Shown here piece after piece: positions 1 through 64,000 of a DNA stretch of 64,000 bases; position 1 is the first letter of the stretch, and the number at the start of each line of letters is the position of its first letter. Source of the DNA: Candidatus Caccoplasma sp. Its GTDB lineage: Bacteria > Bacteroidota > Bacteroidia > Bacteroidales > G3-4614. Location of the stretch: the NCBI GenBank assembly GCA_045613905.1, contig JAZLBW010000002.1:68502-132501 (forward strand). The letters are read 5' to 3'. The position numbers and the translations under genes were made by a program. The notes under the pieces are model-generated. The model saw nothing but the letters and a program-made list of their open reading frames with translations, did no database searches and was not told the origin of the DNA.

Positions 1-864
1 GTTGCAATGCCCTCTTCTTTCGGACTTTGGTTTGGCGCATACGCTGAGAGTATTGTTGACGACCTTACCGTTTTGCAAGGTGCATATAAGGTTGTAAACA
101 GAAATCCTCTTGGTTCGGCTGCAGGTTATGGCTCGTCGTTCCCACTGAACAGAACCATGACTACAAATCTTTTGGGCTTTGATTCGATGAACTACAACGT
201 GGTGTACGCTCAAATGAGTAGAGGTAAAACTGAACGTATTGTTGCCACAGCCATTGCATCTATTGCCGCTACAATATCAAAACTTGCTTTTGATGCTTGT
301 ATGTTCAACTCTCAAAACTTTGGGTTTGTCAAACTTCCCGATGAGTACACTACAGGTTCGAGCATCATGCCTCACAAAAAGAACCCCGATGTATTTGAGT
401 TGACTCGTGCAAAATGCAATAAACTTCAATCATTACCATACCAAATTACTCTTATTGCAAACAACCTTCCCTCTGGATATTTCCGAGATATGCAACTCAT
501 TAAGGAATCGTTCTTACCAGCCTTCGCTGAGCTTAAGGACTGCTTGATTATGACTACCGAAATGGTTCGTTTGATTGAGATTAAAGAGGATATTATTGAA
601 GACGACAAATATAAATACGCCTTCAGCGTTGAGGAGGTAAACCGCAGAGCAAAAGAGGGAACTCCTTTCCGCGATGCTTACAAACAAGTGGGTATTGAGA
701 TTGAAGAGGGACGTTTTACCCCCAACAAAAATATTAACCACACTCATGAAGGCAGCATAGGCAACTTGTGCAACGACCAAATCTCAAAACTTGAAGAGGA
801 GATTGTTGCAGGTTTTGCTTTTGAAAAATTTGAAAAGGCTCAAAACCAATTGCTTTCGAAGTAG
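1..864 (+). CDS. argH: argininosuccinate lyase, C-terminal part (5' end outside window)
   Basis: ORF is open to the window edge in frame 1. It carries the fumarate-lyase family signature GSSIMPHKKNPDVFE. Confidence 0.9.
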   Translation, partial: VAMPSSFGLWFGAYAESIVDDLTVLQGAYKVVNRNPLGSAAGYGSSFPLNRTMTTNLLGFDSMNYNVVYAQMSRGKTERIVATAIASIAATISKLAFDACMFNSQNFGFVKLPDEYTTGSSIMPHKKNPDVFELTRAKCNKLQSLPYQITLIANNLPSGYFRDMQLIKESFLPAFAELKDCLIMTTEMVRLIEIKEDIIEDDKYKYAFSVEEVNRRAKEGTPFRDAYKQVGIEIEEGRFTPNKNINHTHEGSIGNLCNDQISKLEEEIVAGFAFEKFEKAQNQLLSK

Positions 865-872
865 TTCTTAGA

Positions 873-1361
873 ATGAAAAAGGTTACAATATTACTACTAT
901 TCACAACAATATTTTGTTTGGGTTGCTCTGACGTTGATGACGAAAGAGTTCCCCTGACAAGTGTTAGAATAGAGGTTACATTGGCCCAACAACAAAACAG
1001 AAGTTATTGGGCTAATGTTCCTGCTACTTTTGTAACTTTCCTCAAACCAAATGTTCCATATGGTTTTCCCTACACTATTTCATCTACCACAGGCTATGGC
1101 GGAGTTTTACAGGTTTGTGGTTTTGACAACCAACTATTTGCTTTTGATTTAAGTTGCCCTTACGAACACAATCCCAATATCAGAATTGAAATTAGCGAAA
1201 CAGACCTAAACGCATTCTGTAGAGAGTGCGGCTCAACCTACGATGTATTCTATGGCAGTGGTGCTCCCATTAACGGACCTTCTGCAACAAACGGATATTC
1301 TCTTAGAAAATACAATATAACATATATCTCCTCTACAGGGTCATATATGATAATAAACTAA
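873..1361 (+). CDS. hypothetical lipoprotein
   Basis: 162-aa ORF with a signal peptide and lipobox (FCLGCSD). Tightly packed between argH and the esterase gene. No family recognised. Confidence 0.55.
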   Translation: MKKVTILLLFTTIFCLGCSDVDDERVPLTSVRIEVTLAQQQNRSYWANVPATFVTFLKPNVPYGFPYTISSTTGYGGVLQVCGFDNQLFAFDLSCPYEHNPNIRIEISETDLNAFCRECGSTYDVFYGSGAPINGPSATNGYSLRKYNITYISSTGSYMIIN

Positions 1362-1372
1362 TTCTTAACTAT

Positions 1373-3439
1373 ATGACCTCGCTTAAAAGATCTCTTATTT
1401 TAGCATTATCTCTAATGATGTATCTTTCGGTTTTTGCCGATAAAATAAAAGTTGCTTGTATTGGTAATAGTGTTACTTACGGTTATCTCCTACCCGATAG
1501 AGAACAAAATGCCTACCCATTTCAACTACAAAAGATGTTGGGAGAGGATTATGAGGTTGGCAACTTTGGGAAAAGCGGTGCTACACTACTGAATAAAGGA
1601 CACCGCCCATATATGCAACAGCAAGAGTACAAAGATGCGATGGCTTTTGGTGGAGATATTGCCATTATTCATTTAGGGCTGAACGATACCGACCCTCGAA
1701 ATTGGCCAAACTACAGCGAGGATTTTGAGAAAGATTATTATGCTCTAATAGACTCCGTTAAAAAAGCTAACCCCAAATGCAAGGTATGGATTTGCAGGAT
1801 GTCGCCCATTACAGATAAACATTGGCGTTTTAAATCGGGTACTCGTGATTGGTACAGACAAATTCAGACTCACATTGAGGATATTGCAAAGATTAAAGGC
1901 GTGGGACTAATTGATTTACAAGCTCCTTTATATGATTTACCAAATCTTCTTCCCGATGCTCTTCACCCCGACACAACCGGTGCCAAAATTATTGCAAAAA
2001 CAGTTTATTCGGCAATAACAGGTAACTATGGAGGATTGAAGATGTCGCCTGTATATAGCGATAATATGATATTGCAACATGATATGCCTATTGAAATTAA
2101 AGGTATTGCAAATGTTGGAGACGAAGTTACCGTAAAAATTGCAGGCGAGAAGTACAAAACCAAATGTGGAGAAAATGGCAAATGGTGTGTAAAGATTAAA
2201 CCTTTAAAGGCAGGAACAGGATATACCCTATCTGTTAGTACTAAAGATAAGAGTTATACTTATTCAAATGTTGCAGCCGGAGAGGTGTGGCTATGTTCGG
2301 GACAATCGAATATGGCATTTATGATTTGGGAAGGGGCTACAGCTAAAGAGGATGTTGTAAACGCAAACAACAGCAATATAAGACTCTTTAATATGAAACC
2401 TGCTCACGAAACAAACGATGTTGAGTGGGATGTAACATTCCTTGACTCACTAAACAGATTGGATTACTATAAGCCTTCTGAATGGCAAATTTGCGACAAA
2501 GAAACAGTCAACTCATTCTCGGCTGTAGCATATCATTTTGGTAAAGTTCTCGCAGATTCATTGGATATTCCTGTTGGTCTTATATGCAATGCTATTGGCG
2601 GTTCAGCAGCAGAATCGTGGATTTCGAGAGATATTATAGAGGAGAAAATACCCGATATATTGAAAGATTGGACAAAAAATGATATGGTTCAAGATTGGGT
2701 TAGAGGCAGAGCTGAACGAAATTGTAAAAAATCTTCAGTAAGCGGTCAACGCCACCCATATGAACCTACATATTTATATGCAGTTAACCAACCAATCATT
2801 GGTGATTTTAAAGTTAAAGGTATGATTTGGTATCAAGGAGAAAGCAATGCTCACAATATTGAGTTGCACGAACAGCTATTCCCAATGGTTATTGATAGCT
2901 GGAGGGCGCAACAAAACAACCCGGATATGCCTTTCTACTTTGTGCAGTTGTCAAGTATAAACCGTCCGTCGTGGTGTAATTTCCGCAACAGCCAACGCAT
3001 AATGAGCGAAACACTACACAATGTTGGAATGGCTGTTTCATCGGACAAAGGTGATGAGACAAATGTTCACCCTATCCACAAAAAGGAGATTGGAGAGAGA
3101 TTGGCTCGCGTTGCTCTTAACAAGAGTTATGAAATGAGCGACATTACCCCTTCGGGGCCAATGTTTAAAAGCGTTACCTTTGATGGAGGTGCTGCTTACC
3201 CCACCTTTGAATATGGCGAAGGGTTACAAGCGTCAGATGGTGGAGATATTATTGGTTTTGAAGTTGCCGGAGAGGATAAAATTTTCTACCCTGCCAAAGT
3301 TGAAATAAAAAATGACAAAATCAAAGTATGGAGCAAAAAGGTGAAAGCTCCCGTATATATCCGCTACGGTTGGCAACCTTATACTGAGGCAAACCTTGTA
3401 AACAGTGATTTGCTTCCTGCAAGTACTTTTAAGAATTGA
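1373..3439 (+). CDS. sialate O-acetylesterase-like two-domain esterase (SGNH/GDSL + SASA domain)
   Basis: Signal peptide. N-terminal SGNH blocks ACIGNSVTYG, GLNDT and DALHP. C-terminal SASA-type motif CSGQSNM. Confidence 0.8.
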   Translation: MTSLKRSLILALSLMMYLSVFADKIKVACIGNSVTYGYLLPDREQNAYPFQLQKMLGEDYEVGNFGKSGATLLNKGHRPYMQQQEYKDAMAFGGDIAIIHLGLNDTDPRNWPNYSEDFEKDYYALIDSVKKANPKCKVWICRMSPITDKHWRFKSGTRDWYRQIQTHIEDIAKIKGVGLIDLQAPLYDLPNLLPDALHPDTTGAKIIAKTVYSAITGNYGGLKMSPVYSDNMILQHDMPIEIKGIANVGDEVTVKIAGEKYKTKCGENGKWCVKIKPLKAGTGYTLSVSTKDKSYTYSNVAAGEVWLCSGQSNMAFMIWEGATAKEDVVNANNSNIRLFNMKPAHETNDVEWDVTFLDSLNRLDYYKPSEWQICDKETVNSFSAVAYHFGKVLADSLDIPVGLICNAIGGSAAESWISRDIIEEKIPDILKDWTKNDMVQDWVRGRAERNCKKSSVSGQRHPYEPTYLYAVNQPIIGDFKVKGMIWYQGESNAHNIELHEQLFPMVIDSWRAQQNNPDMPFYFVQLSSINRPSWCNFRNSQRIMSETLHNVGMAVSSDKGDETNVHPIHKKEIGERLARVALNKSYEMSDITPSGPMFKSVTFDGGAAYPTFEYGEGLQASDGGDIIGFEVAGEDKIFYPAKVEIKNDKIKVWSKKVKAPVYIRYGWQPYTEANLVNSDLLPASTFKN

Positions 3440-3504
3440 GTTGTTAGTTGTCGGCTATGCCGCCCCTTCGGGGTAGTTGTTAGTTGTTAGTTACTAACAA
3501 CTAC
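3440..3504. repeat. TTAG-heptamer/hairpin intergenic element, copy A (GTTGTTA subtype)
   Basis: GTTGTTA units flank the hairpins CGGCTATGCCG and CCCCTTCGGGG. It ends in the 11-bp-arm palindrome TAGTTGTTAGT-T-ACTAACAACTA (3481-3503) followed by CTTTT. Lies between convergent genes. Confidence 0.7.
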
Positions 3505-3508
3505 TTTT

Positions 3509-4255
3509 CTAAATCTCCTCTAAATCACTTTTGACTTTTGCTGCTTCATTTTGAGAATCGCAATAACGGATAACTACTACTCCTTCTACAACATCATACT
3601 TCTCAATTGATATTTCAATAGTTCCTCCTGCATCTTTCCAACGACTGAACCATGTTACTTTTCCATCATTAAGTTCAAGCATTTTTGCTGAATTTGAATC
3701 GGTAATTGGATTTATTCTCTCTTTTGAGCCAACAGGCGCTCCATACTTACTTGTATATAATTTTTTATAATGATTATAGGTCTCTACCATTGATTTCCAA
3801 TCTCTTGAGGGGGTAAACATTACTATTACCCTATATACATTTTTTCCGTCATTATCTGACTCCACTTTAACGGTTGCTGTTTTCCCTGTGAAATCTCCTC
3901 CAAAAAGTATATCTTTTCCGTCTCTACCTGTTTGCGTAAAGCCTTTTGCTTTCAGCTTTTTACAAAACGATTCCATACTTCCCTTTATGGGTATTCCTTT
4001 AAATTTTAGATGATTAGCGGTATCTTCTCCCTCTTCTTGTACTGCTTTAACTACCTCGTTTATTTCTTTATCCTTTTTTACAACTTTAACGGATTGAGTT
4101 GTTTCCTCTACCTCTTCATCGTCAATAGAGAGATCCTCATCGGTATTCTCTCTGACTACGTTCTCTATACGATTTAATGTTGCATCATCAATATAATATG
4201 ATACCACCATATATATTCCTAACAAAATCAATAGTGTAATTAAAAGCTTTTTCAT
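3509..4255 (-). CDS. hypothetical membrane-anchored protein
   Basis: 248-aa ORF with an N-terminal TM helix, an acidic linker and a globular C-terminal region. No family recognised. Confidence 0.6.
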   Translation of the reverse strand: MKKLLITLLILLGIYMVVSYYIDDATLNRIENVVRENTDEDLSIDDEEVEETTQSVKVVKKDKEINEVVKAVQEEGEDTANHLKFKGIPIKGSMESFCKKLKAKGFTQTGRDGKDILFGGDFTGKTATVKVESDNDGKNVYRVIVMFTPSRDWKSMVETYNHYKKLYTSKYGAPVGSKERINPITDSNSAKMLELNDGKVTWFSRWKDAGGTIEISIEKYDVVEGVVVIRYCDSQNEAAKVKSDLEEI

Positions 4256-4296
4256 ATTCTTCCCTATATTTTAATGTTTTATATACTAAAAAATAT

Positions 4297-5517
4297 CTAT
4301 TTCAATAACAACGAAGAGTCGCCGTAGCTTAAGAAGCGGAAGTTGTTTGCAAGTGCATAATCGTATATCTCACGCCACTTTTCGCCACCTCCAATGTAGG
4401 CTGACACCAACAGCAACAGGGTGCTTTTGGGTTGGTGGAAGTTTGTGATTATTCCGTCCACGACTTTGAATTGATAGTTTGGTACTATTATTATTTGTGT
4501 TGATGTTACCAAATGAGTTAGGTTATTTGCTTTCAAATAATCAGCAATATTTTTAAAAGCCTCTTGTCGCGTTACACCGCTTGGGCAGTCGTATGGTTGC
4601 CACTGCGATACTTTTAGCGAAAGTGGATTTTCCGGTTCACGACCCAATGCCGCTCCTATATGATATAACGACTCCAATGTACGCACCGAGGTTGTTCCCA
4701 CTGCTATTACCGTGCGAGTGGTGTTTGCTATTTTTTCGATTATTTCGAGTGGCACGGATATTAACTCGGTGTGCATATCATGACCTCCGATTGTTTCACT
4801 CTTTACAGGGCGGAATGTTCCTGCTCCTACATGCAGGGTTACTTCGGCTGTTTCGATTCCGCTATCTGCCAATGATGTAAACACCTCGGGGGTAAAGTGA
4901 AGCCCTGCTGTTGGTGCTGCTACCGACCCCTCTATTTTTGAATATACGGTTTGGTATGTGGTTTTGTCGCTCTCCTCAGCCTCGCGATTTAGGTATGGAG
5001 GAATTGGCAACTCACCTACAGCATCTAACAATCGAGCAAATGTTACCGATGAGTTATTCCACGAAAAACGTATCTGCTGTGGCGAGCCTGTGGTGATTCT
5101 CTCTGCCGAGAATTTCACGGTTGTTCCATCAACCTCAACCTCACGAGTAAGTTTTCCCTCTTTCCACTTTTTTGAGTTTCCTACCAAACAATCCCACACA
5201 CAACTTTCGGTTGACTGAAACGATAGTGCATAGTCTGCAGGTGTATGAGGTTCAAGGCAGAATATCTCAATGGATGCTCCACTCTCTTTTTGAAAGTGAA
5301 GGCGCGCCTGTATTACTCTTGTATTATTGAATACAAGTAGTGAATTTTGGGGCAGATGGGAAGGTAAGGTATTGAACTTGTCTTCCGCTAATTCTCCGCC
5401 TTTATATAGTAGTAGTTTTGATGTGTCGCGTTTGGGCAATGGAAATTTTGCTATTCGTTCATCGGGGAGCGGATAGTCGTATGATTCCATTGATATGTTT
5501 TTATACTCTTGACTCAT
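4297..5517 (-). CDS. queA: S-adenosylmethionine:tRNA ribosyltransferase-isomerase
   Basis: 406 aa. QueA-like motifs PIPPYL and TLHVGAGTFRPV. Typical QueA length. Confidence 0.9.
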   Translation of the reverse strand: MSQEYKNISMESYDYPLPDERIAKFPLPKRDTSKLLLYKGGELAEDKFNTLPSHLPQNSLLVFNNTRVIQARLHFQKESGASIEIFCLEPHTPADYALSFQSTESCVWDCLVGNSKKWKEGKLTREVEVDGTTVKFSAERITTGSPQQIRFSWNNSSVTFARLLDAVGELPIPPYLNREAEESDKTTYQTVYSKIEGSVAAPTAGLHFTPEVFTSLADSGIETAEVTLHVGAGTFRPVKSETIGGHDMHTELISVPLEIIEKIANTTRTVIAVGTTSVRTLESLYHIGAALGREPENPLSLKVSQWQPYDCPSGVTRQEAFKNIADYLKANNLTHLVTSTQIIIVPNYQFKVVDGIITNFHQPKSTLLLLVSAYIGGGEKWREIYDYALANNFRFLSYGDSSLLLK

Positions 5518-6533
5518 TGTTTTAAGTATTGTTTAAAACCTTTGCTATAATATATGTTATATTGTGCTGTATCTCCGGGACAGATAAACATTGCCTCTAA
5601 TGTAGAGTCGGCATCGATGATTGAGATTCCCTCCTCTACTCCAAGTACCATAAGGGCTGTTGCATATGCATCGGCTATTGCACAATCGTTCGCTATGACC
5701 GTTGCACTCAACACTCTTGCTTGAGTTGGGTATCCTGTACGAGGGTCGATTATATGCCACACTTTTTGAGACTCTTCCTGTTTGAATTTACGATAGTTAC
5801 CCGATGTCGCCAACGATTTATCTGACAGCTGTAATATGGAGTGTATGTCCCCGCCTTTGTTGCTCTCCTCGGGTTTATCAACTCCTATTCTCCACTCCTC
5901 GCCTTTGGGATTGAGACCTTTACAGTTTATCTCCCCCCCTATGTTTACCAAATAGTCTGTGACTCCTTTTTTATCTAAATATTTTGCAACCAAATCGACT
6001 ATATAGCCTTTTGCTATTGCCGAAAAGTTAAGGGTTGTATTGGCATTTTCTTTTAAAACTCGGCTGTCTGAAGTGAGTGTTATTTTGTTCATTCCAACGA
6101 ACGTTTTAAGGCTGTCAACCTCTGCCTGATTAGGGTATTTCTCTGTTTTAAAGCCAAATCCCCATGCATTTATCAAAGGTGAAATTGTTGGATCAAATAC
6201 GCCCGATGTTGCCTCATATACCTCTTGCGAGAGGGCGATTACATCTTTTAATAACTCATCGGCTCGCGCCGTTGAGTCGTTATTGTTTATTGCCGCAATA
6301 ATTGAGTTTTTATTAAATGGCGAAAGTGAATAATCGAACTCATCTAATAAGGTTGCGATTGAATCGCTTAAATCAACCTCCGATTTGTAGGTTACACTAT
6401 AAAAAGTGGAGTACTTCTCTCCTTTACTCTCTTGGTAAGGTATTTCTCCTCCACTAAATAGTCTTATTAGCAGAAATGCCACCAATACCACTACCGAAGC
6501 AACCCATCCTTTAAAGTTTCTTATATAGTCCAT
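5514..6533 (-). CDS. apbE: FAD:protein FMN transferase (ApbE family)
   Basis: 339 aa with an N-terminal anchor. ApbE-like motifs AKGY, ATSGNYRKF and IDPRTGYP. Overlaps the queA start by 4 nt. Confidence 0.85.
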   Translation of the reverse strand: MDYIRNFKGWVASVVVLVAFLLIRLFSGGEIPYQESKGEKYSTFYSVTYKSEVDLSDSIATLLDEFDYSLSPFNKNSIIAAINNNDSTARADELLKDVIALSQEVYEATSGVFDPTISPLINAWGFGFKTEKYPNQAEVDSLKTFVGMNKITLTSDSRVLKENANTTLNFSAIAKGYIVDLVAKYLDKKGVTDYLVNIGGEINCKGLNPKGEEWRIGVDKPEESNKGGDIHSILQLSDKSLATSGNYRKFKQEESQKVWHIIDPRTGYPTQARVLSATVIANDCAIADAYATALMVLGVEEGISIIDADSTLEAMFICPGDTAQYNIYYSKGFKQYLKQ

Positions 6534-6547
6534 TTATCACCTTTTTT

Positions 6548-7246
6548 TTAACGGAATGTTATATGAAAACATCCTTGTTTTACCTCATATTTCACAAAAC
6601 ACTTACCTTGATTTTTAAAGTTCTGCAATATCTCGGCAAGCAGTAGCTTTAAATCTATCTCCTCTATTATAAATTGAGGGTTATATTTATCGAATCTACG
6701 ATATGTTATATCTACGGTTGTTCCGTAAAGGTGTGCCGAGTTTTCTGTTGAGTTGCGATTTCGACGACGTAGTTTCTTTATGTCACTATGCTGACGCAAT
6801 ACACTTGTTACTATAAATCTATGGCTTCCTCCTCCACGTGCTGCAAGTGTATCGCAAAAAGCTTTTCCCAACTCTTCTAAACGAGCTTTTGCATGAGGCA
6901 CTAAATAGGGATGCGAATGTGTAAGCGAATCTATAGTATAATATTCGCATGTTGCAACTTTCTGCAATCTTCCCGAAATGGTATCTGCAGGTATATCAAC
7001 ACTCTCGGGAGATATTCCATAAGAGGTTGCAACTGAGAGATGCAAATCGTTTTTATCATTAAAGGTTCTTTGGTACGAACCTCTGAAGTTTGTTTTTATA
7101 TCCTTCTCTACTGTTATATAATATGTTTCGGCAGGTACAGGAACGACAACCTCCTCAGGCTCTTCTTTTGTAACAAAAAAGATTATTACTCCTGCCAAAA
7201 GCAAGAGTAGCACTGCCAAAAATATATATTTATATACCCTATTCAT
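6548..7246 (-). CDS. peptidase M15 (VanY/LD-carboxypeptidase-like) family protein
   Basis: N-terminal TM helix. SAHLYGTTVDI resembles the SxHxxGxAxD zinc-site motif of M15B peptidases. Confidence 0.55.
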   Translation of the reverse strand: MNRVYKYIFLAVLLLLLAGVIIFFVTKEEPEEVVVPVPAETYYITVEKDIKTNFRGSYQRTFNDKNDLHLSVATSYGISPESVDIPADTISGRLQKVATCEYYTIDSLTHSHPYLVPHAKARLEELGKAFCDTLAARGGGSHRFIVTSVLRQHSDIKKLRRRNRNSTENSAHLYGTTVDITYRRFDKYNPQFIIEEIDLKLLLAEILQNFKNQGKCFVKYEVKQGCFHITFR

Positions 7247-7270
7247 AATGCTTTGCGAAGTTACAAAAAA

Positions 7271-7304
7271 AGAAGGTGTTTCCCAAATATGAGAAACACC
7301 TTCT
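7271..7304 (-). terminator. rho-independent terminator downstream of the aminotransferase gene (bidirectional shape)
   Basis: 12-bp perfect stem AGAAGGTGTTTC / GAAACACCTTCT with a 10-nt loop. Flanked by an A-run on one side and a T-run on the other. Confidence 0.65.
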
Positions 7305-7308
7305 TTTA

Positions 7309-7362
7309 TTAGTTGTCAACTACGTTGCCCCTTCGGGGTTGTTGTTAGTTTTTAGTTGTTTG
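7309..7362. repeat. TTAG-heptamer/hairpin intergenic element, copy B (TTAGTTG subtype)
   Basis: TTAGTTGTCAACT palindrome, GCCCCTTCGGGG hairpin, then TTGTTAGTTTTTAGTTGTTTG. Lies between the aminotransferase stop and its terminator. Confidence 0.65.
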
Positions 7363-7389
7363 TATCAATAAATCATTATAGCATACTGA

Positions 7390-8586
7390 TTATTTAAGGC
7401 GAGCAAGTGTCTCCTTAATACGACGCATAGCCTCAACAATATTCTCGTCTGAAGTTGCGTAAGAGAAACGTAGGTATTCAGGAGCGCCAAATGCTTTACC
7501 TCCTACTGTTGCCACGTGTCCTACCTCAAGAAGATACATTGCCAAATCAACAGCATCGTTGATTGTGCGCTCTCCGTCACTCTTACCAAAGAATGAACTT
7601 ACTTTTGGGAATAGATAGAATGCTCCTTGTGGTACGTTAACCTCAAATCCCGGAATTTCTTTAGCCAACTCCACTACCAAATTACGACGACGCTCAAATG
7701 CTTTACGCATCTCCTCTACGCAATCTTGAGGACCTGCAAATGCAGCCACTGATGCTTTTTGAGCTATTGAAGATGGTCCTGAAGTATATTGTCCTTGAAG
7801 TTTGTTACATGCTTTTGCCAACCAAAGGGGAGCTGCTACAAATCCAATACGCCATCCTGTCATTGCGTATGCTTTTGACACTCCGTTGATAACGGCTACG
7901 CGGTCTGCAATTTCAGGGAATTGTGCTATACTTTCGTGTTTGCCAATGTAGTTGATATGTTCATATATCTCATCGGCAATAATTACTATGCGTGGATATT
8001 TCGCCAATACTGCAGCAAGAGACTCCAACTCCTCTTTTGTATATACGCTACCTGTTGGGTTTGAGGGAGAGCAAAGGATTATTGCTTTTGTTTTTGGTGT
8101 GATTGCCTCCTCGAGTTGCGCCGGTGTAATTTTGAAATCTTGCTCAATTCCTGCAGGAACAAGAACACTTTTTCCCTCTGCAAGTTTCACCATTTCAACA
8201 TAACTTACCCAAGCCGGAGTGGGAATGATAACTTCATCATCTTTATCCACTACACACATAACCACGTTGCAAACCGATTGTTTTGCTCCGTTTGATACCA
8301 CTATTTGTTCGGGGGCGTATGTTAGATTGTTTTCGCGTTGCAATTTCTCTGATATTGCTTTACGCAAATCCATGTATCCGGGTACGGGAGAATAGAATGA
8401 GAAGTTATTATCTACTGCATCCTTTGCAGCTTGCTTTATATGTTCGGGTGTAAAGAAATCTGGTTCTCCAACACTTAAATTTATTACATCAACTCCTTGT
8501 GCCTTCAACTCTGCACTTTTTTGAGACATTGCCAATGTTTCTGATGGCGAAAGTGCATTTAAACGAGCGGAAATCATATCTGTCAT
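7390..8586 (-). CDS. pyridoxal phosphate-dependent aminotransferase (aspartate aminotransferase-like, class I)
   Basis: 398 aa with a PLP-lysine region SKAYAMTGWRIG and class I aminotransferase architecture. Confidence 0.85.
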   Translation of the reverse strand: MTDMISARLNALSPSETLAMSQKSAELKAQGVDVINLSVGEPDFFTPEHIKQAAKDAVDNNFSFYSPVPGYMDLRKAISEKLQRENNLTYAPEQIVVSNGAKQSVCNVVMCVVDKDDEVIIPTPAWVSYVEMVKLAEGKSVLVPAGIEQDFKITPAQLEEAITPKTKAIILCSPSNPTGSVYTKEELESLAAVLAKYPRIVIIADEIYEHINYIGKHESIAQFPEIADRVAVINGVSKAYAMTGWRIGFVAAPLWLAKACNKLQGQYTSGPSSIAQKASVAAFAGPQDCVEEMRKAFERRRNLVVELAKEIPGFEVNVPQGAFYLFPKVSSFFGKSDGERTINDAVDLAMYLLEVGHVATVGGKAFGAPEYLRFSYATSDENIVEAMRRIKETLARLK

Positions 8587-8854
8587 CCTTTTATTATATT
8601 GTTATTATTTATTTTGTTTTTTCATTAACTCCGCGAAGATAATGATAATTAGTTTTATTTCAAACAAATTTCTACAAAAACATTAATTTTTTTATCAATT
8701 ATTTTTCAAAGTGTATGTTTTTAATAAATATTTGAAACTTTTTATACGTTTATTTATAACAATTGTTACTTTAACATATGTTTTGATTTGATATATACAA
8801 AAAGAACACCTCGCACGAGATGTCCTTTTTTTTATTTTGTAAATTGCTATTCTA

Positions 8855-8968
8855 TTACTCTACAACTATTTTTTCTGTTCTGCCGTTTAAGACCAACACT
8901 TGACCCGATTGCGCATTTACAGTGATTATAAATAACGACACAAGCAGAAATAATAATCCTCTTTTCAT
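8855..8968 (-). CDS. candidate small secreted peptide (37 aa, below the ORF-track cutoff)
   Basis: Hand translation gives MKRGLLFLLVSLFIITVNAQSGQVLVLNGRTEKIVVE. ATG start, signal-peptide-like N-terminus ending VNA-Q, TAA stop. A weak hairpin plus T-run follows at 8804-8832. No promoter box was found. Confidence 0.3.
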   Translation of the reverse strand: MKRGLLFLLVSLFIITVNAQSGQVLVLNGRTEKIVVE

Positions 8969-9189
8969 ATAAAAATTATTTAAATTTTGCTATATAGATT
9001 TTCTTTTACAAAGAAAAATTAATGCCTGCTAATATACAATAGCGTTAATTAATTTTACTATTTATACCTCCAAATAGCACTTATTTTAACTTAAAAGAGG
9101 TTGTATATGCGATTTATCGCCACTAAGATTGTTGCATGTGAAATTTTTTCGTATATTCGCGATGAATCGTTAATTTAATCTTAAAGAGA

Positions 9190-10434
9190 ATGAAACGCTC
9201 TATTTTACTTTCTTTGGTTTTGATGTTCGTATCAATTCAGCTATTGGCTGACGAAACAGAGAATTCTCACATAGTTTATGAGAAAGGTAAAAGAAATTGG
9301 TTTATAGAGGGAGGTGCCAATGCCAACCTTTATTTAGGACAAGAGGATAAACAAATCCACTTCTTGAACCGCATAGGTTGGGGAGGCTCTTTCAACTTTG
9401 GTAAATGGTTCACTCCTTGCGTCGGTTTTAAAATGGAATTGAATGCCGCAGAATATTTTGGCAGTGCCTTTAATAGTTCTGAAGCAAACTTCGTGAAACA
9501 CAACAAAAAATGGGATAGACAATACACTCAAAACAATTTGAACAATTTGCAGTTCCAACAATTCTTTGCATTCAACCCCAACATAGATGTTATGTTCAAT
9601 CTATTCAACTCGTTAGGCAAAGCAAAGGAGAAGAGAGTTTTTGACATGATTCTGTCGGTAGGTGGCGGTGTATTGGTAAATAACGGAGCCAACGTTGAAT
9701 ACAACCTCAATAAAGATAAATCAAGAATCATTCTATCTCCTACATTTAACTTGGGATTGCAAGGCAAATTCAGATTATCAAAACATGTTGATTTGAATAT
9801 TGATTATAGGGTTGGATATGTATCAAATTCTTTCGATGGACAAACAACATGGACTTCTGTTTATCAATTGGGCGATTTAATATCGTCGGCAGGTATATCC
9901 ATTACGTATAAATTCAAACCTCGTGGATACGCCAAATGCAAAGTGGTAGAGGATAAAACTTCTGAGTTGGAATATTATAAAGGGTTATACAACTCCACCA
10001 AACAAGAGAATGATAGTTTAGCAAGAGCAAACCGAACTCTAAAAGAGAGTAATACAGAGTTGGCAAGTAAACTTTCGACACAACCTCAAGTTGAATACAT
10101 CAAAAAAGAGAGCAATTCTAAAATTATTGCAATCTTAGAGTACAAAATCGGAGTTTCGGAATTAAACAAAGAGAACAGATCTAAACTTAAAGTTGCAGCC
10201 GACATTATAAAAGACAATCCCGAATACACATTTGAAGTTTGCGGTTATGCTGATAACGAAACCGGTTCTAAAGATATAAATATTCGCTTGAGAAATGCTC
10301 GTGCCAACAGAGCAATCGACCAACTTTTACACTACGGTGTAAACCGCAATCAACTATTTAAATCGACTAACGACGGAGAGTTACCGGGAACTTCTACAAG
10401 AGCTATTATAATCCGCCAATTGGATTGTGAATAA
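9190..10434 (+). CDS. OmpA family outer membrane protein (beta-barrel + coiled coil + OmpA-like C-terminal domain)
   Basis: Signal peptide and an aromatic-rich barrel-like N-terminal half. Heptad-like linker. C-terminal OmpA_C-like region (CGYADNETGSKDINIRLRNARAN). Confidence 0.8.
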   Translation: MKRSILLSLVLMFVSIQLLADETENSHIVYEKGKRNWFIEGGANANLYLGQEDKQIHFLNRIGWGGSFNFGKWFTPCVGFKMELNAAEYFGSAFNSSEANFVKHNKKWDRQYTQNNLNNLQFQQFFAFNPNIDVMFNLFNSLGKAKEKRVFDMILSVGGGVLVNNGANVEYNLNKDKSRIILSPTFNLGLQGKFRLSKHVDLNIDYRVGYVSNSFDGQTTWTSVYQLGDLISSAGISITYKFKPRGYAKCKVVEDKTSELEYYKGLYNSTKQENDSLARANRTLKESNTELASKLSTQPQVEYIKKESNSKIIAILEYKIGVSELNKENRSKLKVAADIIKDNPEYTFEVCGYADNETGSKDINIRLRNARANRAIDQLLHYGVNRNQLFKSTNDGELPGTSTRAIIIRQLDCE

Positions 10435-10486
10435 TTGTTAGTTAACGCGTTTCGCGAGCCTATAGTTTTAAATGAAACATAAAAAC

Positions 10487-10516
10487 GGGATTAGGATTTT
10501 TTCCTACTCCCTTTTT
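10487..10516 (+). terminator. rho-independent terminator after the OmpA-family gene
   Basis: Stem GGGATTAGGA / TCCTACTCCC (10 bp, 1 mismatch) with a T-rich loop, followed by TTTTT. Confidence 0.55.
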
Positions 10517-10734
10517 CCTTATCTGTTAATCTCTAACTTAGCGTATCTACTCCTCATCTCTATCCCCTCTACAGATTATTAGTTAAGAAATTTTACTCCG
10601 TCGCACAGGGTAGTAAAATCATCAGTCGTGCTGTCACATTAAAACTTTTCTCTCCTCACAAAATCAGTTTGTATAAATTTCGCACTTACTGCCTATGTTT
10701 TGGTATTTTCTTTGGCAATAAAATATGTAAAAAT

Positions 10735-11934
10735 ATGGCAAGTGTAAAAGTAAAGTTCCGTGCTTCTAAAATAGAAGGCAAGGAGGGAAAAATCTATTAT
10801 CAAATCATTCAGAATCGTGTAGTTCGTCAGTTAAAAACCAATTATCGACTCTATGCGAATGAGTGGAACGAGAGTAAAAACAGAATAACCATAACCAATA
10901 ACAGTCGCCAAAACTATCTTAAAACCATTGGGGAGAGAATATATTGGGATATTAAACGATTGCAGGCGATAATCAATTTATTGGAGAGTAAAAATATAAA
11001 ATACTCGACAGATGAAATAATCTCAACTTTTCAGAAGCAAGACAATGAGCAATCGCTATTCAACTTTATGCAGAGTGTCATTTTGCAACTACAGCAGATG
11101 GGTAAGCAACGCACATCAGAAACCTATCAAGCAACGCTTCGGAGTTTTATGAGTTTCCGAGAGGACAGGGATATTCTACTGTATGAGATAGATTCAGATA
11201 CAATGTTGATGTATGAAGCGTATTTGCAGAATAGAGGATTGACAAAGAATACAACTTCGTTCTATATGCGAATCTTGCGTGCTGTATATAATCGTTCAGT
11301 TGAAAAGGATTTAATCGTTAATCGAAATCCATTTAAACACGTTTATACAGGCGTTGATAGGACCGTTAAGCGAGCCATTCCGCTAAAAACAATCAAACTA
11401 ATAAAGAACCTTGACCTCTCGTTGCAGTCCTCGCTTGATTTTGCTCGAGATATGTTTATGTTCTCATTTTACACACGTGGAATGTCTTTTATTGATATGG
11501 CATACCTCAAGAAAAAAGACCTCTCTAATGGCATACTATCATACCGCAGACGCAAAACAGGGCAACAATTATTCATTAAATGGGAGAGGTGTATGCAAGA
11601 GATTATTGAAAAATACGATAATCCTCACTCCTCTTACCTATTGCCCATCATAAAGCCAACAAATGGAGACGAACGCACACAATATCAAAATGCAATGTGC
11701 CTTGTTAACCGCAAACTCAAAATTATAGGGCATATGGTGGATATTCAACAACCCTTAACCATGTACTCAGCACGGCACTCATGGGCAAGTGTAGCAAAGA
11801 ATAAAAATATACCAATATCAGTAATAAGTGAGGGAATGGGACACGACTCAGAAATGACGACACAAATCTACCTGGCTTCGTTAGATAATGCAGTAGTTGA
11901 CAAAGCAAATGCTCAGATATTAAAGGATTTGTAG
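10735..11934 (+). CDS. site-specific tyrosine recombinase (Bacteroidales phage-integrase family with N-terminal Arm DNA-binding domain)
   Basis: Start moved to ATG 10735 (MASVKVKFRASK..., the typical Arm-domain N-terminus). The C-terminal catalytic region has ARHSWA, GHDSEMTTQIYL (H..Y). Confidence 0.85.
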   Translation: MASVKVKFRASKIEGKEGKIYYQIIQNRVVRQLKTNYRLYANEWNESKNRITITNNSRQNYLKTIGERIYWDIKRLQAIINLLESKNIKYSTDEIISTFQKQDNEQSLFNFMQSVILQLQQMGKQRTSETYQATLRSFMSFREDRDILLYEIDSDTMLMYEAYLQNRGLTKNTTSFYMRILRAVYNRSVEKDLIVNRNPFKHVYTGVDRTVKRAIPLKTIKLIKNLDLSLQSSLDFARDMFMFSFYTRGMSFIDMAYLKKKDLSNGILSYRRRKTGQQLFIKWERCMQEIIEKYDNPHSSYLLPIIKPTNGDERTQYQNAMCLVNRKLKIIGHMVDIQQPLTMYSARHSWASVAKNKNIPISVISEGMGHDSEMTTQIYLASLDNAVVDKANAQILKDL

Positions 11935-11964
11935 GATATGGGGGTGTTTAGCAAAACGCTACAA

Positions 11965-11982
11965 CTCTTACCAAGAGATGAA
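11965..11982. repeat. left inverted repeat of the candidate invertible segment
   Basis: CTCTTACCAAGAGATGAA is the exact reverse complement of 12134-12151. Confidence 0.9.
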
Positions 11983-12133
11983 TATCTAAACGCAAAGATA
12001 CGTAATTTATATTAGATAAAGGATTTAATAATTCAAGAAAATTAATATTTTACAAATTTTATATACAATAGTTTAGCATATCAAGGATAAATGTATTGTA
12101 TTGTTGTTGATACATAAGATGTTATAAAAACGG

Positions 12134-12151
12134 TTCATCTCTTGGTAAGAG
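12134..12151. repeat. right inverted repeat of the candidate invertible segment
   Basis: TTCATCTCTTGGTAAGAG is the exact reverse complement of 11965-11982. Confidence 0.9.
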
Positions 12152-12248
12152 ATGTGCATAAATTAAGAATGTAATGTGAAGGATTTTGCCTGCCTCATAA
12201 AACATTAAAGAATTTAGATGATAATATAAAAACAAATCAAATACAATT

Positions 12249-14219
12249 ATGAAAAAATTAAATTTATTGCTTTTATTGATATTCAGTGTCATTTCGCTGA
12301 ATATTTATGCTCACGATTTTGAAATGGTTAATAGCGATGGAAAAACTATTTATTACGATATTATTTCGTCTGCGGACTTAACAGTCTCTGTTAGTTACAG
12401 AGGAAGTAGTTATAGTAGTTATACTAATGAGTATGAAGGAGATATTTCCATTCCATCATCAGTTTCATATAATGGAAAAACATATAGTGTCACTTCAATT
12501 GAAAATAATGCATTCAGGAATTGTGATGGTTTGACTTCTGTAACAATCGGTAACGGTGTCACTTCAATTGGAGATGAAGCATTCTATCATTGTGATGGTT
12601 TGACTTCAATAATCATCCCTAACAGTGTCACTTCAATTGGAGATGATGCATTCTATTATTGTTATGGTTTGACTTCAATAACCATCCCTAATAGTGTCAC
12701 TTCAATTGGAAATTATGCATTCCGTTCGTGTGATGGTTTGACTTCAGTAACAATCCCTAACAGTGTCACTTCAATTGGAAATTATGCATTCGGGGATTGT
12801 GATGGTTTGACAACTATTATAGTAGATGAAGGTAATAGTAAATATGATTCACGCGAAGATTGCAATGCAATAATAGAGAGTGAAACTAATACTCTAATTT
12901 CAGGCTGTAAATCTACTATTATCCCTAACAGTGTCACATCAATAGGCTCTTCTGCATTCTACGGTTGTAGTGGTTTGACTTCAATAACTATCCCTAACAG
13001 TGTCACTTCTATTGGAGATTATGCATTCTTTTCTTGTGATGGTTTGACTTCTGTAACCATCCCCAATAGTGTCACTTCAATTGAAAATAATGCATTCTCT
13101 TGGTGTGATGCTTTGACTTCAGTAACAATCGGTAACGGTGTCACCTCAATTGGAGATGATGCATTCTACGGTTGTAGTGGTTTGACTTCCGCAACAATAG
13201 GCGACAGTGTCACTTCAATTGGAAATTGGGCATTCTCACGTTGTAGTGGATTGACTTCTGTAACAATCGGTAACAGTGTCTCCTCAATTGGAGATTATGC
13301 ATTCTCTTATTGTGATGCTTTGACTTCAATAAATGTAGATTCCGACAATCCATCTTATACATCATTAAATGGAGTGTTATTCAATAAAGGGAAAACACAG
13401 TTGATAATATATCCTAAAGGGAAAGAAGGGTCATACAACATCCCTAACAGTGTCTCTTCAATTGAAAATAATGCATTCTCTTATTGTGATGCTTTGACTT
13501 CAATAACCATCCCAAACAGTGTCACTTCAATTGGAGATAGGGTATTCGATAATTGTAAAGGTTTGACTTCAATAACCATCCCAAACAGTGTCACTTCAAT
13601 TGGAAATTATGCATTCAGGAATTGTGATGGTTTGACTTCAGCAACCATCCCTAATAGTGTCACTTCAATTGGAAATTATGCATTCTCTTCTTGTGATGCT
13701 TTGACTTCAATAACTATTCCTAATAGTGTCACTTCAATAGGAGAAGATGCTTTCTGGGGTTGTAGTGGTTTGACTTCCGCAACAATAGGCGACAGTGTTA
13801 TTTCAATAGGAGATGAGGCATTCAGTAAATGCACCGGCTTAACAGAGATTTACTCGTTAAATCCCGAACCTGCAATATGTAATGGAAATTCTTTCTCACA
13901 AGTTGATAAAACTATTCCTGTATATATTCCATATGGATCAAAAAGTGCTTACAAATCGGCAGCTGAGTGGAAAGATTTTACAAACTTTATTGAGAGCGAG
14001 TTCACAGGAGTTGATGAGGAAGTAATCTCAACTTCAGATATTAAGGTTATATCGGGTAATGGTATTGAGGTTAACGATTACTACGGCCGCATTCGCATTG
14101 TAAACCTTGCAGGGCAAGTTATAAAAGATGCTTATGTAAATGGTTATGTTCAATTATCTTTACCTAAAGGTGTTTATATTGTAGTTACAGAAAACTATTC
14201 TCAAAAAGTAATTTTATAA
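12249..14219 (+). CDS. BspA-type leucine-rich repeat surface protein with T9SS C-terminal sorting domain
   Basis: Signal peptide and about 20 copies of the 23-aa unit IPNSVTSIGxxAFxxCxGLTSVT. The C-terminal ~70 aa (…RIRIVNLAGQVIKD…GVYIVVTENYSQKVIL) are typical of Por/T9SS CTDs. Confidence 0.85.
   Translation: MKKLNLLLLLIFSVISLNIYAHDFEMVNSDGKTIYYDIISSADLTVSVSYRGSSYSSYTNEYEGDISIPSSVSYNGKTYSVTSIENNAFRNCDGLTSVTIGNGVTSIGDEAFYHCDGLTSIIIPNSVTSIGDDAFYYCYGLTSITIPNSVTSIGNYAFRSCDGLTSVTIPNSVTSIGNYAFGDCDGLTTIIVDEGNSKYDSREDCNAIIESETNTLISGCKSTIIPNSVTSIGSSAFYGCSGLTSITIPNSVTSIGDYAFFSCDGLTSVTIPNSVTSIENNAFSWCDALTSVTIGNGVTSIGDDAFYGCSGLTSATIGDSVTSIGNWAFSRCSGLTSVTIGNSVSSIGDYAFSYCDALTSINVDSDNPSYTSLNGVLFNKGKTQLIIYPKGKEGSYNIPNSVSSIENNAFSYCDALTSITIPNSVTSIGDRVFDNCKGLTSITIPNSVTSIGNYAFRNCDGLTSATIPNSVTSIGNYAFSSCDALTSITIPNSVTSIGEDAFWGCSGLTSATIGDSVISIGDEAFSKCTGLTEIYSLNPEPAICNGNSFSQVDKTIPVYIPYGSKSAYKSAAEWKDFTNFIESEFTGVDEEVISTSDIKVISGNGIEVNDYYGRIRIVNLAGQVIKDAYVNGYVQLSLPKGVYIVVTENYSQKVIL
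12444..13845 (+). repeat. tandem 69-bp (23-codon) LRR coding repeats, many near-identical at the DNA level
   Basis: Strings such as CAGTGTCACTTCAATTGGAAATTATGCATTC recur throughout. Three repeat blocks are separated by short non-repeat linkers. Confidence 0.85.
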
Positions 14220-14248
14220 TTTCTCGGATTATATAAATCTTCGAAAAC

Positions 14249-14285
14249 GAGAGGGTGACCCGTTTTTCTTTTGGATCACCCTCTC
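14249..14285. terminator. hairpin between the convergent LRR and PBP1A genes
   Basis: 10-bp perfect stem GAGAGGGTGA / TCACCCTCTC with a 17-nt loop. The flanking T-runs are weak. Confidence 0.45.
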
Positions 14286-14319
14286 TTGTGTAAGGGTTGA
14301 ATAAAAAGAGCTATTTGTC

Positions 14320-16698
14320 TTAATCAAACATTCCCTCCATTACATCTTCTTCAACCTTAGTTTCTTCGCGGATTGTGGTCTCCTTTGAAACCGCTTCAAA
14401 ATCGCCTTCGCCACATAAATCCTCGTATTCTTCGGGTACTTCAAAATCTAAATCTTGAGAGTAGCCCAATGTTGGGTCGGCATAAACTTTCTGCATAAAC
14501 AATCCATATATGGGAAGTGCCATTGATGCTCCTTGACCTACAGACATACGGTCGAAGTGGATTGAACGATCCTCTCCTCCTACCCACACTCCTGCTGCAA
14601 GTTCGGGTGTGAACGCCATAAACCAACCATCTGAGTTATTATTGGTTGTTCCTGTTTTTCCACCCATTGGTGCTGTAATTCCATATTTGTATCTCATACG
14701 AACACCTGTTCCCTCGTTTACTACATCTTTAAGGATTGAAAGCATCTTGTAGTAGGCTTGTTGACTTACCACTTCAGTCATATTGGGAGTGAATGTTGAT
14801 ATTACGTTTCCGAAGTTGTCCTCAATTCGCGTTACATATATGGGATCTACGCGTATTCCTCCATTTGAAAAGGCTGTATATGCTGTTACCATCTCCTCCA
14901 CAGAGACCTCGGCAGGTCCTAAACATAGTGCCATCACGGGGTCAATGTGATTGCGTATTCCAAACGAGTGCATTAGCGTTGCCAACGACTGTGGAGAGAG
15001 TTGATTCATCAACCAAGCAGATATCCAATTATTAGAAGTTGTCAATCCCCAGCGAAGTGTCACGTTTTCTCCCACTCTCTTATCTGAGGCATTACGAGGC
15101 GCCCAGACATCTCCTGTATATTGATCTACTATATATGGCTGTACGTTTGGTGCCAAATCGCATGGTGTAAAGCCCTCCTCCATGGCTAAAGTGTATAGGA
15201 ATGGTTTTACGGTTGACCCAACCTGACGACGTCCTACAGATGCCATATCGTATTGAAAGTGACGGAAATCCACTCCTCCAACATATGCTTTTACATGTCC
15301 GTTTTTGGAGTTAACCGCCATAAATCCTGTATGCAAGAACGATTTGTAGTAACGAATAGAGTCCATGGGGGTCATTGTGGTATCCACAACTCCGCGCAAT
15401 GTATATACCTGCATATCGCAAGGCGTATTAAATGCGTCATCTATCTCAGCTTCGCTTTTTCCTGCTTTCTTCATTATACGGTATCTGTCGCTCTGCTTTT
15501 TGCTTCTGTCAAGCATAGATTTAACCTCCTCGGGTGTTACATCTTCAGAGAATGGAGCATTGGCTTTGCGACGCAACTCTTTGAAAAATTCGGGTTGCAA
15601 ATATCCGTTTATATGCTCTTGTACCGCAGCTTCGGCATACTCTTGCATGCGAGAATCGATGGTTGTGTATATCTTCAATCCATCAGTATAGATATTGTAT
15701 TTTGAGCCATCGGCTTTTTTGTTTTTGTTACACCAACCATACAATGGATTTGTCTCCCATGCTATTGAGTCATCAACATATTGTTGACGTTGCCAACCTC
15801 TGTAATCGGAACGTTTTGGCTCTTTTGCCGTAAGCATAAGACGCAATTTCTCTCTGAAATATGGAGCAATTCCCTCTTTATGGTCAGCTTTACTGAATTT
15901 TAATGTAATTGGCAATTGAACGAGAGAATCTCGCTCTGCTTCTGTAATGTATCCTGCCTTCTCCATCTGCGAAAGAACGACATTACGGCGAGCCTGTGTC
16001 TGCTCTTTACGACGAACAGGATTGTATAGTGATGGGTTTTTCAACATACCCACAAGCATTGCAGCCTCCTCGGTTTTTAGTTTATCGGGGGTGGTACTGA
16101 AATATACCGATGCCGCCGATTGTATTCCAACCGCATTGTAAAGAAAATCGAATTTATTGAGATACATCTTTATTATCTCTTTCTTTGTATAGAATCGTTC
16201 CAATTTTAGAGCTATAACCCACTCTATTGGTTTTTGAAAAAGACGTTCCATCTTGCTATCGGTACTTGGAGAGAACAACTGTTTTGCCAATTGCTGTGTA
16301 ATGGTACTTCCTCCTCCTGCTGTTCCAACTCCCGATATTCCCTTTACAACAGCTCTTACCAACGCTCGTATATCTATTCCCGAGTGTTCGTAAAAGCGTT
16401 CGTCTTCAGTTGCGATGAGAGCTTCAATGAGAACGGGCGATATATCTTGATAATCGACATAGACACGGTTTGCCTGACTTTGGTGATAGTTTCCTATTAC
16501 CTTCAAATCAGACGAATATATTTCAGAGGCAAATTTGTCTTTAGGATTCTCCAGCTCCTCGATGGGTGGCATATATCCTATTTTGCCGTTTGCAATAAGA
16601 ACAAACAAAATTACTACCGAAATTATGCCTGTTGCAAAAAGCACCCATAACGATTTTATTATTTTACTCTCTATCTTTTTATTTTTTATTATTCCCAT
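14320..16698 (-). CDS. mrcA: penicillin-binding protein 1A (bifunctional transglycosylase/transpeptidase)
   Basis: 792 aa with an N-terminal TM helix. GT51 motifs EDERFYEHSGID and GGSTITQQL. Transpeptidase motifs STVKP and KTGTT. Confidence 0.9.
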   Translation of the reverse strand: MGIIKNKKIESKIIKSLWVLFATGIISVVILFVLIANGKIGYMPPIEELENPKDKFASEIYSSDLKVIGNYHQSQANRVYVDYQDISPVLIEALIATEDERFYEHSGIDIRALVRAVVKGISGVGTAGGGSTITQQLAKQLFSPSTDSKMERLFQKPIEWVIALKLERFYTKKEIIKMYLNKFDFLYNAVGIQSAASVYFSTTPDKLKTEEAAMLVGMLKNPSLYNPVRRKEQTQARRNVVLSQMEKAGYITEAERDSLVQLPITLKFSKADHKEGIAPYFREKLRLMLTAKEPKRSDYRGWQRQQYVDDSIAWETNPLYGWCNKNKKADGSKYNIYTDGLKIYTTIDSRMQEYAEAAVQEHINGYLQPEFFKELRRKANAPFSEDVTPEEVKSMLDRSKKQSDRYRIMKKAGKSEAEIDDAFNTPCDMQVYTLRGVVDTTMTPMDSIRYYKSFLHTGFMAVNSKNGHVKAYVGGVDFRHFQYDMASVGRRQVGSTVKPFLYTLAMEEGFTPCDLAPNVQPYIVDQYTGDVWAPRNASDKRVGENVTLRWGLTTSNNWISAWLMNQLSPQSLATLMHSFGIRNHIDPVMALCLGPAEVSVEEMVTAYTAFSNGGIRVDPIYVTRIEDNFGNVISTFTPNMTEVVSQQAYYKMLSILKDVVNEGTGVRMRYKYGITAPMGGKTGTTNNNSDGWFMAFTPELAAGVWVGGEDRSIHFDRMSVGQGASMALPIYGLFMQKVYADPTLGYSQDLDFEVPEEYEDLCGEGDFEAVSKETTIREETKVEEDVMEGMFD

Positions 16699-16758
16699 CT
16701 CTATACCTATTACTCTTTTTCCGTGATAATATTACGCCTCGTATGGCGCATTACGAGA

Positions 16759-16766
16759 CAAAGATA
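16759..16766 (-). promoter_or_regulatory. -7 promoter box TATCTTTG upstream of the PBP1A gene
   Basis: Exact match to the Bacteroidetes TAnnTTTG consensus, 61 bp upstream of the ATG at 16698. Confidence 0.4.
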
Positions 16767-16912
16767 ATCTTTTTTTCTTTGAAGGCATTTAGAAACTGTT
16801 TGAATTTTAATGAAAACAGCCAAAACGAAGCCATTATTTACCATAAAAAACTTTTTATATGCTCTTTTTAATATTTTTGATGTTGATAGTTTAATAAGTC
16901 TGTTTTTTTTTA

Positions 16913-16920
16913 TAGTTTTG
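16913..16920 (+). promoter_or_regulatory. -7 promoter box TAGTTTTG upstream of pyrB
   Basis: Exact TAnnTTTG match about 80 bp upstream of the pyrB ATG, preceded by a T9 run. Confidence 0.4.
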
Positions 16921-17000
16921 TATTGAGGTAAATATTGTGTACTTACAAAAACACAACTACCTAATATTTGGAAATTTAAGTTTTTTACATTGCTATTTTT

Positions 17001-17915
17001 ATGAAAAGTGAGAGCTTAGTCTCTATTACCGACTACTCTAAAGAGGAGATTTTGGAGGTATTGGAGAGCGCAAAACATTTTGAAGAGAATCCCAACCAAA
17101 AAATTTTGGAGGGTAAAGTTGTGGGCACTCTGTTTTTTGAGCCATCAACCAGAACACGTTTGAGTTTTGAGACAGCAGTTACTCGTTTGGGAGGTAGAAT
17201 TATTGGTTTTTCTGATGCTTCGACTACAAGTTCGACTAAAGGTGAGACTTTGCACGATACTATTAAAATGGTTAGCAACTATGCCGATTTGATTATTATG
17301 CGACACTACCTTGACGGTGCTGCAAGATATGCCGCAGAGGTGTCGGACACACCAATTATCAATGCCGGCGACGGTGCAAATCAACACCCCTCACAAACAT
17401 TGCTTGACCTGTATTCTATATATAAGACTCAAGGTACTTTGGACGGGTTGAACATTACCATGGTGGGAGACCTTAAATATGGAAGGACTGTTCACTCTTT
17501 GATTATGGCAATGTCGCATTTTAATCCTACATTCCATTTTGTTGCTCCCGATGAACTTAAAATTCCTGATGACTATAAAAAGTTCTGCGACTCAAAAGGA
17601 ATTAAATACTACGAACACACAGAGTTCTCGCAAGAGGTTATAAACAACGCAGACATACTGTATATGACTCGTGTTCAACGTGAACGTTTTACCGACTTAA
17701 TGGTTTACGAAAAGGTTAAAGATGTTTACGTTCTTAAGAACAGCATGCTCGATGACTCAAAGGATAATTTGAAAATTCTCCACCCGCTTCCTCGCGTAAA
17801 CGAGATTGCATACGATGTTGATGCCAATCCAAAAGCATACTACTTCCAACAAGCTAAAAACGGAGTATATGCTCGTCAAGCTATAATTTGTAAAGTATTG
17901 GGTATTAAAATTTAA
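17001..17915 (+). CDS. pyrB: aspartate carbamoyltransferase catalytic subunit
   Basis: 304 aa with motifs [13 protein letters not shown] and HPLPR. Confidence 0.95.
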
Positions 17916-17920
17916 GCGCT

Positions 17921-18382
17921 ATGATTGAATTAAAGAAAGAGTTAAAAGTGGCAGCTCTTGAAAACGGAACTGTTATTGACCATATACCATCGGACAAATT
18001 GTTTAAAGTTGTTGAGATTCTAAAACTTTCGAAGCTTGACAAAGCCATTACAATTGGTAATAATCTAACAAGCAAACACACCGAAAAGAAAGGTATCATA
18101 AAAATTGCCGACTACTTCTTTAAAGAAAAGGATATTAACAGAATTGCAATTGTTGCCCCAAAAGCAAAAATCAATATCATAAAAAACTACGAGGTAATTG
18201 AGAAGTATATTGTTGAGTTACCCGATGAGTTGTGCGATATTATTAAATGCAACAATCCCAAGTGCATAACAAACAACGAGCCTATGCACTCTGTTTTCTA
18301 TATTCAAGACAAAGAGAGTGTAAGAGCCAAATGTAAATATTGCGAGCAAGTTATTACTTTTGAGGATATTAAACTTTTATAA
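17921..18382 (+). CDS. pyrI: aspartate carbamoyltransferase regulatory subunit
   Basis: 153 aa immediately after pyrB. C-terminal zinc cluster CNNPKC...CKYCE. Confidence 0.9.
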   Translation: MIELKKELKVAALENGTVIDHIPSDKLFKVVEILKLSKLDKAITIGNNLTSKHTEKKGIIKIADYFFKEKDINRIAIVAPKAKINIIKNYEVIEKYIVELPDELCDIIKCNNPKCITNNEPMHSVFYIQDKESVRAKCKYCEQVITFEDIKLL

Positions 18383-18384
18383 TA

Positions 18385-18417
18385 AATTAGGAATTAGAAT
18401 TTCTAATTTAAATTAAG
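18385..18417. repeat. TTAG-heptamer element, copy D (AATTAGG/AATTAGA subtype)
   Basis: AATTAGG AATTAGA followed by the palindrome AATTAGAA-T-TTCTAATT, then AATTAAG. Fills the pyrI to flavin reductase intercistronic gap. Confidence 0.55.
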
Positions 18418-18993
18418 ATGCACGTCGCCTGGAAACCCGGAACAATGATATACCCTCTTCCTGCCGCTCTTGTGAGTTGTGGAGGAAGCGAGGAGGAGTA
18501 TAATATGCTAACGGTGGCTTGGGTAGGGACTATCTGTACCAACCCAGCGATGTGTTACATTTCTGTTCGTTCCGAAAGACATTCATACCCCATAATTGAG
18601 AAAAACAGAGCCTTTGTCATAAATCTTACTACTGAAGATATGGCAAAGGCAACTGATTTATGCGGAGTTAAAAGCGGAAAGGATTGCAATAAATGGGAGT
18701 TGACAGGATTTACCCCTGTTGCTTCGGAAGTTGTAGCTGCTCCATACATAAAGGAGTCGCCATTGTGTATTGAGTGTGAGGTTGAACAAATTATAAAGTT
18801 AGGCTCACACGATATGTTTATTGCAAAAGTTATACAGGTTCTTGCCGACGAGAAGTATCTTAACCCCGAAAATGGCAAATTTGAGTTAGAGAGAGCCAAA
18901 CTGCTTGCCTACTCTCATGGGCACTACTATGGTTTGGGAGATGAAATAGGAAAATTTGGATGGTCGGTAATGAAAAAAAGAAAGAAAAAATGA
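18418..18993 (+). CDS. flavin reductase family protein
   Basis: 191 aa resembling the flavin reductase-like FMN-binding split-barrel domain (…LTVAWVGTICTNPAM…SHDMFIAKV…). Confidence 0.75.
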   Translation: MHVAWKPGTMIYPLPAALVSCGGSEEEYNMLTVAWVGTICTNPAMCYISVRSERHSYPIIEKNRAFVINLTTEDMAKATDLCGVKSGKDCNKWELTGFTPVASEVVAAPYIKESPLCIECEVEQIIKLGSHDMFIAKVIQVLADEKYLNPENGKFELERAKLLAYSHGHYYGLGDEIGKFGWSVMKKRKKK

Positions 18994-19700
18994 GAATCGT
19001 TTTTATACTAATATCCCTTCTTCTTGTATTGCCACAAACGTTTGCTCAAAACGCTAAACACAAGAGCGATAAAAGATTCAACTTCGGTATTTCGGTATCG
19101 GCCAATGCCCCATTTGTTCACGATAGAAAGATGATTATAAACAACGTGGAGAGCAATACACCCGATAACGAAACAAGAATGGCGGGTTGTGTTTCGCTGT
19201 TTGGTAGGGTAAACATGAAAAAACACTATCTTCAATTGGAAGCAGGTAACTCATTCATCAGGGATATTGTGTTATTGGACATCAAAGACTTCGGATACCC
19301 TACTCACCAAGAGATAAACTCACGAAACTTTGCAATAACATTCGACCTTCCTTTGATATACGGTTACAACTTTGTAAAAAGGGATAAGTATGAGTTATCG
19401 CTATTTGCGGGACCAAAGATGAGATACACCTACTACAACAAAGAGAATATATCTAACCCTCAGGATATTGCATTTACCATAAATGAAGGAGTAAACCCAT
19501 TTACAGCATGTTGCATTATTGGCATGGGAGCTAAAATGTCGAGACTTTTTATCGATTTCAGATATGAATTTGCAATCACCGTTCACAACAAACCCGGGAC
19601 ATATTCTCTATACGAAAACAACACTTTTATATCGGAAGGAACTTTTTATGCTAAAAGAGGTATAAATTTATTAAGTTTTTCTTTAGGAGTTATTTTGTAA
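18990..19700 (+). CDS. hypothetical outer-membrane beta-barrel-like protein
   Basis: Start moved to ATG 18990 (MRIVFILISLLLV signal peptide), overlapping the upstream stop as ATGA. Alternating aromatic/polar pattern. Confidence 0.55.
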   Translation: MRIVFILISLLLVLPQTFAQNAKHKSDKRFNFGISVSANAPFVHDRKMIINNVESNTPDNETRMAGCVSLFGRVNMKKHYLQLEAGNSFIRDIVLLDIKDFGYPTHQEINSRNFAITFDLPLIYGYNFVKRDKYELSLFAGPKMRYTYYNKENISNPQDIAFTINEGVNPFTACCIIGMGAKMSRLFIDFRYEFAITVHNKPGTYSLYENNTFISEGTFYAKRGINLLSFSLGVIL

Positions 19701-19716
19701 GTATTAACATTATGAG

Positions 19717-19724
19717 TAACTTTG
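19717..19724 (+). promoter_or_regulatory. -7 promoter box TAACTTTG upstream of glyA
   Basis: Exact TAnnTTTG match 74 bp upstream of the glyA ATG. Confidence 0.4.
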
Positions 19725-19797
19725 CAACTCATTTCAGCAACACTGAAAATTTAGCGCAAACAAACTTTTGAAATTATATTAACACATATCATATTTT

Positions 19798-21078
19798 ATG
19801 GAAAGAGATAACAAAATATTTGACATCATCAAGAGAGAGAGAGAGCGTCAAATGAAGGGTATCGAGCTTATTGCTTCAGAGAACTTCGTTAGCGAGCAAG
19901 TTATGGAGGCTATGGGTTCATGCCTTACTAACAAATATGCTGAGGGCTACCCTGGTAAAAGATACTACGGTGGTTGCGAGGTTGTTGACGAATCAGAGCA
20001 ACTTGCTATAGACAGAATTAAAGAGCTTTACGGCGCGGAGTGGGCAAACGTTCAACCACACTCAGGAGCGCAAGCTAACATGGCTGTATTTATGGCATGT
20101 ATGAATCCCGGAGATAAATTCTTGGGATTGAACCTTTCTCACGGAGGGCACCTTTCACACGGTTCTCCAGTAAACTTCTCAGGACTTATGTTCCAAGCTT
20201 TGGAGTATGGTGTTAAAGAGGATACAGGATATGTTGATTACGAAATGATGGAAGAGGTTGCTCTTCGCGAGCGTCCAAAATTGCTTATCGGAGGTGCTTC
20301 GGCTTACTCTCGCGAGTGGGATTATGCTCGTATGCGCGCTATCGCAGATAAGATTGGAGCTATCTTCATGGTAGATATGGCTCACCCTGCAGGTCTTATC
20401 GGTGCAGGACTTTTGGAGAACCCTCTAAAATATGCTCACATCGTAACTTCAACAACTCACAAAACACTTCGTGGTCCTCGCGGTGGTATCATCTTGTTAG
20501 GAAAAGACTTCGATAACCCATGGGGTAAAACCACTCCCAAAGGCGAAATCCGCAAAATGTCTGCTTTGTTAGACTCTGCTGTATTCCCCGGAGTTCAAGG
20601 TGGACCTCTTGAGCATGTTATCGCAGCTAAAGCTGTTGCATTTGGCGAAGCTCTTACTCCTTCATACAAAGAGTATCAAACTCAAGTTAAAAAGAATGCT
20701 GCTTGCATGGCTAACGCATTCATCGAAAAAGGATACAAAATCATATCCGGAGGTACAGACAACCACTGTATGTTGATTGACCTTCGCACTAAATTCCCTG
20801 AACTAACAGGTAAAGTTGCCGAGAAAGTTCTTGTTTCTGCCGACATCACAGTTAACAAAAACATGGTTCCTTTCGACAGCCGTTCTCCATTCCAAACTTC
20901 GGGTATCCGCGTAGGTACTCCGGCTATCACTACTCGTGGAGCTAAAGAAGATTTGATGGTTAAAATAGTTGACCTTATCGACACTGTTCTTGCCAACCCC
21001 GAAAACGAGGCGGTTATCAAAACTGTTCGCGAAGAGGTTAACAAAACAATGAAAGATTACCCTCTATTCGCATACTAA
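19798..21078 (+). CDS. glyA: serine hydroxymethyltransferase
   Basis: 426 aa with the PLP-lysine motif [12 protein letters not shown]. Confidence 0.95.
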
Positions 21079-21099
21079 GAGAGGTTGAAATAGTTAGAA

Positions 21100-21132
21100 A
21101 ATCCGCACATAAAAACGAGGTGCGGATTTTTT
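21100..21132 (+). terminator. rho-independent terminator of glyA
   Basis: 9-bp stem AATCCGCAC / GTGCGGATT followed by TTTT. Confidence 0.7.
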
Positions 21133-21186
21133 AACGTTATAACATCTATGAAAAATCGAATAATTTACTAATCAATTTAAATAATT

Positions 21187-22710
21187 ATGTTTACTAGTTT
21201 TAAAGGATTTGACCTTATTGACAAATACCAAAAAGCTAAGAAAGCAAAGAAAAACAATAAGAAAAGCAACAACGCAAAACTTTTAAAAATTTTGTTCGTT
21301 GTCGCAGTTTCTCTTATCTTGTGGTTCTTACCCTCTGACAGCTTTGGTATCGAGAATTTAACAGCAATCGAGCAACGAGTTATTGCTATTTTTGCATTTG
21401 CAGTGTTGATGTGGATTTTAGAAGCTATTCCATCTTGGTCTACTTCTATGTTGGTTGTTGTACTTCTGCTTGTAACTTGTTCTGATGGCGGATTAAACTT
21501 CCTTACTAAAGGTGCTGACGCCGCAACAATTGGTACTACAATCAAATATAAATCGTTGATGGCATGTTTTGCTGACCCAATCATCATGCTATTCATCGGA
21601 GGATTTGTTTTGGCAATAGCAGCGACTAAAAGCGGTTTGGACTCAGTTTTGGCAAAAGCATTGCTTAAACCTTTTGGTACACAATCAAAATTTGTTCTTT
21701 TAGGTTTCTTATTGGTAACAGCAATCTTCTCAATGTTCTTGAGCAATACTGCTACTGCCGCAATGATGCTAACTTTCCTTACTCCTGTATTGAAAGCTCT
21801 TCCTGCTGACGGTAAAGGTAAAATTGCATTGGCAATGGCTATTCCCGTTGCCGCAAACATTGGTGGTATGGGTACTCCTATTGGTACACCTCCAAATGCT
21901 ATCGCTCTAAAAGCATTGAACACTTCTATTGAAGATGGAGGTTTAGGAATGAACATTGGTTTTGGTGACTGGATGATGTTTATGATGCCATTTACCATTC
22001 TCTTAATATTCATCGGATGGTTCCTTTTGGTTAAGATGTTCCCATTCAAAGCTAAAACTATTGAGCTTGACATTAAAGGAGAGAACAAAAAAGATTGGCG
22101 TTCAACTCTTGTAAAAATTACATTCGCTGTAACAATCTTGTTGTGGATGACAGATAAAGTTACCGGACTAAATGCGAACGTTGTTGCCATGATTCCTGTT
22201 GGTGTATTCTGCGCTACAGGAGTTATCACTCGTAACGACTTGTCAGAGATTAACTGGAGCGTTCTTTGGATGGTAGCCGGAGGTTTTGCTCTTGGTGTTG
22301 CCCTTAACGAAAGTGGATTAGCTGCTCACATGATCAACTCTATTCCTTTCGATACTTGGGCTCCTCTATTGGTAATCATCGGTTCTGGTTTGATTTGCTA
22401 CCTATTGTCTAACTTTATCTCAAACACAGCTACTGCCGCATTGTTAGTTCCAATTTTGGCAGTTATAGGTAAAGGTATGGGTGATTCTCTTACTTCATTA
22501 GGTGGCGTTTCTGCTCTATTGATAGGTATTGCTATTTCAGCTTCATTGGCTATGATATTGCCAATCAGTACACCTCCTAATGCTTTGGCTCACGCAACAG
22601 GTATGATTGAACAAAAAGATATGGTTAAAACCGGAGTTATTATGGGTATTATAGGCTTGGTATTAGGTTACACAATGCTTATTGTACTTGGTTCATTCGG
22701 ACTTATCTAA
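21187..22710 (+). CDS. SLC13/DASS family anion:sodium symporter
   Basis: 507 aa and highly hydrophobic. Duplicated SNTATAA and GTPPNA hairpin motifs typical of DASS transporters. Confidence 0.85.
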   Translation: MFTSFKGFDLIDKYQKAKKAKKNNKKSNNAKLLKILFVVAVSLILWFLPSDSFGIENLTAIEQRVIAIFAFAVLMWILEAIPSWSTSMLVVVLLLVTCSDGGLNFLTKGADAATIGTTIKYKSLMACFADPIIMLFIGGFVLAIAATKSGLDSVLAKALLKPFGTQSKFVLLGFLLVTAIFSMFLSNTATAAMMLTFLTPVLKALPADGKGKIALAMAIPVAANIGGMGTPIGTPPNAIALKALNTSIEDGGLGMNIGFGDWMMFMMPFTILLIFIGWFLLVKMFPFKAKTIELDIKGENKKDWRSTLVKITFAVTILLWMTDKVTGLNANVVAMIPVGVFCATGVITRNDLSEINWSVLWMVAGGFALGVALNESGLAAHMINSIPFDTWAPLLVIIGSGLICYLLSNFISNTATAALLVPILAVIGKGMGDSLTSLGGVSALLIGIAISASLAMILPISTPPNALAHATGMIEQKDMVKTGVIMGIIGLVLGYTMLIVLGSFGLI

Positions 22711-22713
22711 TTT

Positions 22714-22791
22714 TAATTAGGAATTAGTACGGCACTTCGTGCCAATTAGAAATTAGAAATTAGAAATTAGAAATTAATTAATTCCTAATTA
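22714..22791. repeat. TTAG-heptamer/hairpin element, copy E (MITE-like, with terminal inverted repeats)
   Basis: 13-bp TIR TAATTAGGAATTA (22714-22726) / TAATTCCTAATTA (22779-22791). Internal hairpin GGCACTTCGTGCC. Four tandem AATTAGA units. Confidence 0.7.
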
Positions 22792-22804
22792 TTCAAAATA
22801 ATAT

Positions 22805-23110
22805 TTGCGAACCCTGAAAGTATCAAACTTTCGGGGTTCGTTTTTTATATGTATTTTAAGCGGCCACACTATTGCTTATAAGGAAGAACGATATTGCCAG
22901 TCATATACATACCTTGGAAAAACGGAATACGAATATGACAAAAACAATAATCTAACAGAGGAAACTAAATATTATTTTTATGGTCCTATAGAATCTAAGG
23001 TAATTTACGAATACGACTCCGTAGGTAATACTATAAAAAAATTTTATTGTCTTAACAATGACGACAAACTAGTGATTAGCGAGATTGACACACTAAAACT
23101 ATCTTTTTAA
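22805..23110 (+). pseudogene. possible orphan YD/RHS-repeat-like fragment
   Basis: The ORF has no ATG (TTG start) and its first codons overlap the terminator hairpin. Contains YD-like strings YEYDKNNNLTEE and YEYDSVGNTIKK. Confidence 0.2.
22808..22846 (+). terminator. rho-independent terminator of the DASS transporter gene
   Basis: 14-bp stem CGAACCCTGAAAGT / ACTTTCGGGGTTCG (one G-U pair), 5-nt loop, then TTTTTT. Confidence 0.75.
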
Positions 23111-23258
23111 TTAAGATATTATTAATGCATATGAATTCATTCTTGTTCCTCCCTCATATCCCCTCTTCTACCCTTTAAATATGGGATATTTTTAAATAAT
23201 AAATAAGTATTTAGAAAAGTTCACACATATATAAATTATTAACATTTATTAACAGATA

Positions 23259-23266
23259 GGGGGGGG
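23259..23266. repeat. poly-G tract (G8) in a promoter-proximal intergenic region
   Basis: Eight consecutive G in an otherwise AT-rich spacer, about 31 bp upstream of the first -7 box. Confidence 0.9.
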
Positions 23267-23296
23267 TAAAATTTACATAAAATATTTTGCAAGTCA

Positions 23297-23316
23297 TATC
23301 TTTGCCCATATATTTG
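23297..23316 (+). promoter_or_regulatory. two tandem -7 promoter boxes (TATCTTTG, TATATTTG) upstream of the small lipoprotein gene
   Basis: Exact TAnnTTTG matches at 23297-23304 and 23309-23316, 60-80 bp upstream of ATG 23379. Confidence 0.45.
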
Positions 23317-23378
23317 CACGAGATTTCTAAACTCAATTTATTTTCATCATGAAAGAGCAAATAAGGCTGCCCAACGCG

Positions 23379-23747
23379 ATGAAAAAGATTTTATTTATGA
23401 TGGCTATAGCTCTTGGGCTATTAGTAAGTTCTTGTGGTATTACACAACAAGCTACTCAAAACGTAAACGAGTTGCAAACTCAAGTTGTTTTAACAGAGGC
23501 TAACTACCAAGTTGTTGGTACTGCAACCGCAGAATTAACTCAAAAGTATGTATTTGGCTTTGGTGGTATCTCTAAAAAAACTCTTGGACAATCAGCTATG
23601 AGCGCTATGATGAAAAATGCAGATCTTCAAGGTGGAGCTCGTGCTATCATCAACGCTAACGTTGAGTACGATGTTGTTTCTTACTTAGGAATCTACACTA
23701 AAGTTACTGCTACTGCAACAGGAACTATCATCGAATTTACAAAGTAA
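23379..23747 (+). CDS. hypothetical small lipoprotein
   Basis: Start moved to MKKILFMMAIALGLLVSSCG (lipobox). 122 aa. A strong terminator follows. Confidence 0.6.
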   Translation: MKKILFMMAIALGLLVSSCGITQQATQNVNELQTQVVLTEANYQVVGTATAELTQKYVFGFGGISKKTLGQSAMSAMMKNADLQGGARAIINANVEYDVVSYLGIYTKVTATATGTIIEFTK

Positions 23748-23771
23748 TTTATTAATTGCTTAATAACAGAA

Positions 23772-23804
23772 AGAGGTGCAAATTCGATTTGCGCCTCTTT
23801 TTTG
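23772..23804 (+). terminator. rho-independent terminator
   Basis: 12-bp stem AGAGGTGCAAAT / ATTTGCGCCTCT (one G-U pair), loop TCG, then TTTTTT. Confidence 0.75.
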
Positions 23805-24012
23805 TGCCATTATTCAGGGAAAAACTTAAAGTAAGTTTTTTGCCTCCTTTACTCTCGGTTATTAGTTCATTGGTATTTCCGGATTTGGAACAGATAGAGG
23901 CAAGCCTCCCTCTTGTGAGAGATAGAACATATACAGCACAACCGGCTCTGTGCCTCGATTCTCGCCAATAATTTTAATATCTGATAGAGGTCTATTAATC
24001 AACTGTAAAAAA

Positions 24013-24058
24013 ATAATCATATATAGAAGTGCAATAACAGCCTCCTATATATGATTAT
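24013..24058 (-). terminator. hairpin terminator downstream of the S41 peptidase gene
   Basis: 14-bp AT-rich perfect stem ATAATCATATATAG / CTATATATGATTAT with an 18-nt loop, followed on the minus strand by TTTTTTT. Confidence 0.5.
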
Positions 24059-24076
24059 CCCAAACTCTATTTTTTA

Positions 24077-25108
24077 TTATTTTGCAGACAAGAACTCTAT
24101 TGCTTTGTCCAATATCGCATCTTTGCCTGTGATGTGGGCATCAGGTGCAACATCTACTTTAAAGCCTTCGGTTGGGTCAATTCCATACTCAGTGTGAACT
24201 TTGTTTATATCGAGCATTGGAATTGCTGATAGACGTACATACCATCCATTTGGAAGGTCAAAGTTACGAGGGACTCCTCCTCCTCCTCCTGAGCGGTCGC
24301 CAATGATTGTTACATTGTCAAGCACTTTCATTGTGCGAACAAAGTCGTTTGCGGCACTATATACTCCTCGATTTGTTAGGACTACCACTTCTTTAAGGAA
24401 TTTTACAAACTCTTTTTTCTTTACTGTTATGTAATCGGGTATAGTATCGGCAAATTCGCTATGACCGGGACCTGTTTTGTATATTTTATAACCACACAAT
24501 ACTTTTTCCTCTTTTGAAAATCGGCATGCTATCTTATTGACATTATCCAAATTTCCTCCTCCATTGCTACGAATATCAATAATTACACCTTTACAATCTT
24601 TGAATTGTGTTAGTATGTGGTCGAGGAGAGCATCAGTAAACTCGCTTGAGAATGAGTCGTAATGCATGTATCCAATATTCTCGGGCAATACTTTGTAAAC
24701 GAATCCACTTTTAATATGAAACTCATTTTCAAGATAGTTTTCGTGAACTATACGCTCACTATAGTTCTCGGGATAATCTTGAGACCATCTCCAATATACT
24801 GAGGTATCATAATTGTAGGAAAGGTTAACGTGTCCGTCTTTTAACTCAGCAAGCATTTTGGTGCATACATCAAACAACTCATCATTGTCCATGCCGTTGT
24901 AAACCAAAGGACGGTATTTTGCATACACCTCATTCCAGTCTATTCCTTTATAGTCGAAGAAGCAATAGTATTCGTCACATATTTTCCATAACATATCGAA
25001 GTTTCCTTCTGCATTATCTACGATGTCTTTATCATCATATATGTAACACGACTGCAAGGGTAATATAAACAGAAGGGCGGCTATAAAAATTCTAAATTTT
25101 GGTTTCAT
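24077..25108 (-). CDS. S41 family peptidase lipoprotein
   Basis: Lipobox LQSC. Tail-specific-protease-like core IIDIRSNGGGN and a downstream GDRSGGGGG region. Confidence 0.8.
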   Translation of the reverse strand: MKPKFRIFIAALLFILPLQSCYIYDDKDIVDNAEGNFDMLWKICDEYYCFFDYKGIDWNEVYAKYRPLVYNGMDNDELFDVCTKMLAELKDGHVNLSYNYDTSVYWRWSQDYPENYSERIVHENYLENEFHIKSGFVYKVLPENIGYMHYDSFSSEFTDALLDHILTQFKDCKGVIIDIRSNGGGNLDNVNKIACRFSKEEKVLCGYKIYKTGPGHSEFADTIPDYITVKKKEFVKFLKEVVVLTNRGVYSAANDFVRTMKVLDNVTIIGDRSGGGGGVPRNFDLPNGWYVRLSAIPMLDINKVHTEYGIDPTEGFKVDVAPDAHITGKDAILDKAIEFLSAK

Positions 25109-25110
25109 GA

Positions 25111-25959
25111 TTAATATGTATAAAGTGCTGTTTTTATTTTCTTATTTGCATTTTTCGGGCTCCAACGCATCAACTCTCCGGCAAAGCCCAAAACAAAGTT
25201 GTGCGATACGTATTGGAAGTGATTGGTTGTTGCATAGTTGGTAAGGATGTCGTTGTTATATCCTAAACGCAATGCCCATGAGCTGAAATGTAGATCGAAA
25301 TGCAGACGGTTGCGCATGTTAAAGTGTCTGCCCCATGAGCCCCCTGTCCATCCATCTGCAAAACCACTTGCTAAGTATCCTTGTTTGAGTTGTATGAATG
25401 CAGACAATACAGGCAGCGACATTTGGTAACGTGATGTTACAGGCACCTTGCCCAATTTGAAGTCGTAAACAGCCATCCCTGTGAATCCAACAGATATGTC
25501 TCCTTTGAAAGCCTTAGGGTTATTTCCTCCGTGAACATTGCTTATAACTCCTCCCAATACATTTAGGTCTGCTCCGTAATATAGTCGGAATTTAGGAGCC
25601 ACTGTGCTATGGGTCATCATTCCGAATGTGTAGTTAGCAAGATGTACTTTTGAACTACCGTTTCCTGATATTGCCATATCTCCGGTGCTATAGATATAGC
25701 GAAGCTGATGTTGTTGTACCCATTTTGACTCTCCTCTACATGCTCGCATCATCTCAAGGCTCAACGAAAGGTTTGCTCCACTAAATGTGAAGTAAGAGAG
25801 AGGTTTTTCTACCCAAGCAGCGCCTCCTATATTCAGTTCAAACGCTGTGTAAAGCGGACGATAAATGGTATCGTTTTCTGACTTTTTTTTGGCAAACATT
25901 GCTATAGGCATTGCCAAAAGGAGCATTCCGCATAGTAATTTTTTTAAGGTTTGTTTCAT
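25111..25959 (-). CDS. hypothetical outer-membrane protein (beta-barrel-like)
   Basis: Signal peptide, alternating strand pattern, aromatic C-terminus (ALYTY). 2-nt gap to the S41 gene. Confidence 0.55.
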   Translation of the reverse strand: MKQTLKKLLCGMLLLAMPIAMFAKKKSENDTIYRPLYTAFELNIGGAAWVEKPLSYFTFSGANLSLSLEMMRACRGESKWVQQHQLRYIYSTGDMAISGNGSSKVHLANYTFGMMTHSTVAPKFRLYYGADLNVLGGVISNVHGGNNPKAFKGDISVGFTGMAVYDFKLGKVPVTSRYQMSLPVLSAFIQLKQGYLASGFADGWTGGSWGRHFNMRNRLHFDLHFSSWALRLGYNNDILTNYATTNHFQYVSHNFVLGFAGELMRWSPKNANKKIKTALYTY

Positions 25960-26155
25960 TGTTTTTGATTATATCTGTTTTATTAAATTGTTTCTTACTA
26001 TAAAATTTATCGATTCTGATTTCGACTACAGAAGTAAAAAATTTTAAGTGAAAAATATTAATTCATATCCACTTTATATAAGCGAAACAATAATGATTTG
26101 CACAAATGATAATAAAGATATGAACAACTGACAAAAACGTCCTTATTAAGGAGTC

Positions 26156-26707
26156 TTAATTGAGAGTTACTGCTTTATATTCATAACCGAGTCGGTTAAG
26201 TTCAAGAGCTGCACCTATACGGTAAAGCACCTTACAAGCACGAGCAAAGGTATGAAATGCCATTATTGATTGAGGTTCGATACCACTATGATGAATTTGA
26301 GACAAGGTATGCTCTGCCACCACGCGAATGGTATCTTTAAGACGGGTTGCTTCGGCACTGTTTTGAGGAAGTGCCAACATATCGAATACTATATGGTCGT
26401 CCATATCGTCAAATCCACGAGGGCCATAAAACTCGGCATATGCCATATTGCTACACTTCTCCCAATCGGTATGCCATCCGTTTGCTATTGCCATTCCCAA
26501 ATATGATGCCCAAGCTAACGCCACCGTCGGGTATTGTGCTATCTCTTTTACTGCATCTACCATATACTCGGGTGCTAAATCGTGCCAACGTTGTTCAATG
26601 TCTGCACTCTCGAGCAATGTTCCCGACAACATTCCATTGTTTGTACACATTCTCAATAGACTATCTTGCAGTGATGTCTCAAATTTGTCAAGAAATTCGT
26701 AGTCCAT
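26156..26707 (-). CDS. hypothetical cytoplasmic protein
   Basis: 183-aa ORF with no signal peptide and no recognised family. Confidence 0.5.
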   Translation of the reverse strand: MDYEFLDKFETSLQDSLLRMCTNNGMLSGTLLESADIEQRWHDLAPEYMVDAVKEIAQYPTVALAWASYLGMAIANGWHTDWEKCSNMAYAEFYGPRGFDDMDDHIVFDMLALPQNSAEATRLKDTIRVVAEHTLSQIHHSGIEPQSIMAFHTFARACKVLYRIGAALELNRLGYEYKAVTLN

Positions 26708-26760
26708 ATGTTATTTATTGTTTTCTGAAATTATTCAATATAGCGTTGAATATCAAAATA

Positions 26761-26786
26761 AAAAAAGCTGCACAAAGTGCAGCTTT
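26761..26786 (-). terminator. terminator hairpin immediately 3' of tRNA-Arg
   Basis: On the minus strand: AAAGCTGCAC-TTT-GTGCAGCTTT followed by TTT. Confidence 0.65.
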
Positions 26787-26787
26787 G

Positions 26788-26864
26788 TGGTGATCGAGCT
26801 GGGATTCGAACCCAGGACCCACAGCTTAGAAGGCTGTTGCTCTATCCAGCTGAGCTACCCGACC
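26788..26864 (-). tRNA. tRNA-Arg (anticodon TCT), CCA encoded
   Basis: Folded by hand into a full cloverleaf. Acceptor GGTCGGG/CTCGATC, D-arm GCTC/GAGC, anticodon stem ACAGC/GCTGT with loop CTTCTAA, T-arm CTGGG-TTCGAAT-CCCAG, discriminator A plus CCA. 77 nt. Confidence 0.95.
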
Positions 26865-26901
26865 GACCTTATTGGCATATGCCTTAATGACATTTGCGGT
26901 G

Positions 26902-26909
26902 CAAAGGTA
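26902..26909 (-). promoter_or_regulatory. -7 promoter box TACCTTTG for tRNA-Arg
   Basis: Exact TAnnTTTG match 38 nt upstream of the tRNA 5' end. Embedded in a module shared with the rpsF promoter. Confidence 0.5.
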
Positions 26910-26954
26910 GTAACTTTATTTTAAATATGCAAATTGTTTTAAGGTTTAGTTTTG

Positions 26955-27683
26955 TTAGCCTCGTATTTGATGTAATATTGCCTGAAACAGCATTATATCT
27001 GAGGGCATGGTTAGTTTGAAATTTATCATTTCGCCTTTTGCCGGGTATAGTGGCACATGACCCAATTCACACGCTAAAGTAAATATGGATTGAGAGTATG
27101 TTATTCCTCGTTGCTCTGCCTCCGCAAACATCTCTGCCAACTCCTTTAGGTGGAATGTATGTGGTGTTTGTGCGCGAAGGAGTTCTTCGCGAAGTATGTA
27201 ATCCGATGCTACTATATCTTCGTTGGCAACATCTGTTTTTTTATCTATCTGCATATAGCTCTCTTGGCTTTGCAACGATGTTATTGCATTTCCTCTTGAA
27301 AGGCATACCGATATGTTGCTACTTATTATGTCTTGCGATACCAAGGGGCGTACTGCGTCGTGTACCAACACTACTGTACTCTCCTCCTCTTTCTCTTGTA
27401 TGGCTAGTATTCCGTTTCGCGCTGACATAAAACTATTTTCGCCAGAGTTTATACATTGTGCAAATTTTGTTATGCCTGCTGCCTTTGCTTGTTGGCGTAC
27501 TGTGTTTTGCCATTCGGGCGAAGATACTACATAGATTGCACTGATTAGCATGTGTTGCTGAAATGCCAACATTGTATGTTGGAGGACTGATAATCCGTCC
27601 ACCATTACAAATTGCTTGGGAATGGAGAGGTTCATTCTGTTTCCTACTCCTCCTGCAAGTATCAGTGCAACACTTTTATTCAT
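26955..27683 (-). CDS. IspD/TarI family cytidylyltransferase (2-C-methyl-D-erythritol-4-phosphate or polyol-phosphate cytidylyltransferase)
   Basis: N-terminal LILAGGVGNRMNLSIPKQF, with VHDAVRP and QTPH motifs. 242 aa. Confidence 0.75.
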   Translation of the reverse strand: MNKSVALILAGGVGNRMNLSIPKQFVMVDGLSVLQHTMLAFQQHMLISAIYVVSSPEWQNTVRQQAKAAGITKFAQCINSGENSFMSARNGILAIQEKEEESTVVLVHDAVRPLVSQDIISSNISVCLSRGNAITSLQSQESYMQIDKKTDVANEDIVASDYILREELLRAQTPHTFHLKELAEMFAEAEQRGITYSQSIFTLACELGHVPLYPAKGEMINFKLTMPSDIMLFQAILHQIRG

Positions 27684-27698
27684 GGATGGTTGGTATGA

Positions 27699-28628
27699 CT
27701 AACTGTATTTACTGATTATTTTAGCACAAAGTTTTTCGTGTCGTGCTATTGTATAGAATCGGAGCAACTCGAATAGTGTACACTCCAATACTACATAGAG
27801 CCAGGGTACATCGAAACCGATACAGAGGAACATCAATATTACTCTGAAATCGAATGTTATGATATTTGATAGTGGCATCAAAGGGCGACTTCCTTCCAGA
27901 AAATCGTTACGAAGCGACTCGGGGATGTTTTCTCCATACTTCTCGCGTATAAGCGACATCATCTTATGGAAGTTCTTTACTTGATCTTCTTGTGAGCCTG
28001 TATAACGAGAATAGAAGTAGAGATATAGTTTTTGGAACCATCCTTGTTTGTCCCATTTTAGGGCTTTCATCTCGGCACGCACCTTCTCAGACGAATCCAA
28101 CTCTGCCTTGTCTGCTCCAAATTGGAAATACATGTGGATATTACGGAAATAGTCTCCTATCGCACATTGTCTTCCATGACATCTTATTCCTGCCCACGTA
28201 CACAATAGGTATATTATTGCTCCCCACTCCATATTGGTAAATGGTATTGGTTCGTACGTCAGCCTAAGACTTATAGCGAGATATATGCAAAAGAACCATA
28301 CGTCGCCACAGAATCCGTCGAGGATACGTCCGATGAGTGTTCTTTTTCCTGTCATTCGCGCCAATTGTCCGTCGGCACAATCAAACCAGTTTGCCCATAT
28401 GAGCAATGCCATTCCTATAAGGTTTTGGCGTATGTCGTCGAAATAAAAGAAATATCCTGCTGATGCTCCAATAACAATGCTTACTATGGTTATTGCCACA
28501 GGGTGTATGTGTAGTTTTTTAAAAAGCAACGCCCACAGATAACCCGGCGTGCGAGTCATATATAGCTCAAAAGGGCCTTCGGTGTCTTGGCTCTTCATCG
28601 TTGCTTTTACATTATCTATCAAACCCAT
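27699..28628 (-). CDS. CDP-alcohol phosphatidyltransferase family protein
   Basis: Polytopic membrane protein carrying the family motif DCADGQLAR...G...D...D. Confidence 0.8.
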   Translation of the reverse strand: MGLIDNVKATMKSQDTEGPFELYMTRTPGYLWALLFKKLHIHPVAITIVSIVIGASAGYFFYFDDIRQNLIGMALLIWANWFDCADGQLARMTGKRTLIGRILDGFCGDVWFFCIYLAISLRLTYEPIPFTNMEWGAIIYLLCTWAGIRCHGRQCAIGDYFRNIHMYFQFGADKAELDSSEKVRAEMKALKWDKQGWFQKLYLYFYSRYTGSQEDQVKNFHKMMSLIREKYGENIPESLRNDFLEGSRPLMPLSNIITFDFRVILMFLCIGFDVPWLYVVLECTLFELLRFYTIARHEKLCAKIISKYS

Positions 28629-28672
28629 ACTTATCCTATATTTCTTTTATTGTTTGTATAGCTTCAGAATGC

Positions 28673-29767
28673 TTATTCGTTGTCTTGCATCAAGTTCAAA
28701 GTTTCATCTTTTCCACTCTTGTCAACATATTGCTTGCGAAGTGGGTTTGCTGTCATCTCGGCATACATCTCACGATTGTTATATACATCTATTGCCGCAT
28801 ATATTGCTTGACGCATTGAGTTTGCCGAAGCTTTGCTTTTTCCTGCAATATCGTAAGCTGTTCCATGGTCGGGAGAGGTACGAACATACTCCAATCCTGC
28901 TGTATAGTTTACTCCGTCGTCCATTGACAATGCTTTAAATGGAGCCAATCCTTGGTCGTGATACATTGCCAAAACTCCATCGAAGTTTTTATAGAGTGAC
29001 GCTCCAAAGAATCCGTCTGCGGGGTATGGTCCAAAACATACCAATCCGCTGTTGTATGCCTCCTCTATTGCGGGTATGATTGTCTCTTTCTCCTCTGTCC
29101 CAATCAATCCGCCATCTCCGGCATGTGGGTTTAACGACAACACTGCTATTCTTGGACGCTCTAATCTGAAATCTTTTTTCAATGAGTCGTTGAAGATGTT
29201 TAGTTTTTTGATTATCAACTCTTTTGTTATCTTCTCCGACAAATCTTTTATTGGGTCATGCGTTGTTACCAATGCCACCTTTAAATTCTCGTTCATCAGA
29301 ATCATTAAAGGCTCATCTTCTCCGCCAAGACGGTCTTGAAGATATTCGGTATGCCCCGTGAAATTAAATTTATCGCTTTGTATTGTATTTTTATTTATTG
29401 GCGCTGTTACAAGCACATCCACTTTTCCCTCTTTAAGGTCATTTATGGCAATTTCCAAAGCTTTAAGCGATGCTTCTCCTGCCACTTGAGAAGGTTTTCC
29501 TATCTCAACTTTCAACTCATCATCAAAGCAGTTCACAAAGTTTACTCTGTCAGGCAATATGCCATCGGCAGAAACTACTATATTGAATTGTAAATTAGGC
29601 ACATCTAATACTTTTTTGTAATAGCCCGATACTTTTGCGGCTCCATACACTACAGGGGTGCATATTTCTGTTATACGTTGATCTGACAACGCTTTGATTA
29701 TCACCTCATAACCTACTCCATTTATATCGCCATGAGTTATTGCTACTCGTAACTTATTTTGTTTCAT
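28673..29767 (-). CDS. pdxA: 4-hydroxythreonine-4-phosphate dehydrogenase
   Basis: 364 aa with PdxA motifs GHTEYL, NPHAGDGG and SPDHGTAYDIAGK. Confidence 0.9.
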   Translation of the reverse strand: MKQNKLRVAITHGDINGVGYEVIIKALSDQRITEICTPVVYGAAKVSGYYKKVLDVPNLQFNIVVSADGILPDRVNFVNCFDDELKVEIGKPSQVAGEASLKALEIAINDLKEGKVDVLVTAPINKNTIQSDKFNFTGHTEYLQDRLGGEDEPLMILMNENLKVALVTTHDPIKDLSEKITKELIIKKLNIFNDSLKKDFRLERPRIAVLSLNPHAGDGGLIGTEEKETIIPAIEEAYNSGLVCFGPYPADGFFGASLYKNFDGVLAMYHDQGLAPFKALSMDDGVNYTAGLEYVRTSPDHGTAYDIAGKSKASANSMRQAIYAAIDVYNNREMYAEMTANPLRKQYVDKSGKDETLNLMQDNE

Positions 29768-29844
29768 ATAGTGTTGTTATTTATTTTGATTGCTAATTTA
29801 CAAAATTTATCTATATATAGCTTGTTTTGGGAAACTTTAAATTC

Positions 29845-30861
29845 TTACTTACCCTTTTGTGATGCCAACATTCCGCATGCCGCTGATACATCTTCTCCGC
29901 GTGATGCTCTGATGGTTGCAACAACTCCTCTATTGTTCAACTCGTTACGGAACGCCTCTATTGTTTCATCAGATGAGCTCTGAAGTGAAATTCCCGGTAT
30001 TGCATGGTAACGTATAAGATTTACTCTGCAATCCAATCCTTTTAATAGCTCCGATAGTTTTTGAGCATCCTCGATGCTGTCATTTACTCCTCGCAACATT
30101 ATATACTCAAACGACAGACGACGTTGATGAGAGAAGTCGTACTCGCGCAACATTGCTATCATTTCGCTGATTGGAAACGCCTTTTCGGCAGGCATATATT
30201 TTGCTCTGCGTCCGTCAGGTGCATGCAAACTTACTGCCAAATGGCATTTACTTTCATCCAAGAAACGTTTAACTCCTTTTCGTATTCCTACAGTTGAGAG
30301 TGTTATTCGTTTAGGGCTCCATGCCATTCCCCATGCCGATGTAAGTATCTCTATTACAGTTAATACAGAATCGAGATTATCGGTCGGTTCTCCCATACCC
30401 ATAAAAACTATGTTTGTAAGCTCTTGACTATGAGGTACTGCCAATATCTGATTCATTATTTCGGCAGGGGTAAGGTTGCGTTGAAATCCCTGTTTGCCTG
30501 TCATGCAGAAGAGGCAGTTCATTTTGCAACCAACCTGCGACGATACACATAGTGTTGCTCTCTCTCTGTCGGGAATATATACGGTCTCTACCGTATATCC
30601 GTCAGATAGAGAAAAGAGGTATTTTTCGGTTCCGTCTTCCGATACAACTTGATGTACGGGAGGTTCCACTCCTACACTGCACTCCTCTGCCAATCTCTCT
30701 CTATTTTGTTTTGAGATGTTGGTCATGGCAGAAAAATCGGTTACACGTTTCTCGTACAACCACTCTGCTATCTGTTTCCCTGCAAATGCAGGCATTTTTA
30801 ACTCTTGCGCAAGTTGCTTAAGTTCTGAAAGGGTTTTACCTACCAATACTCTCTTTTGCAT
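29845..30861 (-). CDS. rlmN: 23S rRNA/tRNA (adenine-C2)-methyltransferase, radical SAM
   Basis: Radical-SAM cluster CKMNCLFCMTG, plus GMGEP and a C-terminal conserved Cys. Start set at ATG 30861 (the ORF track begins at an upstream TTG). Confidence 0.9.
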   Translation of the reverse strand: MQKRVLVGKTLSELKQLAQELKMPAFAGKQIAEWLYEKRVTDFSAMTNISKQNRERLAEECSVGVEPPVHQVVSEDGTEKYLFSLSDGYTVETVYIPDRERATLCVSSQVGCKMNCLFCMTGKQGFQRNLTPAEIMNQILAVPHSQELTNIVFMGMGEPTDNLDSVLTVIEILTSAWGMAWSPKRITLSTVGIRKGVKRFLDESKCHLAVSLHAPDGRRAKYMPAEKAFPISEMIAMLREYDFSHQRRLSFEYIMLRGVNDSIEDAQKLSELLKGLDCRVNLIRYHAIPGISLQSSSDETIEAFRNELNNRGVVATIRASRGEDVSAACGMLASQKGK

Positions 30862-30939
30862 ATCGTCAGTTTTTATATGATGAGAGGACGGTTTCAAACA
30901 AGGTTGAAATCGTCCCCTCGATTTTAATCAATTTATTTT

Positions 30940-33000
30940 TTAATAAATTATTGTTCTGTTGTCTTTTACGTCTGTTAGGCTATATATCAACTCAAAATAT
31001 TTTTGGTACATATATTTTGACATTGTTCCGTTATATATAGCTTTCTCGCTCTCTTTGTCAAATGTTGAGATAACAGCGTTGTCGTTTACTACTTTGTATA
31101 GATATACCGCTCTTGAACCTTGTACAGGTGCTTGAATCTCATTAACAGGCGCGTAAGGTGCCGCTCCTGCCAATTTAGGCTCGAATCCGATTCCTGCCAA
31201 AACTGATGAACGGAATACTACAGATTTTGCTGTATCAACTTTTGAGTTCAAAGCTGCAGCTGCATCTTCAAGTGATGAGTATCCTTTTAGAATCTCAGCT
31301 ACTTTCTCACCTTTCTTATCTTGAAGAAGTCTTGTTTTCAATAGTGGCTCCAAGTCTTCGTAAGACTCATACTCACCGTCTGAAATTTTAGCAACTTTTG
31401 CTACAACCATGAACGATTTGTTCTCAACTTCGAATATTTTTGACAACTCTTTTTCATCTGCATTGAATGCCCATTGGATGATTTCACGAGCATTTGGCAC
31501 ATATGACAAGTTAACGTCTGCTCTTGTAATTTTTGCAGTTTGCACTGAGATTCCGTTTTCAATATCTCCTTCTGAGAATTTGTCAGAATCACCTTTTTCT
31601 GTGATGTATCTGCTCAATTTATCGTATTGTGCCTCTTGTGTATCTTGGCTTGCTTTTACCTCAACTACCAATTGAGCTACTTGTGCTTTTTCAACAGGTT
31701 TTGTTTTGTCGGTAACTTCCAATAGGTGTATGCCAAATTGAGTTTTTACTTTTTGTACTCCTTTTCCTCCGCGGAAAGCTGCATCAGCAAATTTTGTTCC
31801 CATTTGAGATAGCATAGGCTCTGTAAACCAACCGAAGCTTCCTCCATCTGCTGCAGTATTTGTGTCAACTGAATACTCTTTTGCCAACGCTGCGAAGTCA
31901 CCACCTTTTTTAAGAACATCAAAAATGCTATCGCAAAGAGCCTCTTGAGATGCTGCAAACATTATGTGACGTGCTTCAACAGAGTCCGGAGCTACTGTTT
32001 TTGACATTACACGATATTTTTTGTATGCATTGTTCTCAAAGATTGTTCCTGATACCTCGTTCACTTTTGCTTTGCTAACAAACTCTTTCATTTTAGGATT
32101 CATTCCTGAAATTGTTTGATATTCGTTAGGCAATTTTGCATATTGTACGTGGCGAACGTTCTCTGTTGTTGCAAACTCTTCTGCCAAAGTATTGAACAAT
32201 GTTTCAGTAGCAACATAGTCCTCTTGAGTTGGAGCGACTGAAAGAGCAACAAACTCTATTGTACGAGACTCTTGAGTTTTAAAGCTCTCACGTTTTTTCG
32301 CATATAGATCTTTTACCTCTTTCTCTGAAACTGCTACCATTGAATCGGGTATTGCAGTGTATAGTTGAGGAACGTATGCAATATCAACGTTTTTAACTGT
32401 TTGTGCGAATGAAGCCTCCAAATCGACATCGTTTGGCAATAGAGATTTAGAAACTATGTTGAACATTTTTCTGTTGATTCTGTCATCTTTAACAGCATCT
32501 TCAAATGCGTACCAGTTCTCTTGAGCCATTGCTATTTGAGCTTGATCCTCTTCGCTCATTGTTGATTGGTCAAGTGTGAAGATTTGTGTCAAATATGCAT
32601 TCAACATCTCTTTGTCAAATTCTCCTGTTTGAGGATTTGTATATTGTTGTTTTACCATTGGAGAGATATTTTCTCCCTTGATTAGGTCTTTCAACTCGTC
32701 TGAAGAGACTGAAATTCCGATATTCTCAGCGCAATCAGCAACAGCCATACCCATAACCATCTCTTGGAATAGTCTGTTTTTATCTGCATCTGTTACATTT
32801 GCACCAAGTTGTGCCAATTTTAGTTGAAACTCGTCGGGTGTTATTGCTGTTCCGTTTACTTTAGCAACATTGTTTTTACTCATTTGAAGGAATGTATTTC
32901 CTGAACTTAGGAAGTCACCGATAATGAATGATAACAATGCAACACCAATTACAACGATAAGAAGTCCTGCTTGATTTCTAATTTTTTGTAGTGTAGCCAT
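30940..33000 (-). CDS. PpiD-like periplasmic peptidyl-prolyl isomerase/chaperone
   Basis: 686 aa with an N-terminal TM anchor. Central parvulin-type domain (ARHIMF...GGSFGWF...GIHLLEV). Confidence 0.8.
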   Translation of the reverse strand: MATLQKIRNQAGLLIVVIGVALLSFIIGDFLSSGNTFLQMSKNNVAKVNGTAITPDEFQLKLAQLGANVTDADKNRLFQEMVMGMAVADCAENIGISVSSDELKDLIKGENISPMVKQQYTNPQTGEFDKEMLNAYLTQIFTLDQSTMSEEDQAQIAMAQENWYAFEDAVKDDRINRKMFNIVSKSLLPNDVDLEASFAQTVKNVDIAYVPQLYTAIPDSMVAVSEKEVKDLYAKKRESFKTQESRTIEFVALSVAPTQEDYVATETLFNTLAEEFATTENVRHVQYAKLPNEYQTISGMNPKMKEFVSKAKVNEVSGTIFENNAYKKYRVMSKTVAPDSVEARHIMFAASQEALCDSIFDVLKKGGDFAALAKEYSVDTNTAADGGSFGWFTEPMLSQMGTKFADAAFRGGKGVQKVKTQFGIHLLEVTDKTKPVEKAQVAQLVVEVKASQDTQEAQYDKLSRYITEKGDSDKFSEGDIENGISVQTAKITRADVNLSYVPNAREIIQWAFNADEKELSKIFEVENKSFMVVAKVAKISDGEYESYEDLEPLLKTRLLQDKKGEKVAEILKGYSSLEDAAAALNSKVDTAKSVVFRSSVLAGIGFEPKLAGAAPYAPVNEIQAPVQGSRAVYLYKVVNDNAVISTFDKESEKAIYNGTMSKYMYQKYFELIYSLTDVKDNRTIIY

Positions 33001-33125
33001 CTGTTTTATTATTTAATTTTGTTTATATTCTTTTTATTTTTTAAAATCCAGGTGCGAAGATAATAATTTTTCTCAGCTTATCCCAATTTATATTGGTAGT
33101 TTTTATTATTTACCTGAATTTTATT

Positions 33126-33770
33126 TTAGTTTTTCACTATTGCGGTCTGTTGCTTTAAAGTATCTATAGATTGTAGCGATGTTGTATCTCTTTTTCGCAT
33201 CTCTTCCACGGGAAATATTCCTGTGGTTTTTAGGATTTTATATTGAGTCATGTTTTGATTTGACTCAAAACCCAACCCCTCTATTATTCTATCGCCGCGT
33301 TCTATGTGTATAACCGTATCGGAATAGATTCTTTGTGCATCCTGACTCCAAAATAGTCGCTCCGTAAAAAATCGCTCATCTTTAGTATTAGCCATCTTTA
33401 CATCTCCTCGCAACTCCCATAATCTCTTGGTTTTATAGAATATTGCTGTATCTCCTTCGAGAAAGGCTGCAACATTATAATCTTCGTCAAATTGTTCTAA
33501 ATATATTCCTTTTGGGAAATACCAACGAGGATTTGACGAATTCTCATACATATACCAATCGGGGGCTACAACTCTGTAACGAGTTACTCCTGAATCGGAT
33601 ATTAGAGTAGAGACATCTCTACTATAGACTGTTGACATCTCCCTTGGATCGGCAAAAGATTCTATAACCTCTTTCTTGTCTTTTCCACAACCAACCACCA
33701 CCATTGCCATCAAAAACAGTGATGCCACCACGTGCAAACGAACAAATTGGCAAAATCTAAACATACTCAT
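33126..33770 (-). CDS. LptC-like periplasmic lipoprotein (tentative)
   Basis: Lipobox VVGC. The ~200-aa size and beta-rich sequence are compatible with Bacteroidetes LptC. The assignment is weak. Confidence 0.45.
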   Translation of the reverse strand: MSMFRFCQFVRLHVVASLFLMAMVVVGCGKDKKEVIESFADPREMSTVYSRDVSTLISDSGVTRYRVVAPDWYMYENSSNPRWYFPKGIYLEQFDEDYNVAAFLEGDTAIFYKTKRLWELRGDVKMANTKDERFFTERLFWSQDAQRIYSDTVIHIERGDRIIEGLGFESNQNMTQYKILKTTGIFPVEEMRKRDTTSLQSIDTLKQQTAIVKN

Positions 33771-33804
33771 AGTCTTTTGTTTTTGATTTTAGTGGAGTCT
33801 TTTT

Positions 33805-35085
33805 TTACTCTATCTTTCTCTTGAAGAACCAGAATTCGTTAAACGATATTCCTACCGAGAACAAAATTCCATTCTCAAACACAGTTGCTTTTGGAGATAG
33901 TTTTCTGTGATAATATTGTGCAGATACGTTTATCAACGATTTGTCTTTGAGTATAGGCAAGCCCAAACCTATTGATGCTCCAACCTCACTCAAATCATTT
34001 CCATTTAGTTTTATATATGATTTTTCGTAGTATGCACCGGCTCTAAATCTCATTCTGTCAACATATTTTGTCGAATATACTGCATTTCGATACTCAGCAC
34101 CTAACGAGATACGATATCGATCGTTGAAATTACCTTTTAAGGCATCTTCGGTAAACTCTGTTTTCCATAGGGGCAAATAGTTTACTTTACTCCAGGGTTG
34201 ATATGTGAAATCTACACCGATAATTAGTCTATCGTCCCATTTATATCCCAATCCTGCGCCATAGGTCTCTGCCATTTCATAACAACTTTTTAGTGAGATG
34301 GTATCGCTCTCGACAGTTAAAGAGGTCTCGCCACTTGTCTCCAACTGATACAAGTCGTTATATCTTTTTCCCAACATCTTTTTCTTGGGAGAGTAAACAG
34401 CGCCAATTGTTATTGAGTTTTTCTCGTTTATGTTTTGTGTGTATCTCAATCCAAAATCAAACTTATAATCAGTCACATGCATTTTCGATTGAGAAATCAT
34501 TGCAACAACGTTATATGCCGAATTGGGCAATATGGTTGTTGAGTGGGTTATATTTCCGAAAAGATACGACGCATTTACTCCCACATATAGGTTTTTATAC
34601 AATTTTGCCGCTACGCCCAAATATACCTGATGGATTCCACCCTCGCCATAATTTGAGTACTCTCCAAAGTTAATACTCTTTCCGTAACTATAGTTTACTT
34701 TTGAAAATGGCATTATACCAAATGACGCTGCAAAATGTTTTCCCAGAGGGAACTGAAGTACGGCATAGTCAAAATTAGCATAGGTTTTGGTCTCTCTTAA
34801 GGTTTTTGTGTCTAATCTCTCTTTAACCCAATCGGTTTCGACACTCATACCCACGTCAAATAGGAAAGTTAAAGAGTCCATGGCCGCATATGATGCCGGG
34901 TTCTTGGGATTTACTTGCATTTTATTGTTTATAGCATATCCAACGCCTCCCATTCCTGAGTTTATACCCAATGTGCAGTCATCAAGCGAACCCAATCCGT
35001 ACATGGAATACGGACTTTGTGCTTTTGAAGTAAAAATTATTGAAAGCAGTAATACCACTACTGCTATATATCTATTCTTTAACAT
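33805..35085 (-). CDS. hypothetical outer-membrane beta-barrel protein
   Basis: Signal peptide, alternating strand pattern, C-terminal aromatic region. Confidence 0.55.
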   Translation of the reverse strand: MLKNRYIAVVVLLLSIIFTSKAQSPYSMYGLGSLDDCTLGINSGMGGVGYAINNKMQVNPKNPASYAAMDSLTFLFDVGMSVETDWVKERLDTKTLRETKTYANFDYAVLQFPLGKHFAASFGIMPFSKVNYSYGKSINFGEYSNYGEGGIHQVYLGVAAKLYKNLYVGVNASYLFGNITHSTTILPNSAYNVVAMISQSKMHVTDYKFDFGLRYTQNINEKNSITIGAVYSPKKKMLGKRYNDLYQLETSGETSLTVESDTISLKSCYEMAETYGAGLGYKWDDRLIIGVDFTYQPWSKVNYLPLWKTEFTEDALKGNFNDRYRISLGAEYRNAVYSTKYVDRMRFRAGAYYEKSYIKLNGNDLSEVGASIGLGLPILKDKSLINVSAQYYHRKLSPKATVFENGILFSVGISFNEFWFFKRKIE

Positions 35086-35812
35086 TATATTTCAATATTG
35101 CGTTTAGCCCCTTTAATACTAAATACTCCTCTTCAATTAAAGGTACGAAAGTACTATTTTTTAATCGATTATACAACAATTTATGGTCTCCTCCGGTAAT
35201 AATAACCTTAAGATTCGGCTCTTTTTTAGAAATTTTAGCAATATACCCCTCACACTCATATACAACACCACTCATCACACCCGATAATATTGCCGACACC
35301 GTATCATTTCCCAACTGAGGATATTGCAATGATGGCTCTACCAATGGTAACGATTTTGTGTAATTATTCAACGATTTGAAGCGTATTGATATTCCCGGGG
35401 CAATATTACCCCCTTTATACACGCCTTCGGATGTTACATAGTCATAGGTTATTGCCGTTCCTGCATCAATTATGAGAGTTGGTGATTGAGGATTCACCTC
35501 TTTTGCCCCAACAGCTCCGGCAATTCTATCAACACCCAATGTCTGAGGTGTTGCATATTCAACCTCTATGGGAAGAGATGTTTCGTGATTTAGTACAATA
35601 AAATCGGGAATAGTATTTGATATCAACGCTATCAATTCCTCATTTTTTGAAGATACGGATGAATATATTGCTCGACTATAACATGAACCTTTGATGTAAT
35701 TTTTCAAAGCATCAATCTCCGAATTATCAAAGATTGTCACTTTACAAATCTCATCGTCACTGAAATGAGCAACTTTAACCGAGGTATTCCCCTGATCTAT
35801 TACAAGATTCAC
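35072..35812 (-). CDS. coaX: type III pantothenate kinase
   Basis: N-terminal IDQGNTSVK plus GVDR and TGG motifs. 246 aa. Confidence 0.9.
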   Translation of the reverse strand: MNLVIDQGNTSVKVAHFSDDEICKVTIFDNSEIDALKNYIKGSCYSRAIYSSVSSKNEELIALISNTIPDFIVLNHETSLPIEVEYATPQTLGVDRIAGAVGAKEVNPQSPTLIIDAGTAITYDYVTSEGVYKGGNIAPGISIRFKSLNNYTKSLPLVEPSLQYPQLGNDTVSAILSGVMSGVVYECEGYIAKISKKEPNLKVIITGGDHKLLYNRLKNSTFVPLIEEEYLVLKGLNAILKYNVKE

Positions 35813-35814
35813 TA

Positions 35815-36183
35815 TTATTGTTTGTTTTCTTGGTTCTTCTTTTTTTCCTCACGCGATGCTATAAACGATGCATAGAGTTGCAATACTGCTCCCGACAACA
35901 AAAGAGCTATCCACTCTTGTTGACGCATATACAAAAACCACGAAGCCGCAGTTATCATCAAGGCAGAGAATAACTCTATGCGACATGCTCGTTTTTGACG
36001 AAAGTTCATGCCTTCTGTATCACGAAACAGGCGCACAAATATCAAGCCTAATCCTCCTGCACCCAATAAATATACAGAGAGTTGAAAATAATACATAAAC
36101 ATTATTGTAGCTGCCAATATTGATATAGCCGACAATATTGTTATAAGTCCTAATATATTGGGATTTATCTTTATCTTCTTCAT
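35815..36183 (-). CDS. hypothetical small membrane protein
   Basis: 122 aa with 3-4 predicted TM helices, packed in the operon. Confidence 0.5.
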   Translation of the reverse strand: MKKIKINPNILGLITILSAISILAATIMFMYYFQLSVYLLGAGGLGLIFVRLFRDTEGMNFRQKRACRIELFSALMITAASWFLYMRQQEWIALLLSGAVLQLYASFIASREEKKKNQENKQ

Positions 36184-36217
36184 TTTATTTGGTTTTATAT
36201 GTTTAATTTCAAAACAA

Positions 36218-36532
36218 TTAATTTTCCGATTCTGTTTTTATGATAAACACATCCTCATCGGGGTGTTTATAACCATATTTCTCTCGAGCATACCTTTCGA
36301 GTACCGATTTATTGTTACGCAACTCCTCTATCTGCATGCTATCAGAGTGAATCTGATCTTTATAAGTTTGAAGTACCTCTTTTAAGCTATCCAACTCATT
36401 GTTATACTCCATTCTGACCATTATACTGTTATGGTCAAAAAACATCAGATATACAAAAAACAGAAGAACCGCAAACAGCAACCACCATTTACGCAAAAAT
36501 CTAAAAAATTTCTTTATTGAATCCATTTTCAT
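36218..36532 (-). CDS. septum formation initiator (FtsB/DivIC) family protein
   Basis: Single TM helix, a coiled coil and a C-terminal ERYAREKYGYKHPDEDVFII motif typical of the family. Confidence 0.7.
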   Translation of the reverse strand: MKMDSIKKFFRFLRKWWLLFAVLLFFVYLMFFDHNSIMVRMEYNNELDSLKEVLQTYKDQIHSDSMQIEELRNNKSVLERYAREKYGYKHPDEDVFIIKTESEN

Positions 36533-36643
36533 TATACTCGCACAATAGCTCTTTTACAAATTGTTGCGAAGATATAAAAAGTTTTTGACTATAACGCCAT
36601 TTATACCCACACTAATATGCTTTAAGGGTTTTTGAATACAAAA

Positions 36644-36674
36644 AAGAACCGCTTTCGTTTCCGAAGCGGTTCTT
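36644..36674 (-). terminator. rho-independent terminator of the rpsF-rpsR-rplI operon
   Basis: 11-bp perfect stem AAGAACCGCTT / AAGCGGTTCTT with a 9-nt loop and a T-run on the minus strand. Confidence 0.7.
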
Positions 36675-36696
36675 AAATGAATTATTGTATAGTCAA

Positions 36697-37140
36697 TTAT
36701 TCTGCTACAACAACAACCTCTACCTCTGCTGATACCTCTTTGTGTAGTTTGATAACTACTTTGTGAGCACCAAGTTCTTTTAGAGGCTCTTTCAAAGCGA
36801 TAAGACGACGATCTACTGTGAAACCTTTTTCAGCCAATGTCTCTGCAATTTGAACAGATGTTACTGAACCGAATACTTTACCACTCTCGCTTGCTTTAGT
36901 TGCAATTGAAATTGACACTCCATTCAATGAAGCTGCCAATGCCTCAGCATCTGCTTTAATTTTAGCCAATTTGTGAGCACGTTGACGGTTGTCCTCTGCT
37001 AACATTTTTAGAGCCGACTCAGATGCGATAACTGCTTTTCCTTGAGGGATAAGATAGTTGCGTCCGTATCCTTTTTTTACGTTAACAACATCACCCTTGA
37101 ATCCTAAGTTTAGAATATCTTCTTTTAATATTACTTGCAT
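36697..37140 (-). CDS. rplI: 50S ribosomal protein L9
   Basis: MQVILKEDILNLGFKGDVVNVKKGYGRNYLIP is the canonical L9 N-terminus. Confidence 0.95.
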   Translation of the reverse strand: MQVILKEDILNLGFKGDVVNVKKGYGRNYLIPQGKAVIASESALKMLAEDNRQRAHKLAKIKADAEALAASLNGVSISIATKASESGKVFGSVTSVQIAETLAEKGFTVDRRLIALKEPLKELGAHKVVIKLHKEVSAEVEVVVVAE

Positions 37141-37158
37141 TGTCGTTCCTCCTTAATT

Positions 37159-37431
37159 TTATTTCATGTTATCAGTTACATAAGGCAACAACGCCAAGTG
37201 GCGAGCGCGCTTAACAGCTTGAGCAATACGACGTTGGAACTTCAATGAAGTACCTGTGATACGACGAGGTAAAATTTTACCTTGCTCGTTCAAGAATTTT
37301 TTCAAGAATTCGGGATCTTTGTAGTCGATATACTTAATTCCGCTCTTTTTGAAACGGCAATATTTTTTCTTCTTCACATCTACTGAAGGAGGAGTAAGAT
37401 ATCTGATCTCTGATTGTGTGTTTTGTGCCAT
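37159..37431 (-). CDS. rpsR: 30S ribosomal protein S18
   Basis: 90 aa with the canonical S18 core KKYCRF...ILPRRITG...[11 protein letters not shown]. Confidence 0.95.
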
Positions 37432-37434
37432 GGT

Positions 37435-37785
37435 CTAGTTCTCCTTTACTTCGTTGTTTGATTTAACACTTCTTCTCTTCGCTGCATATTCAGCTGCGTA
37501 TTTGTCTTGTTTGAAAGTCAAGAAACGAATAACGCGCTCGTCGCGACGGAAGTTTACCTCTAACTTAGCGATTACAGTTGGTTCTGCATCGAACTCAATA
37601 AACTCGTAAAAACCTGTAGTTTTCTTTTGAATAGGATAAGCAAGTTTACGCAAACCCCAGTTCTCTTCGTTTACGATTACGGCTCCTTCAGCTTTGAGAA
37701 TGTTTGTGAATTTCTCTACCGCTTCCTTCATCTGAGTATCAGACAAAACGGGAGTCAAAATGAAAACGGTTTCGTAATGATTCAT
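37435..37785 (-). CDS. rpsF: 30S ribosomal protein S6
   Basis: Start set at [10 protein letters not shown] (ATG 37785). The upstream extension in the ORF track overlaps the promoter. Confidence 0.9.
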
Positions 37786-37820
37786 AATTAATAATTTGTT
37801 AGTTAATAAAATTTGCGGTG

Positions 37821-37828
37821 CAAAAGTA
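37821..37828 (-). promoter_or_regulatory. -7 promoter box TACTTTTG of the rpsF operon
   Basis: Exact TAnnTTTG match 36 bp upstream of the rpsF ATG. Shares the module ATTTGCGGTGCAAARGTAGTAA with the tRNA-Arg promoter. Confidence 0.5.
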
Positions 37829-37863
37829 GTAAATATTTTTGAATTATGCAACATTTGCAGTTA

Positions 37864-37888
37864 TTAGTTTTTAGTTGTTAGTTGTTAG
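37864..37888. repeat. TTAG-heptamer element, copy F
   Basis: TTAGTTT TTAGTTG TTAGTTG TTAG in the divergent rpsF/hydrolase promoter region. Confidence 0.55.
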
Positions 37889-38006
37889 CGAATGTTCATT
37901 AACAAAATACATACCAAAGGGCGAAAATTAAAATTTGAGGAAATATGTTTATTGTTTATATTTTTCTGTTTACTTTGCAGTTGATTATTTTATTTGAGTT
38001 GATTAT

Positions 38007-39005
38007 ATGAGAATATATTATACGCTGATTTTAGTTTTTAGTCTTTTATGCTTTAGTTCGTTTGCACAATACAGGGAGGATGAGTTAGGAGAAGGGTTGA
38101 TATGCAGAATCATTGATATGGAAGATGACTATGAGGGTAAGGTTATTTGTACTCTTATTAAAAGAGAGGCTACGGAAAAGAGCGACAAAGCTCTGCTTTA
38201 TGTTCATGGTTTTAACGACTACTTTTTCCAAACCGAAATGGCAGACCGATTTAATGCCGAAGGATACAACTTTTATGCTATCGACTTGCGTAAATACGGG
38301 CGTTCTATCCTACCCAACCAAACGCGTTGCAATGCAAGGAGTATAGATGAATATTTTGCCGATTTGGATAGTGCTGTTAATATTATAAAAAGCGAAGGGA
38401 ATAGCTCTATTGTCCTTATGGGTCACTCAACAGGAGGGCTTACAACTTCGCTGTATTGCCACTCTAAAGGCGACAACTGCCCCGTTGATGCTCTGATTTT
38501 GAACAGTCCGTTCTTTAAATTCAATATGGGAGAGTTGCTCAACGACTACGTTATTCCTGTTGTTGCAACCATAGCTCCCATGATTCCAACAATTAATATT
38601 CCGCAAGGAGCTTCAACTGCATATGCAGAGAGTCTTTTAAAGGATTATCATGGAGAGTGGAAATTTGACACAGACAAAAAACTTATGCTCTCACCCGATG
38701 TTACCACCGATTGGATTTCGGCTATATACAATGCTCAAAAAGTTGTGTGGAGTGGATTGGATATTAAAGTTCCAGTTCTTGCAATGTACTCCGACAATAG
38801 TGTTGACGGCAACGAATGGAGCGAAGATTTTATGCATGGTGATGCAGTTTTAAATGTAAGAGATATTGCAAAATACTCTCAAACTTTAGGCAATAATGTT
38901 CAACGTGCAAAAATTGTTGGTGGCATACACGACCTACTATGCTCTCGCCCCGAAGTCAGAGAGAGAGCATATAGGTACATATTTTACTTTTTAATGAGGA
39001 ATTAG
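38007..39005 (+). CDS. alpha/beta hydrolase (lysophospholipase/monoacylglycerol lipase-like)
   Basis: Signal peptide, HGFND oxyanion region, nucleophile elbow GHSTGG and a C-terminal GGIHD. The last codons (ATG AGG AAT TAG) lie in an element-like AATGAGGAATTAG string. Confidence 0.8.
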   Translation: MRIYYTLILVFSLLCFSSFAQYREDELGEGLICRIIDMEDDYEGKVICTLIKREATEKSDKALLYVHGFNDYFFQTEMADRFNAEGYNFYAIDLRKYGRSILPNQTRCNARSIDEYFADLDSAVNIIKSEGNSSIVLMGHSTGGLTTSLYCHSKGDNCPVDALILNSPFFKFNMGELLNDYVIPVVATIAPMIPTINIPQGASTAYAESLLKDYHGEWKFDTDKKLMLSPDVTTDWISAIYNAQKVVWSGLDIKVPVLAMYSDNSVDGNEWSEDFMHGDAVLNVRDIAKYSQTLGNNVQRAKIVGGIHDLLCSRPEVRERAYRYIFYFLMRN

Positions 39006-39022
39006 CTCGTGGCTAAAGCAAC

Positions 39023-39058
39023 AATTAGAAATTATTTCTAATTTCTAATTTCTAATTT
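39023..39058. repeat. TTAG-heptamer element, copy G
   Basis: Hairpin AATTAGAAA-TTA-TTTCTAATT followed by two further TCTAATT units. Lies between convergent stop codons. Confidence 0.65.
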
Positions 39059-39926
39059 AGTAAGAGACACTCATATCGGTTGGTACAGCTATGTAGTAGT
39101 CGGCTCTACCTCTGTTTTCTTCATCGAGTGACGATATATCATCCTGACGTACGTTGCATATTGTTACCACGCTTAATTGTGGGGCATACTCTGCAAGATA
39201 GGGTACTATACCTTGTTTGAAATCGGAATGGTAATTTCCTTGTATATGCAAAAAGTGTTTTGCATTACTCTTTGCTATATTCCAAGCCATTGTAGCATCT
39301 TTTATGGCTTGTGCTTGTGCCATATACTCAGCATTTGATTCACTCTTTGAGAAAAGTTGCATCATTGCAAACATTGAGTTCTCCTCATCTGCCTTAAAAG
39401 TTATAGGCAACGAAGGGAGATACGTTTTTGCCTCTACCGAGAGCGAATCTAAATATTGCAATCCCTTATTCTTAACCACATTTGCATATCGACGCGGAAC
39501 ATTTGTTGCCACAAAAGGGATAGAATTCTCTTTTGCAAAGTATAGGAATGGATAGTAATCGGTTGAGTAGTTAGGCCATAGACGTGCTTCGTCTTCAAAG
39601 CGATCGTATGTGATTACGCTTTGCATATATTCATCTAAAATCAATTGGTTATCCGACTCAAACATTTCGGCTCCCATAGCAAAGTTTTTGCCATGCTCTG
39701 CATATAGCGAACGTGCTATTTCAAACTCCAACCAATGGACTATTGCACAGTTGTGTATTTCGCCCAACAAAACCACGTTGTACGACGATAACTCTCTGAC
39801 CAGGGTTTCATATCCTATCTCCTTGCCTTGGGTATCGAATATGGTGTAAGCCTTTTTGTATCCTTTTTGCGAAAACACAGATATGGATATGAGCATCACA
39901 AAAAGCAATATGGTGTATTTTTTCAT
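39057..39926 (-). CDS. ChaN/Tiki superfamily lipoprotein (haem-binding uptake-like, Cofac_haem_bdg)
   Basis: Signal peptide. Motifs VVLLGEIHNCAIVH, GAEMFESDNQ and ATNVPRR match the ChaN family pattern. Confidence 0.7.
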   Translation of the reverse strand: MKKYTILLFVMLISISVFSQKGYKKAYTIFDTQGKEIGYETLVRELSSYNVVLLGEIHNCAIVHWLEFEIARSLYAEHGKNFAMGAEMFESDNQLILDEYMQSVITYDRFEDEARLWPNYSTDYYPFLYFAKENSIPFVATNVPRRYANVVKNKGLQYLDSLSVEAKTYLPSLPITFKADEENSMFAMMQLFSKSESNAEYMAQAQAIKDATMAWNIAKSNAKHFLHIQGNYHSDFKQGIVPYLAEYAPQLSVVTICNVRQDDISSLDEENRGRADYYIAVPTDMSVSY

Positions 39927-39932
39927 ATCTCT

Positions 39933-42764
39933 CTATTTTTTATAATTTCCTATATACAATAGTATGGCGCGTTGGGGGTGAAGATAGTTGTTAAACGACT
40001 CTTGTAAACTCTGCGGTGTAATCTCCGACAGCACATCTTCATATCTGTCGTAATCAGCCAAACTCTCCCCGCTTTTTAAAAGATTTGTCAAATTGTTTTT
40101 CCAATCGGCTGTTGCCTGTTCGTTTAGCACCTGACGTTTTGTTACAATAAAAGAGCGTTTCATTGTTTGCAACTCTACTTCGGTTACAGGATTTGTTTTT
40201 AACGAGTTTACTATTGACGATATCAACTCCTCGGCAAATACCATGTTGTGATTATCCACAGCCGCCATAAAATCGAAATAGAATGTCTGCTGTGGTTCTC
40301 CGTTATAGGTCATCGCCACATAGGGTGAGTATGCTATATTTTCTCTCTCACGAAGCACTTTTAAGAAGCGGTCTTGCAAAACATCTCTCATTAGTTTAAG
40401 CGTCAGTGAGTTTTTAAGAGAGGGTGTATAGTTTCCTGCCAATATGTAATCAAATGCCGTCTGTTCGGTGTTATCACTTTCGAATGCCTCGCTGTAATAC
40501 TCACAAGGAAGTGAGTATGGTTGCGAGTTGTATTCAAACGATTCTTCTGTGGTTTTCATATCGGCAAATGAAGATACCATCAACTCCGCCATCTCATCTG
40601 CATCAAAACAACCTGTAAGCAAGATTGTTGTTCCCTTGGGGTTTGAAAAAAGACGAGTGTAATATGTTGCTATTGAGTCGAGATTCAAATTCTCGATATC
40701 CTCCACCCTTCTTGCTCTTACGTCTTTATGCGAGGTATTACCCAATATGTAATCCATACGATTTACCAACATTCGGTCAGAATCACGTTTCATCATTTTT
40801 TGAAGCAGTGTCTCATCGCCAAAGGATGCAACTTCATCTGCTCTTACCTCTTCAAAATCGGAATAGCAACGTTCGGGACGGTGTATCTTCTCATAAACGA
40901 GATTAAACAACTCTCCTGCTTTTGAGGTGGGCGATGATGCCAAAAGTTCGTGCCAATGGGTACTTATTCCTGTGTTCATTGCCATTGAGTTCTGCATCAT
41001 ATATGTTGTTATCGTATCGTAAGGCACAGCCTCAATAACTCCCATCTCCATATATCCCGCAGTGGAATCGTATTTGTAGAGGTCGTCGTTTGATAAGTCG
41101 GCAACACCGCCTCGGGCAAAGAGTATCAACTGAACTCTATCCGAACCGTCTTGAGTGGGACGCAACAAAATCCGCAATCCGTTTTTAAGATTTATCTCCC
41201 TTACAGATATGTTCTCGTAGTAGTATGTCGATTCCACATCTTCGGGTTTATAAGATTTTGTAACTTTCAAACATTCGGGAGTTGAAACCACATCCTCCTC
41301 AATAACCTCTTTTTGTTTATACACAAAGGGCGATGCTTGAAGTTGCGCACCTCGTCTCCAAGCCTCATCAATATCTTTTTCCGAAATACTCTCGCCATCG
41401 CCAAAATGGTTTGTATAGGCGACAAGGAGGGTTTCGTTCTTGTAGTCAATCCATCGTTTAAGCATCCATTTCAATTGGCGTGCTTCGGTTGTCAGAATTT
41501 TTTCAACCAATCGTTCCATCTCCGATTCAGTTTGAATGTATCTGTCGCCTGAGATTATGTAATCGGCAAAGTCATCGCACCACATTGCCGATGGCAGTAC
41601 TCCATCCGAGACTTTGAGCGAGTGCAACATGCTTCGTTTAACTTCCGCCATTTCGTCGGGGGTAAATCCATTATGCCAAACATAGTGCAGTTCAGATACC
41701 AATTCCGATATTTGTTGTAATAATGCTTCTCTATTCTCTCCTGAGAACGAGAATACCAAATGCTTTTTATCTGCAAGATACCATGAATCTGATATTGAGA
41801 CGTTCATTCCGCGCGCAGATAGCCTATTTGACAATGCACGCACCAAGAGATTATCCAACTCTCGGCGATATACCGTCTCCAATGTTTTTCCCACAATTGC
41901 CTTGTGAGGAATTATAAGTTCCAACTTTGATTTGCGTATCAAAGTATCGCGAACCTCTTTTATTTGTGTTCCTTTTTTATAGGTCAAAGGATATGTTTCG
42001 TATCCTTCGGGGGTGTGCGAAGACACAGATGAGAATATCTTCTCTATTTTTTGTTTCACGTCAAGGGTATCGACCATTCCAACAACAACCACTGATGCCA
42101 ATTGTGGTGTGTACCAATGACTATAAAACCCTTTAAGTTTTTTATTATCTACTCGTTTTATATCTTTTTCTCTACCAAGAGGTAGATGGTCGGCAAAACG
42201 TCCGTTGCCTATTTTCAAAGAATAGAAATTATCGTCTAATTGGTAACCACGAAGTTCCTCCAATATCACTCCCCTCTCTTTCTTTATCCTCTCACTATCA
42301 AAGGTAATACCACACAACCAATCGCGAAGTGCCATGAGCGAAGTATCTATCGCTGCATCGCATTGATTATCGACTGGTACGGTTACTGCGTATATTGTAC
42401 GGTCGTAACCTGTATAGGCATTTATATCGCGTCCGAATTTCATACCCACACTCTCCCAATACTCTATCATCTTACGTTCGGGGAAGTTGTCGGTTCCCAA
42501 GAATGCGGCATGCTCAAGGAAGTGAGCCACTCCCTTCTCCCTGCCACTCTCTTGTACCGAACCCAAACGCATTACCAAACGCATCTCAACGCTGTTTGAT
42601 GGATGTGAGTTGGAACGTATCATATAGTGCAATCCATTATTGAGCCATCCCTCCACAGTATTAGAAGGAAGCTCAATCGGCATCTTATCCGACACCGACT
42701 GAGCATAAATGGGTTGCACTAAAATAGTGAGTATAAATAGCGATATTATTCGCAACAACTTCAT
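39933..42764 (-). CDS. M16 family (insulinase/pitrilysin-like) zinc peptidase, double-length
   Basis: 943 aa with a signal peptide and the inverted zinc motif HFLEHAAF (HxxEH). Confidence 0.85.
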   Translation of the reverse strand: MKLLRIISLFILTILVQPIYAQSVSDKMPIELPSNTVEGWLNNGLHYMIRSNSHPSNSVEMRLVMRLGSVQESGREKGVAHFLEHAAFLGTDNFPERKMIEYWESVGMKFGRDINAYTGYDRTIYAVTVPVDNQCDAAIDTSLMALRDWLCGITFDSERIKKERGVILEELRGYQLDDNFYSLKIGNGRFADHLPLGREKDIKRVDNKKLKGFYSHWYTPQLASVVVVGMVDTLDVKQKIEKIFSSVSSHTPEGYETYPLTYKKGTQIKEVRDTLIRKSKLELIIPHKAIVGKTLETVYRRELDNLLVRALSNRLSARGMNVSISDSWYLADKKHLVFSFSGENREALLQQISELVSELHYVWHNGFTPDEMAEVKRSMLHSLKVSDGVLPSAMWCDDFADYIISGDRYIQTESEMERLVEKILTTEARQLKWMLKRWIDYKNETLLVAYTNHFGDGESISEKDIDEAWRRGAQLQASPFVYKQKEVIEEDVVSTPECLKVTKSYKPEDVESTYYYENISVREINLKNGLRILLRPTQDGSDRVQLILFARGGVADLSNDDLYKYDSTAGYMEMGVIEAVPYDTITTYMMQNSMAMNTGISTHWHELLASSPTSKAGELFNLVYEKIHRPERCYSDFEEVRADEVASFGDETLLQKMMKRDSDRMLVNRMDYILGNTSHKDVRARRVEDIENLNLDSIATYYTRLFSNPKGTTILLTGCFDADEMAELMVSSFADMKTTEESFEYNSQPYSLPCEYYSEAFESDNTEQTAFDYILAGNYTPSLKNSLTLKLMRDVLQDRFLKVLRERENIAYSPYVAMTYNGEPQQTFYFDFMAAVDNHNMVFAEELISSIVNSLKTNPVTEVELQTMKRSFIVTKRQVLNEQATADWKNNLTNLLKSGESLADYDRYEDVLSEITPQSLQESFNNYLHPQRAILLYIGNYKK

Positions 42765-42774
42765 TCTTATTTTT

Positions 42775-44046
42775 TTATCTTGTAATCATTGAATATGTTA
42801 CCTCTACATTTAGGTAACCGTATGTATTAGTCATAGCAAATGGGAAGACAAATTTAAATGTTCCTTTCTCAAAATCGTATGAAGCAGATGGCTCCACCCA
42901 ATCAGATGGTTCGTTTCCAATACCGTCTTCAGAAATTGTAGTTGTGAACAAATATTCTTTAGGATCTAATGATGCTCCATACTCAAACAAATCTCCTAAT
43001 GTATATTCTGCCATATCTCCTTCTCCGGACTCATCAACTTCTACAACCTCTTCAGATTTTGCTTGAAGTTTGTTCCATAATGAGTAATTATATTCAAATG
43101 GCACTGTTCCAAACATATCTCCCCACTCATCTTCTTCCTCTTTCACAAATGTAATAGCATTGTCGCTCTCCATTACAATATTATCAAGAGTCATTTCAAA
43201 TGTCTCTGTTGATGCCACATAGTATTTGTCATCATCTCCGGGTGTATAACCAACTGCATTCATTACAGCCATTGAGTATGGTGCATAATACCAACTTTCC
43301 CAAACATCTTCTGTTGAGTTTTTACGCAACATCTCGAACATAAAGTCGTTCATTCCCATTGGGTTTGAAACCATTTTCAAAACAGGTTTCTCAGGTGTTG
43401 CATTCTCGCTCAATGTGATTATAGTCTCTCCTGTAAATGTACGAGAATCGTTACCGTCATTGAAGTAATTTTTATCTTCTCCTTCAAAATAAGGGAATGA
43501 TACTTTTACAGAGCAATTCAATTTACCCAACATGCGATATAGGTCTATCCCAAGACTCTCTTTATAGCCTGCAATCAATGCTTTTTGCTCCTCTGTCAAA
43601 TCGCCTACTTGTGCAACAGGTGTAACTTTTATTACCCAAGGATTACTCAATACTATTTTATCGTTGCTTGAAGATGCAATTGTCAATGTTACAGATTGCT
43701 CTGCAATTAAAGAGTTGCGGTTATTTGAATACACCTTAACTTGCGCTGTTTTTGTATTTGCAGGTATTTCGACAACACTGTTCTCAAGACGAAGAATATC
43801 TCCCTCGTTACCGGTCAAAGCAAAGTTAATTGTTGTTGCCTCCTCAACAAAATATGATAACAACACATCCACTACAACAGGCTCTGTTGCATCCTCTGCT
43901 ATTGTTGTTACTCCTGCAGTACCTCCATTTACGCTCAATTGAACGTAGTTGGTCATCTTGGTTTTGTCATCGCCATCATTTGCACATGATGTCAACGCAA
44001 CTATTGGCAAAAAAGCCAATAAGAATAAAAGATTTTTTAGTTTCAT
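42775..44046 (-). CDS. hypothetical surface lipoprotein (PUL accessory)
   Basis: Lipobox LTSC. 423 aa. Sits immediately downstream of the SusD-like gene, as SusE/F-type accessory lipoproteins do. Confidence 0.6.
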   Translation of the reverse strand: MKLKNLLFLLAFLPIVALTSCANDGDDKTKMTNYVQLSVNGGTAGVTTIAEDATEPVVVDVLLSYFVEEATTINFALTGNEGDILRLENSVVEIPANTKTAQVKVYSNNRNSLIAEQSVTLTIASSSNDKIVLSNPWVIKVTPVAQVGDLTEEQKALIAGYKESLGIDLYRMLGKLNCSVKVSFPYFEGEDKNYFNDGNDSRTFTGETIITLSENATPEKPVLKMVSNPMGMNDFMFEMLRKNSTEDVWESWYYAPYSMAVMNAVGYTPGDDDKYYVASTETFEMTLDNIVMESDNAITFVKEEEDEWGDMFGTVPFEYNYSLWNKLQAKSEEVVEVDESGEGDMAEYTLGDLFEYGASLDPKEYLFTTTISEDGIGNEPSDWVEPSASYDFEKGTFKFVFPFAMTNTYGYLNVEVTYSMITR

Positions 44047-44085
44047 AATAATTTGTTTTAAGTTAGTATTTATAGTTTTATTGTT

Positions 44086-45468
44086 TTATCTGTTTATAGG
44101 CCATCCTTCGTTTTGTGACACTGCTTCGTTATAACGATACTCCGATGCAGGAATAGGAAATATCCATTTATAATCATCCTTTTTTATAATTGAATAGGTT
44201 GATTTTCCCCATGCAGTATAGCGGATTATATCTCTGTTGCCTATACGTTTGAGGTCAAAATAGTTTACTCCCTCACCCACAAACTCATTTAACTTCTCTG
44301 ACACAATTCTATCTATCAATTCATCTCCCGAAAGAGTGTTAGGTATAAGATTTGCCCCACACAAAGATAGGTAATGATTTAATTTTGAAATACCATTTGC
44401 CTCCTCGCCATCACGGCAATAGGCTTCGGCTGCAATAAAATATGCTTCAGCATATCGCATCATATCAACATAGGTATTTGCCTCCCCTTCTCTGTTGTTT
44501 TTGTTGTACTTACCAAAAAGATTTCTACTCTCATACGCCATTGTAAAGGGATATATGTTATACTCCTTTCGTACATCGTTTGAGGAATACTCTATTTTGG
44601 GATTTACAGCAAAATAGTCTCCGTTTGGCTCATCGTATTGCAGAGTGTTATAATATGGGTTTGAATTATAAAAAGCAAATATTCTACCCTCATACGAGTT
44701 TGCGCTCCAAAGATAGCGATAATTTGCTCCCGTAAACCAACCATCTTCTACATTTTTTAATACCTCCTCGGCATATTGTGCAGCTTTTTGGTAATTTCCC
44801 GCATACAGCTCCAACTGCGACAGAATATGATATACTGCTTTTTGTGACAACCATCCGTTTTTAGCGGGTGTATTATTTACCGTCAAAGCTTCTATCAATA
44901 GATCTCTTATATAATTTACACATGCCGTTTTTGACGAACGGGCAACCACCTCAACTCCGATTCTGGTTTTTATTACCACGCCGTCTGCATCGGGATTCTT
45001 ATCGTATGGAGTTGCAAAGAGACGCAAAAGATTAAAATAGCACAATGCTTTTAATGTCTTTACCTCGCTTGTTATCGCTGCTTTTTCACTCTCCTCTGCC
45101 GTAGTCGCGGTAGCCACATTGGGAATTCGCTCCAACAACACATCGCAAAAGGCAATTGTAGTGTAGTATGTACTCCAGACCTCGCTTGCCAATTCGTTTA
45201 TGGAGTTGTCTTGCCAACGATAGAGGTTTTGTTGCGACACATCTTTACCCAAAAGGTTTGTAGGACAAAAATCGTTGCCCAATATCGATAGCTGATATTC
45301 ATAATGCGGATATGAGATATATGCCGATGTCAATAGTGAACGAGCCGATGAAACGGTTGAGATTGCATCGGGATCGGAGAATTGATCGGGAGGCGGGATA
45401 TTCAACGAACATCCACAAAATATTGCTACCAAAGGTATGCATATAAGATATTTAACTATGCTCTTCAT
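44086..45468 (-). CDS. RagB/SusD family nutrient-binding outer membrane lipoprotein
   Basis: Lipobox FCGC. TPR-like SusD architecture. Directly follows the SusC-like gene. Confidence 0.85.
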   Translation of the reverse strand: MKSIVKYLICIPLVAIFCGCSLNIPPPDQFSDPDAISTVSSARSLLTSAYISYPHYEYQLSILGNDFCPTNLLGKDVSQQNLYRWQDNSINELASEVWSTYYTTIAFCDVLLERIPNVATATTAEESEKAAITSEVKTLKALCYFNLLRLFATPYDKNPDADGVVIKTRIGVEVVARSSKTACVNYIRDLLIEALTVNNTPAKNGWLSQKAVYHILSQLELYAGNYQKAAQYAEEVLKNVEDGWFTGANYRYLWSANSYEGRIFAFYNSNPYYNTLQYDEPNGDYFAVNPKIEYSSNDVRKEYNIYPFTMAYESRNLFGKYNKNNREGEANTYVDMMRYAEAYFIAAEAYCRDGEEANGISKLNHYLSLCGANLIPNTLSGDELIDRIVSEKLNEFVGEGVNYFDLKRIGNRDIIRYTAWGKSTYSIIKKDDYKWIFPIPASEYRYNEAVSQNEGWPINR

Positions 45469-45480
45469 TATTGGTGGATG

Positions 45481-48400
45481 TTAGAATGTTAAACTCATGT
45501 TGATTGTATATACAGGTTGCAGAGTTCCTGCAAGTGTACCACTCTCAGGGTCTGACTCGCTATACTTTGTCCATGTATATATGTTTGATGCCTGAAATGC
45601 AAAGTTTGCATACTTTACAAACTTTATATGTTGAGCCAACCATTTGGGTGGCACTCTGTAACGGAATGATATCAATGACAACCTCAAATAATCGCTACTT
45701 CCCACAGTCAATGAGTTTGGATAGAGCGAAATGTTATTCTCTGCCGTTACCGATGTATAGTATGGTGTAGGATAGAGTTTGTCTTGGTCTCCCGGACGGA
45801 ACCACATATTTTCGGTTTGCCCTGCCACTGCATTCTTATGCACATCGTCTTTTGTTCTTACATAAGAGTAGTTGTATCGTTGTATTCCTCCAAGTGCATA
45901 GTAGAAATCGACATCCAAATCGAACCAACGATAGGTTAATGTGAATTTAAAACTTCCTGTATATGGAGGTGTTGAATACCCCAATGCTATTACATCCTCT
46001 TGTTTTAGAGTTTCTGTTGCCTGTTTCTCTGTTCCGTCGGGCAACAAAAATACAGGATAGCCTGTCAACGGATTTATTCCCAATGAATAGGGTCCGTACA
46101 GCATATCGTATGATTTGCCAACCTCGTAATCGGGAACGATTGACTCCTCAGAGGTATATATCTTATCGGTATAATACAAATCAAGAACTTTGTTTTTGTT
46201 ATAAGCCATATTAGCCCCTACAATGAAGGTCCAATTATACAAATCTACCAATTTTGCATTAAGGCTTAACTCCACTCCCTGATTTTGTAACGCACCTATG
46301 TTTCGTTTAAGCGAAGTGTATCCTGTTGAAGCAGGTATTGGCACATCCAAAAGCGCATCTTCTGTTTTACGGTTATACCAATTTGCATCTATTGTCAAAC
46401 GTTTAAAGAACTCGAGGCTCAATCCTGCATCAATAGATTTTGTCTGCTCAGGGCGAAGGTCGCTGTTATAGAGCGACAAGAGGTCGAGAGGTCGTTGACT
46501 TTCGTATTTCGATGTTGAATATGCAAAACTTGCCACTGTTGAAGATATTGATACGCCATTCAAGTTAGCCATATATCCATACGAAGCCTTTAAGTTAAGA
46601 TTTGTAAGCACTCGCTGACGTTTAAAGAACTTATATTGCGATGGTGTCCAACCTGCACCCACTGCCCATGCACTGTTCCAGCGTTTATCGGCAGGAAGCA
46701 CAGACGATGCATCCAATTTGTACGTGGCAAAGAGGTCGTAAGTTCCGTCATAGGTATAACCGCTTACAACTCCTATTCCTATTTGTGCGCTCTTATCTCG
46801 CAGTCCGCTGACATAGGGTTGACGATTTCCCTGCAACGATTGGTTTATTGCCGCAGCCGAATTGATTGTTCCAACTCCATATCCTCGCATCAAGACGTTA
46901 TCGGAGGTTGTCATATAGTAGTCGGTGTTTGCTCCAATTGTGAAATCGTGCTTATCTTTGAATGTCTTACTATAAGTTATACGGACATTGGATGATATAT
47001 TTATGGTGGATAGTTTTGATTTTGAGTATATTCCTCGCTCCTCCTCCGGCACTCCCGAGTGAACTTCGCTATAGGCTGTCGATGGAGTAAATTGTTGATT
47101 TTCTGCCAAAAGAAAGTTTACTCCACCCACTGCCGCAATATCCAAACCCGACACAGGTGTTATAGTTATGCTTGCAGTTGCTCCCGCATCTGTATCTGTT
47201 CCTTTTTCAGAGAATTGGTTCATTAAATCGGAGTAGGTTCGCCCCGGATTAGACCACAACTCTCCTATCTTTTGTTCATATGGGTTAAGGTCGTAAACCA
47301 AAGAGGCAGGATCGTTTGTTGTTCCGTTAGGTGTATTTGTTTCAGAGTAACCTCCATTTACGCTAATCATCAAATAACCAATATTTCCTAAACGTTGGTC
47401 GAGATTCAATCTCAAACTCATTCTCTCCTTATCGTTACCCGGAATTCTACCGCCCTGTTGGGTGTAATTGGCAGAGACGTAGTATGATGTTGCACTACTA
47501 CCTCCTTTTACACTTAGATTGTGTTTTTGATAGAGACTTGTATGAAGAAGTTCATCAAACCAATCGGTGTTTATATTACGCATGGAGTCGAGTTTTAATG
47601 CTCCTTGCGCTATTAGGTTCGACAAATTTGGATCGTTTGAGTGGTATCTATTGTAGTAATCAGCACTATATCGGTAGCCGGGAGTTTCGGGGTTTTGAAT
47701 TAGACGTTCCAGCTCCAGCTTCTCGGCAGAGTTCATCATCTCAATTCCTCTGCGTCCGCGAGCCGTTACACCCATATTCATATTGTAGTTTACCGAGGTC
47801 TTGCCCTCATAGCCACGTTTTGATGTAATCTCAAGCACTCCGTTTGCAGCCTTAACTCCATACAACGCGCAAGCGGCAGCATCTTTTAAGACCTTTATAT
47901 CTTGAATATCGGAAGCATTTAGATTATAGAATGTCTCGGAAGTGATAACCTGACCGTCCATAACATAGAGAGGCTCGTTTGTTACGTTACCTTTGCGAAG
48001 TGAAGAGTTTCCGCGAATACGGATTTCGGGAACTGCTCCCAACTCTCCTGTGTTTATAATGCTCAATCCCGGGACAGAACCTTGTAGAGCCAAGCCCATG
48101 TCAATCATGGGTTTCTCCTCAACGCGCTTTACGTCTATTGACTGAACTACTCCCGAGCGCGCACGAATATCTATCTCATTAATGTTTGTTTTTGCCGACA
48201 CCACAACTTCATCGAGTTGTGCAGCATCTTCGGTCAAAACCACATCAATGACTTTTTCTCCTCTATATTTTACGGTTTTAGTTGTCATTCCCAAGAATGA
48301 GAACTCTATTACCGCACCGTTATATACTCCTACAAGTTGATAATTTCCGTCAATATCTGTTACCGTTCCCAACTTTGCCTCAACTATTCTAACTGCTACT

Positions 48401-48516
48401 CCGGGCAAAGGATTACGTTCGGTATCCATGACATTTCCCTCTACCTTTTTTTGTGCAACAATTAAGAGTGGGAAACATAAAATTATCAATGTCAGCAATA
48501 TTCTATTATGCCACAT
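45481..48516 (-). CDS. SusC/RagA family TonB-linked outer membrane transporter
   Basis: 1011 aa with an N-terminal carboxypeptidase-regulatory-like domain (GNVMDTERNPLPGVAV), plug and barrel. C-terminal residue is F. Confidence 0.9.
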   Translation of the reverse strand: MWHNRILLTLIILCFPLLIVAQKKVEGNVMDTERNPLPGVAVRIVEAKLGTVTDIDGNYQLVGVYNGAVIEFSFLGMTTKTVKYRGEKVIDVVLTEDAAQLDEVVVSAKTNINEIDIRARSGVVQSIDVKRVEEKPMIDMGLALQGSVPGLSIINTGELGAVPEIRIRGNSSLRKGNVTNEPLYVMDGQVITSETFYNLNASDIQDIKVLKDAAACALYGVKAANGVLEITSKRGYEGKTSVNYNMNMGVTARGRRGIEMMNSAEKLELERLIQNPETPGYRYSADYYNRYHSNDPNLSNLIAQGALKLDSMRNINTDWFDELLHTSLYQKHNLSVKGGSSATSYYVSANYTQQGGRIPGNDKERMSLRLNLDQRLGNIGYLMISVNGGYSETNTPNGTTNDPASLVYDLNPYEQKIGELWSNPGRTYSDLMNQFSEKGTDTDAGATASITITPVSGLDIAAVGGVNFLLAENQQFTPSTAYSEVHSGVPEEERGIYSKSKLSTINISSNVRITYSKTFKDKHDFTIGANTDYYMTTSDNVLMRGYGVGTINSAAAINQSLQGNRQPYVSGLRDKSAQIGIGVVSGYTYDGTYDLFATYKLDASSVLPADKRWNSAWAVGAGWTPSQYKFFKRQRVLTNLNLKASYGYMANLNGVSISSTVASFAYSTSKYESQRPLDLLSLYNSDLRPEQTKSIDAGLSLEFFKRLTIDANWYNRKTEDALLDVPIPASTGYTSLKRNIGALQNQGVELSLNAKLVDLYNWTFIVGANMAYNKNKVLDLYYTDKIYTSEESIVPDYEVGKSYDMLYGPYSLGINPLTGYPVFLLPDGTEKQATETLKQEDVIALGYSTPPYTGSFKFTLTYRWFDLDVDFYYALGGIQRYNYSYVRTKDDVHKNAVAGQTENMWFRPGDQDKLYPTPYYTSVTAENNISLYPNSLTVGSSDYLRLSLISFRYRVPPKWLAQHIKFVKYANFAFQASNIYTWTKYSESDPESGTLAGTLQPVYTINMSLTF

Positions 48517-48574
48517 TTCCTTTTTTTACCTCTCTATAGTATTATACTCAAATACCATATGTTTTTTATTGCCA

Positions 48575-48582
48575 CAAATTTA
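48575..48582 (-). promoter_or_regulatory. -7 promoter box TAAATTTG upstream of the SusC-like gene
   Basis: Exact TAnnTTTG match 59 bp upstream of ATG 48516. Confidence 0.45.
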
Positions 48583-48640
48583 CCAAATTATACGATAAAA
48601 AGAAAGGAATAACAACAAAAATAGAGAAAAATGGCACAAT

Positions 48641-49012
48641 TTAAGAGAATTTTCTAATCAAAGATTCTATTTTTTCTTCAAGGGCTATTCTGTCGAATGA
48701 GTAGGTACGGTCTAACTCCTGTACCATAAAAAGGAGGGTTTGTGCTTTAAGGAGCATTGCTCGATTTTGTTCAAAGCGGTGGTCTTCAACAATCATCTTT
48801 ACAAGGAGTTCGACCAATTGCCAATCGCCAACACGTTGCATAATATCGTCACACTCTGTATTCTCCAACCATATTGCCGATACATTCAACTCTCTGTAAT
48901 AGTCATCTGCCAACAGAGTTATATCTTCTCCCTCGTTTTTACATTGAAGGAGGTAGGCAAATTTCTTTGCCAACTCTATTATTTGCGCCAACAGATAATC
49001 TTTCTTTAGCAT
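48641..49012 (-). CDS. hypothetical protein
   Basis: 123-aa ORF, predicted helical and cytoplasmic. No family recognised. Confidence 0.5.
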   Translation of the reverse strand: MLKKDYLLAQIIELAKKFAYLLQCKNEGEDITLLADDYYRELNVSAIWLENTECDDIMQRVGDWQLVELLVKMIVEDHRFEQNRAMLLKAQTLLFMVQELDRTYSFDRIALEEKIESLIRKFS

Positions 49013-49031
49013 AGCTTTTTTTTGAATGAGA

Positions 49032-49097
49032 AATTAGAAATTAATTTCTAATTGCGACAAAGTCGCGTACTAATTGTGACGAAGTCACGAACTAATT
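49032..49097. repeat. TTAG-heptamer/hairpin element, copy H
   Basis: Perfect 22-bp palindrome AATTAGAAATT|AATTTCTAATT, then two 22-bp tandem units GCGACAAAGTCGC-GTACTAATT and GTGACGAAGTCAC-GAACTAATT. The mntP stop codon lies inside the last unit. Confidence 0.7.
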
Positions 49098-49664
49098 TGC
49101 CAAAACAGTGTGTTCCAACAATATTTTCAAACCTATAGATATAAGTATTACTCCTCCTATGAATGTTGCAACTCGGCTGTAACGTGTTCCAAAAAGTTTT
49201 CCGATATAACAACCTGCGACAGAAGCGATGAAGGTTATCGAGAATATTATTATGGTTGCCTCAATGAGTGCTATCTCAAGAAATGCAAACGACACTCCTA
49301 CCGCCAAAGCATCAATGCTTGTTGCTATTCCCATTTGAACAAGGGTTGAAAACTTTGTAGGATTAAAACAACACTCTTTCTCCTCTTGTTTTTCTGTAAC
49401 TGCATCAAAAATCATTTTTCCACCCAAAAAGAGGAGTAGTGCAAAGGCAATCCAGTGATCGACGGTTTGAATGATATTTACAAAGCCCACACCTAACAAC
49501 CAACCTAAAATTGGCATTACGGCTTGAAAGAACGATAGATAGAGTGCTATCTTGGCAACATGTGCAAACTTAAATGGTTTTAGTGCCACGCCCGACGATA
49601 GGGATACGGCAAACGAATCCATAGAGAGACCAAGTGCCAATACAAATAGTGCTAATATAGTCAT
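49092..49664 (-). CDS. mntP: manganese efflux pump MntP
   Basis: 190 aa with six TM segments and duplicated DSFAVS / DALAVG motifs (DUF204/MntP). Confidence 0.85.
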   Translation of the reverse strand: MTILALFVLALGLSMDSFAVSLSSGVALKPFKFAHVAKIALYLSFFQAVMPILGWLLGVGFVNIIQTVDHWIAFALLLFLGGKMIFDAVTEKQEEKECCFNPTKFSTLVQMGIATSIDALAVGVSFAFLEIALIEATIIIFSITFIASVAGCYIGKLFGTRYSRVATFIGGVILISIGLKILLEHTVLAN

Positions 49665-49674
49665 AGTTTTATTA

Positions 49675-49730
49675 AATTAGGAATTAGAAATTAGGAATTA
49701 GAAATTAGGAATTAGAAATTAGGAATTAGA
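49675..49730. repeat. tandem array (AATTAGG AATTAGA) x4, copy I
   Basis: Eight perfect heptamers (14-bp period x4) ending 10 bp upstream of the mntP start codon. Confidence 0.9.
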
Positions 49731-49747
49731 AATTTTGCGAATAAGTG

Positions 49748-49808
49748 CATTTTAAGGTAATTACAGAGTAATTAAAATTGACTAAATGTCAATTTGTGCC
49801 TTAAAATG
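49748..49808 (-). promoter_or_regulatory. candidate structured leader/operator of mntP (perfect three-way junction)
   Basis: P1 CATTTTAAGG/CCTTAAAATG (10 bp) encloses the hairpins AAATTGAC-5nt-GTCAATTT (8 bp) and TAATTAC-3nt-GTAATTA (7 bp). All 25 pairs are Watson-Crick. Lies between a -7 box and the mntP ATG. Confidence 0.45.
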
Positions 49809-49846
49809 GGGAGCACTGTGCTCTGTGCGACGGGGTCGAGCAGAGT

Positions 49847-49854
49847 CAAATTTA
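49847..49854 (-). promoter_or_regulatory. -7 promoter box TAAATTTG upstream of the mntP leader
   Basis: Exact TAnnTTTG match on the minus strand, about 185 nt upstream of the mntP ATG. Confidence 0.4.
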
Positions 49855-49910
49855 TTTGGACTATGCCGAGCGTGAGCAAAATCAACTAACGAATGTTTGT
49901 TAATTAAAAA

Positions 49911-51149
49911 TTATTTACTATTTAAAATTTTCATTATATCTGCAGGTGGTAACCCTTTCTTTAACTGTTCTGCCATGTAGAGCATATATGGTTTTGAATG
50001 ATTGAAAAATTTATGCAATCCTTTGCAAAGATAGTTTAATCCATCCTCTCCGTCAAAGGTTTTTGAAATTCTGTTCTTGGGACACTCTCCGTTACATAGG
50101 TGAAGAAACTCACACTCTCTGCATTGACGTGGCAAGGTATTGAATTTATCTGCTCCGAATTTCATCTGTTCACGAGACAACATCATTTCGGTTAATGTTT
50201 TGGTACGGATGTTACCCAATTTATATTCGGGAAAGACAAAGTGGTCGCAACTGAACAAATCTCCGTTATGCTCCATCACTGCCGCATGTCCGCACATCTT
50301 TGCATACACGCACACTCCCGGTTGCTCGCCTACCCACCCTGCAAGAGTTGAGTCAAAGAGTTGGACGAAATAGCAACCCACATCTTTTCGCACCCACTCA
50401 TCAAAGATGCTGCAGTAGAAGTTTCCGTAATCTTCGGGCGATACACACCATGGAGGCATCTCAACATTCCCGAACCTCTCCCCCGGGGGTAATAGTTCCA
50501 ATCCATCGGGACGGTCTCCCCATCGTTCAACTATGGGCGAAAACTGCATATATCTACTACCTATGCTTTTGAAAAAGTTGTAAACCTCAAGAGGGTATTT
50601 TGCGCTATAATCGTTTATAACCGAAAGGGTGTTGAACTCCACACCATGTTTTTGCAACAGCTCCACCCCTTTCATCACTCGCGAGAATGTTCCTCGTCCG
50701 CTCTTGTCTCGACGATAACGGTCGTGAACATGTTCGGGACCGTCTAACGATATGCCTGTAAGAAAGTTATTCTCTTTTAAAAAGCGACACCATTCATCGT
50801 TTAACAACACTCCGTTTGTCTGTATTGAGTTTGTTATTGTTCGTCCTCCCGCATACTGCTGTTGCAAACGCACCGCTTTACGAAAAAAGTCAAGACCACG
50901 CAAAAGAGTCTCACCTCCGTGCCATGTAAACAACACATATGGCGTTGGCTGACACTCAATATACTCCTTTATGTAACGCTCCAATATATCGTCACTCATC
51001 TTTGGCGATGCCCCTCGGTATAGCTCTCCCTTTTCGAGATAGTAACAGTAGTGGCAATCCAAATTGCACAACGCGCCTATTGGTTTTGCCATTACATATA
51101 TGGGATATGTCAGGGGATTGAATATTGCGGTAGCCTTTTTTTCGCTCAT
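49911..51149 (-). CDS. anaerobic sulfatase-maturating enzyme (radical SAM/SPASM)
   Basis: Radical-SAM cluster CNLDCHYCYY and a C-terminal Cys-rich SPASM region (CRECEFLHLCNGECPKNR). 412 aa. Confidence 0.85.
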   Translation of the reverse strand: MSEKKATAIFNPLTYPIYVMAKPIGALCNLDCHYCYYLEKGELYRGASPKMSDDILERYIKEYIECQPTPYVLFTWHGGETLLRGLDFFRKAVRLQQQYAGGRTITNSIQTNGVLLNDEWCRFLKENNFLTGISLDGPEHVHDRYRRDKSGRGTFSRVMKGVELLQKHGVEFNTLSVINDYSAKYPLEVYNFFKSIGSRYMQFSPIVERWGDRPDGLELLPPGERFGNVEMPPWCVSPEDYGNFYCSIFDEWVRKDVGCYFVQLFDSTLAGWVGEQPGVCVYAKMCGHAAVMEHNGDLFSCDHFVFPEYKLGNIRTKTLTEMMLSREQMKFGADKFNTLPRQCRECEFLHLCNGECPKNRISKTFDGEDGLNYLCKGLHKFFNHSKPYMLYMAEQLKKGLPPADIMKILNSK

Positions 51150-51176
51150 ATTGTCTATTGGTTATAATAGATAGTA

Positions 51177-51184
51177 CAAATATA
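51177..51184 (-). promoter_or_regulatory. -7 promoter box TATATTTG upstream of the anSME gene
   Basis: Exact TAnnTTTG match 28 bp upstream of ATG 51149. Confidence 0.4.
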
Positions 51185-51234
51185 CAACATCTGAAAAAAT
51201 TAAAGTATCTTCGCATTATAAATTTATCGCAATT

Positions 51235-52200
51235 ATGAAGAAGAGAGTACTTGTTACATACAATATGTTCAGGGCAGGATATGCCGAGTTGATAGAGAAG
51301 TTTGACGTTACTTTTCCTCCCGAAGGGAGAGAGTCGTTTACCTACGAAGAGGTGTTGAATATGATTGAGGATTATGAAGTGTTGCAATCGATGTTCAACT
51401 TCAAGGTTGACGAAACTCTTATTACAAAGGGAAAGAGATTGGAATTGATTTCGAACTATGCTGTTGGTTTCGATAATATTGATGTGGCTTGTGCCACACG
51501 CCATGGAATACAGGTTACGAATACTCCCCACTCTGTTACCGAGCCTACTGCCGACCAAGCCATGGGACTTATATATGCCGTAAGCCGTCGTATTGCAGAG
51601 ATGGATCGCAGAATAAGAATTAAGGGAAATGTTCATGTGGGATTGCTCGAAAACCTCGGACACTCTCTTTATGGCAAGACTCTCGGTATTATTGGCATGG
51701 GCAGAATTGGTTGCGCTCTTGCCCGTCGAGCTGTGGCTTGCGGAATGAAGATTGTTTACAACAAGCGCACACCCATGAGCCAAGAGGAAGAGGCTAAATA
51801 CGGTGCAGTTTATATGAGCAAAGAGGAAGTTTTAAAGTGTGCAGACATTGTTTCGCTTAATGCGCCTTATACTCCCGAAACATTCCATATTATTGGTGAA
51901 CGCGAATTTGATTTGATGAAACCCGAAGCTATTCTTATAAATACGGCTCGTGGACCTTTGGTTGACGAAAAGGCTTTGGTTACAGCTCTTAAAGAGGGAA
52001 AGATTTGGGGAGCGGGACTGGATGTTTTTGAGAACGGAGACTACCCATCGGACGAACTTGCCTCACTCGATAACGCAGTGCTTAACCCTCACCTTGGTAC
52101 TCAAACCGTCGAGACTCGCAACGAAATGGCTTATGTTGTTTCGCAAAACATCATAAACTTTTATGAGGGAGGAGAAGTGTTTAAGGTGAACCTTATATAA
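51235..52200 (+). CDS. D-isomer-specific 2-hydroxyacid dehydrogenase (glyoxylate/hydroxypyruvate reductase-like)
   Basis: NAD-binding motif GIIGMGRIG and catalytic-region motifs NTARG and DV. 321 aa. Confidence 0.85.
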   Translation: MKKRVLVTYNMFRAGYAELIEKFDVTFPPEGRESFTYEEVLNMIEDYEVLQSMFNFKVDETLITKGKRLELISNYAVGFDNIDVACATRHGIQVTNTPHSVTEPTADQAMGLIYAVSRRIAEMDRRIRIKGNVHVGLLENLGHSLYGKTLGIIGMGRIGCALARRAVACGMKIVYNKRTPMSQEEEAKYGAVYMSKEEVLKCADIVSLNAPYTPETFHIIGEREFDLMKPEAILINTARGPLVDEKALVTALKEGKIWGAGLDVFENGDYPSDELASLDNAVLNPHLGTQTVETRNEMAYVVSQNIINFYEGGEVFKVNLI

Positions 52201-52232
52201 GTTGTTAGTTGTTAGTTTTTTGTTGTTAGTTG
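52201..52232. repeat. TTAG-heptamer element, copy J (GTTGTTA subtype)
   Basis: GTTGTTA GTTGTTA GTTTTTT GTTGTTA GTTG starts at the base after the dehydrogenase stop and runs into the TTG start of the next ORF. Confidence 0.6.
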
Positions 52233-52937
52233 AGAGCAAACGATATAATAGGGCAATTGAAACGTGTTGCCTCGGAAGAGAAACGCAAAGTGCAACTACG
52301 CTTTTTTAAGACGGGCGTGGGAGAATATGGCTATGGCGACGAGTTTTTGGGCGTTATGGTGCCACAAGTTAGAGCCATAGTAAAAGAGGTGTGGAAAGAT
52401 ATTACTCTTGAAGATATTGAAACTCTGCTACACTCTCCATATCACGAAGCACGACTTACAGCTCTGCTTTTGTTGGTAAAGATTTATGAAGGGAAAGAGG
52501 CTTCAAACGATATAAAAGAGAAAGTTTTTGAGATTTACACCTCAAACGCCGACTATATAAATAATTGGGATTTGGTTGACCTATCTGCTCCCAATATTGT
52601 TGGCAACCACCTATTTGAGAGAGACTGCTCTTTGCTGTATGAGTTTGCACAAAGCGACCACCTTTGGAAAGAACGAATTGCTGTTGTTGCCACTCTCTAT
52701 TTTATTCGCAAGGGGGAGTTCTTGCACACATACGCTCTCGCTAAATTCTTTATGAGCACCAAGCACGACCTTATGAAAAAGGCTGTGGGTTGGATGTTAC
52801 GCGAAGCAGGCAAACGCGATGCCAATCAACTTCGCGACTTTTTGAATGAGCATAAACGTGTTATGCCTCGCACAATGCTCCGCTACGCTATTGAAAAGTT
52901 CTCAGAGGGAGAGAGAATGGAGTTTATGAAAAGATAG
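52230..52937 (+). CDS. DNA alkylation repair protein (AlkD-like HEAT-repeat family)
   Basis: 235 aa with motifs NNWDLVD and GWMLRE typical of the family. The TTG start is uncertain. Confidence 0.75.
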   Translation: MRANDIIGQLKRVASEEKRKVQLRFFKTGVGEYGYGDEFLGVMVPQVRAIVKEVWKDITLEDIETLLHSPYHEARLTALLLLVKIYEGKEASNDIKEKVFEIYTSNADYINNWDLVDLSAPNIVGNHLFERDCSLLYEFAQSDHLWKERIAVVATLYFIRKGEFLHTYALAKFFMSTKHDLMKKAVGWMLREAGKRDANQLRDFLNEHKRVMPRTMLRYAIEKFSEGERMEFMKR

Positions 52938-52988
52938 AGAAAGATAAATTCAAGTTTATCTTTTATCTTTTTTCCAATCAGAGAAAAT

Positions 52989-53019
52989 AGCCCCCAAAGT
53001 TTTTTTAACTTTGAGGGCT
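52989..53019 (-). terminator. terminator of the PEGA-BACON-FGE operon (bidirectional shape)
   Basis: 13-bp stem AGCCCCCAAAGTT / AACTTTGAGGGCT (1 mismatch) with a 5-nt loop. ATTTTCT follows on the minus strand. Confidence 0.65.
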
Positions 53020-53040
53020 TTGCTCTATATATCTTACATC

Positions 53041-54411
53041 CTATTTTAATGATAGATATAATCTTAAGCCAATATCAGCGTATGAAGTAGTGCTACTTGA
53101 TATATATGTATAACTGGAATATGAGGAATATAATTTACAGTAGGAAGAAGTAGAAAAATAGTCCCCTCCTGCAAAAAAATAATAATAAGAAGAAGAATAA
53201 GAATAATACCCTATATATTCCGATACATTTCCACTCATATCATAAAATCCAAGTTCATTGGGCAGCTTTTGTCTTACATCATGAAGCGCACTACTTGAGT
53301 TACTGCTACACCAAGCAACTTCATCAATATTATTACTGCCTGAATATGTATATCCCTTTGATTTATTACCTCCTTTTGCAGCATATATCCATTTTTCAAA
53401 CGAGGGATAACTAAAACTCAATCCTGTCAGTGTATTCAATTTTGATATAAAAGAGTCCATATTACTCACAGAAATTAATGAGACAGGACGCTTGGGATAT
53501 GATTTAGTCGTTCCCATTACTGCATTATATAGCTCGTTTGTAGTTTCGGTCTCTGCCAAGAGGAAATTTCCGGATGAATATACCACAGGAATCATTGCAA
53601 ACTCAACTCCATTTACTTTGAAAATCACGGAATTCATCCATCCATTGTGAGATGTTTCCGTGGGTATTGTCATATATCCACTCTCTCCCTTGTTAAATAT
53701 TGTTGTCGGCAATACTCTTGTATATGCCGAATTGGATGTTATGATATTTAGACGCGGTTGTGTCGCATCAGTAAACTCGCCATAGATATATGGTGTATAT
53801 CCATTTGACACAGTCAATGTTAACATAGTCGAAGATTCGGTATATTTTCCACTGTAAGAATCATATGACGAATAGGTTTTTATTCCGTAAATTTTTATCT
53901 TATCGTTATCGGTTCCTGCAAACCTGATTCTACCTGTTTTGGGAGTTAAATCTGCAGTAACAGATAGTACTCCGTCTTTAAAAACATACGAGCCTTCAGC
54001 ATCTTCATATATTGCTGTATTCTCTGTCAACTTTACAAAAGAATTAGTCGAATAATCAGAATTATCGAAATATACTGCAACACATTTAGTAGAGACATCT
54101 TTAGTTAATGCACCATAGTAGCTTACGCCCCACACTCCGTTGCTATAAACCGCCTCACCACAAGTGATTCCACCATCTACTGTAAAAGAGATGTATATTT
54201 TATCTCCCTCTTTCCAATCACTTTCAGTATCACTTTTTAGATTTTTATCATACTCTGTTTTTGTTATGTTCAACTCCAATTTACAAGTATGCTTCTCCCC
54301 TGCTCCCGATGTTAAATCGTTGAATGTATCTTCTTGTGGAGAACAAGAACAAAACATTGAAATACCAAGCGTTAACAGTAGTATTGATGTGATTTTGTTT
54401 AATTTTACCAT
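53041..54411 (-). CDS. lipoprotein with fimbrillin-like N-terminal region and C-terminal FGE/SUMF1 (C-type-lectin-fold) domain ending in a Tyr/Ser-rich tract
   Basis: Lipobox FCSC. FGE-family strings ETTNELYNAVMG and LGFYDMSGNVSEY, with the terminal IGLRL. The usual RGGSW/CRS positions are replaced by Y/S-rich sequence. Confidence 0.7.
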   Translation of the reverse strand: MVKLNKITSILLLTLGISMFCSCSPQEDTFNDLTSGAGEKHTCKLELNITKTEYDKNLKSDTESDWKEGDKIYISFTVDGGITCGEAVYSNGVWGVSYYGALTKDVSTKCVAVYFDNSDYSTNSFVKLTENTAIYEDAEGSYVFKDGVLSVTADLTPKTGRIRFAGTDNDKIKIYGIKTYSSYDSYSGKYTESSTMLTLTVSNGYTPYIYGEFTDATQPRLNIITSNSAYTRVLPTTIFNKGESGYMTIPTETSHNGWMNSVIFKVNGVEFAMIPVVYSSGNFLLAETETTNELYNAVMGTTKSYPKRPVSLISVSNMDSFISKLNTLTGLSFSYPSFEKWIYAAKGGNKSKGYTYSGSNNIDEVAWCSSNSSSALHDVRQKLPNELGFYDMSGNVSEYIGYYSYSSSYYYFFAGGDYFSTSSYCKLYSSYSSYTYISSSTTSYADIGLRLYLSLK

Positions 54412-54423
54412 ATTTGTATAGTT

Positions 54424-56685
54424 TTAAAATGAATTATCCCAATTTATGTCGTTATTAAATATTGTTTTAGAAAATGTTCCTTCTCTGTCTTTTGGATTAC
54501 TCCAATTTATGTCGGTACCATATCGGTTTATTGACACATTGCTGTTTGATTTATCGTTGTAATTCCAATCATTATCATTAGAATATCCTGTTACATTAAT
54601 TTTGGTTGTATCTCCCGACTTATTATCCCAATTTTGATCGAAAGAGTATCCTGTGATTGTTATTGTCAAATTTTCTCCTCCTGTACTATCCCAATTTCCA
54701 TCTTCAGGGAACTCTTCAATTATAAAGGAGTTTCCATCTCCTATCTGTTTTACCGCCAACTCCAACGAGAGAGAACCCTCTTGCAAATCGGTTAAAGTGA
54801 TTACGATTTTTCCCTCACGCATATCACTTAATGTATTCTTTGTTGCCGAAACTGTAAACGCATTGTCTGCTGTTTCATCTATTGTAAGCCACGACTCTGA
54901 TGTTTGTATGGTGTACTTTCCATCGGTATCCACCATTACAACATTAGAAGTTCCTCCTTTTGCCTGAAATTGAATTGAAGATGTCGATACAGAGATATAT
55001 CGAGGACTTTGAGATACCAATATTCTGACATCTTGAAAATATTCTGTTTTAATAACTACTGCTGTGGAACGACTATTCACAGATGGGTTATCTTCGACTG
55101 TCAAGATAATTTCTGCATTATCAGAACCCGATGTTTTTGATAATTTAAGCCACGATACTTCATGTTCTATCTCCGCAGACCAATCACCATTGGTTGAGAG
55201 ATTTATGATATGAGTTCCACCTTTTGAGCTGAACGAAAATGATTGATCGGCGATTGTTAAATATTTTGCCTGTTGATGAATATTTACCGATTTGGTTTCG
55301 TTGACAAATGAGTAATTGATTGCTCCTGTCCTCTCTTCTGCAGACTTGTTCTCCTCAACAGAGACGGTTATTGAGGCATTTCCTTTTCCTGATGTAGGGG
55401 TAGAGACAAACCAATTATCGGTATGATATGATGTCCAACTTGCATCTGAAAGGATATTAAAGCTCTTTTCTCCCGCTTTGTCAGAGAATTCAAGCAGTGC
55501 TGATTCTGATGTAAAGAACTTTCCTGATTGGGTAACTGTCACACTCCATTTTATAGAAAGTCCGGGTTGAGAGAATACTATTTTTCCTGTACGAGAGGTT
55601 GTATTTGGGTTTTCTGACGAGGTGACAATTATTTCACCATTGCCTGACCCTGACTCTTTTGAGAGGGTTATCCAATTGGGCTTTTCGATTACAGTCCATG
55701 AAGTGTTACTCTGAATTGAAAGGGGCTTTGATTCTGAAGATGATGAGAAGTCAATACTCTCTTCTGATGTTATATATATTCCTTTCTGAACCACCTCTAT
55801 TTGAAATCTTGATGATGTTCCTGTTTTTATTGAGACATATCCCGATCGAGACGATACTGAGGTATTTGCTGTAACTGATATTTCAACTTTTGTTTTTCCT
55901 GCGCCTCCTTCGTTTGGGTTCACACTAATCCAACTGCTATTTGATACTGTGGCGCTCCATGGTGCTTCTGAATCTATTTCAACCACATATTTTGAGGCAA
56001 CATTTTCGTAGTTCAATGTATAATCTGTTGTTGTAATGGTTGATGGTGATTGTGTCACACTTATGGAGGTACTTCTGCTTCCGTAAGATATGTAAATTAC
56101 ACTGCTACGATAGTTTTTTTGAGTATTGGCTGATACCGATACTGATAATTGTCCTTTATCTTGATCGGGCGAGAGTGTTATCCATGATGCATTACACGAA
56201 ACACTCCATTTACAATTTGAGGTAATTTTTACTTTCTGCTCTCCCGATGCTCCTCCGAATGAGATTGAACTTTGCTCTACACTAAGAGTCGGAGAGGCTT
56301 TTGCCTGCGACACAGTGATGGCTCTGCTGTATTTATTCCCAATCGGTATGGTCGATTTTAGGTAAAATATTGAGGTACGATTATTATCTGCATTATTATT
56401 TTCAGCAACGTTAAGCGTAACTGTTGTTGATGAATTACCACTCATTGGCGAAAGAGATAGCCAATCTGCAACTTCTGTGAATATCCATGGGGTTTCAATA
56501 CTCTCAACTGTAAAACTTTCTGTAAATGCAGAAGAGGAATTATAAGAGAAACTTGTTTCTGATGGTCGTAGATAATGCGCCGACAGCGATGGTGTAAAGT
56601 TTGAACTTGAATAATATTCATCTTCACACCCCGTAATGCATAGTACAAACAATGAAATTAATATGTTGAATATTAAATTCTTCAT
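54424..56685 (-). CDS. multi-BACON-domain surface lipoprotein
   Basis: Lipobox ITGC. At least 7 repeats of the BACON pattern (W[IL][ST]LS...G...V..NT....R.[AG].I.[IF]). C-terminal NWD-type short repeats. Confidence 0.8.
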   Translation of the reverse strand: MKNLIFNILISLFVLCITGCEDEYYSSSNFTPSLSAHYLRPSETSFSYNSSSAFTESFTVESIETPWIFTEVADWLSLSPMSGNSSTTVTLNVAENNNADNNRTSIFYLKSTIPIGNKYSRAITVSQAKASPTLSVEQSSISFGGASGEQKVKITSNCKWSVSCNASWITLSPDQDKGQLSVSVSANTQKNYRSSVIYISYGSRSTSISVTQSPSTITTTDYTLNYENVASKYVVEIDSEAPWSATVSNSSWISVNPNEGGAGKTKVEISVTANTSVSSRSGYVSIKTGTSSRFQIEVVQKGIYITSEESIDFSSSSESKPLSIQSNTSWTVIEKPNWITLSKESGSGNGEIIVTSSENPNTTSRTGKIVFSQPGLSIKWSVTVTQSGKFFTSESALLEFSDKAGEKSFNILSDASWTSYHTDNWFVSTPTSGKGNASITVSVEENKSAEERTGAINYSFVNETKSVNIHQQAKYLTIADQSFSFSSKGGTHIINLSTNGDWSAEIEHEVSWLKLSKTSGSDNAEIILTVEDNPSVNSRSTAVVIKTEYFQDVRILVSQSPRYISVSTSSIQFQAKGGTSNVVMVDTDGKYTIQTSESWLTIDETADNAFTVSATKNTLSDMREGKIVITLTDLQEGSLSLELAVKQIGDGNSFIIEEFPEDGNWDSTGGENLTITITGYSFDQNWDNKSGDTTKINVTGYSNDNDWNYNDKSNSNVSINRYGTDINWSNPKDREGTFSKTIFNNDINWDNSF

Positions 56686-56688
56686 TTT

Positions 56689-58728
56689 TTAGAAAAATAT
56701 ATTTAGTCCTACATTACAGTTAAAGCCTTCGGAATAATTTCTTATTTTTTCGGAATGTCCTGATAGCACCTCAAATCCTGGCGATTTATAAACAGAAAGT
56801 ATATATTCGGGAGTGATAGATAATCCAAGCCATGGAGCCAATACAAAATTTAAACGCGCACCAAATGTCAATCCCATTGTGTAGGCTCCATTTGCAATTA
56901 GCATATCACTGTAATAATTGTCGGTATATGAGTTCTCGATACTCTCCTTTAAAAGCGTATATTGAGTACCAACTTGCAGGGTTGTTCTGATACGACTATG
57001 AAGTCTAAAACCGTAACCCAATTTAAAATTACCTCCTAATGGTTTGTATGTTGCCACATACGGCATTGACTCGGTAGTTGTGTTGGTCCAATAAATTTTG
57101 TCGCTTTCTATAAATCCTAAAACAAAATTTGCCTCCATATTCACATTCTTGATGTGTCCTCCAAGACCTGCATTTATTCCGATTATACCTCCATAATTTC
57201 CTCCCACCTGCATATAGAACTCGCTTGGACGGACATAATTACGACGCAATTTTATTGTCATATCCTCTGTCATTCCATCTAAATGCAATGTTTTTGAGTA
57301 TGTGGTATAACCATGGGCTGATATCTCTACTTTATAGTTTCCTGCTACTCTGTTTTTTATTTTATAAGGTGTTTTACCCATATATATTCCATCGATAAAG
57401 ATGTTTGCATTGGGTGTGGAGTTGATTGTTGCATCGCAATAATCGGTTAGAATAAGATTTTTTCTTACCGGGCTTCCCTCTTTTATCTCAACGTCAAACT
57501 CTTCGGGTTTGTGTCCGGGCAATACCAATTTTACACGATGAGGTCCTATCAAAAGCTGACTATTGATATAATCTGTTCTTCCTGATTCTATTGGGCTACC
57601 ATCGATATATACCTTTGCGTTACTCGGGGTGGTTTTTATTTCGAGAGTTCCGGTTATTGGTTCAGGTCGTGATAATACAACTCTTTGATTTACATCTTTC
57701 TCTACTACTATTTTTTTTACTGAGGGGGTGTGACTTATCTTTCTCGCCTCTATGGTATGTTCGCCTGCTTCGAGCTTTCCACTCCAATATCCGACACCCA
57801 ACAGTTCGCCATTATCAAAAATTTGAGCATTATTGTCTCCCACCACCAAGAATTCATACTCGGCACAGTTTGGCTCTAAAGTGGGCATTAGTGAGATTGT
57901 TATGCTATCTTTCATCTCAATCTCCTCGACATACGTTTGATACAGCTTCTTAAAAACCTCTACTTTGTGCTTACCGCTTTTGAGTTTATGTTGAGACACA
58001 GGTAGTTTGCCAACTCTCTGTCCGTCGATATATAACTCTCCTCCATCTGTCTCGGGTGAGCCGTTTATGTTCAAATATCCAAATGCAGGTTTTAAAGTTA
58101 TCGAAAGTTTTGGTGATTGAACCGAATCGATTATCTCAAATTTTCCACTCTGAGTGTGGTAATTTAATGCCGATGCTCGATATGTATGAGTTCCAAGAGA
58201 GAGAGTTTTCGAGATTTTTCCATTATTATTTAATTTCTCCACTCCTCCATTTATAAATAATTGGGCATCAGCAGGGATGACTGTGACTTCGATATCTTTC
58301 ATATGCTCGTAGTCGTGACTCGTTGTTATTACCTCTGCAGTACTCAACTTCATCAAATAGGTTTTACCCGATTGTGGGCGAGGTTTATAGTAGTAATCAC
58401 GAAGCACTCCTAAAGTTTCGTGTTTTATAGTTAGTTTTTTAGCGCCCTCCGGTACATACAGCCATATCTCTCCGGTCTTATACTCAGGGTCTCCAACAAA
58501 TCCCAACGACCCACCCTCAAAGACAAAGCCTTTTTGAGTTGTCTCTATCTTTATCAGTGCCGCATATTTTCGGGTGTTTGGATCGAATCGTTGTGTCTCT
58601 GATTTATTGGCAGTTAAATCATGTGGCAACAGTTCAAAACTCTCCACCGACATTTTATCTTGCGCCAATACAGAGACAGAGAACAAGAGTAAGAGCTGAA
58701 GTAATATATGTTTGATTATTTTTTGCAT
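56689..58728 (-). CDS. PEGA-domain protein with C-terminal outer-membrane beta-barrel
   Basis: Signal peptide. Several PEGA-like units (e.g. VYIDGSPIESGRTDY...GPHRVKLVLPGHKPEEFDV). The C-terminal ~190 aa have an alternating strand pattern ending NIFF. Confidence 0.75.
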   Translation of the reverse strand: MQKIIKHILLQLLLLFSVSVLAQDKMSVESFELLPHDLTANKSETQRFDPNTRKYAALIKIETTQKGFVFEGGSLGFVGDPEYKTGEIWLYVPEGAKKLTIKHETLGVLRDYYYKPRPQSGKTYLMKLSTAEVITTSHDYEHMKDIEVTVIPADAQLFINGGVEKLNNNGKISKTLSLGTHTYRASALNYHTQSGKFEIIDSVQSPKLSITLKPAFGYLNINGSPETDGGELYIDGQRVGKLPVSQHKLKSGKHKVEVFKKLYQTYVEEIEMKDSITISLMPTLEPNCAEYEFLVVGDNNAQIFDNGELLGVGYWSGKLEAGEHTIEARKISHTPSVKKIVVEKDVNQRVVLSRPEPITGTLEIKTTPSNAKVYIDGSPIESGRTDYINSQLLIGPHRVKLVLPGHKPEEFDVEIKEGSPVRKNLILTDYCDATINSTPNANIFIDGIYMGKTPYKIKNRVAGNYKVEISAHGYTTYSKTLHLDGMTEDMTIKLRRNYVRPSEFYMQVGGNYGGIIGINAGLGGHIKNVNMEANFVLGFIESDKIYWTNTTTESMPYVATYKPLGGNFKLGYGFRLHSRIRTTLQVGTQYTLLKESIENSYTDNYYSDMLIANGAYTMGLTFGARLNFVLAPWLGLSITPEYILSVYKSPGFEVLSGHSEKIRNYSEGFNCNVGLNIFF

Positions 58729-58761
58729 AAATTTTATTCTTATAATTCACACTTAAGAGTT

Positions 58762-58769
58762 CAAAGGTA
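58762..58769 (-). promoter_or_regulatory. -7 promoter box TACCTTTG upstream of the PEGA gene
   Basis: Exact TAnnTTTG match in the 45-bp gap after the GT2 stop, 34 bp upstream of ATG 58728. Confidence 0.45.
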
Positions 58770-58773
58770 CAAA

Positions 58774-59493
58774 TTATCTGAACAAAAAGCAAATATGCTT
58801 AAAAATTGTTATAAACAATCCGTAATGGGTGGTCATTATACGAAAACGCTCTTTCAGAGATTTTATATGATTGCGAGTTGTTGCTCCCTCGTCCAAGTAG
58901 TTTACTATGTACTCCTCTATTTGTGCGCATTTTTTTGATTTTGATAATATCTTTACACACCAGTCAAAGTCGGCAGAGAAACGATATTTCATATCGTATG
59001 GCATTGCCAACTCTCTTTTGGGCAGAAAGGCTTGATGACACACCAACATCCCGTTTTTAAAGCTACTACGCGTGAGAGTTTTTGGTGGGCGTAATTTTCG
59101 AGGACGAAGGTAATTTCTGTCGGCATCCACTATTGCTGTATCGCCATATATCACGTCGGGCTTTTCTTGCTCCGCCACATCTGCTATAGTCTGCAAGGTT
59201 TGAGGAGAATATAACGAATCTCCTGCATTTAAGAACATCAGATATTCTCCTTTTGCCAAAGCCAAACCTTTGTTCATGGCATCGTAAATTCCTTTGTCTC
59301 GCTCGCTTATCAAATGGGTTGGGTCTATGCCACTTTGAGATATTACATTAAGGGTATTATCTTTTGAGGCTCCGTCAATAATAATATACTCGTAGCCTTT
59401 GAAGCTCTGCTCCTTTACGCTTTTAAGGGTGGCTTCAATCTCGCGCGATGCATTGTAACATACTGTTATTATTGATATTACGGGTGCTGCCAT
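58774..59493 (-). CDS. family 2 glycosyltransferase
   Basis: N-terminal ISIITVCYNA, with DGASKDNT and a DxD-like region. 239 aa. Confidence 0.85.
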   Translation of the reverse strand: MAAPVISIITVCYNASREIEATLKSVKEQSFKGYEYIIIDGASKDNTLNVISQSGIDPTHLISERDKGIYDAMNKGLALAKGEYLMFLNAGDSLYSPQTLQTIADVAEQEKPDVIYGDTAIVDADRNYLRPRKLRPPKTLTRSSFKNGMLVCHQAFLPKRELAMPYDMKYRFSADFDWCVKILSKSKKCAQIEEYIVNYLDEGATTRNHIKSLKERFRIMTTHYGLFITIFKHICFLFR

Positions 59494-60746
59494 TATTGTT
59501 TTTGAAGTAACGATTTGTATAATTCGATATGTTGTTGTGCCACTGTTTGGGGCGACATTATTCTGTTGATTTTTGCATTTGCCTTCTCTCGCATTTGGTC
59601 ATCGGCATTTTGCAAAAGCCATTTTATACCTTCAGCAAAATCTTCCACCATTGGGTAATGTGCAAGATAACCGTTCTCTTTGTGGTCGATTAAGGATGTT
59701 TGTCCTGCACTGTCGAATGCAAGTGCAGGTGTTCCGCATGCCATTGCTTCGGCTATTACGAATGGCAGGGTTTCGTAATGCGACGGCACTACTACCATGT
59801 CGGCAGCCGAATAGAGTTCTGCCAATTTATCTTTGTCGGTCACTGAGCCTATATATTTGTATGGGCAAGGTATGCGACCGAGGAACCCTTCGTCATTTTT
59901 TATTGAGCCGAAAAGAAGCAACATAAGTTTCTCTTTTATTCCACTCTTTTCTATTGCCGAAAACAGCATATCTGCGCCCTTTATTGGGTCGTTGAGTTTC
60001 GCCGCGCCAAATACAAGTACTTTTTCGTTTTCGGCTATCTGCAACATTGCTCTGCTTTCGGCTTTGCCATGCATATAGAAGTGGTTGGTATCTATTGCAT
60101 TGCATATTTGACGATAGTTTACTCCCGATGTCAATGCACTTCGCTCCAATCGCTCTGCTAACCATTGACTTATGGCTACAAATGTCACTCCTTTTTTGTA
60201 TAGGTTTTCTTTCCCACGCCACACCTTTGCCGAGAGGTCGTTATCGGATGGTTTTTCTAAACATGGACAGTTGTTGCACCCTGTTGTATATTTGTCACAC
60301 TCACCTGCATGGTGGCAAATGCTTGTTGCATACCACATGTCGTGGGGTGTTATGACTACGGGTTTGCCTGTTGCCACCAACTGCTCGATATTTTTTAGCG
60401 ACAACATTCCTTGATTTACCCAATGCAGGTGAATTATGTCTGCCTCTTTTACCGCTTGTAGTTTTGTTATGTCTGTTCCACTGTCGGCTGTAGATACGGT
60501 AAAGAGGTTTTTACGAGAGAACCCATTTGCCACCCATATACCAAAACGTTCTTTTATAAAATTGAGTTTATGCAATAGTTTGCCCCATAGTGTTTTAGAG
60601 ACCACCTCTACAGCCTCTCCTCCTTCGCCTTCTGCCACAACGAGGGTTGCATCAACACCCTCCTTGCGAAGTGCTTTGTGCAGACGGCATGCCGCCGCAG
60701 CAGCTCCTCCTCCACTCTGTTTGGTATTTATCAAGGCTACTTTCAT
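59493..60746 (-). CDS. family 4 (GT-B, group 1) glycosyltransferase
   Basis: 417 aa with the C-terminal EX7E-type region (YETLPFVIAEAMACGTP). Confidence 0.85.
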   Translation of the reverse strand: MKVALINTKQSGGGAAAAACRLHKALRKEGVDATLVVAEGEGGEAVEVVSKTLWGKLLHKLNFIKERFGIWVANGFSRKNLFTVSTADSGTDITKLQAVKEADIIHLHWVNQGMLSLKNIEQLVATGKPVVITPHDMWYATSICHHAGECDKYTTGCNNCPCLEKPSDNDLSAKVWRGKENLYKKGVTFVAISQWLAERLERSALTSGVNYRQICNAIDTNHFYMHGKAESRAMLQIAENEKVLVFGAAKLNDPIKGADMLFSAIEKSGIKEKLMLLLFGSIKNDEGFLGRIPCPYKYIGSVTDKDKLAELYSAADMVVVPSHYETLPFVIAEAMACGTPALAFDSAGQTSLIDHKENGYLAHYPMVEDFAEGIKWLLQNADDQMREKANAKINRIMSPQTVAQQHIELYKSLLQKQ

Positions 60747-61642
60747 CGGAAAAGTTCTTTTAGTTTAGTGAGTATATATACTCTTAATTTATTTGTGTAT
60801 GAGGTGCGCAACATATATGTTATGCGCAACTTGTCACGCATTTTTTTATCCTCTTCGACAGGGCTTATCTTTTGTGGATGTATCTCTCCCATGTATAATT
60901 TCACCGAGAATAAATCGGGCGTATTACAGTGTGTTGCTCCTACGCCAAAGCCTCCATTTACCACCAACGGACGCCCTGCGTTCAACGACAGTTTACGATT
61001 CACAAACAACGATGCATTCCAACGTATTGCCCACGAGTTTATCTTTCCCTCGCACTGCTCTCGCAACATGCGGGTGAAGTGATACCCCATGTCAAATTCA
61101 CACTCACTGCCTTGCTCCTTAATTTTTGCAAGGAGTTTGTTTGCATCGGGTTCGAAATATGCCCAACCTCGTTTCCATGTTGCCCAGCCCCAGCTGTTGG
61201 CAAAACTTATGAGGAAGTTTTCTCTGAATGTCATTGGCGATGACAACACATGTGAGTTTATGTTTACGACATCCTCCTCGTCTTTATACATTTCAAGAGC
61301 CTCGTTCATGTACGAAAGAAAGTTTGGCGACAACACCAAATCATCTTCCAACACTATTGCTCTGCCATGCTCGTCGAGTACTTTACCCACTCCGTATATT
61401 ACACTTGCGGCAAGTCCTCGATTCTCTGTTGCCTCCTCAACAACAACGCTCTTAAAGCCTGTTATTGTTTTTAAGTAACTTCTCACAGCCAACACATCGG
61501 CAAGGTCGGCATCACCTTTGGGAGCATCGGAGAAGATATATAGTTGGCTCTCCGCTGCCAATGGCGACATTTTTATTGACTCCACACAACGTTGTGTATG
61601 TGCAGCCCTGCGGTATGTGAAAAGTATTATTGGGGCAATCAT
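60743..61642 (-). CDS. putative GT-A fold glycosyltransferase
   Basis: 299 aa with N-terminal IILFTYRR and an acidic EDD motif. Overlaps its neighbours by 4 nt. Confidence 0.6.
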   Translation of the reverse strand: MIAPIILFTYRRAAHTQRCVESIKMSPLAAESQLYIFSDAPKGDADLADVLAVRSYLKTITGFKSVVVEEATENRGLAASVIYGVGKVLDEHGRAIVLEDDLVLSPNFLSYMNEALEMYKDEEDVVNINSHVLSSPMTFRENFLISFANSWGWATWKRGWAYFEPDANKLLAKIKEQGSECEFDMGYHFTRMLREQCEGKINSWAIRWNASLFVNRKLSLNAGRPLVVNGGFGVGATHCNTPDLFSVKLYMGEIHPQKISPVEEDKKMRDKLRITYMLRTSYTNKLRVYILTKLKELFR

Positions 61643-61643
61643 A

Positions 61644-63092
61644 TTATTTTGTTATTCCTAATTTACGTTTTGCCAATGAGAGACACTCTAACCATATCTC
61701 CATTTTAAAGAGTGACACAATGGCGATATACGACACAGCAAACATTAGTGCCGAAGATATTAGCAACACCCAACTGTTTGTAAAAAACATGTATGGTATG
61801 AGCGATACTATTGCCGAAGATAGTGCCACCAAAAAGTACGGGGTTATATCTTTTACGAAAGTTATGACTTTATATCCTGCCACACGTGACGACACCACTG
61901 CCGTGGTTATCAGCGAAAGCAAGGTGTATGCCACCCACACGCATATAAGACTCATTATTGAGTTTCCGAAAGAGAGAGCTATGGCTATTGCTCCTATAAG
62001 AAATATTTTTTTTGCTATTTCAAGTTTGAAGTTTATGTCGCTTCTCCCCTCGGTGTTGAAAAGATCGTAATAGAGTATTATGAATGGCGAAAACATTCCT
62101 GCCAACGACAAAACCTGAAGCATTGGCACTGAGTTTATCCACTTGTCGGTTATCAACGAAATTATCAAGGGATGAGCCACGACAATCAGCATCATCATTA
62201 CAGGGAAGATAAAGAATGCTGTTGTACGGATATACTTACCAAAGACTCTCAACAAACGAGGCTTATCATCGTTGATTGATGACAGCACAGGGAACGCCAC
62301 ACTACGGAATATATTGGCAATTAGGGCTGATGGTATATCCTGCAACTTTTGTGCTTGCGTGTAGAATCCCACGGTTGCTGTTGAGAATGATTTTGCTATT
62401 ATCAGCGGATAGATGTTATTGAATACCGCGTTAAGAACTCCTGTTCCCAAGAGGTTTGCACTGTAACTCAGAAACTCGCGGATAGATGCCAATGAGAATA
62501 TCAACTTGGGATACCATCTGCCATACACCCATAAAAGGATTGTCTTAAGCACCGACAACCCAAGTGTTTGCACAACCAAAGCCCACACTCCGCCTCCGTT
62601 TGCTGCCAACCATATTGCCGATGCCGACGACAAGGTAAGAGCCACAATGTTTATTCGGGCATACTCGGTGAATCGAATCTCTTTGAACATTCGGGTTTGC
62701 TGAATCAATCCCAACGAATTGAATATTATTGAGAGGAACAGCACTCGCGATATGCCCACCAAATCGGGAATATCGAAGTATGACGATATAAATACGGCTG
62801 AGAAATAGAGTATTAAATAGAAAACAAGCGATATGATAAGATTAAAATAGAATATGGTTGAGTAATCGCTGTCGGTTGCCCCTTTTTTTCTTATGAGAGC
62901 TGAGCTGAAACCGCTATCTATCAATATGTTTGACAACACTATAAATATTGTCAACACTCCTATTTTACCATAGTCGCCCGGCATAAGGAGATTGGCGAGG
63001 ATAATTCCGGAGACAAAATATATAATTTGTTGCCCGAATTTATCCACGAAACTCCAAATCAGTGCCTTCTCTGTTCTCTGTTTTAAGTCCAC
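61644..63092 (-). CDS. wzx: Wzx-type oligosaccharide flippase (MOP superfamily polysaccharide biosynthesis protein)
   Basis: 482 aa with about 12-14 TM helices and a typical Wzx N-terminus (…ALIWSFVDKFGQQIIYFVSGIILANLL). Confidence 0.8.
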   Translation of the reverse strand: MDLKQRTEKALIWSFVDKFGQQIIYFVSGIILANLLMPGDYGKIGVLTIFIVLSNILIDSGFSSALIRKKGATDSDYSTIFYFNLIISLVFYLILYFSAVFISSYFDIPDLVGISRVLFLSIIFNSLGLIQQTRMFKEIRFTEYARINIVALTLSSASAIWLAANGGGVWALVVQTLGLSVLKTILLWVYGRWYPKLIFSLASIREFLSYSANLLGTGVLNAVFNNIYPLIIAKSFSTATVGFYTQAQKLQDIPSALIANIFRSVAFPVLSSINDDKPRLLRVFGKYIRTTAFFIFPVMMMLIVVAHPLIISLITDKWINSVPMLQVLSLAGMFSPFIILYYDLFNTEGRSDINFKLEIAKKIFLIGAIAIALSFGNSIMSLICVWVAYTLLSLITTAVVSSRVAGYKVITFVKDITPYFLVALSSAIVSLIPYMFFTNSWVLLISSALMFAVSYIAIVSLFKMEIWLECLSLAKRKLGITK

Positions 63093-63118
63093 TTTCCTTT
63101 AATGAGGAATGTTTTTTT

Positions 63119-63200
63119 AAATTAGGAATGAGGAATTAGGAATTAGAAATGATTAATTCCTAATTTCTAATTGGCTCGAAGTGCCGAACTAATTCCTAAT
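63119..63200. repeat. TTAG-heptamer/hairpin element, copy K (MITE-like, opposite orientation to copy E)
   Basis: 10-bp TIR AATTAGGAAT (63119-63128) / ATTCCTAATT (63191-63200). Internal TCTAATT-GGCTCGAAGTGCC-GAACTAATTCCTAATT nearly matches the reverse complement of copy E. Confidence 0.7.
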
Positions 63201-63208
63201 TAAAAAAA

Positions 63209-64000
63209 CTATTTCACTTCGCTTCCCGGAGCCACCTCTTTTTGTGTTGTTGTAACAACCAATTTGCCATCGAAGTCTTCGGCAGAAAGAATCATACCTT
63301 GCGACTCGATTCCTTTGATTTTACGAGGTGCCAAGTTTGCGATAAAGCATACTTGTTTTCCTACCAACTCCTCGGGAGCATAATGTTTTGCAATACCCGA
63401 TACAATTGTTCTTCCACCCAAACCGTCATCTATTTTGAACATCAAAAGTTTGTCGGCTTTGGGAACTTTTGTACACTCCAAAACTGTTCCAACGCGGATA
63501 TCCAATTTCAAGAAGTCCTCAAAATCGATGTTTTCTGCTATTGGGTTTGCCTTTTTGTTTTTCAACTCATTAGCAACTTTTGTATCTTGAAGGCGTTGAA
63601 TTTGCGCCTCAATTTCTGCATCTTCAATCTTCTCGAACAATAGTTCGGGAGCATTAATTTCTGCACCTGTGGCAAGGATATTCATCTCGCCCAAACTGTT
63701 CCAATCGCACTCTGTCATATTCAACATACCACGCAATTTAGCTGCTGAGAATGGCAAGAATGGTTCAAATGCAATTGCAAGGTTTGCAGATATTTGCAAT
63801 GCCACATTCATAATTGTGGCTACGCGCTCCATATCGGTTTTAGCAAGTTTCCAAGGCTCAGTATCTGCAAGATATTTGTTACCGATACGAGCCAAGTTCA
63901 TAGCCTCTTTCAAAGCATCGCGGAAGCGGTAGTTTTGAAGCAATTTCTCTATCTCGTCTTTAACCGATGCAAACTCTGCTATTGTTGCGTTATCGTATTC
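63209..64000 (-). CDS. metG: methionine--tRNA ligase, C-terminal part (5' end outside window)
   Basis: Frame open to the window edge. Anticodon-binding region, then the C-terminal tRNA-binding (Trbp111/EMAP-like) domain [28 protein letters not shown]. Confidence 0.9.

Follow-up and report, generated by a model that had tools for sequence, protein, structure and literature searches.

We analyzed a 64-kb stretch of DNA, here called the window, from an uncultured member of the Bacteroidales. A gene for a tyrosine site-specific recombinase of 399 amino acids, a putative invertase (10735 to 11934, plus strand), is followed in the window by a gene on the same strand for a BspA-type leucine-rich-repeat (LRR) protein of 656 amino acids (12249 to 14219). 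Both open reading frames, with the LRR start codon at 12249, are as the initial annotation of this DNA had given them, and the gap between the genes, put there at 315 bp, is 314 nt. Within this gap, CTCTTACCAAGAGATGAA lies at 11965 to 11982 and its exact reverse complement lies at 12134 to 12151, with 151 nt between them. The initial annotation had described this perfect 18-bp inverted repeat (IR), and both a reading of the sequence and a repeat finder confirmed it. An exact-sequence look-up of the recombinase and the LRR protein returned no identical protein on record.

Three Pfam domains were found in the recombinase, all above their cut-offs: PF00589 (Phage_integrase) at 31.1 bits (cut-off, 27.1), PF13102 (Phage_int_SAM_5) at 68.2 bits, and PF17293 (Arm-DNA-bind_5) at 27.7 bits. 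The initial annotation had named both Tsr-type tyrosine recombinases and Mpi as enzymes that flip invertible promoters in the Bacteroidales. The tyrosine type is borne out by PF00589, and Mpi, which is of the serine type, drops out. When we aligned the recombinase to archaeal XerA (4a8e), RH...GH...TTQIY was present, and TTQIY holds the catalytic tyrosine. S251 and Y344 occupy the Arg-I and His-II positions of XerA. Ser and Tyr at these two positions are invariant in the family of related recombinases described below, and this holds also for the branches in which inverted segments occur. Three residues ahead of S251 there is an Arg that is likewise invariant. Ser at the Arg-I position is also typical of IntDOT-type integrases of the Bacteroidetes. 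Invariance of motifs was assessed over relatives at 52 to 90% identity, and a branch at 43% identity was added to the family through the locus L094. The window recombinase retains every column that is invariant in 14 relatives within that range, and the family-invariant motifs FYTRGMSF.D, ARH.WAS, and GHDSE.TT.IY are all present in it.

DNA homology to the related modules L007, L044, and L081 to L083 always begins at 10660 to 10672, about 70 bp 5' of the recombinase ATG, whatever lies upstream. With L044, the homology extends as far as the inner edge of the left IR arm and stops precisely there. Thus, the recombinase and the left arm behave as a conserved unit, and the parts exchanged between modules are the invertible segment and the cargo. 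The conserved leader of this module at 10660 to 10734 (plus strand), which is defined by the homology boundary, is a putative promoter region for the recombinase; no exact TAnnTTTG was found in it. The genes 5' of the module differ, being OmpA-like in the window, a fumarase gene in L081, L123, and L124, and a gene for a large protein in L082 and L083. The OmpA-domain gene of the window (9190 to 10434) encodes a signal-peptide protein of 414 amino acids whose middle part resembles a coiled coil and whose C terminus carries an OmpA domain (28.8 bits); the gene adjoins the module upstream but sits outside its conserved part. OmpA-like proteins accompany phase-variable loci in Bacteroides thetaiotaomicron (bioRxiv 10.1101/521070).

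The cargo protein begins with a signal-like sequence and contains the repeated LRR_5 units of BspA-type proteins (473 bits over five stretches in Pfam). The initial annotation had described a BspA-type LRR protein exported by a T9SS. The LRR assignment holds, and T9SS export is borderline. The C-terminal domain at 14010 to 14216 (plus strand) resembles a T9SS sorting signal. In a scan of the C terminus alone, DUF6383 reached 23.8 bits (cut-off, 23.7), compared with 21.6 bits in the whole protein. The scores of the C terminus for TIGR04183 (Por_Secre_tail) and PF18962 were 21.1 against 23 and 14.3 against 27, respectively. The LRR protein would presumably be located at the surface. Close relatives of the window switch likewise precede LRR_5 genes. 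The gene that comes after the LRR gene (14320 to 16698) is convergent, and therefore the switch would control the LRR gene alone.

Repeat arms and promoter box

Beyond its perfect 18 bp, the IR extends to 22 nt at 95% complementarity (repeat finder, 11961 to 11982 and 12134 to 12155). The single mismatch, ACAAC versus ACATC, lies in the outer half of the left arm. The IR is far above chance expectation: when up to three mismatches were allowed, the 18-mer had three matches against 0.04 expected, and none of 100 shuffles reached three. There is no mismatch-free copy of the 18-mer elsewhere in the 64-kb window.

Each arm is itself a near-palindrome. The left arm (11961 to 11982), which begins 27 nt past the recombinase stop codon, reads CAACTCTT-ACC-AAGAGATG, and the right arm (12134 to 12155) reads CATCTCTT-GGT-AAGAGATG. 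Their cores are CTCTT-ACC-AAGAG, with the center ACC at 11970 to 11972, and CTCTT-GGT-AAGAG, with the center GGT at 12144 to 12146. The 3-nt center and two inner flanking bases agree between the arms in inverted orientation only and not as a direct repeat. A 76% direct repeat between the arms was also detected by the repeat finder; this repeat, like the hairpins predicted on either strand, arises because each arm is nearly palindromic. In the core sites of tyrosine recombinases, inverted binding half-sites flank a short asymmetric crossover region, and sites that face in opposite directions lead to inversion and not to excision. The layout of the arms, with two inverted half-sites around a short asymmetric center, is what would be expected of such a core site.

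Between the arms lies an AT-rich segment of 151 bp (11983 to 12133), putatively invertible, that carries a promoter box; its equivalents are inverted between near-identical relatives. A motif scan confirmed that the sole exact TAnnTTTG in the gap between the recombinase and LRR genes is TATCTTTG on the minus strand (11993 to 12000), with none on the plus strand, as had been claimed. This candidate -7 box is followed by C, lies 10 nt inside the left arm, and faces away from the LRR gene, which is the OFF orientation. After inversion of 11983 to 12133 in silico, the box occupies positions 12116 to 12123 of the plus strand, and its distance to the ATG at 12249 is 126 nt, in agreement with the earlier estimate of about 125 nt. 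The ON junctions predicted after the flip are ...CTACAACTCTTACCAAGAGATGAACCGTTTTTAT... and ...TTTGCGTTTAGATATTCATCTCTTGGTAAGAGATGTG..., and the junction strings diagnostic of inversion at this locus are CTACAACTCTTACCAAGAGATGAACCGTTTTTATAAC and CTTTGCGTTTAGATATTCATCTCTTGGTAAGAGATGTGCAT.

The -33 element is poor, with TTTA 16 nt upstream of the box and not TTTG at the usual spacing. TAnnTTTG is not enriched in the 64-kb window, where 85 copies were found against 74.5 expected. Thus, the weight of the box rests on its position, which is conserved in relatives. A scan for sigma-70-type promoters gave no excess over shuffles; the sigma-70 model is uninformative for Bacteroidetes.

A fixed leader (12156 to 12248, plus strand) runs from the switch to the LRR start codon. 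It is nearly identical in L081 to L083 and has no Rfam match, and it is without a promoter box: no plus-strand TAnnTTTG was found in 12152 to 12248, even when one mismatch was allowed. An Rfam scan of 10400 to 14400 gave nothing meaningful, its single match being noise (E = 0.95). A terminator scan found no convincing plus-strand terminator between the recombinase and LRR genes. Given this result and the same-strand recombinase gene, some read-through into the LRR gene in the OFF state is possible.

On the minus strand, the terminator scan scored 12126 to 12154, where the 8-bp hairpin of the right arm is followed by AACCGTTTTT, as terminator-like. In the in-silico flip, the T-run of AACCGTTTTT moves to the plus strand, directly behind the recombinase stop codon. 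We rejected the right-arm hairpin and T-run as a conserved functional part of the family, as most relatives are without the T-run. Repeated AAACG(C/G) words near the arms were also considered as arm-type binding sites and rejected; they are not kept in L044 or in remoter relatives.

A family of related elements

A scan of one genome per species gave 198 stretches that encode relatives of the recombinase, and 80 loci were taken for comparison. These genome loci, at 49 to 94% protein identity, come from Prevotella, Alistipes, Muribaculaceae, Parabacteroides, Odoribacter, Phocaeicola, Bacteroides, Rikenellaceae, and others. The closest matches of the window are metagenome-assembled genomes (MAGs) and metagenome contigs, including a MAG from water-buffalo caecum. 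Overall, homologous recombinases with the same layout occur across the Bacteroidales at 43 to 95% identity.

At least 47 of the 80 loci share the order recombinase, IR, promoter, IR, gene. A comparison of the IR in related genomes had been proposed in the initial annotation, and we found an IR of the TCTCTT-N3-AAGAGA type in 47 of the 80 homologous loci. In these 47, the IR is perfect over 12 to 38 nt and usually starts about 25 to 45 nt past the stop codon. The distance between the arms of relatives is 134 to 193 bp, mostly 144 to 171 bp. The TCTCTT-N3-AAGAGA core that their arms share is often followed by CGGA; in the window, the left arm reads (A)CTCTT-ACC-AAGAGA and the right arm TCTCTT-GGT-AAGAGA. 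There is hardly any variation in the half-sites, and the center differs between elements: it is ACC in the window, ATC in L044, and TCC versus TTT in L015 and L019, which are paralogues from one MAG with different arm centers. The window thus has the features of the family as a whole (L001 to L127): a recombinase at least about 43% identical, a palindromic core, and a variable center of odd length.

This pattern bears on whether the arms might simply be hairpins, that is, stems of a terminator or attenuator in RNA or DNA around an AT-rich spacer, with nothing inverting and the IR a by-product of two palindromes. Each arm is self-complementary and folds as RNA, the left at -3.6 kcal/mol and the right at -8.3 kcal/mol on the minus strand and at -10.4 kcal/mol on the plus strand, where it forms an 8-bp hairpin. 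The terminator-like score of the right arm with AACCGTTTTT on the minus strand and the 76% direct repeat would also fit such stems. However, the TCTCTT/AAGAGA stems are fixed across the family and the 3-nt center is variable, which is the pattern of a protein-binding site and not of compensatory change. In addition, the center and the inner 2 nt of the arms agree as an inverted repeat and not as a direct one. Because the stems are kept as sequence, the loop varies, the T-run of the right arm is not conserved, and relatives occur in both orientations, we reject hairpins alone as the explanation and regard it as extremely improbable.

The position of the promoter box points instead to an invertible promoter. 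Of the 48 family elements (the 47 relatives and the window), 42 have a TAnnTTTG, in most cases with C or T as the next base, at 1 to 25 nt from one of the arms; the usual distance is 10 to 14 nt, and most fall between 7 and 18 nt. The box adjoins the recombinase-proximal arm and faces back in 32 of these 42, the window included, and it adjoins the distal arm and faces the downstream gene in 10. The two placements are exactly both of the states predicted for an inverton.

Direct comparison of related loci revealed the segment in both orientations. The inner 164 bp of L035 and L036 are 100% identical only as the reverse complement, with flanks that are 100% and 99% identical. L036 is a Parabacteroides distasonis contig; its recombinase is 60% identical to that of the window, and its core is TCTCTT-GCC-AAGAGA. 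Three further pairs have collinear flanks. The segment is 85% identical as the reverse complement between L065 and L068 and 77% identical as the reverse complement between L016 and L021. Between L094 (ON) and L085 (OFF), the inner segment is 76% identical as the reverse complement versus 61% in the forward direction. The latter two loci share the window's own CATCTCTTACCAAGAGATG core, although the L094 recombinase is only 43% identical to that of the window. In the 43% branch (L094:6282-7800, L095, L112, L113, L120, and L085:3626-4100), the CATCTCTTACCAAGAGATG core occurs with 200 bp between the arms, and the boxes read TACCTTTG in L094 (ON) and TATTTTTG in L085 (OFF).

The interpretation of the window element as an invertible promoter is supported mainly by these relatives. 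The initial annotation had proposed an IR-flanked invertible promoter that is served by the neighboring tyrosine recombinase and faces away from the LRR gene. The layout shared by at least 47 of the 80 loci and the inverted pairs both argue for this proposal.

We also considered whether the recombinase could be the integrase of a mobile cassette, with the repeats as its ends or attachment sites and the box incidental. The arm-binding, SAM-like, and catalytic domains of the recombinase are typical of integrases, and related invertases have been reported on ICEs (PMC8748976). The module, from about 70 bp 5' of the ATG to the switch, is found behind differing upstream genes and has clearly spread between contexts. 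However, the repeats enclose 151 bp without a gene, the recombinase lies outside them, and the inverted orientation of the sites yields inversion and not excision. The conserved box position (42 of 48 elements) does not suit an incidental box, and where near-identical loci were seen to differ, it is by inversion of the small segment. A mobile cassette is therefore a highly unlikely explanation, and we retain the invertible promoter.

Of the 80 loci, 20 have a contig end in the 600 bp that follow the recombinase stop codon, and 5 have one within 600 bp upstream. Six of the 20 downstream ends lie at 34 to 61 bp, which is the left arm. Contig breaks at the switch fit mixed orientations in the sampled populations; the module being multi-copy could contribute too.

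Orientation at the window locus and a proposed model of the switch

Seven metagenome contigs with recombinases 91 to 95% identical to that of the window have the same arms and an inner segment 94 to 99% identical. The downstream gene in these contigs is an LRR_5 gene wherever its length is sufficient to tell. All seven are OFF, which with the window makes eight of eight copies, and no ON copy of the window locus was found. An eighth close contig (L126, 1768 to 1818) ends exactly at the left arm. In the metagenome_contigs collection, the ON right-junction pattern had 0 matches; the IR 18-mer had 39, none of them the window locus and most of them chance singles or family members. In L082, L083, L124, and L125, GAGAC/GTCTC replaces the GAGAT/ATCTC of the window, and the change is matched in both arms. 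This paired change keeps both arms matched, and thus selection on the repeat is implied.

The predominance of OFF copies led us to weigh a decayed or frozen switch, which would still be built like an inverton but would have lost the ability to flip, leaving the LRR gene permanently silent or driven by read-through. The eight OFF copies, the 0 ON-junction matches, the mismatch in the outer half of the left arm (ACAAC versus ACATC), and the weak -33 element would all be consistent with decay. However, the 18-bp arms are perfect, the recombinase frame is intact with all invariant residues, and the LRR frame is intact over its 656 amino acids. Furthermore, OFF predominates in working switches too, in 32 of 42 elements of this family and in about 92% or more of the B. 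fragilis BT1927 orthologue (PMC4611039), and the matched arm change in L082 and L083 implies selection on the repeat. We therefore think a frozen switch improbable. The initial annotation had called the element locked OFF. With both arms intact and every family-invariant residue of the recombinase retained, OFF is simply the orientation that was assembled, and the word "locked" is unsupported.

Taken together, the element is very probably a functional or recently functional promoter inverton. Inversion at the window locus itself we infer from its relatives and its intact parts, and the neighboring recombinase is presumably the enzyme that flips the segment. We propose that the recombinase (10735 to 11934) would bind the CTCTT and AAGAG half-sites of both arms and that strand exchange would take place within the 3-nt centers ACC and GGT, the presumed position of exchange. 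Because these centers are inversely oriented, exchange would invert the 151-bp segment instead of excising it. In the OFF state, the box at the left arm on the minus strand would fire toward the 3' end of the recombinase gene, leaving the LRR gene without a promoter of its own. In the ON state, the box would lie at 12116 to 12123 on the plus strand, with transcription probably starting near the right arm, at about 12130. The ON transcript would read through the right-arm hairpin and then a conserved leader of about 120 nt into the single LRR gene. A cell population would then be a mixture of LRR-positive and LRR-negative cells.

If the switch works in this way, an uncultured gut member of the Bacteroidales toggles a BspA-type LRR protein, surface located or secreted, in subpopulations. 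In other bacteria, BspA-type LRR proteins have been associated with adhesion and with host interaction. An adhesin-like and possibly T9SS-exported cargo would then join the list of phase-variable functions in the Bacteroidales.

A further joint reading, possible but rather doubtful, is that the switch acts in two directions, through antisense feedback, and that the center of the arms serves as an address. All OFF elements of the family have their promoter aimed at the 3' end of the co-oriented recombinase gene, 25 to 45 nt away, and antisense RNA made in the OFF state could damp further switching. In the window clade, a flip would set the hairpin and T-run on the plus strand behind the recombinase stop codon, and the rate of switching could then be subject to feedback that depends on orientation, much as fimE is under orientational control. 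The variable 3-nt center could keep the many paralogous switches of one genome from recombining with each other. Such paralogous switches would gate adhesin-like proteins and defense genes alike.

Known invertons and the range of cargo

Mpi-type systems combine a serine recombinase with an IR of the ARACGTWCGT type. We ruled out such a serine invertase system here, as the enzyme encoded next to the switch is of the tyrosine type and the sequence of the IR bears no relation to that motif. In Escherichia coli, the fimS element is 314 bp long, with 9-bp IRs and a sigma-70 promoter, and is inverted by two recombinases, FimB and FimE, together with host factors. The window element resembles fimS in that inversion of a promoter by a tyrosine recombinase would give ON/OFF control of an adhesive surface structure. 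However, the recombinase lineage is unrelated, and the 9-bp IRs, the 314-bp element, and the sigma-70 promoter set fimS apart.

The sequence features of Tsr-type invertons of the Bacteroidales were found at the window locus: a tyrosine recombinase gene 27 nt from the left arm, an IR around a short noncoding segment, and a TAnnTTTG box, with a poor -33 element, that would face the downstream gene in just one of the two orientations. From these features, we place the window element among the known tyrosine-recombinase-linked invertons of the Bacteroidales. Fletcher and colleagues reportedly described recombinase-linked invertible promoters in P. distasonis, in PNAS in 2007. The P. distasonis contig L036 has the same TCTCTT-N3-AAGAGA core and is inverted relative to L035, but the cargo of this pair is a 542-amino-acid protein without a Pfam match.

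Experiments have demonstrated that elements with the layout of the window locus flip in B. thetaiotaomicron (bioRxiv 10.1101/521070; PMC4611039) and Phocaeicola vulgatus (PMC12940148). In B. thetaiotaomicron, a recombinase lies upstream at eight S-layer/OmpA-like loci, at the BT4014-13 restriction system, and at the BT0294 lipoprotein locus (Porter et al., bioRxiv 10.1101/521070). At these loci, partly palindromic IRs of 17 to 18 bp flank a near-consensus promoter that stands "off" in the assembled reference genome, and PCR confirmed flipping (bioRxiv 10.1101/521070). Compared by layout, the window element shares with them the recombinase directly upstream, the IR length, and the promoter assembled "off," and their surface-protein and restriction cargo is of kinds also seen among relatives of the window module. 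It differs in its BspA-type LRR cargo and its uncultured host.

The BT1927 S-layer switch and B. fragilis Tsr26 use a 22-bp IR, GTTAC-N7-GTAAC, in a 256-bp element (Taketani et al. 2015, PMC4611039). Here, too, an invertible promoter lies beside tyrosine recombinases, the palindromic IR has an asymmetric spacer, and OFF is dominant in populations. The window IR, in contrast, is CTCTT-N3-AAGAG around 151 bp, with other cargo and another branch of recombinase. Tsr recombinases of P. vulgatus and B. fragilis control EPS and Mfa1 fimbriae (PMC12940148, PMC4747536). As in the window, the tyrosine recombinase gene lies just 5' of the invertible promoter, which there serves surface structures, but the IR motif of these enzymes, TACTTNNNANGTAANNGAA (PMC12940148), is unlike the window IR. 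Invertase-linked promoters also drive resistance genes on ICEs (PMC8748976).

In the literature that we searched, we found no BspA or LRR cargo linked to invertons of the Bacteroidales. The BspA-type LRR cargo may therefore be the novel part of this locus; the current understanding of how such switches work is unchanged by these results. The comparison does define a widespread family of recombinase plus site, with a TCTCTT-N3-AAGAGA arm about 25 to 45 nt past the stop codon and about 150 bp between the arms. This signature could be used to annotate invertons in MAGs directly, without reads.

The genes downstream of the switch in relatives include LRR_5 (L022), SusC-like receptors, DUF3575 proteins, SrfB, and a UpxY/NusG capsule regulator. 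Defense-type genes lie behind the switch in L002 to L005, L008, L014, L017, L018, and L021 and start 14 to 165 nt past the right arm. They encode MmeI/Eco57I-type and N6_N4 methylases, SNF2 and PLD-SNF2 helicases, and a PAPS-reductase-like protein. This gene content suggests that phase-variable restriction or defense systems may be common in ruminant and gut Bacteroidales. That the same module fronts restriction-modification and helicase-nuclease genes agrees with the phase-variable restriction system known from B. thetaiotaomicron.

Finally, two further loci, L101 (about 4520 to 4570) and L109 (about 1960 to 2010), carry two tandem copies of CTCTTACCAAGAGA, 9 nt apart, beside a promoter-like CAAAAATA box. 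By analogy, the tandem copies may be a double site, as in class IP-ARG-2, for which two adjacent invertible regions have been reported (PMC8748976).

Follow-up and report, generated by a model that had tools for sequence, protein, structure and literature searches.

The 64-kb window (the whole stretch of 64,000 nt that was analysed) contains an unnamed repeat family in two flavours, composed of heptamers and GC-rich triloop hairpins, and this is a true family. The family is new and the kind to which it belongs, the bacterial mosaic repeats, is already known. We are inclined to regard it as a mosaic family of intergenic repeats that are non-coding, form hairpins and behave similarly to REP/BIME or REPIN elements. 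It would be specific to the lineage of this gut-type bacterium, a clade of uncultured Bacteroidales. Heptamer arms, hairpin modules and a larger module, called element X here, are combined in these extragenic, multi-copy mosaics.

The repeat family in the window

All 11 copies listed in a preliminary description of this DNA are present in the window, at or a few bases off the positions given there, and both flavours distinguished in it were found together with GC triloop hairpins, flavour 1 with AATTAGR and flavour 2 with GTTGTTA units. The copy limits were roughly right, but several elements reach further (37859–37888, 38993–39058 and 49025–49097); automatic extension of the boundaries with 1-mismatch heptamers was dropped because it overran in AT-rich DNA. 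From the hairpins named in the description GGCACTTCGTGCC, GCGACAAAGTCGC, GTGACGAAGTCAC and CCCCTTCGGGG are exact, whereas GGCTCGAAGTGCC carries one mismatch. The elements and the features next to them are as follows:

3440–3504: flavour-2 composite occupying the entire 69-nt gap between convergent stops (3437–3439 and 3509–3511), with GTTGTTA units, hairpins CGGC-TAT-GCCG (3452–3462) and CCCC-TTC-GGGG (3463–3473, CCCCTTCGGGG), an array (3474–3492) and an AT-rich palindrome (3481–3503)
7309–7362: flavour-2 composite in the 3' UTR of a − strand aminotransferase gene (stop 7390–7392), with hairpins CAAC-TAC-GTTG (7317–7327) and CCCC-TTC-GGGG (7328–7338, CCCCTTCGGGG) and an array (7341–7360)
10435–10458, + strand: degenerate copy directly 3' of the stop of an OmpA-family gene, consisting of TTGTTAGTTAA and hairpin CGCG-TTT-CGCG (10446–10456), the weakest member
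18385–18417 (site B): flavour-1 palindrome without hairpin module, spanning the spacer between pyrI and a flavin reductase gene (flr) from 2 nt past the pyrI stop to the ATG
22714–22791, + strand (site A): flavour-1 element starting 3 nt past the stop of an SLC13/DASS-type transporter gene, with two units, TAC, hairpin GGCAC-TTC-GTGCC (22731–22743, GGCACTTCGTGCC), 4.7 AATTAGA units (22744–22776) and the inverted arm AATTCCTAATTA
22807–22841: canonical terminator, 16 nt past the preceding element
37859–37888: flavour-2 array that reads CTAACAA in the rpsF sense direction, directly upstream of a putative rpsF promoter
38993–39058: flavour-1 palindrome between convergent genes
49025–49097, − strand (site C): flavour-1 element that carries a tandem pair of 22-nt hairpin modules, GCGAC-AAA-GTCGC (49054–49066, GCGACAAAGTCGC) and GTGAC-GAA-GTCAC (49076–49088, GTGACGAAGTCAC)
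49675–49730, + strand (site D): longest array, eight units in which AATTAGG and AATTAGA alternate, 10 nt upstream of the start of MntP (− strand)
49731–49912, + strand: element X, the third kind of module, dispersed and about 85–290 nt long, joined to the 49675 array through AATTAGAAATTTTG
52201–52232, + strand: flavour-2 array right after the stop of a 2-hydroxyacid dehydrogenase gene, occupying the spacer as far as a DNA-alkylation-repair gene
63119–63201, − strand: flavour-1 element in the 3' UTR of a − strand metG C-terminal ORF (stop 63209–63211), reading on the − strand two units, TTC, hairpin GGCAC-TTC-GAGCC (63173–63185, GGCTCGAAGTGCC, one mismatch), units and inverted arm

Dinucleotide-preserving shuffles of the 64-kb window served as null model for the motif counts. 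TTAGNNNTTAG was observed 24 times against 2.8 expected and none of 100 shuffles reached 24, AATTAGRAATTAG with at most one mismatch 27 times against 0.47, and GTTGTTAGTTGTTAG with at most two mismatches 11 times, on the + strand only, against 0.24. Scanning tandem periods from 4 to 15 gave eight arrays of period 7 against 0.03 in the shuffles and zero to two arrays for each of the other periods, 7 being the only over-represented one. The heptamer and hairpin family as first described is thus borne out by motif and period. Of the 35 intergenic spacers that measure 15 nt or more, 11 hold an element; together the elements cover 594 nt, or 11.5% of the 5147 nt in these spacers.

The preliminary description placed 9 of 11 copies near a stop codon; our recount gives eight that overlap one or lie within 8 nt of it. 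Three times the stop codon falls inside a heptamer: the hydrolase stop TAG (39003–39005) lies in AATGAGGAATTAG, the ChaN stop (39057–39059) overlaps the final unit of the same palindrome, and the MntP stop (49092–49094) is the TAG of the first unit in the 49025–49097 element. All copies are intergenic, as had been claimed, but this location is partly automatic: TTAG contains TAG and yields TAA on the complementary strand, and an array of at least three units therefore puts stops into all six frames. The copy at 10435–10458 is present but weak, as it comprises 1.5 units and a 4-bp hairpin and is missing in relative L131. Beside the array at 37859–37888 the putative rpsF promoter was read as TTG then TActTTTG.

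The arms are inverted heptamer arrays, and the switches in orientation give the palindromes already described, with whole elements predicted to fold into long hairpins on both strands (z about −3 to −7). For 3440–3504 z is −4.3 on the + and −6.5 on the − strand, and for 63119–63201 the values are −6 and −7.4. Terminal inverted repeats are present, with TAATTAGGAATTA ... TAATTCCTAATTA at 22714–22791. Between the units stands a 16-nt module, which opens with T(A/T/G)C and continues as a 5-bp G...C stem closed by a TTC loop; its GC hairpin core, stem and triloop together, measures 13 nt, and TTAG followed by TAC, TTC or TGC flanks the module in all ten aligned modules. Within the stems 96% of the cells are paired, a value inflated by the choice of these ten modules for at most one mismatch, while three of the five pairs are altered on both sides and none of 500 shuffles reaches the covariation score. 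Decayed modules were seen in L134, L136 and L149.

Architecture and polarity were found again at independent loci. With respect to transcription the modules are sense at six loci and antisense at two, which is a tendency only; strict transcriptional polarity is refuted by the antisense copies in L140 and L146/L147. A replication-strand rule for flavour 2 was likewise rejected, as the four copies in the window are all on the + strand, yet relatives have both orientations.

We also considered the elements as intrinsic terminators and rejected this, because terminator-like sites are not more frequent than in shuffles and separate terminators follow the elements. The position upstream of the real terminator, noted earlier as frequent, is exemplified by the canonical hairpin at 22807–22841 after the 22714–22791 copy; further terminator hairpins after elements, read by eye and unlisted by the terminator scan, lie at about 7250–7300 (− strand) and 10490–10530. 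A simple terminator scan passes only the flavour-2 hairpins 3462–3474 and 7327–7339, by virtue of T-rich heptamers, and the latter is antisense to both adjoining genes. The flavour-1 hairpins are without a T tract.

Element X does not appear in the preliminary description. Its relatives occupy non-orthologous sites in L141, L138, L134 (two copies), L145, L146/L147 and L149. In L146/L147 it is inverted and lies within a flavour-2 array, and in L149 it is flanked by AATTAGGAATT direct repeats, which may just be array units. A permissive Rfam scan (E up to 1) of 49600–49960 gave chance-level matches only, and phage and plasmid collections contained no match to element X.

Variation and conservation among relatives

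Comparison with related loci, which had been proposed as a check, revealed presence/absence polymorphism of units, modules and whole elements. The window and L131 differ by a 14-nt indel of two units, the remaining stretch being identical at 81 of 82 positions, and whole-unit differences also distinguish the window from L142 and from L148. A module indel of about 37 nt in an identical context separates L133 from L140. The flavour is swapped at site A between L144/L145 and the window, and again between L135 and L140, a pair that is 96.4% identical overall. Site B carries one module in L131 and L144, two modules in L143 and other heptamers in L125 and L145, and the relatives have zero to three modules with different stems at site C, the states recorded there being zero, two and three. 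The palindrome 38993–39058 differs in unit count in L142 and has different forms in others, and the array 37859–37888 is partly kept in L133, L137–L139 and L141. At site D, L146/L147 have three units and one hairpin module in place of the 8-unit array. The relevant sites are without an element in L122, in L152, where a plain terminator replaces the 7309–7362 element, and in L148, which lacks the site D array; since the two genes overlap there by 4 nt in this 98%-identical relative, site D is dispensable.

Several parts recur at non-orthologous loci. The GGCAC/GTGCC stem is shared by four such loci, GCGAC-TTT-GTCGC by two and GTGGC-TTC-GCCAC by two (L140; L146/L147), and identical 35-nt stretches (AATTAGGAATTAGTACGGCACTTCGTGCCAATTAG) stand at non-orthologous sites. 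No consistent target-site duplication was found at the element ends, and the element-less sites differ in their flanks too; a clean empty site was not recovered. The module pattern TTAGTACGNNNCTTCGNNNCAATTAG was matched once in the JGI metagenomes, by L143, and not at all in viral contigs, which makes the module a lineage-specific one.

Retained copies are conserved far above neutral DNA, a property that had been overlooked before. They are 99% and 95% identical between genomes in which fourfold-degenerate sites are 45–63% identical (60% in the transporter gene adjacent to site A, 45–49% in pyrI and flr at site B), and other spacers in the same comparisons show 80–87% identity or cannot be aligned. 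Site B moreover has locus-specific quirks common to the species, namely a first unit AATCAGG and the spacer TGC. These point to vertical inheritance under constraint and argue against frequent re-copying, and a selected function is possible. The conservation of the primary sequence suggests that a trans-acting factor may recognise the units.

A search for a cognate RAYT/TnpA-REP, recommended in the preliminary description, came out negative. A Pfam scan of 30 window ORFs gave no transposase or RAYT (including Y1_Tnp), and no transposase was among the precomputed Pfam labels of the genes in the relatives' loci. From 2582 six-frame ORFs of the window and 145 loci (about 1.3 Mb) the single HUH-Y1 match belongs to an unrelated gammaproteobacterial locus (L024), with none in the window or its relatives, and neither the window nor the loci examined showed an insertion sequence. 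At the gathering score Rfam returned only a tRNA-Arg for the window and nothing for L138 and L141. A literature search by sequence string yielded just unrelated primer-type matches, and a search for a published account of heptamer repeats in Bacteroides found nothing relevant. The earlier statement that the family is unnamed agrees with these searches, in which neither an Rfam family nor a published description matched it. The look-up of P0242 was discarded, as it led to an unrelated organism with a fused aminotransferase.

Origin and role of the elements

In the reading that we favour each element would be a polar palindrome, in which an arm of TAG-heptamers begins at or near a stop codon and then flips to the complementary arm, with zero to three of the 16-nt modules between the units and sometimes the larger element X inserted too. 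The arms probably grow and shrink by replication slippage, and modules and element X may shift between loci by recombination or template switching at homologous arms; one might also imagine as mover an enzyme acting on single-stranded DNA that recognises hairpins and has its gene elsewhere in the genome. The elements would be co-transcribed, because they are located between the stop codon and the terminator or next start, and the RNA would fold as a long hairpin and contain stops in all frames. Any effect on the cell would then be a punctuation of gene ends, by blocking 3'-end decay or read-through.

It is distinctly unlikely that we are dealing with neutral heptanucleotide microsatellites, in which slippage favours 7-nt units, the arrays originate independently in AT-rich spacers, and hairpins and resemblance are incidental. 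An over-representation of heptamer repeats explained by slippage has been described for many bacteria (Mrazek 2007, as cited in PMC4692102), whole-unit indels do occur between the relatives, and the TTAG-core heptamer arrays extend over many unrelated phyla as well as 112 viral contigs. The association of hairpin and array is also not general across phyla, with a hairpin next to the array at 11 of 483 flanks against 6.6 expected, which is not significant. Independent neutral origins, however, do not fit two unit families in the same ordered architecture at 11 loci, the identical 35-nt stretches (AATTAGGAATTAGTACGGCACTTCGTGCCAATTAG) at non-orthologous sites, starts at stop codons well above uniform placement, or elements that are 95–99% identical where fourfold sites have fallen to 45–63%, unlike neutral arrays.

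Rather doubtful, too, is the view that selection maintains the elements as cis-acting RNA in 3' UTRs and intercistronic spacers, where the transcribed palindrome and its GC mini-hairpins would shield the upstream mRNA against 3'-to-5' decay, stop ribosomes in all frames or serve as site for an RNA-binding protein (e.g. an RRM-type Rbp of Bacteroidetes), their turnover then being a substitution by equivalent cassettes. This view draws on the position between stop codon and terminator or next start, the strong predicted structure, the compensatory stem changes, a conservation far above neutral that includes locus-specific details, the sense module at six of eight independent loci, and the binding of AU-rich single-stranded RNA by RbpB of B. 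thetaiotaomicron. It has to cope with both orientations being found (L140, L146/L147), with the array 37859–37888 upstream of a putative promoter, and with the missing site D spacer in L148, where the genes overlap, and the empty sites in L122 and L152. AT-rich arms should furthermore tolerate compensatory change, yet their primary sequence is retained, and palindromic DNA folds alike on both strands, so that the folds do not single out RNA. A retained primary sequence on both strands and an apparently orientation-independent function would suit protein-binding arrays at the DNA level, by analogy with the binding of IHF and gyrase to BIMEs. AT-rich heptamers in phase (three units equal two helical turns) and extrudable hairpins could then form topological or nucleoid-organising sites at gene ends. 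Supercoils build up at gene 3' ends and between convergent genes, and the location of the elements there, as well as REP/BIME biology as such, is consistent with it. We nevertheless consider this very unlikely, as the number of units is free to vary, some sites can do without their element and no binding protein is known.

The wide occurrence of TTAG-core heptanucleotide arrays in cyanobacteria, other phyla and phages had been missed in the preliminary description. In our array scan they are abundant in Nostoc, Microcoleus and Calothrix. Across phyla a stop codon is abutted at 43 of 115 flanks, against about 14–17 expected from uniform placement, and this placement also holds among the relatives of the present lineage. 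That TTAG-core arrays represent a cosmopolitan and hitherto uncharacterised gene-end class of bacteria and phages, anchored at the stop codon and often supplying it, under sequence-specific constraint beyond slippage, is unlikely in our opinion. If so, the point of ribosome release might expose the non-template strand or the nascent RNA, and the exposed strand could be a preferred site for single-strand-specific copying or insertion, or for a conserved binding factor. Such a process, if true, would explain the start at the stop codon, the sense tendency, the stable GNA/TTC mini-hairpins and also the above-neutral conservation despite dispensability.

Relation to known repeat systems

A Bacteroidales system similar to REP/BIME with a clear allelic series would be useful for strain typing and for studying the movement of tiny repeats. 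The family occupies about one tenth of the window's intergenic DNA, at gene boundaries, and this has consequences for gene calling, since the repeat itself provides several of the stop codons, for metagenome assembly, since such arrays form the ends of many contigs, and for the annotation of 3' UTRs.

The suggestion of a REP/BIME- or MITE-like nature holds for the behaviour of the elements, which are however without a GTAG/CGTC tag, without evident target-site duplication and without a RAYT or transposase found. Like the RAYT-associated REP, BIME and REPIN elements of Enterobacteria and Pseudomonas they are short, multi-copy extragenic palindromes that form mosaics, often at gene 3' ends, with inverted long-hairpin arrangements, copy-number variation between strains and a family sequence conserved across related species. 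They differ in their 13-nt core with a 5-bp stem, the criterion for REP being an imperfect palindrome of about 20–40 bp, although a GTAG family with a 5-bp stem has been described in Thauera (Di Nocera 2013), so that small size alone is no bar to REP membership. The defining GTAG or CGTC tag is absent from all ten aligned modules, which instead have TTAG-TAC, TTAG-TTC or TTAG-TGC, and here we find heptanucleotide-microsatellite arms and tandem modules in place of inverted doublets. A cognate RAYT is usually REP-flanked, whereas none was found among the 30 window ORFs scanned, nor a HUH-Y1 motif in the window or the relatives' loci; RAYT subclasses exist in Bacteroidetes.

The nearest literature, which had not been considered before, is that on cyanobacterial and Xanthomonas heptamer repeats. 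The STRR and SDR repeats of Calothrix and Nostoc also have few 7-nt unit types at many intergenic sites, vary in unit number and are associated with very small (about 20–27 nt), possibly mobile repeats, but they belong to another phylum and have different unit sequences. The SDRs reportedly sit inside heptamer arrays. Three heptanucleotide repeats have been noted in Calothrix (PMC4692102), and small dispersed repeats of about 20 bp are described as possibly mobile. Among the GGGAATC and GGGGA(T/C)T heptamers of Xanthomonas and Nostoc some inverted pairs are able to form stem-loops (Rehm et al. 2015, PMC4692102), but these repeats are G-rich and form quadruplexes, while those described here are AT-rich and saturated with stops, contain embedded GC triloops and start at stop codons.

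Within the Bacteroidales the BrickBuilt MITE of Porphyromonas gingivalis is likewise an intergenic multi-copy composite (Klein et al. 2015, PMC4596501), in which a tandem repeat of about 22–23 nt in variable number is combined with flanking non-repeat segments, comparable to the 22-nt modules at 49048–49097 and to element X. BrickBuilt measures 84–991 nt, has a leader and a tail with terminal inverted repeats and lies 49–591 nt from coding sequences (PMC4596501). It is without heptamer arms and no sequence resemblance was seen, and the elements described here have at most three modules and abut stop codons. With the generic excess of heptanucleotide SSRs (Mrazek et al. 2007, as cited in PMC4692102) they share the period of 7 and the change by whole units, but the slippage explanation given for that excess, in the form cited there, leaves the shared architecture, the modules, the stop anchoring and the conservation unaccounted for. 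The 95–99% conservation next to near-saturated synonymous sites, despite dispensability, and the stop-codon abutment of TTAG-core arrays in unrelated phyla thus go beyond the usual slippage account.

A repeat family of heptamers and hairpins

All eleven copies listed in the preliminary description were confirmed in the window sequence; the repeat family is real and its first description was largely right. Against dinucleotide-preserving shuffles of the window, TTAGNNNTTAG gave 24 matches (2.8 expected), AATTAGRAATTAG with at most one mismatch 27 (0.47 expected) and GTTGTTAGTTGTTAG with at most two mismatches 11 (0.24 expected). Period-7 arrays were also reported by Tandem Repeats Finder, and in a scan of periods 4–15 over the window seven was the sole enriched tandem period with 8 arrays vs 0.03 in shuffles, all other periods giving 0–2 arrays each. 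The window carries 54 genes and, counting those of 15 nt or longer, 35 spacers; elements occupy 11 of these spacers and account for 594 of the 5147 bases in all 35. As had been stated, three heptamer units close all six frames, each unit providing TAG/TAA at a period of 7. The eleven copies do all sit in spacers, but this is partly an automatic consequence of the stop-rich units, because TTAG supplies TAG and its complement CTAA supplies TAA, and a period of 7 shifts the reading frame from unit to unit. Proximity to stop codons, originally claimed for nine copies, holds for eight of the eleven (at most 8 nt away or overlapping), and in three of these eight the stop codon itself lies within a heptamer (39003–39005, 39057–39059 and 49092–49094). 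The element at 22714–22791 begins 3 nt past the stop codon of a gene for an SLC13/DASS-type transporter and has the layout TAATTAGGAATTAG-TAC-GGCACTTCGTGCC-(AATTAGA)x4.7-AATTAATTAATTCCTAATTA.

Flavour 1, with AATTAGR arms, keeps one polar order at independent loci: about two AATTAGG/AATTAG units are followed by one or two 22-nt modules, further AATTAGR units, a short turn and a complementary (YCTAATT)n arm. Each module consists of AATTAG, T(A/T/G)C, a 5-bp stem, a TTC loop and the return stem. Flavour 2 is built of GTTGTTA arms, with CTAACAA as the inverted arm, and its elements contain CCCCGAAGGGG together with a second mini-hairpin (CGGC-ATA-GCCG or CAAC-GTA-GTTG; in relatives also CGGCA...TGCCG). 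In two of the loci from other genomes, metagenomes and viral contigs compared with the window (L numbers), L135 and L137, flavour 2 shares the module grammar of flavour 1, in the form TAC-GGTAC-TTC-GTACC. Whole elements are predicted to form long imperfect hairpins on both strands (z of -3 to -7 vs shuffles). Across ten aligned modules the stem is kept by compensatory changes (GGCAC/GTGCC, GCGAC/GTCGC, GTGAC/GTCAC, GTGGC/GCCAC and GGTAC/GTACC), with three of five pairs altered on both sides and 96% of cells paired, a percentage inflated by the selection of modules with at most one mismatch; none of 500 shuffles reached the observed covariation score. Decayed modules are present too. Read on the opposite strand, the loops are C-GAA-G or C-GTA-G, a form that we take, as a lead only, to be the highly stable GNA mini-hairpin known from single-stranded DNA.

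A larger dispersed and structured piece, element X (about 85–290 nt), forms a third module and adjoins the longest array. In relatives it lies at non-orthologous sites, in both orientations and within arrays of either flavour, and heptamers are always joined to it (AATTAGGAATTTTG...).

Copies of element X
Window, 49731–49912
L141, 8159–8440
L138, 8277–8343
L134, 4028–4096 and 6390–6487
L145, within the pyrI-flr spacer, somewhere between about 3137 and 3290
L146, 10966–11047
L149, 8203–8300

Element X had no match in Rfam, phage or plasmid collections and may be either a MITE or a small RNA gene present in several copies. Bacteroidaceae possess a multicopy small RNA family, FopS.

Allelic variation and conservation in relatives

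The gene content of the window (SusC/SusD, DUF5715, DUF6383, BspA-type leucine-rich repeats; GC about 39%) indicates Bacteroidales. Its closest proteins are 92–99% identical and from metagenomic Bacteroidales, those of Bacteroides, Phocaeicola, Tannerella, Coprobacter and Parabacteroides reaching only 70–80%, and the host lineage is scarce in the sequence collections examined. From syntenic loci at several sites we built an allelic series.

Allelic states at syntenic sites
Site A, after the transporter stop: same element in the window and L131/L132, differing by exactly two AATTAGA units; flavour-2 array instead in L144 and L145 (transporter 95–96% identical); without element in the L122 lineage
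Site B, pyrI-flavin reductase spacer: 33 nt and zero modules in the window; two modules in L143, one each in L131 and L144; flavour 2 plus X in L145; other heptamers in L125
Site C, MntP stop: 0, 2 or 3 modules in relatives, with differing stems
Site D, MntP start: 8-unit array plus X in the window; 3 units plus an antisense module in L146 and L147; no spacer at all in L148, where the genes overlap by 4 nt
Por_Secre_tail junction: precise indel of about 37 nt with a module between L133 and L140; flavours differ between L135 and L140 despite 96.4% overall identity
Site at 7309: empty in L152

The presence/absence polymorphism that the preliminary description had proposed to look for is found, as at the empty 7309 site, and unit number varies as well, as in the indel at site A. 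Elements change in steps of whole heptamers, modules and X are gained or lost, modules are common to several loci, one flavour can take the place of the other and sites can be empty. As identical stem variants occur at unrelated loci, modules appear to be copied from locus to locus.

Retained copies are strongly conserved and represent the best-conserved non-coding DNA of the genome comparisons made. Between the window and L131 site A is identical at 81 of 82 positions from stop codon to terminator foot, besides the two-unit indel, while fourfold-degenerate identity is 60% in the adjoining transporter gene (whose final 100 nt are about 85% identical as counted from the alignment) and 63% in SHMT and pyrI. 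The site B spacers of L144 and L131 agree at 102 of 107 positions, including locus-specific details (AATCAGG as the first unit, TGC as the spacer and a distinctive central turn), and pyrI and the flavin reductase gene on either side show 45–49% fourfold-site identity. The remaining spacers of the same genome pairs are 80–87% identical or unalignable. Neutral microsatellites would not be expected to behave in this way, and the alignments point to some primary-sequence constraint or homogenising process, despite dispensability and occasional wholesale replacement.

The 3' terminators of the transporter gene in L122 (4497–4610) and L125 (6482–6600) share a stem and carry an inverted loop (GGCAATGCTTGAGGGCATTGCC vs GGCAATGCCCTCAAGCATTGCC), as if the hairpin loop had been inverted between these near-identical contigs. 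In the window, an ORF of 101 aa with a weak RHS-repeat match (22805–23110) and a DUF6567 gene (23349–23747) lie just past the terminator; L131, L122 and L145 do not share this segment, so rearrangement between lineages has affected the region 3' of site A. At 10669–14219 the gene for a tyrosine integrase (Phage_int_SAM_5, Phage_integrase, Arm-DNA-bind_5) is followed by one for a BspA-type leucine-rich-repeat protein, which contains 69-bp tandem repeats; L131 lacks the pair at the syntenic position, so it is probably an inserted or invertible cassette. The rpsF upstream region (TTGCA...TActTTTGCACCGCAAATTTTATTAACTAA; window 37786–37860, L133–L142 9540–9650) is near-invariant in all ten relatives and fits the Bacteroidetes -33/-7 promoter consensus; the 139-aa S6 ORF probably starts at an internal ATG near 37785, giving the 116-aa product called in relatives. 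Aminotransferase homologues of 569–574 aa with two Aminotran_1_2 matches (P0241 and P0242; L150 8566–10275, L151 4145–5854) represent a fused or duplicated gene of a different Bacteroidales organism, unconnected with the repeats.

TTAG-core arrays in other phyla and viruses

A scan for four TTAGDWD units in one genome per species gave at least 120 loci, and the matches listed include the cyanobacteria Nostoc, Microcoleus and Calothrix (TTAGGAG, TTAGATT and TTAGTTG units), many Bacteroidota, Patescibacteria, Planctomycetota, Clostridia and others. Among the 120 bacterial loci of these matches, the array overlaps the stop or lies no more than 5 nt from it at 43 of 115 stop-codon flanks, counting ORFs of 150 codons or longer; uniform placement expects 13.9, or 17.4 with a 10-nt overlap allowed, and the excess holds under ORF-length and GC filters. 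Among the matches listed, beginning at a stop codon is thus a general trait of TTAG-core arrays. A GC triloop hairpin next to the array is not general in the same cross-phylum matches (11 of 483 flanks, 6.6 expected), and the exact module is nearly restricted to the Candidatus Caccoplasma sp. lineage.

In Microcoleus (L010, L016, L030, L031, L052, L054, L059, L098, L109, L118) TTAGATT arrays lie between two conserved flanks, (G)TCARTCGATT and ...CCACAGATRAATCTGGGRGCTTG, and the array there forms part of a defined dispersed element. A near-identical degenerate heptamer block, (R)ATTTGTTTAGGATTTAGATATTAGRATTTAGGATTT, occurs in metagenome-assembled genomes of unrelated phyla (Planctomycetota, Patescibacteria, Gammaproteobacteria, Aminicenantia, Nitrospirae; L003, L018, L024, L032, L062, L063, L066, L091, L120). 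Three AATTAGR units were found in 112 viral contigs (L153–L264, IMG/VR, giant-virus bins included), where a rough estimate of the chance expectation is well under one. The viral arrays often lie directly 5' of a start codon with the final unit merging into AGGAG or GGAG (examples are L169 at 1093 and 6294, L164 at 1895, L172, L178, L180, L198, L199, L201 and L206), and in Shine-Dalgarno-using hosts AATTAGR can be read as a stop codon joined to a Shine-Dalgarno-like core. The many contigs that end or start inside heptamer arrays (L005, L011, L032, L068, L079, L102, L117, L185, L200, L225) suggest that such arrays break short-read assemblies. The conservation of dispensable copies and the stop-codon anchoring across phyla are the parts most worth pursuing.

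Possible mechanism, function and known repeat families

The family is modular, palindromic and located at stop codons. Arm length could be altered by slippage, and the homologous arms would let the internal modules be reshuffled through recombination or template switching. Alternatively, modules might be moved by a hairpin-recognising HUH/Y1 enzyme encoded elsewhere; Bacteroidetes include subclasses of RAYT (REP-associated Y1 HUH transposase) with 'atypical secondary structures'. No RAYT was found among 30 window ORFs scanned with Pfam profiles, and an HUH-Y1 motif screen of 2582 six-frame ORFs (window and 145 loci) had one match, a RAYT-like ORF (3094–3900, NHYH...YIHLNP) about 2 kb from the array of L024, an unrelated gammaproteobacterial locus. 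As elements are placed between the stop codon and the terminator (22807–22841) or the next start codon, they should be co-transcribed; their transcripts would fold into long hairpins, untranslatable in every frame, and a REP-like influence on the 3' ends of mRNAs would be plausible. Module polarity (6 sense vs 2 antisense), one copy 5' of a promoter and dispensability speak against one strict role as RNA.

The preliminary classification as REP/BIME- or MITE-like without a named family stands in so far as the behaviour resembles REP/BIME and REPIN and the window family had no Rfam family match, but the GTAG/CGTC tag that defines REP elements is absent and no RAYT was found in the window. Heptamer repeats of cyanobacteria and Xanthomonas resemble it in being intergenic, flanked by the same genes in relatives, variable in length and at times in inverted pairs, and BrickBuilt of P. 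gingivalis, the nearest composite repeat described within the same order, differs in architecture (PMC4692102 and PMC4596501, respectively). In view of the absent tag, the missing RAYT in the window, the lack of an Rfam match and the architecture unlike that of BrickBuilt, we place it outside the named families; the family and its grammar appear to be undescribed, within the known kind of mosaic intergenic repeats.
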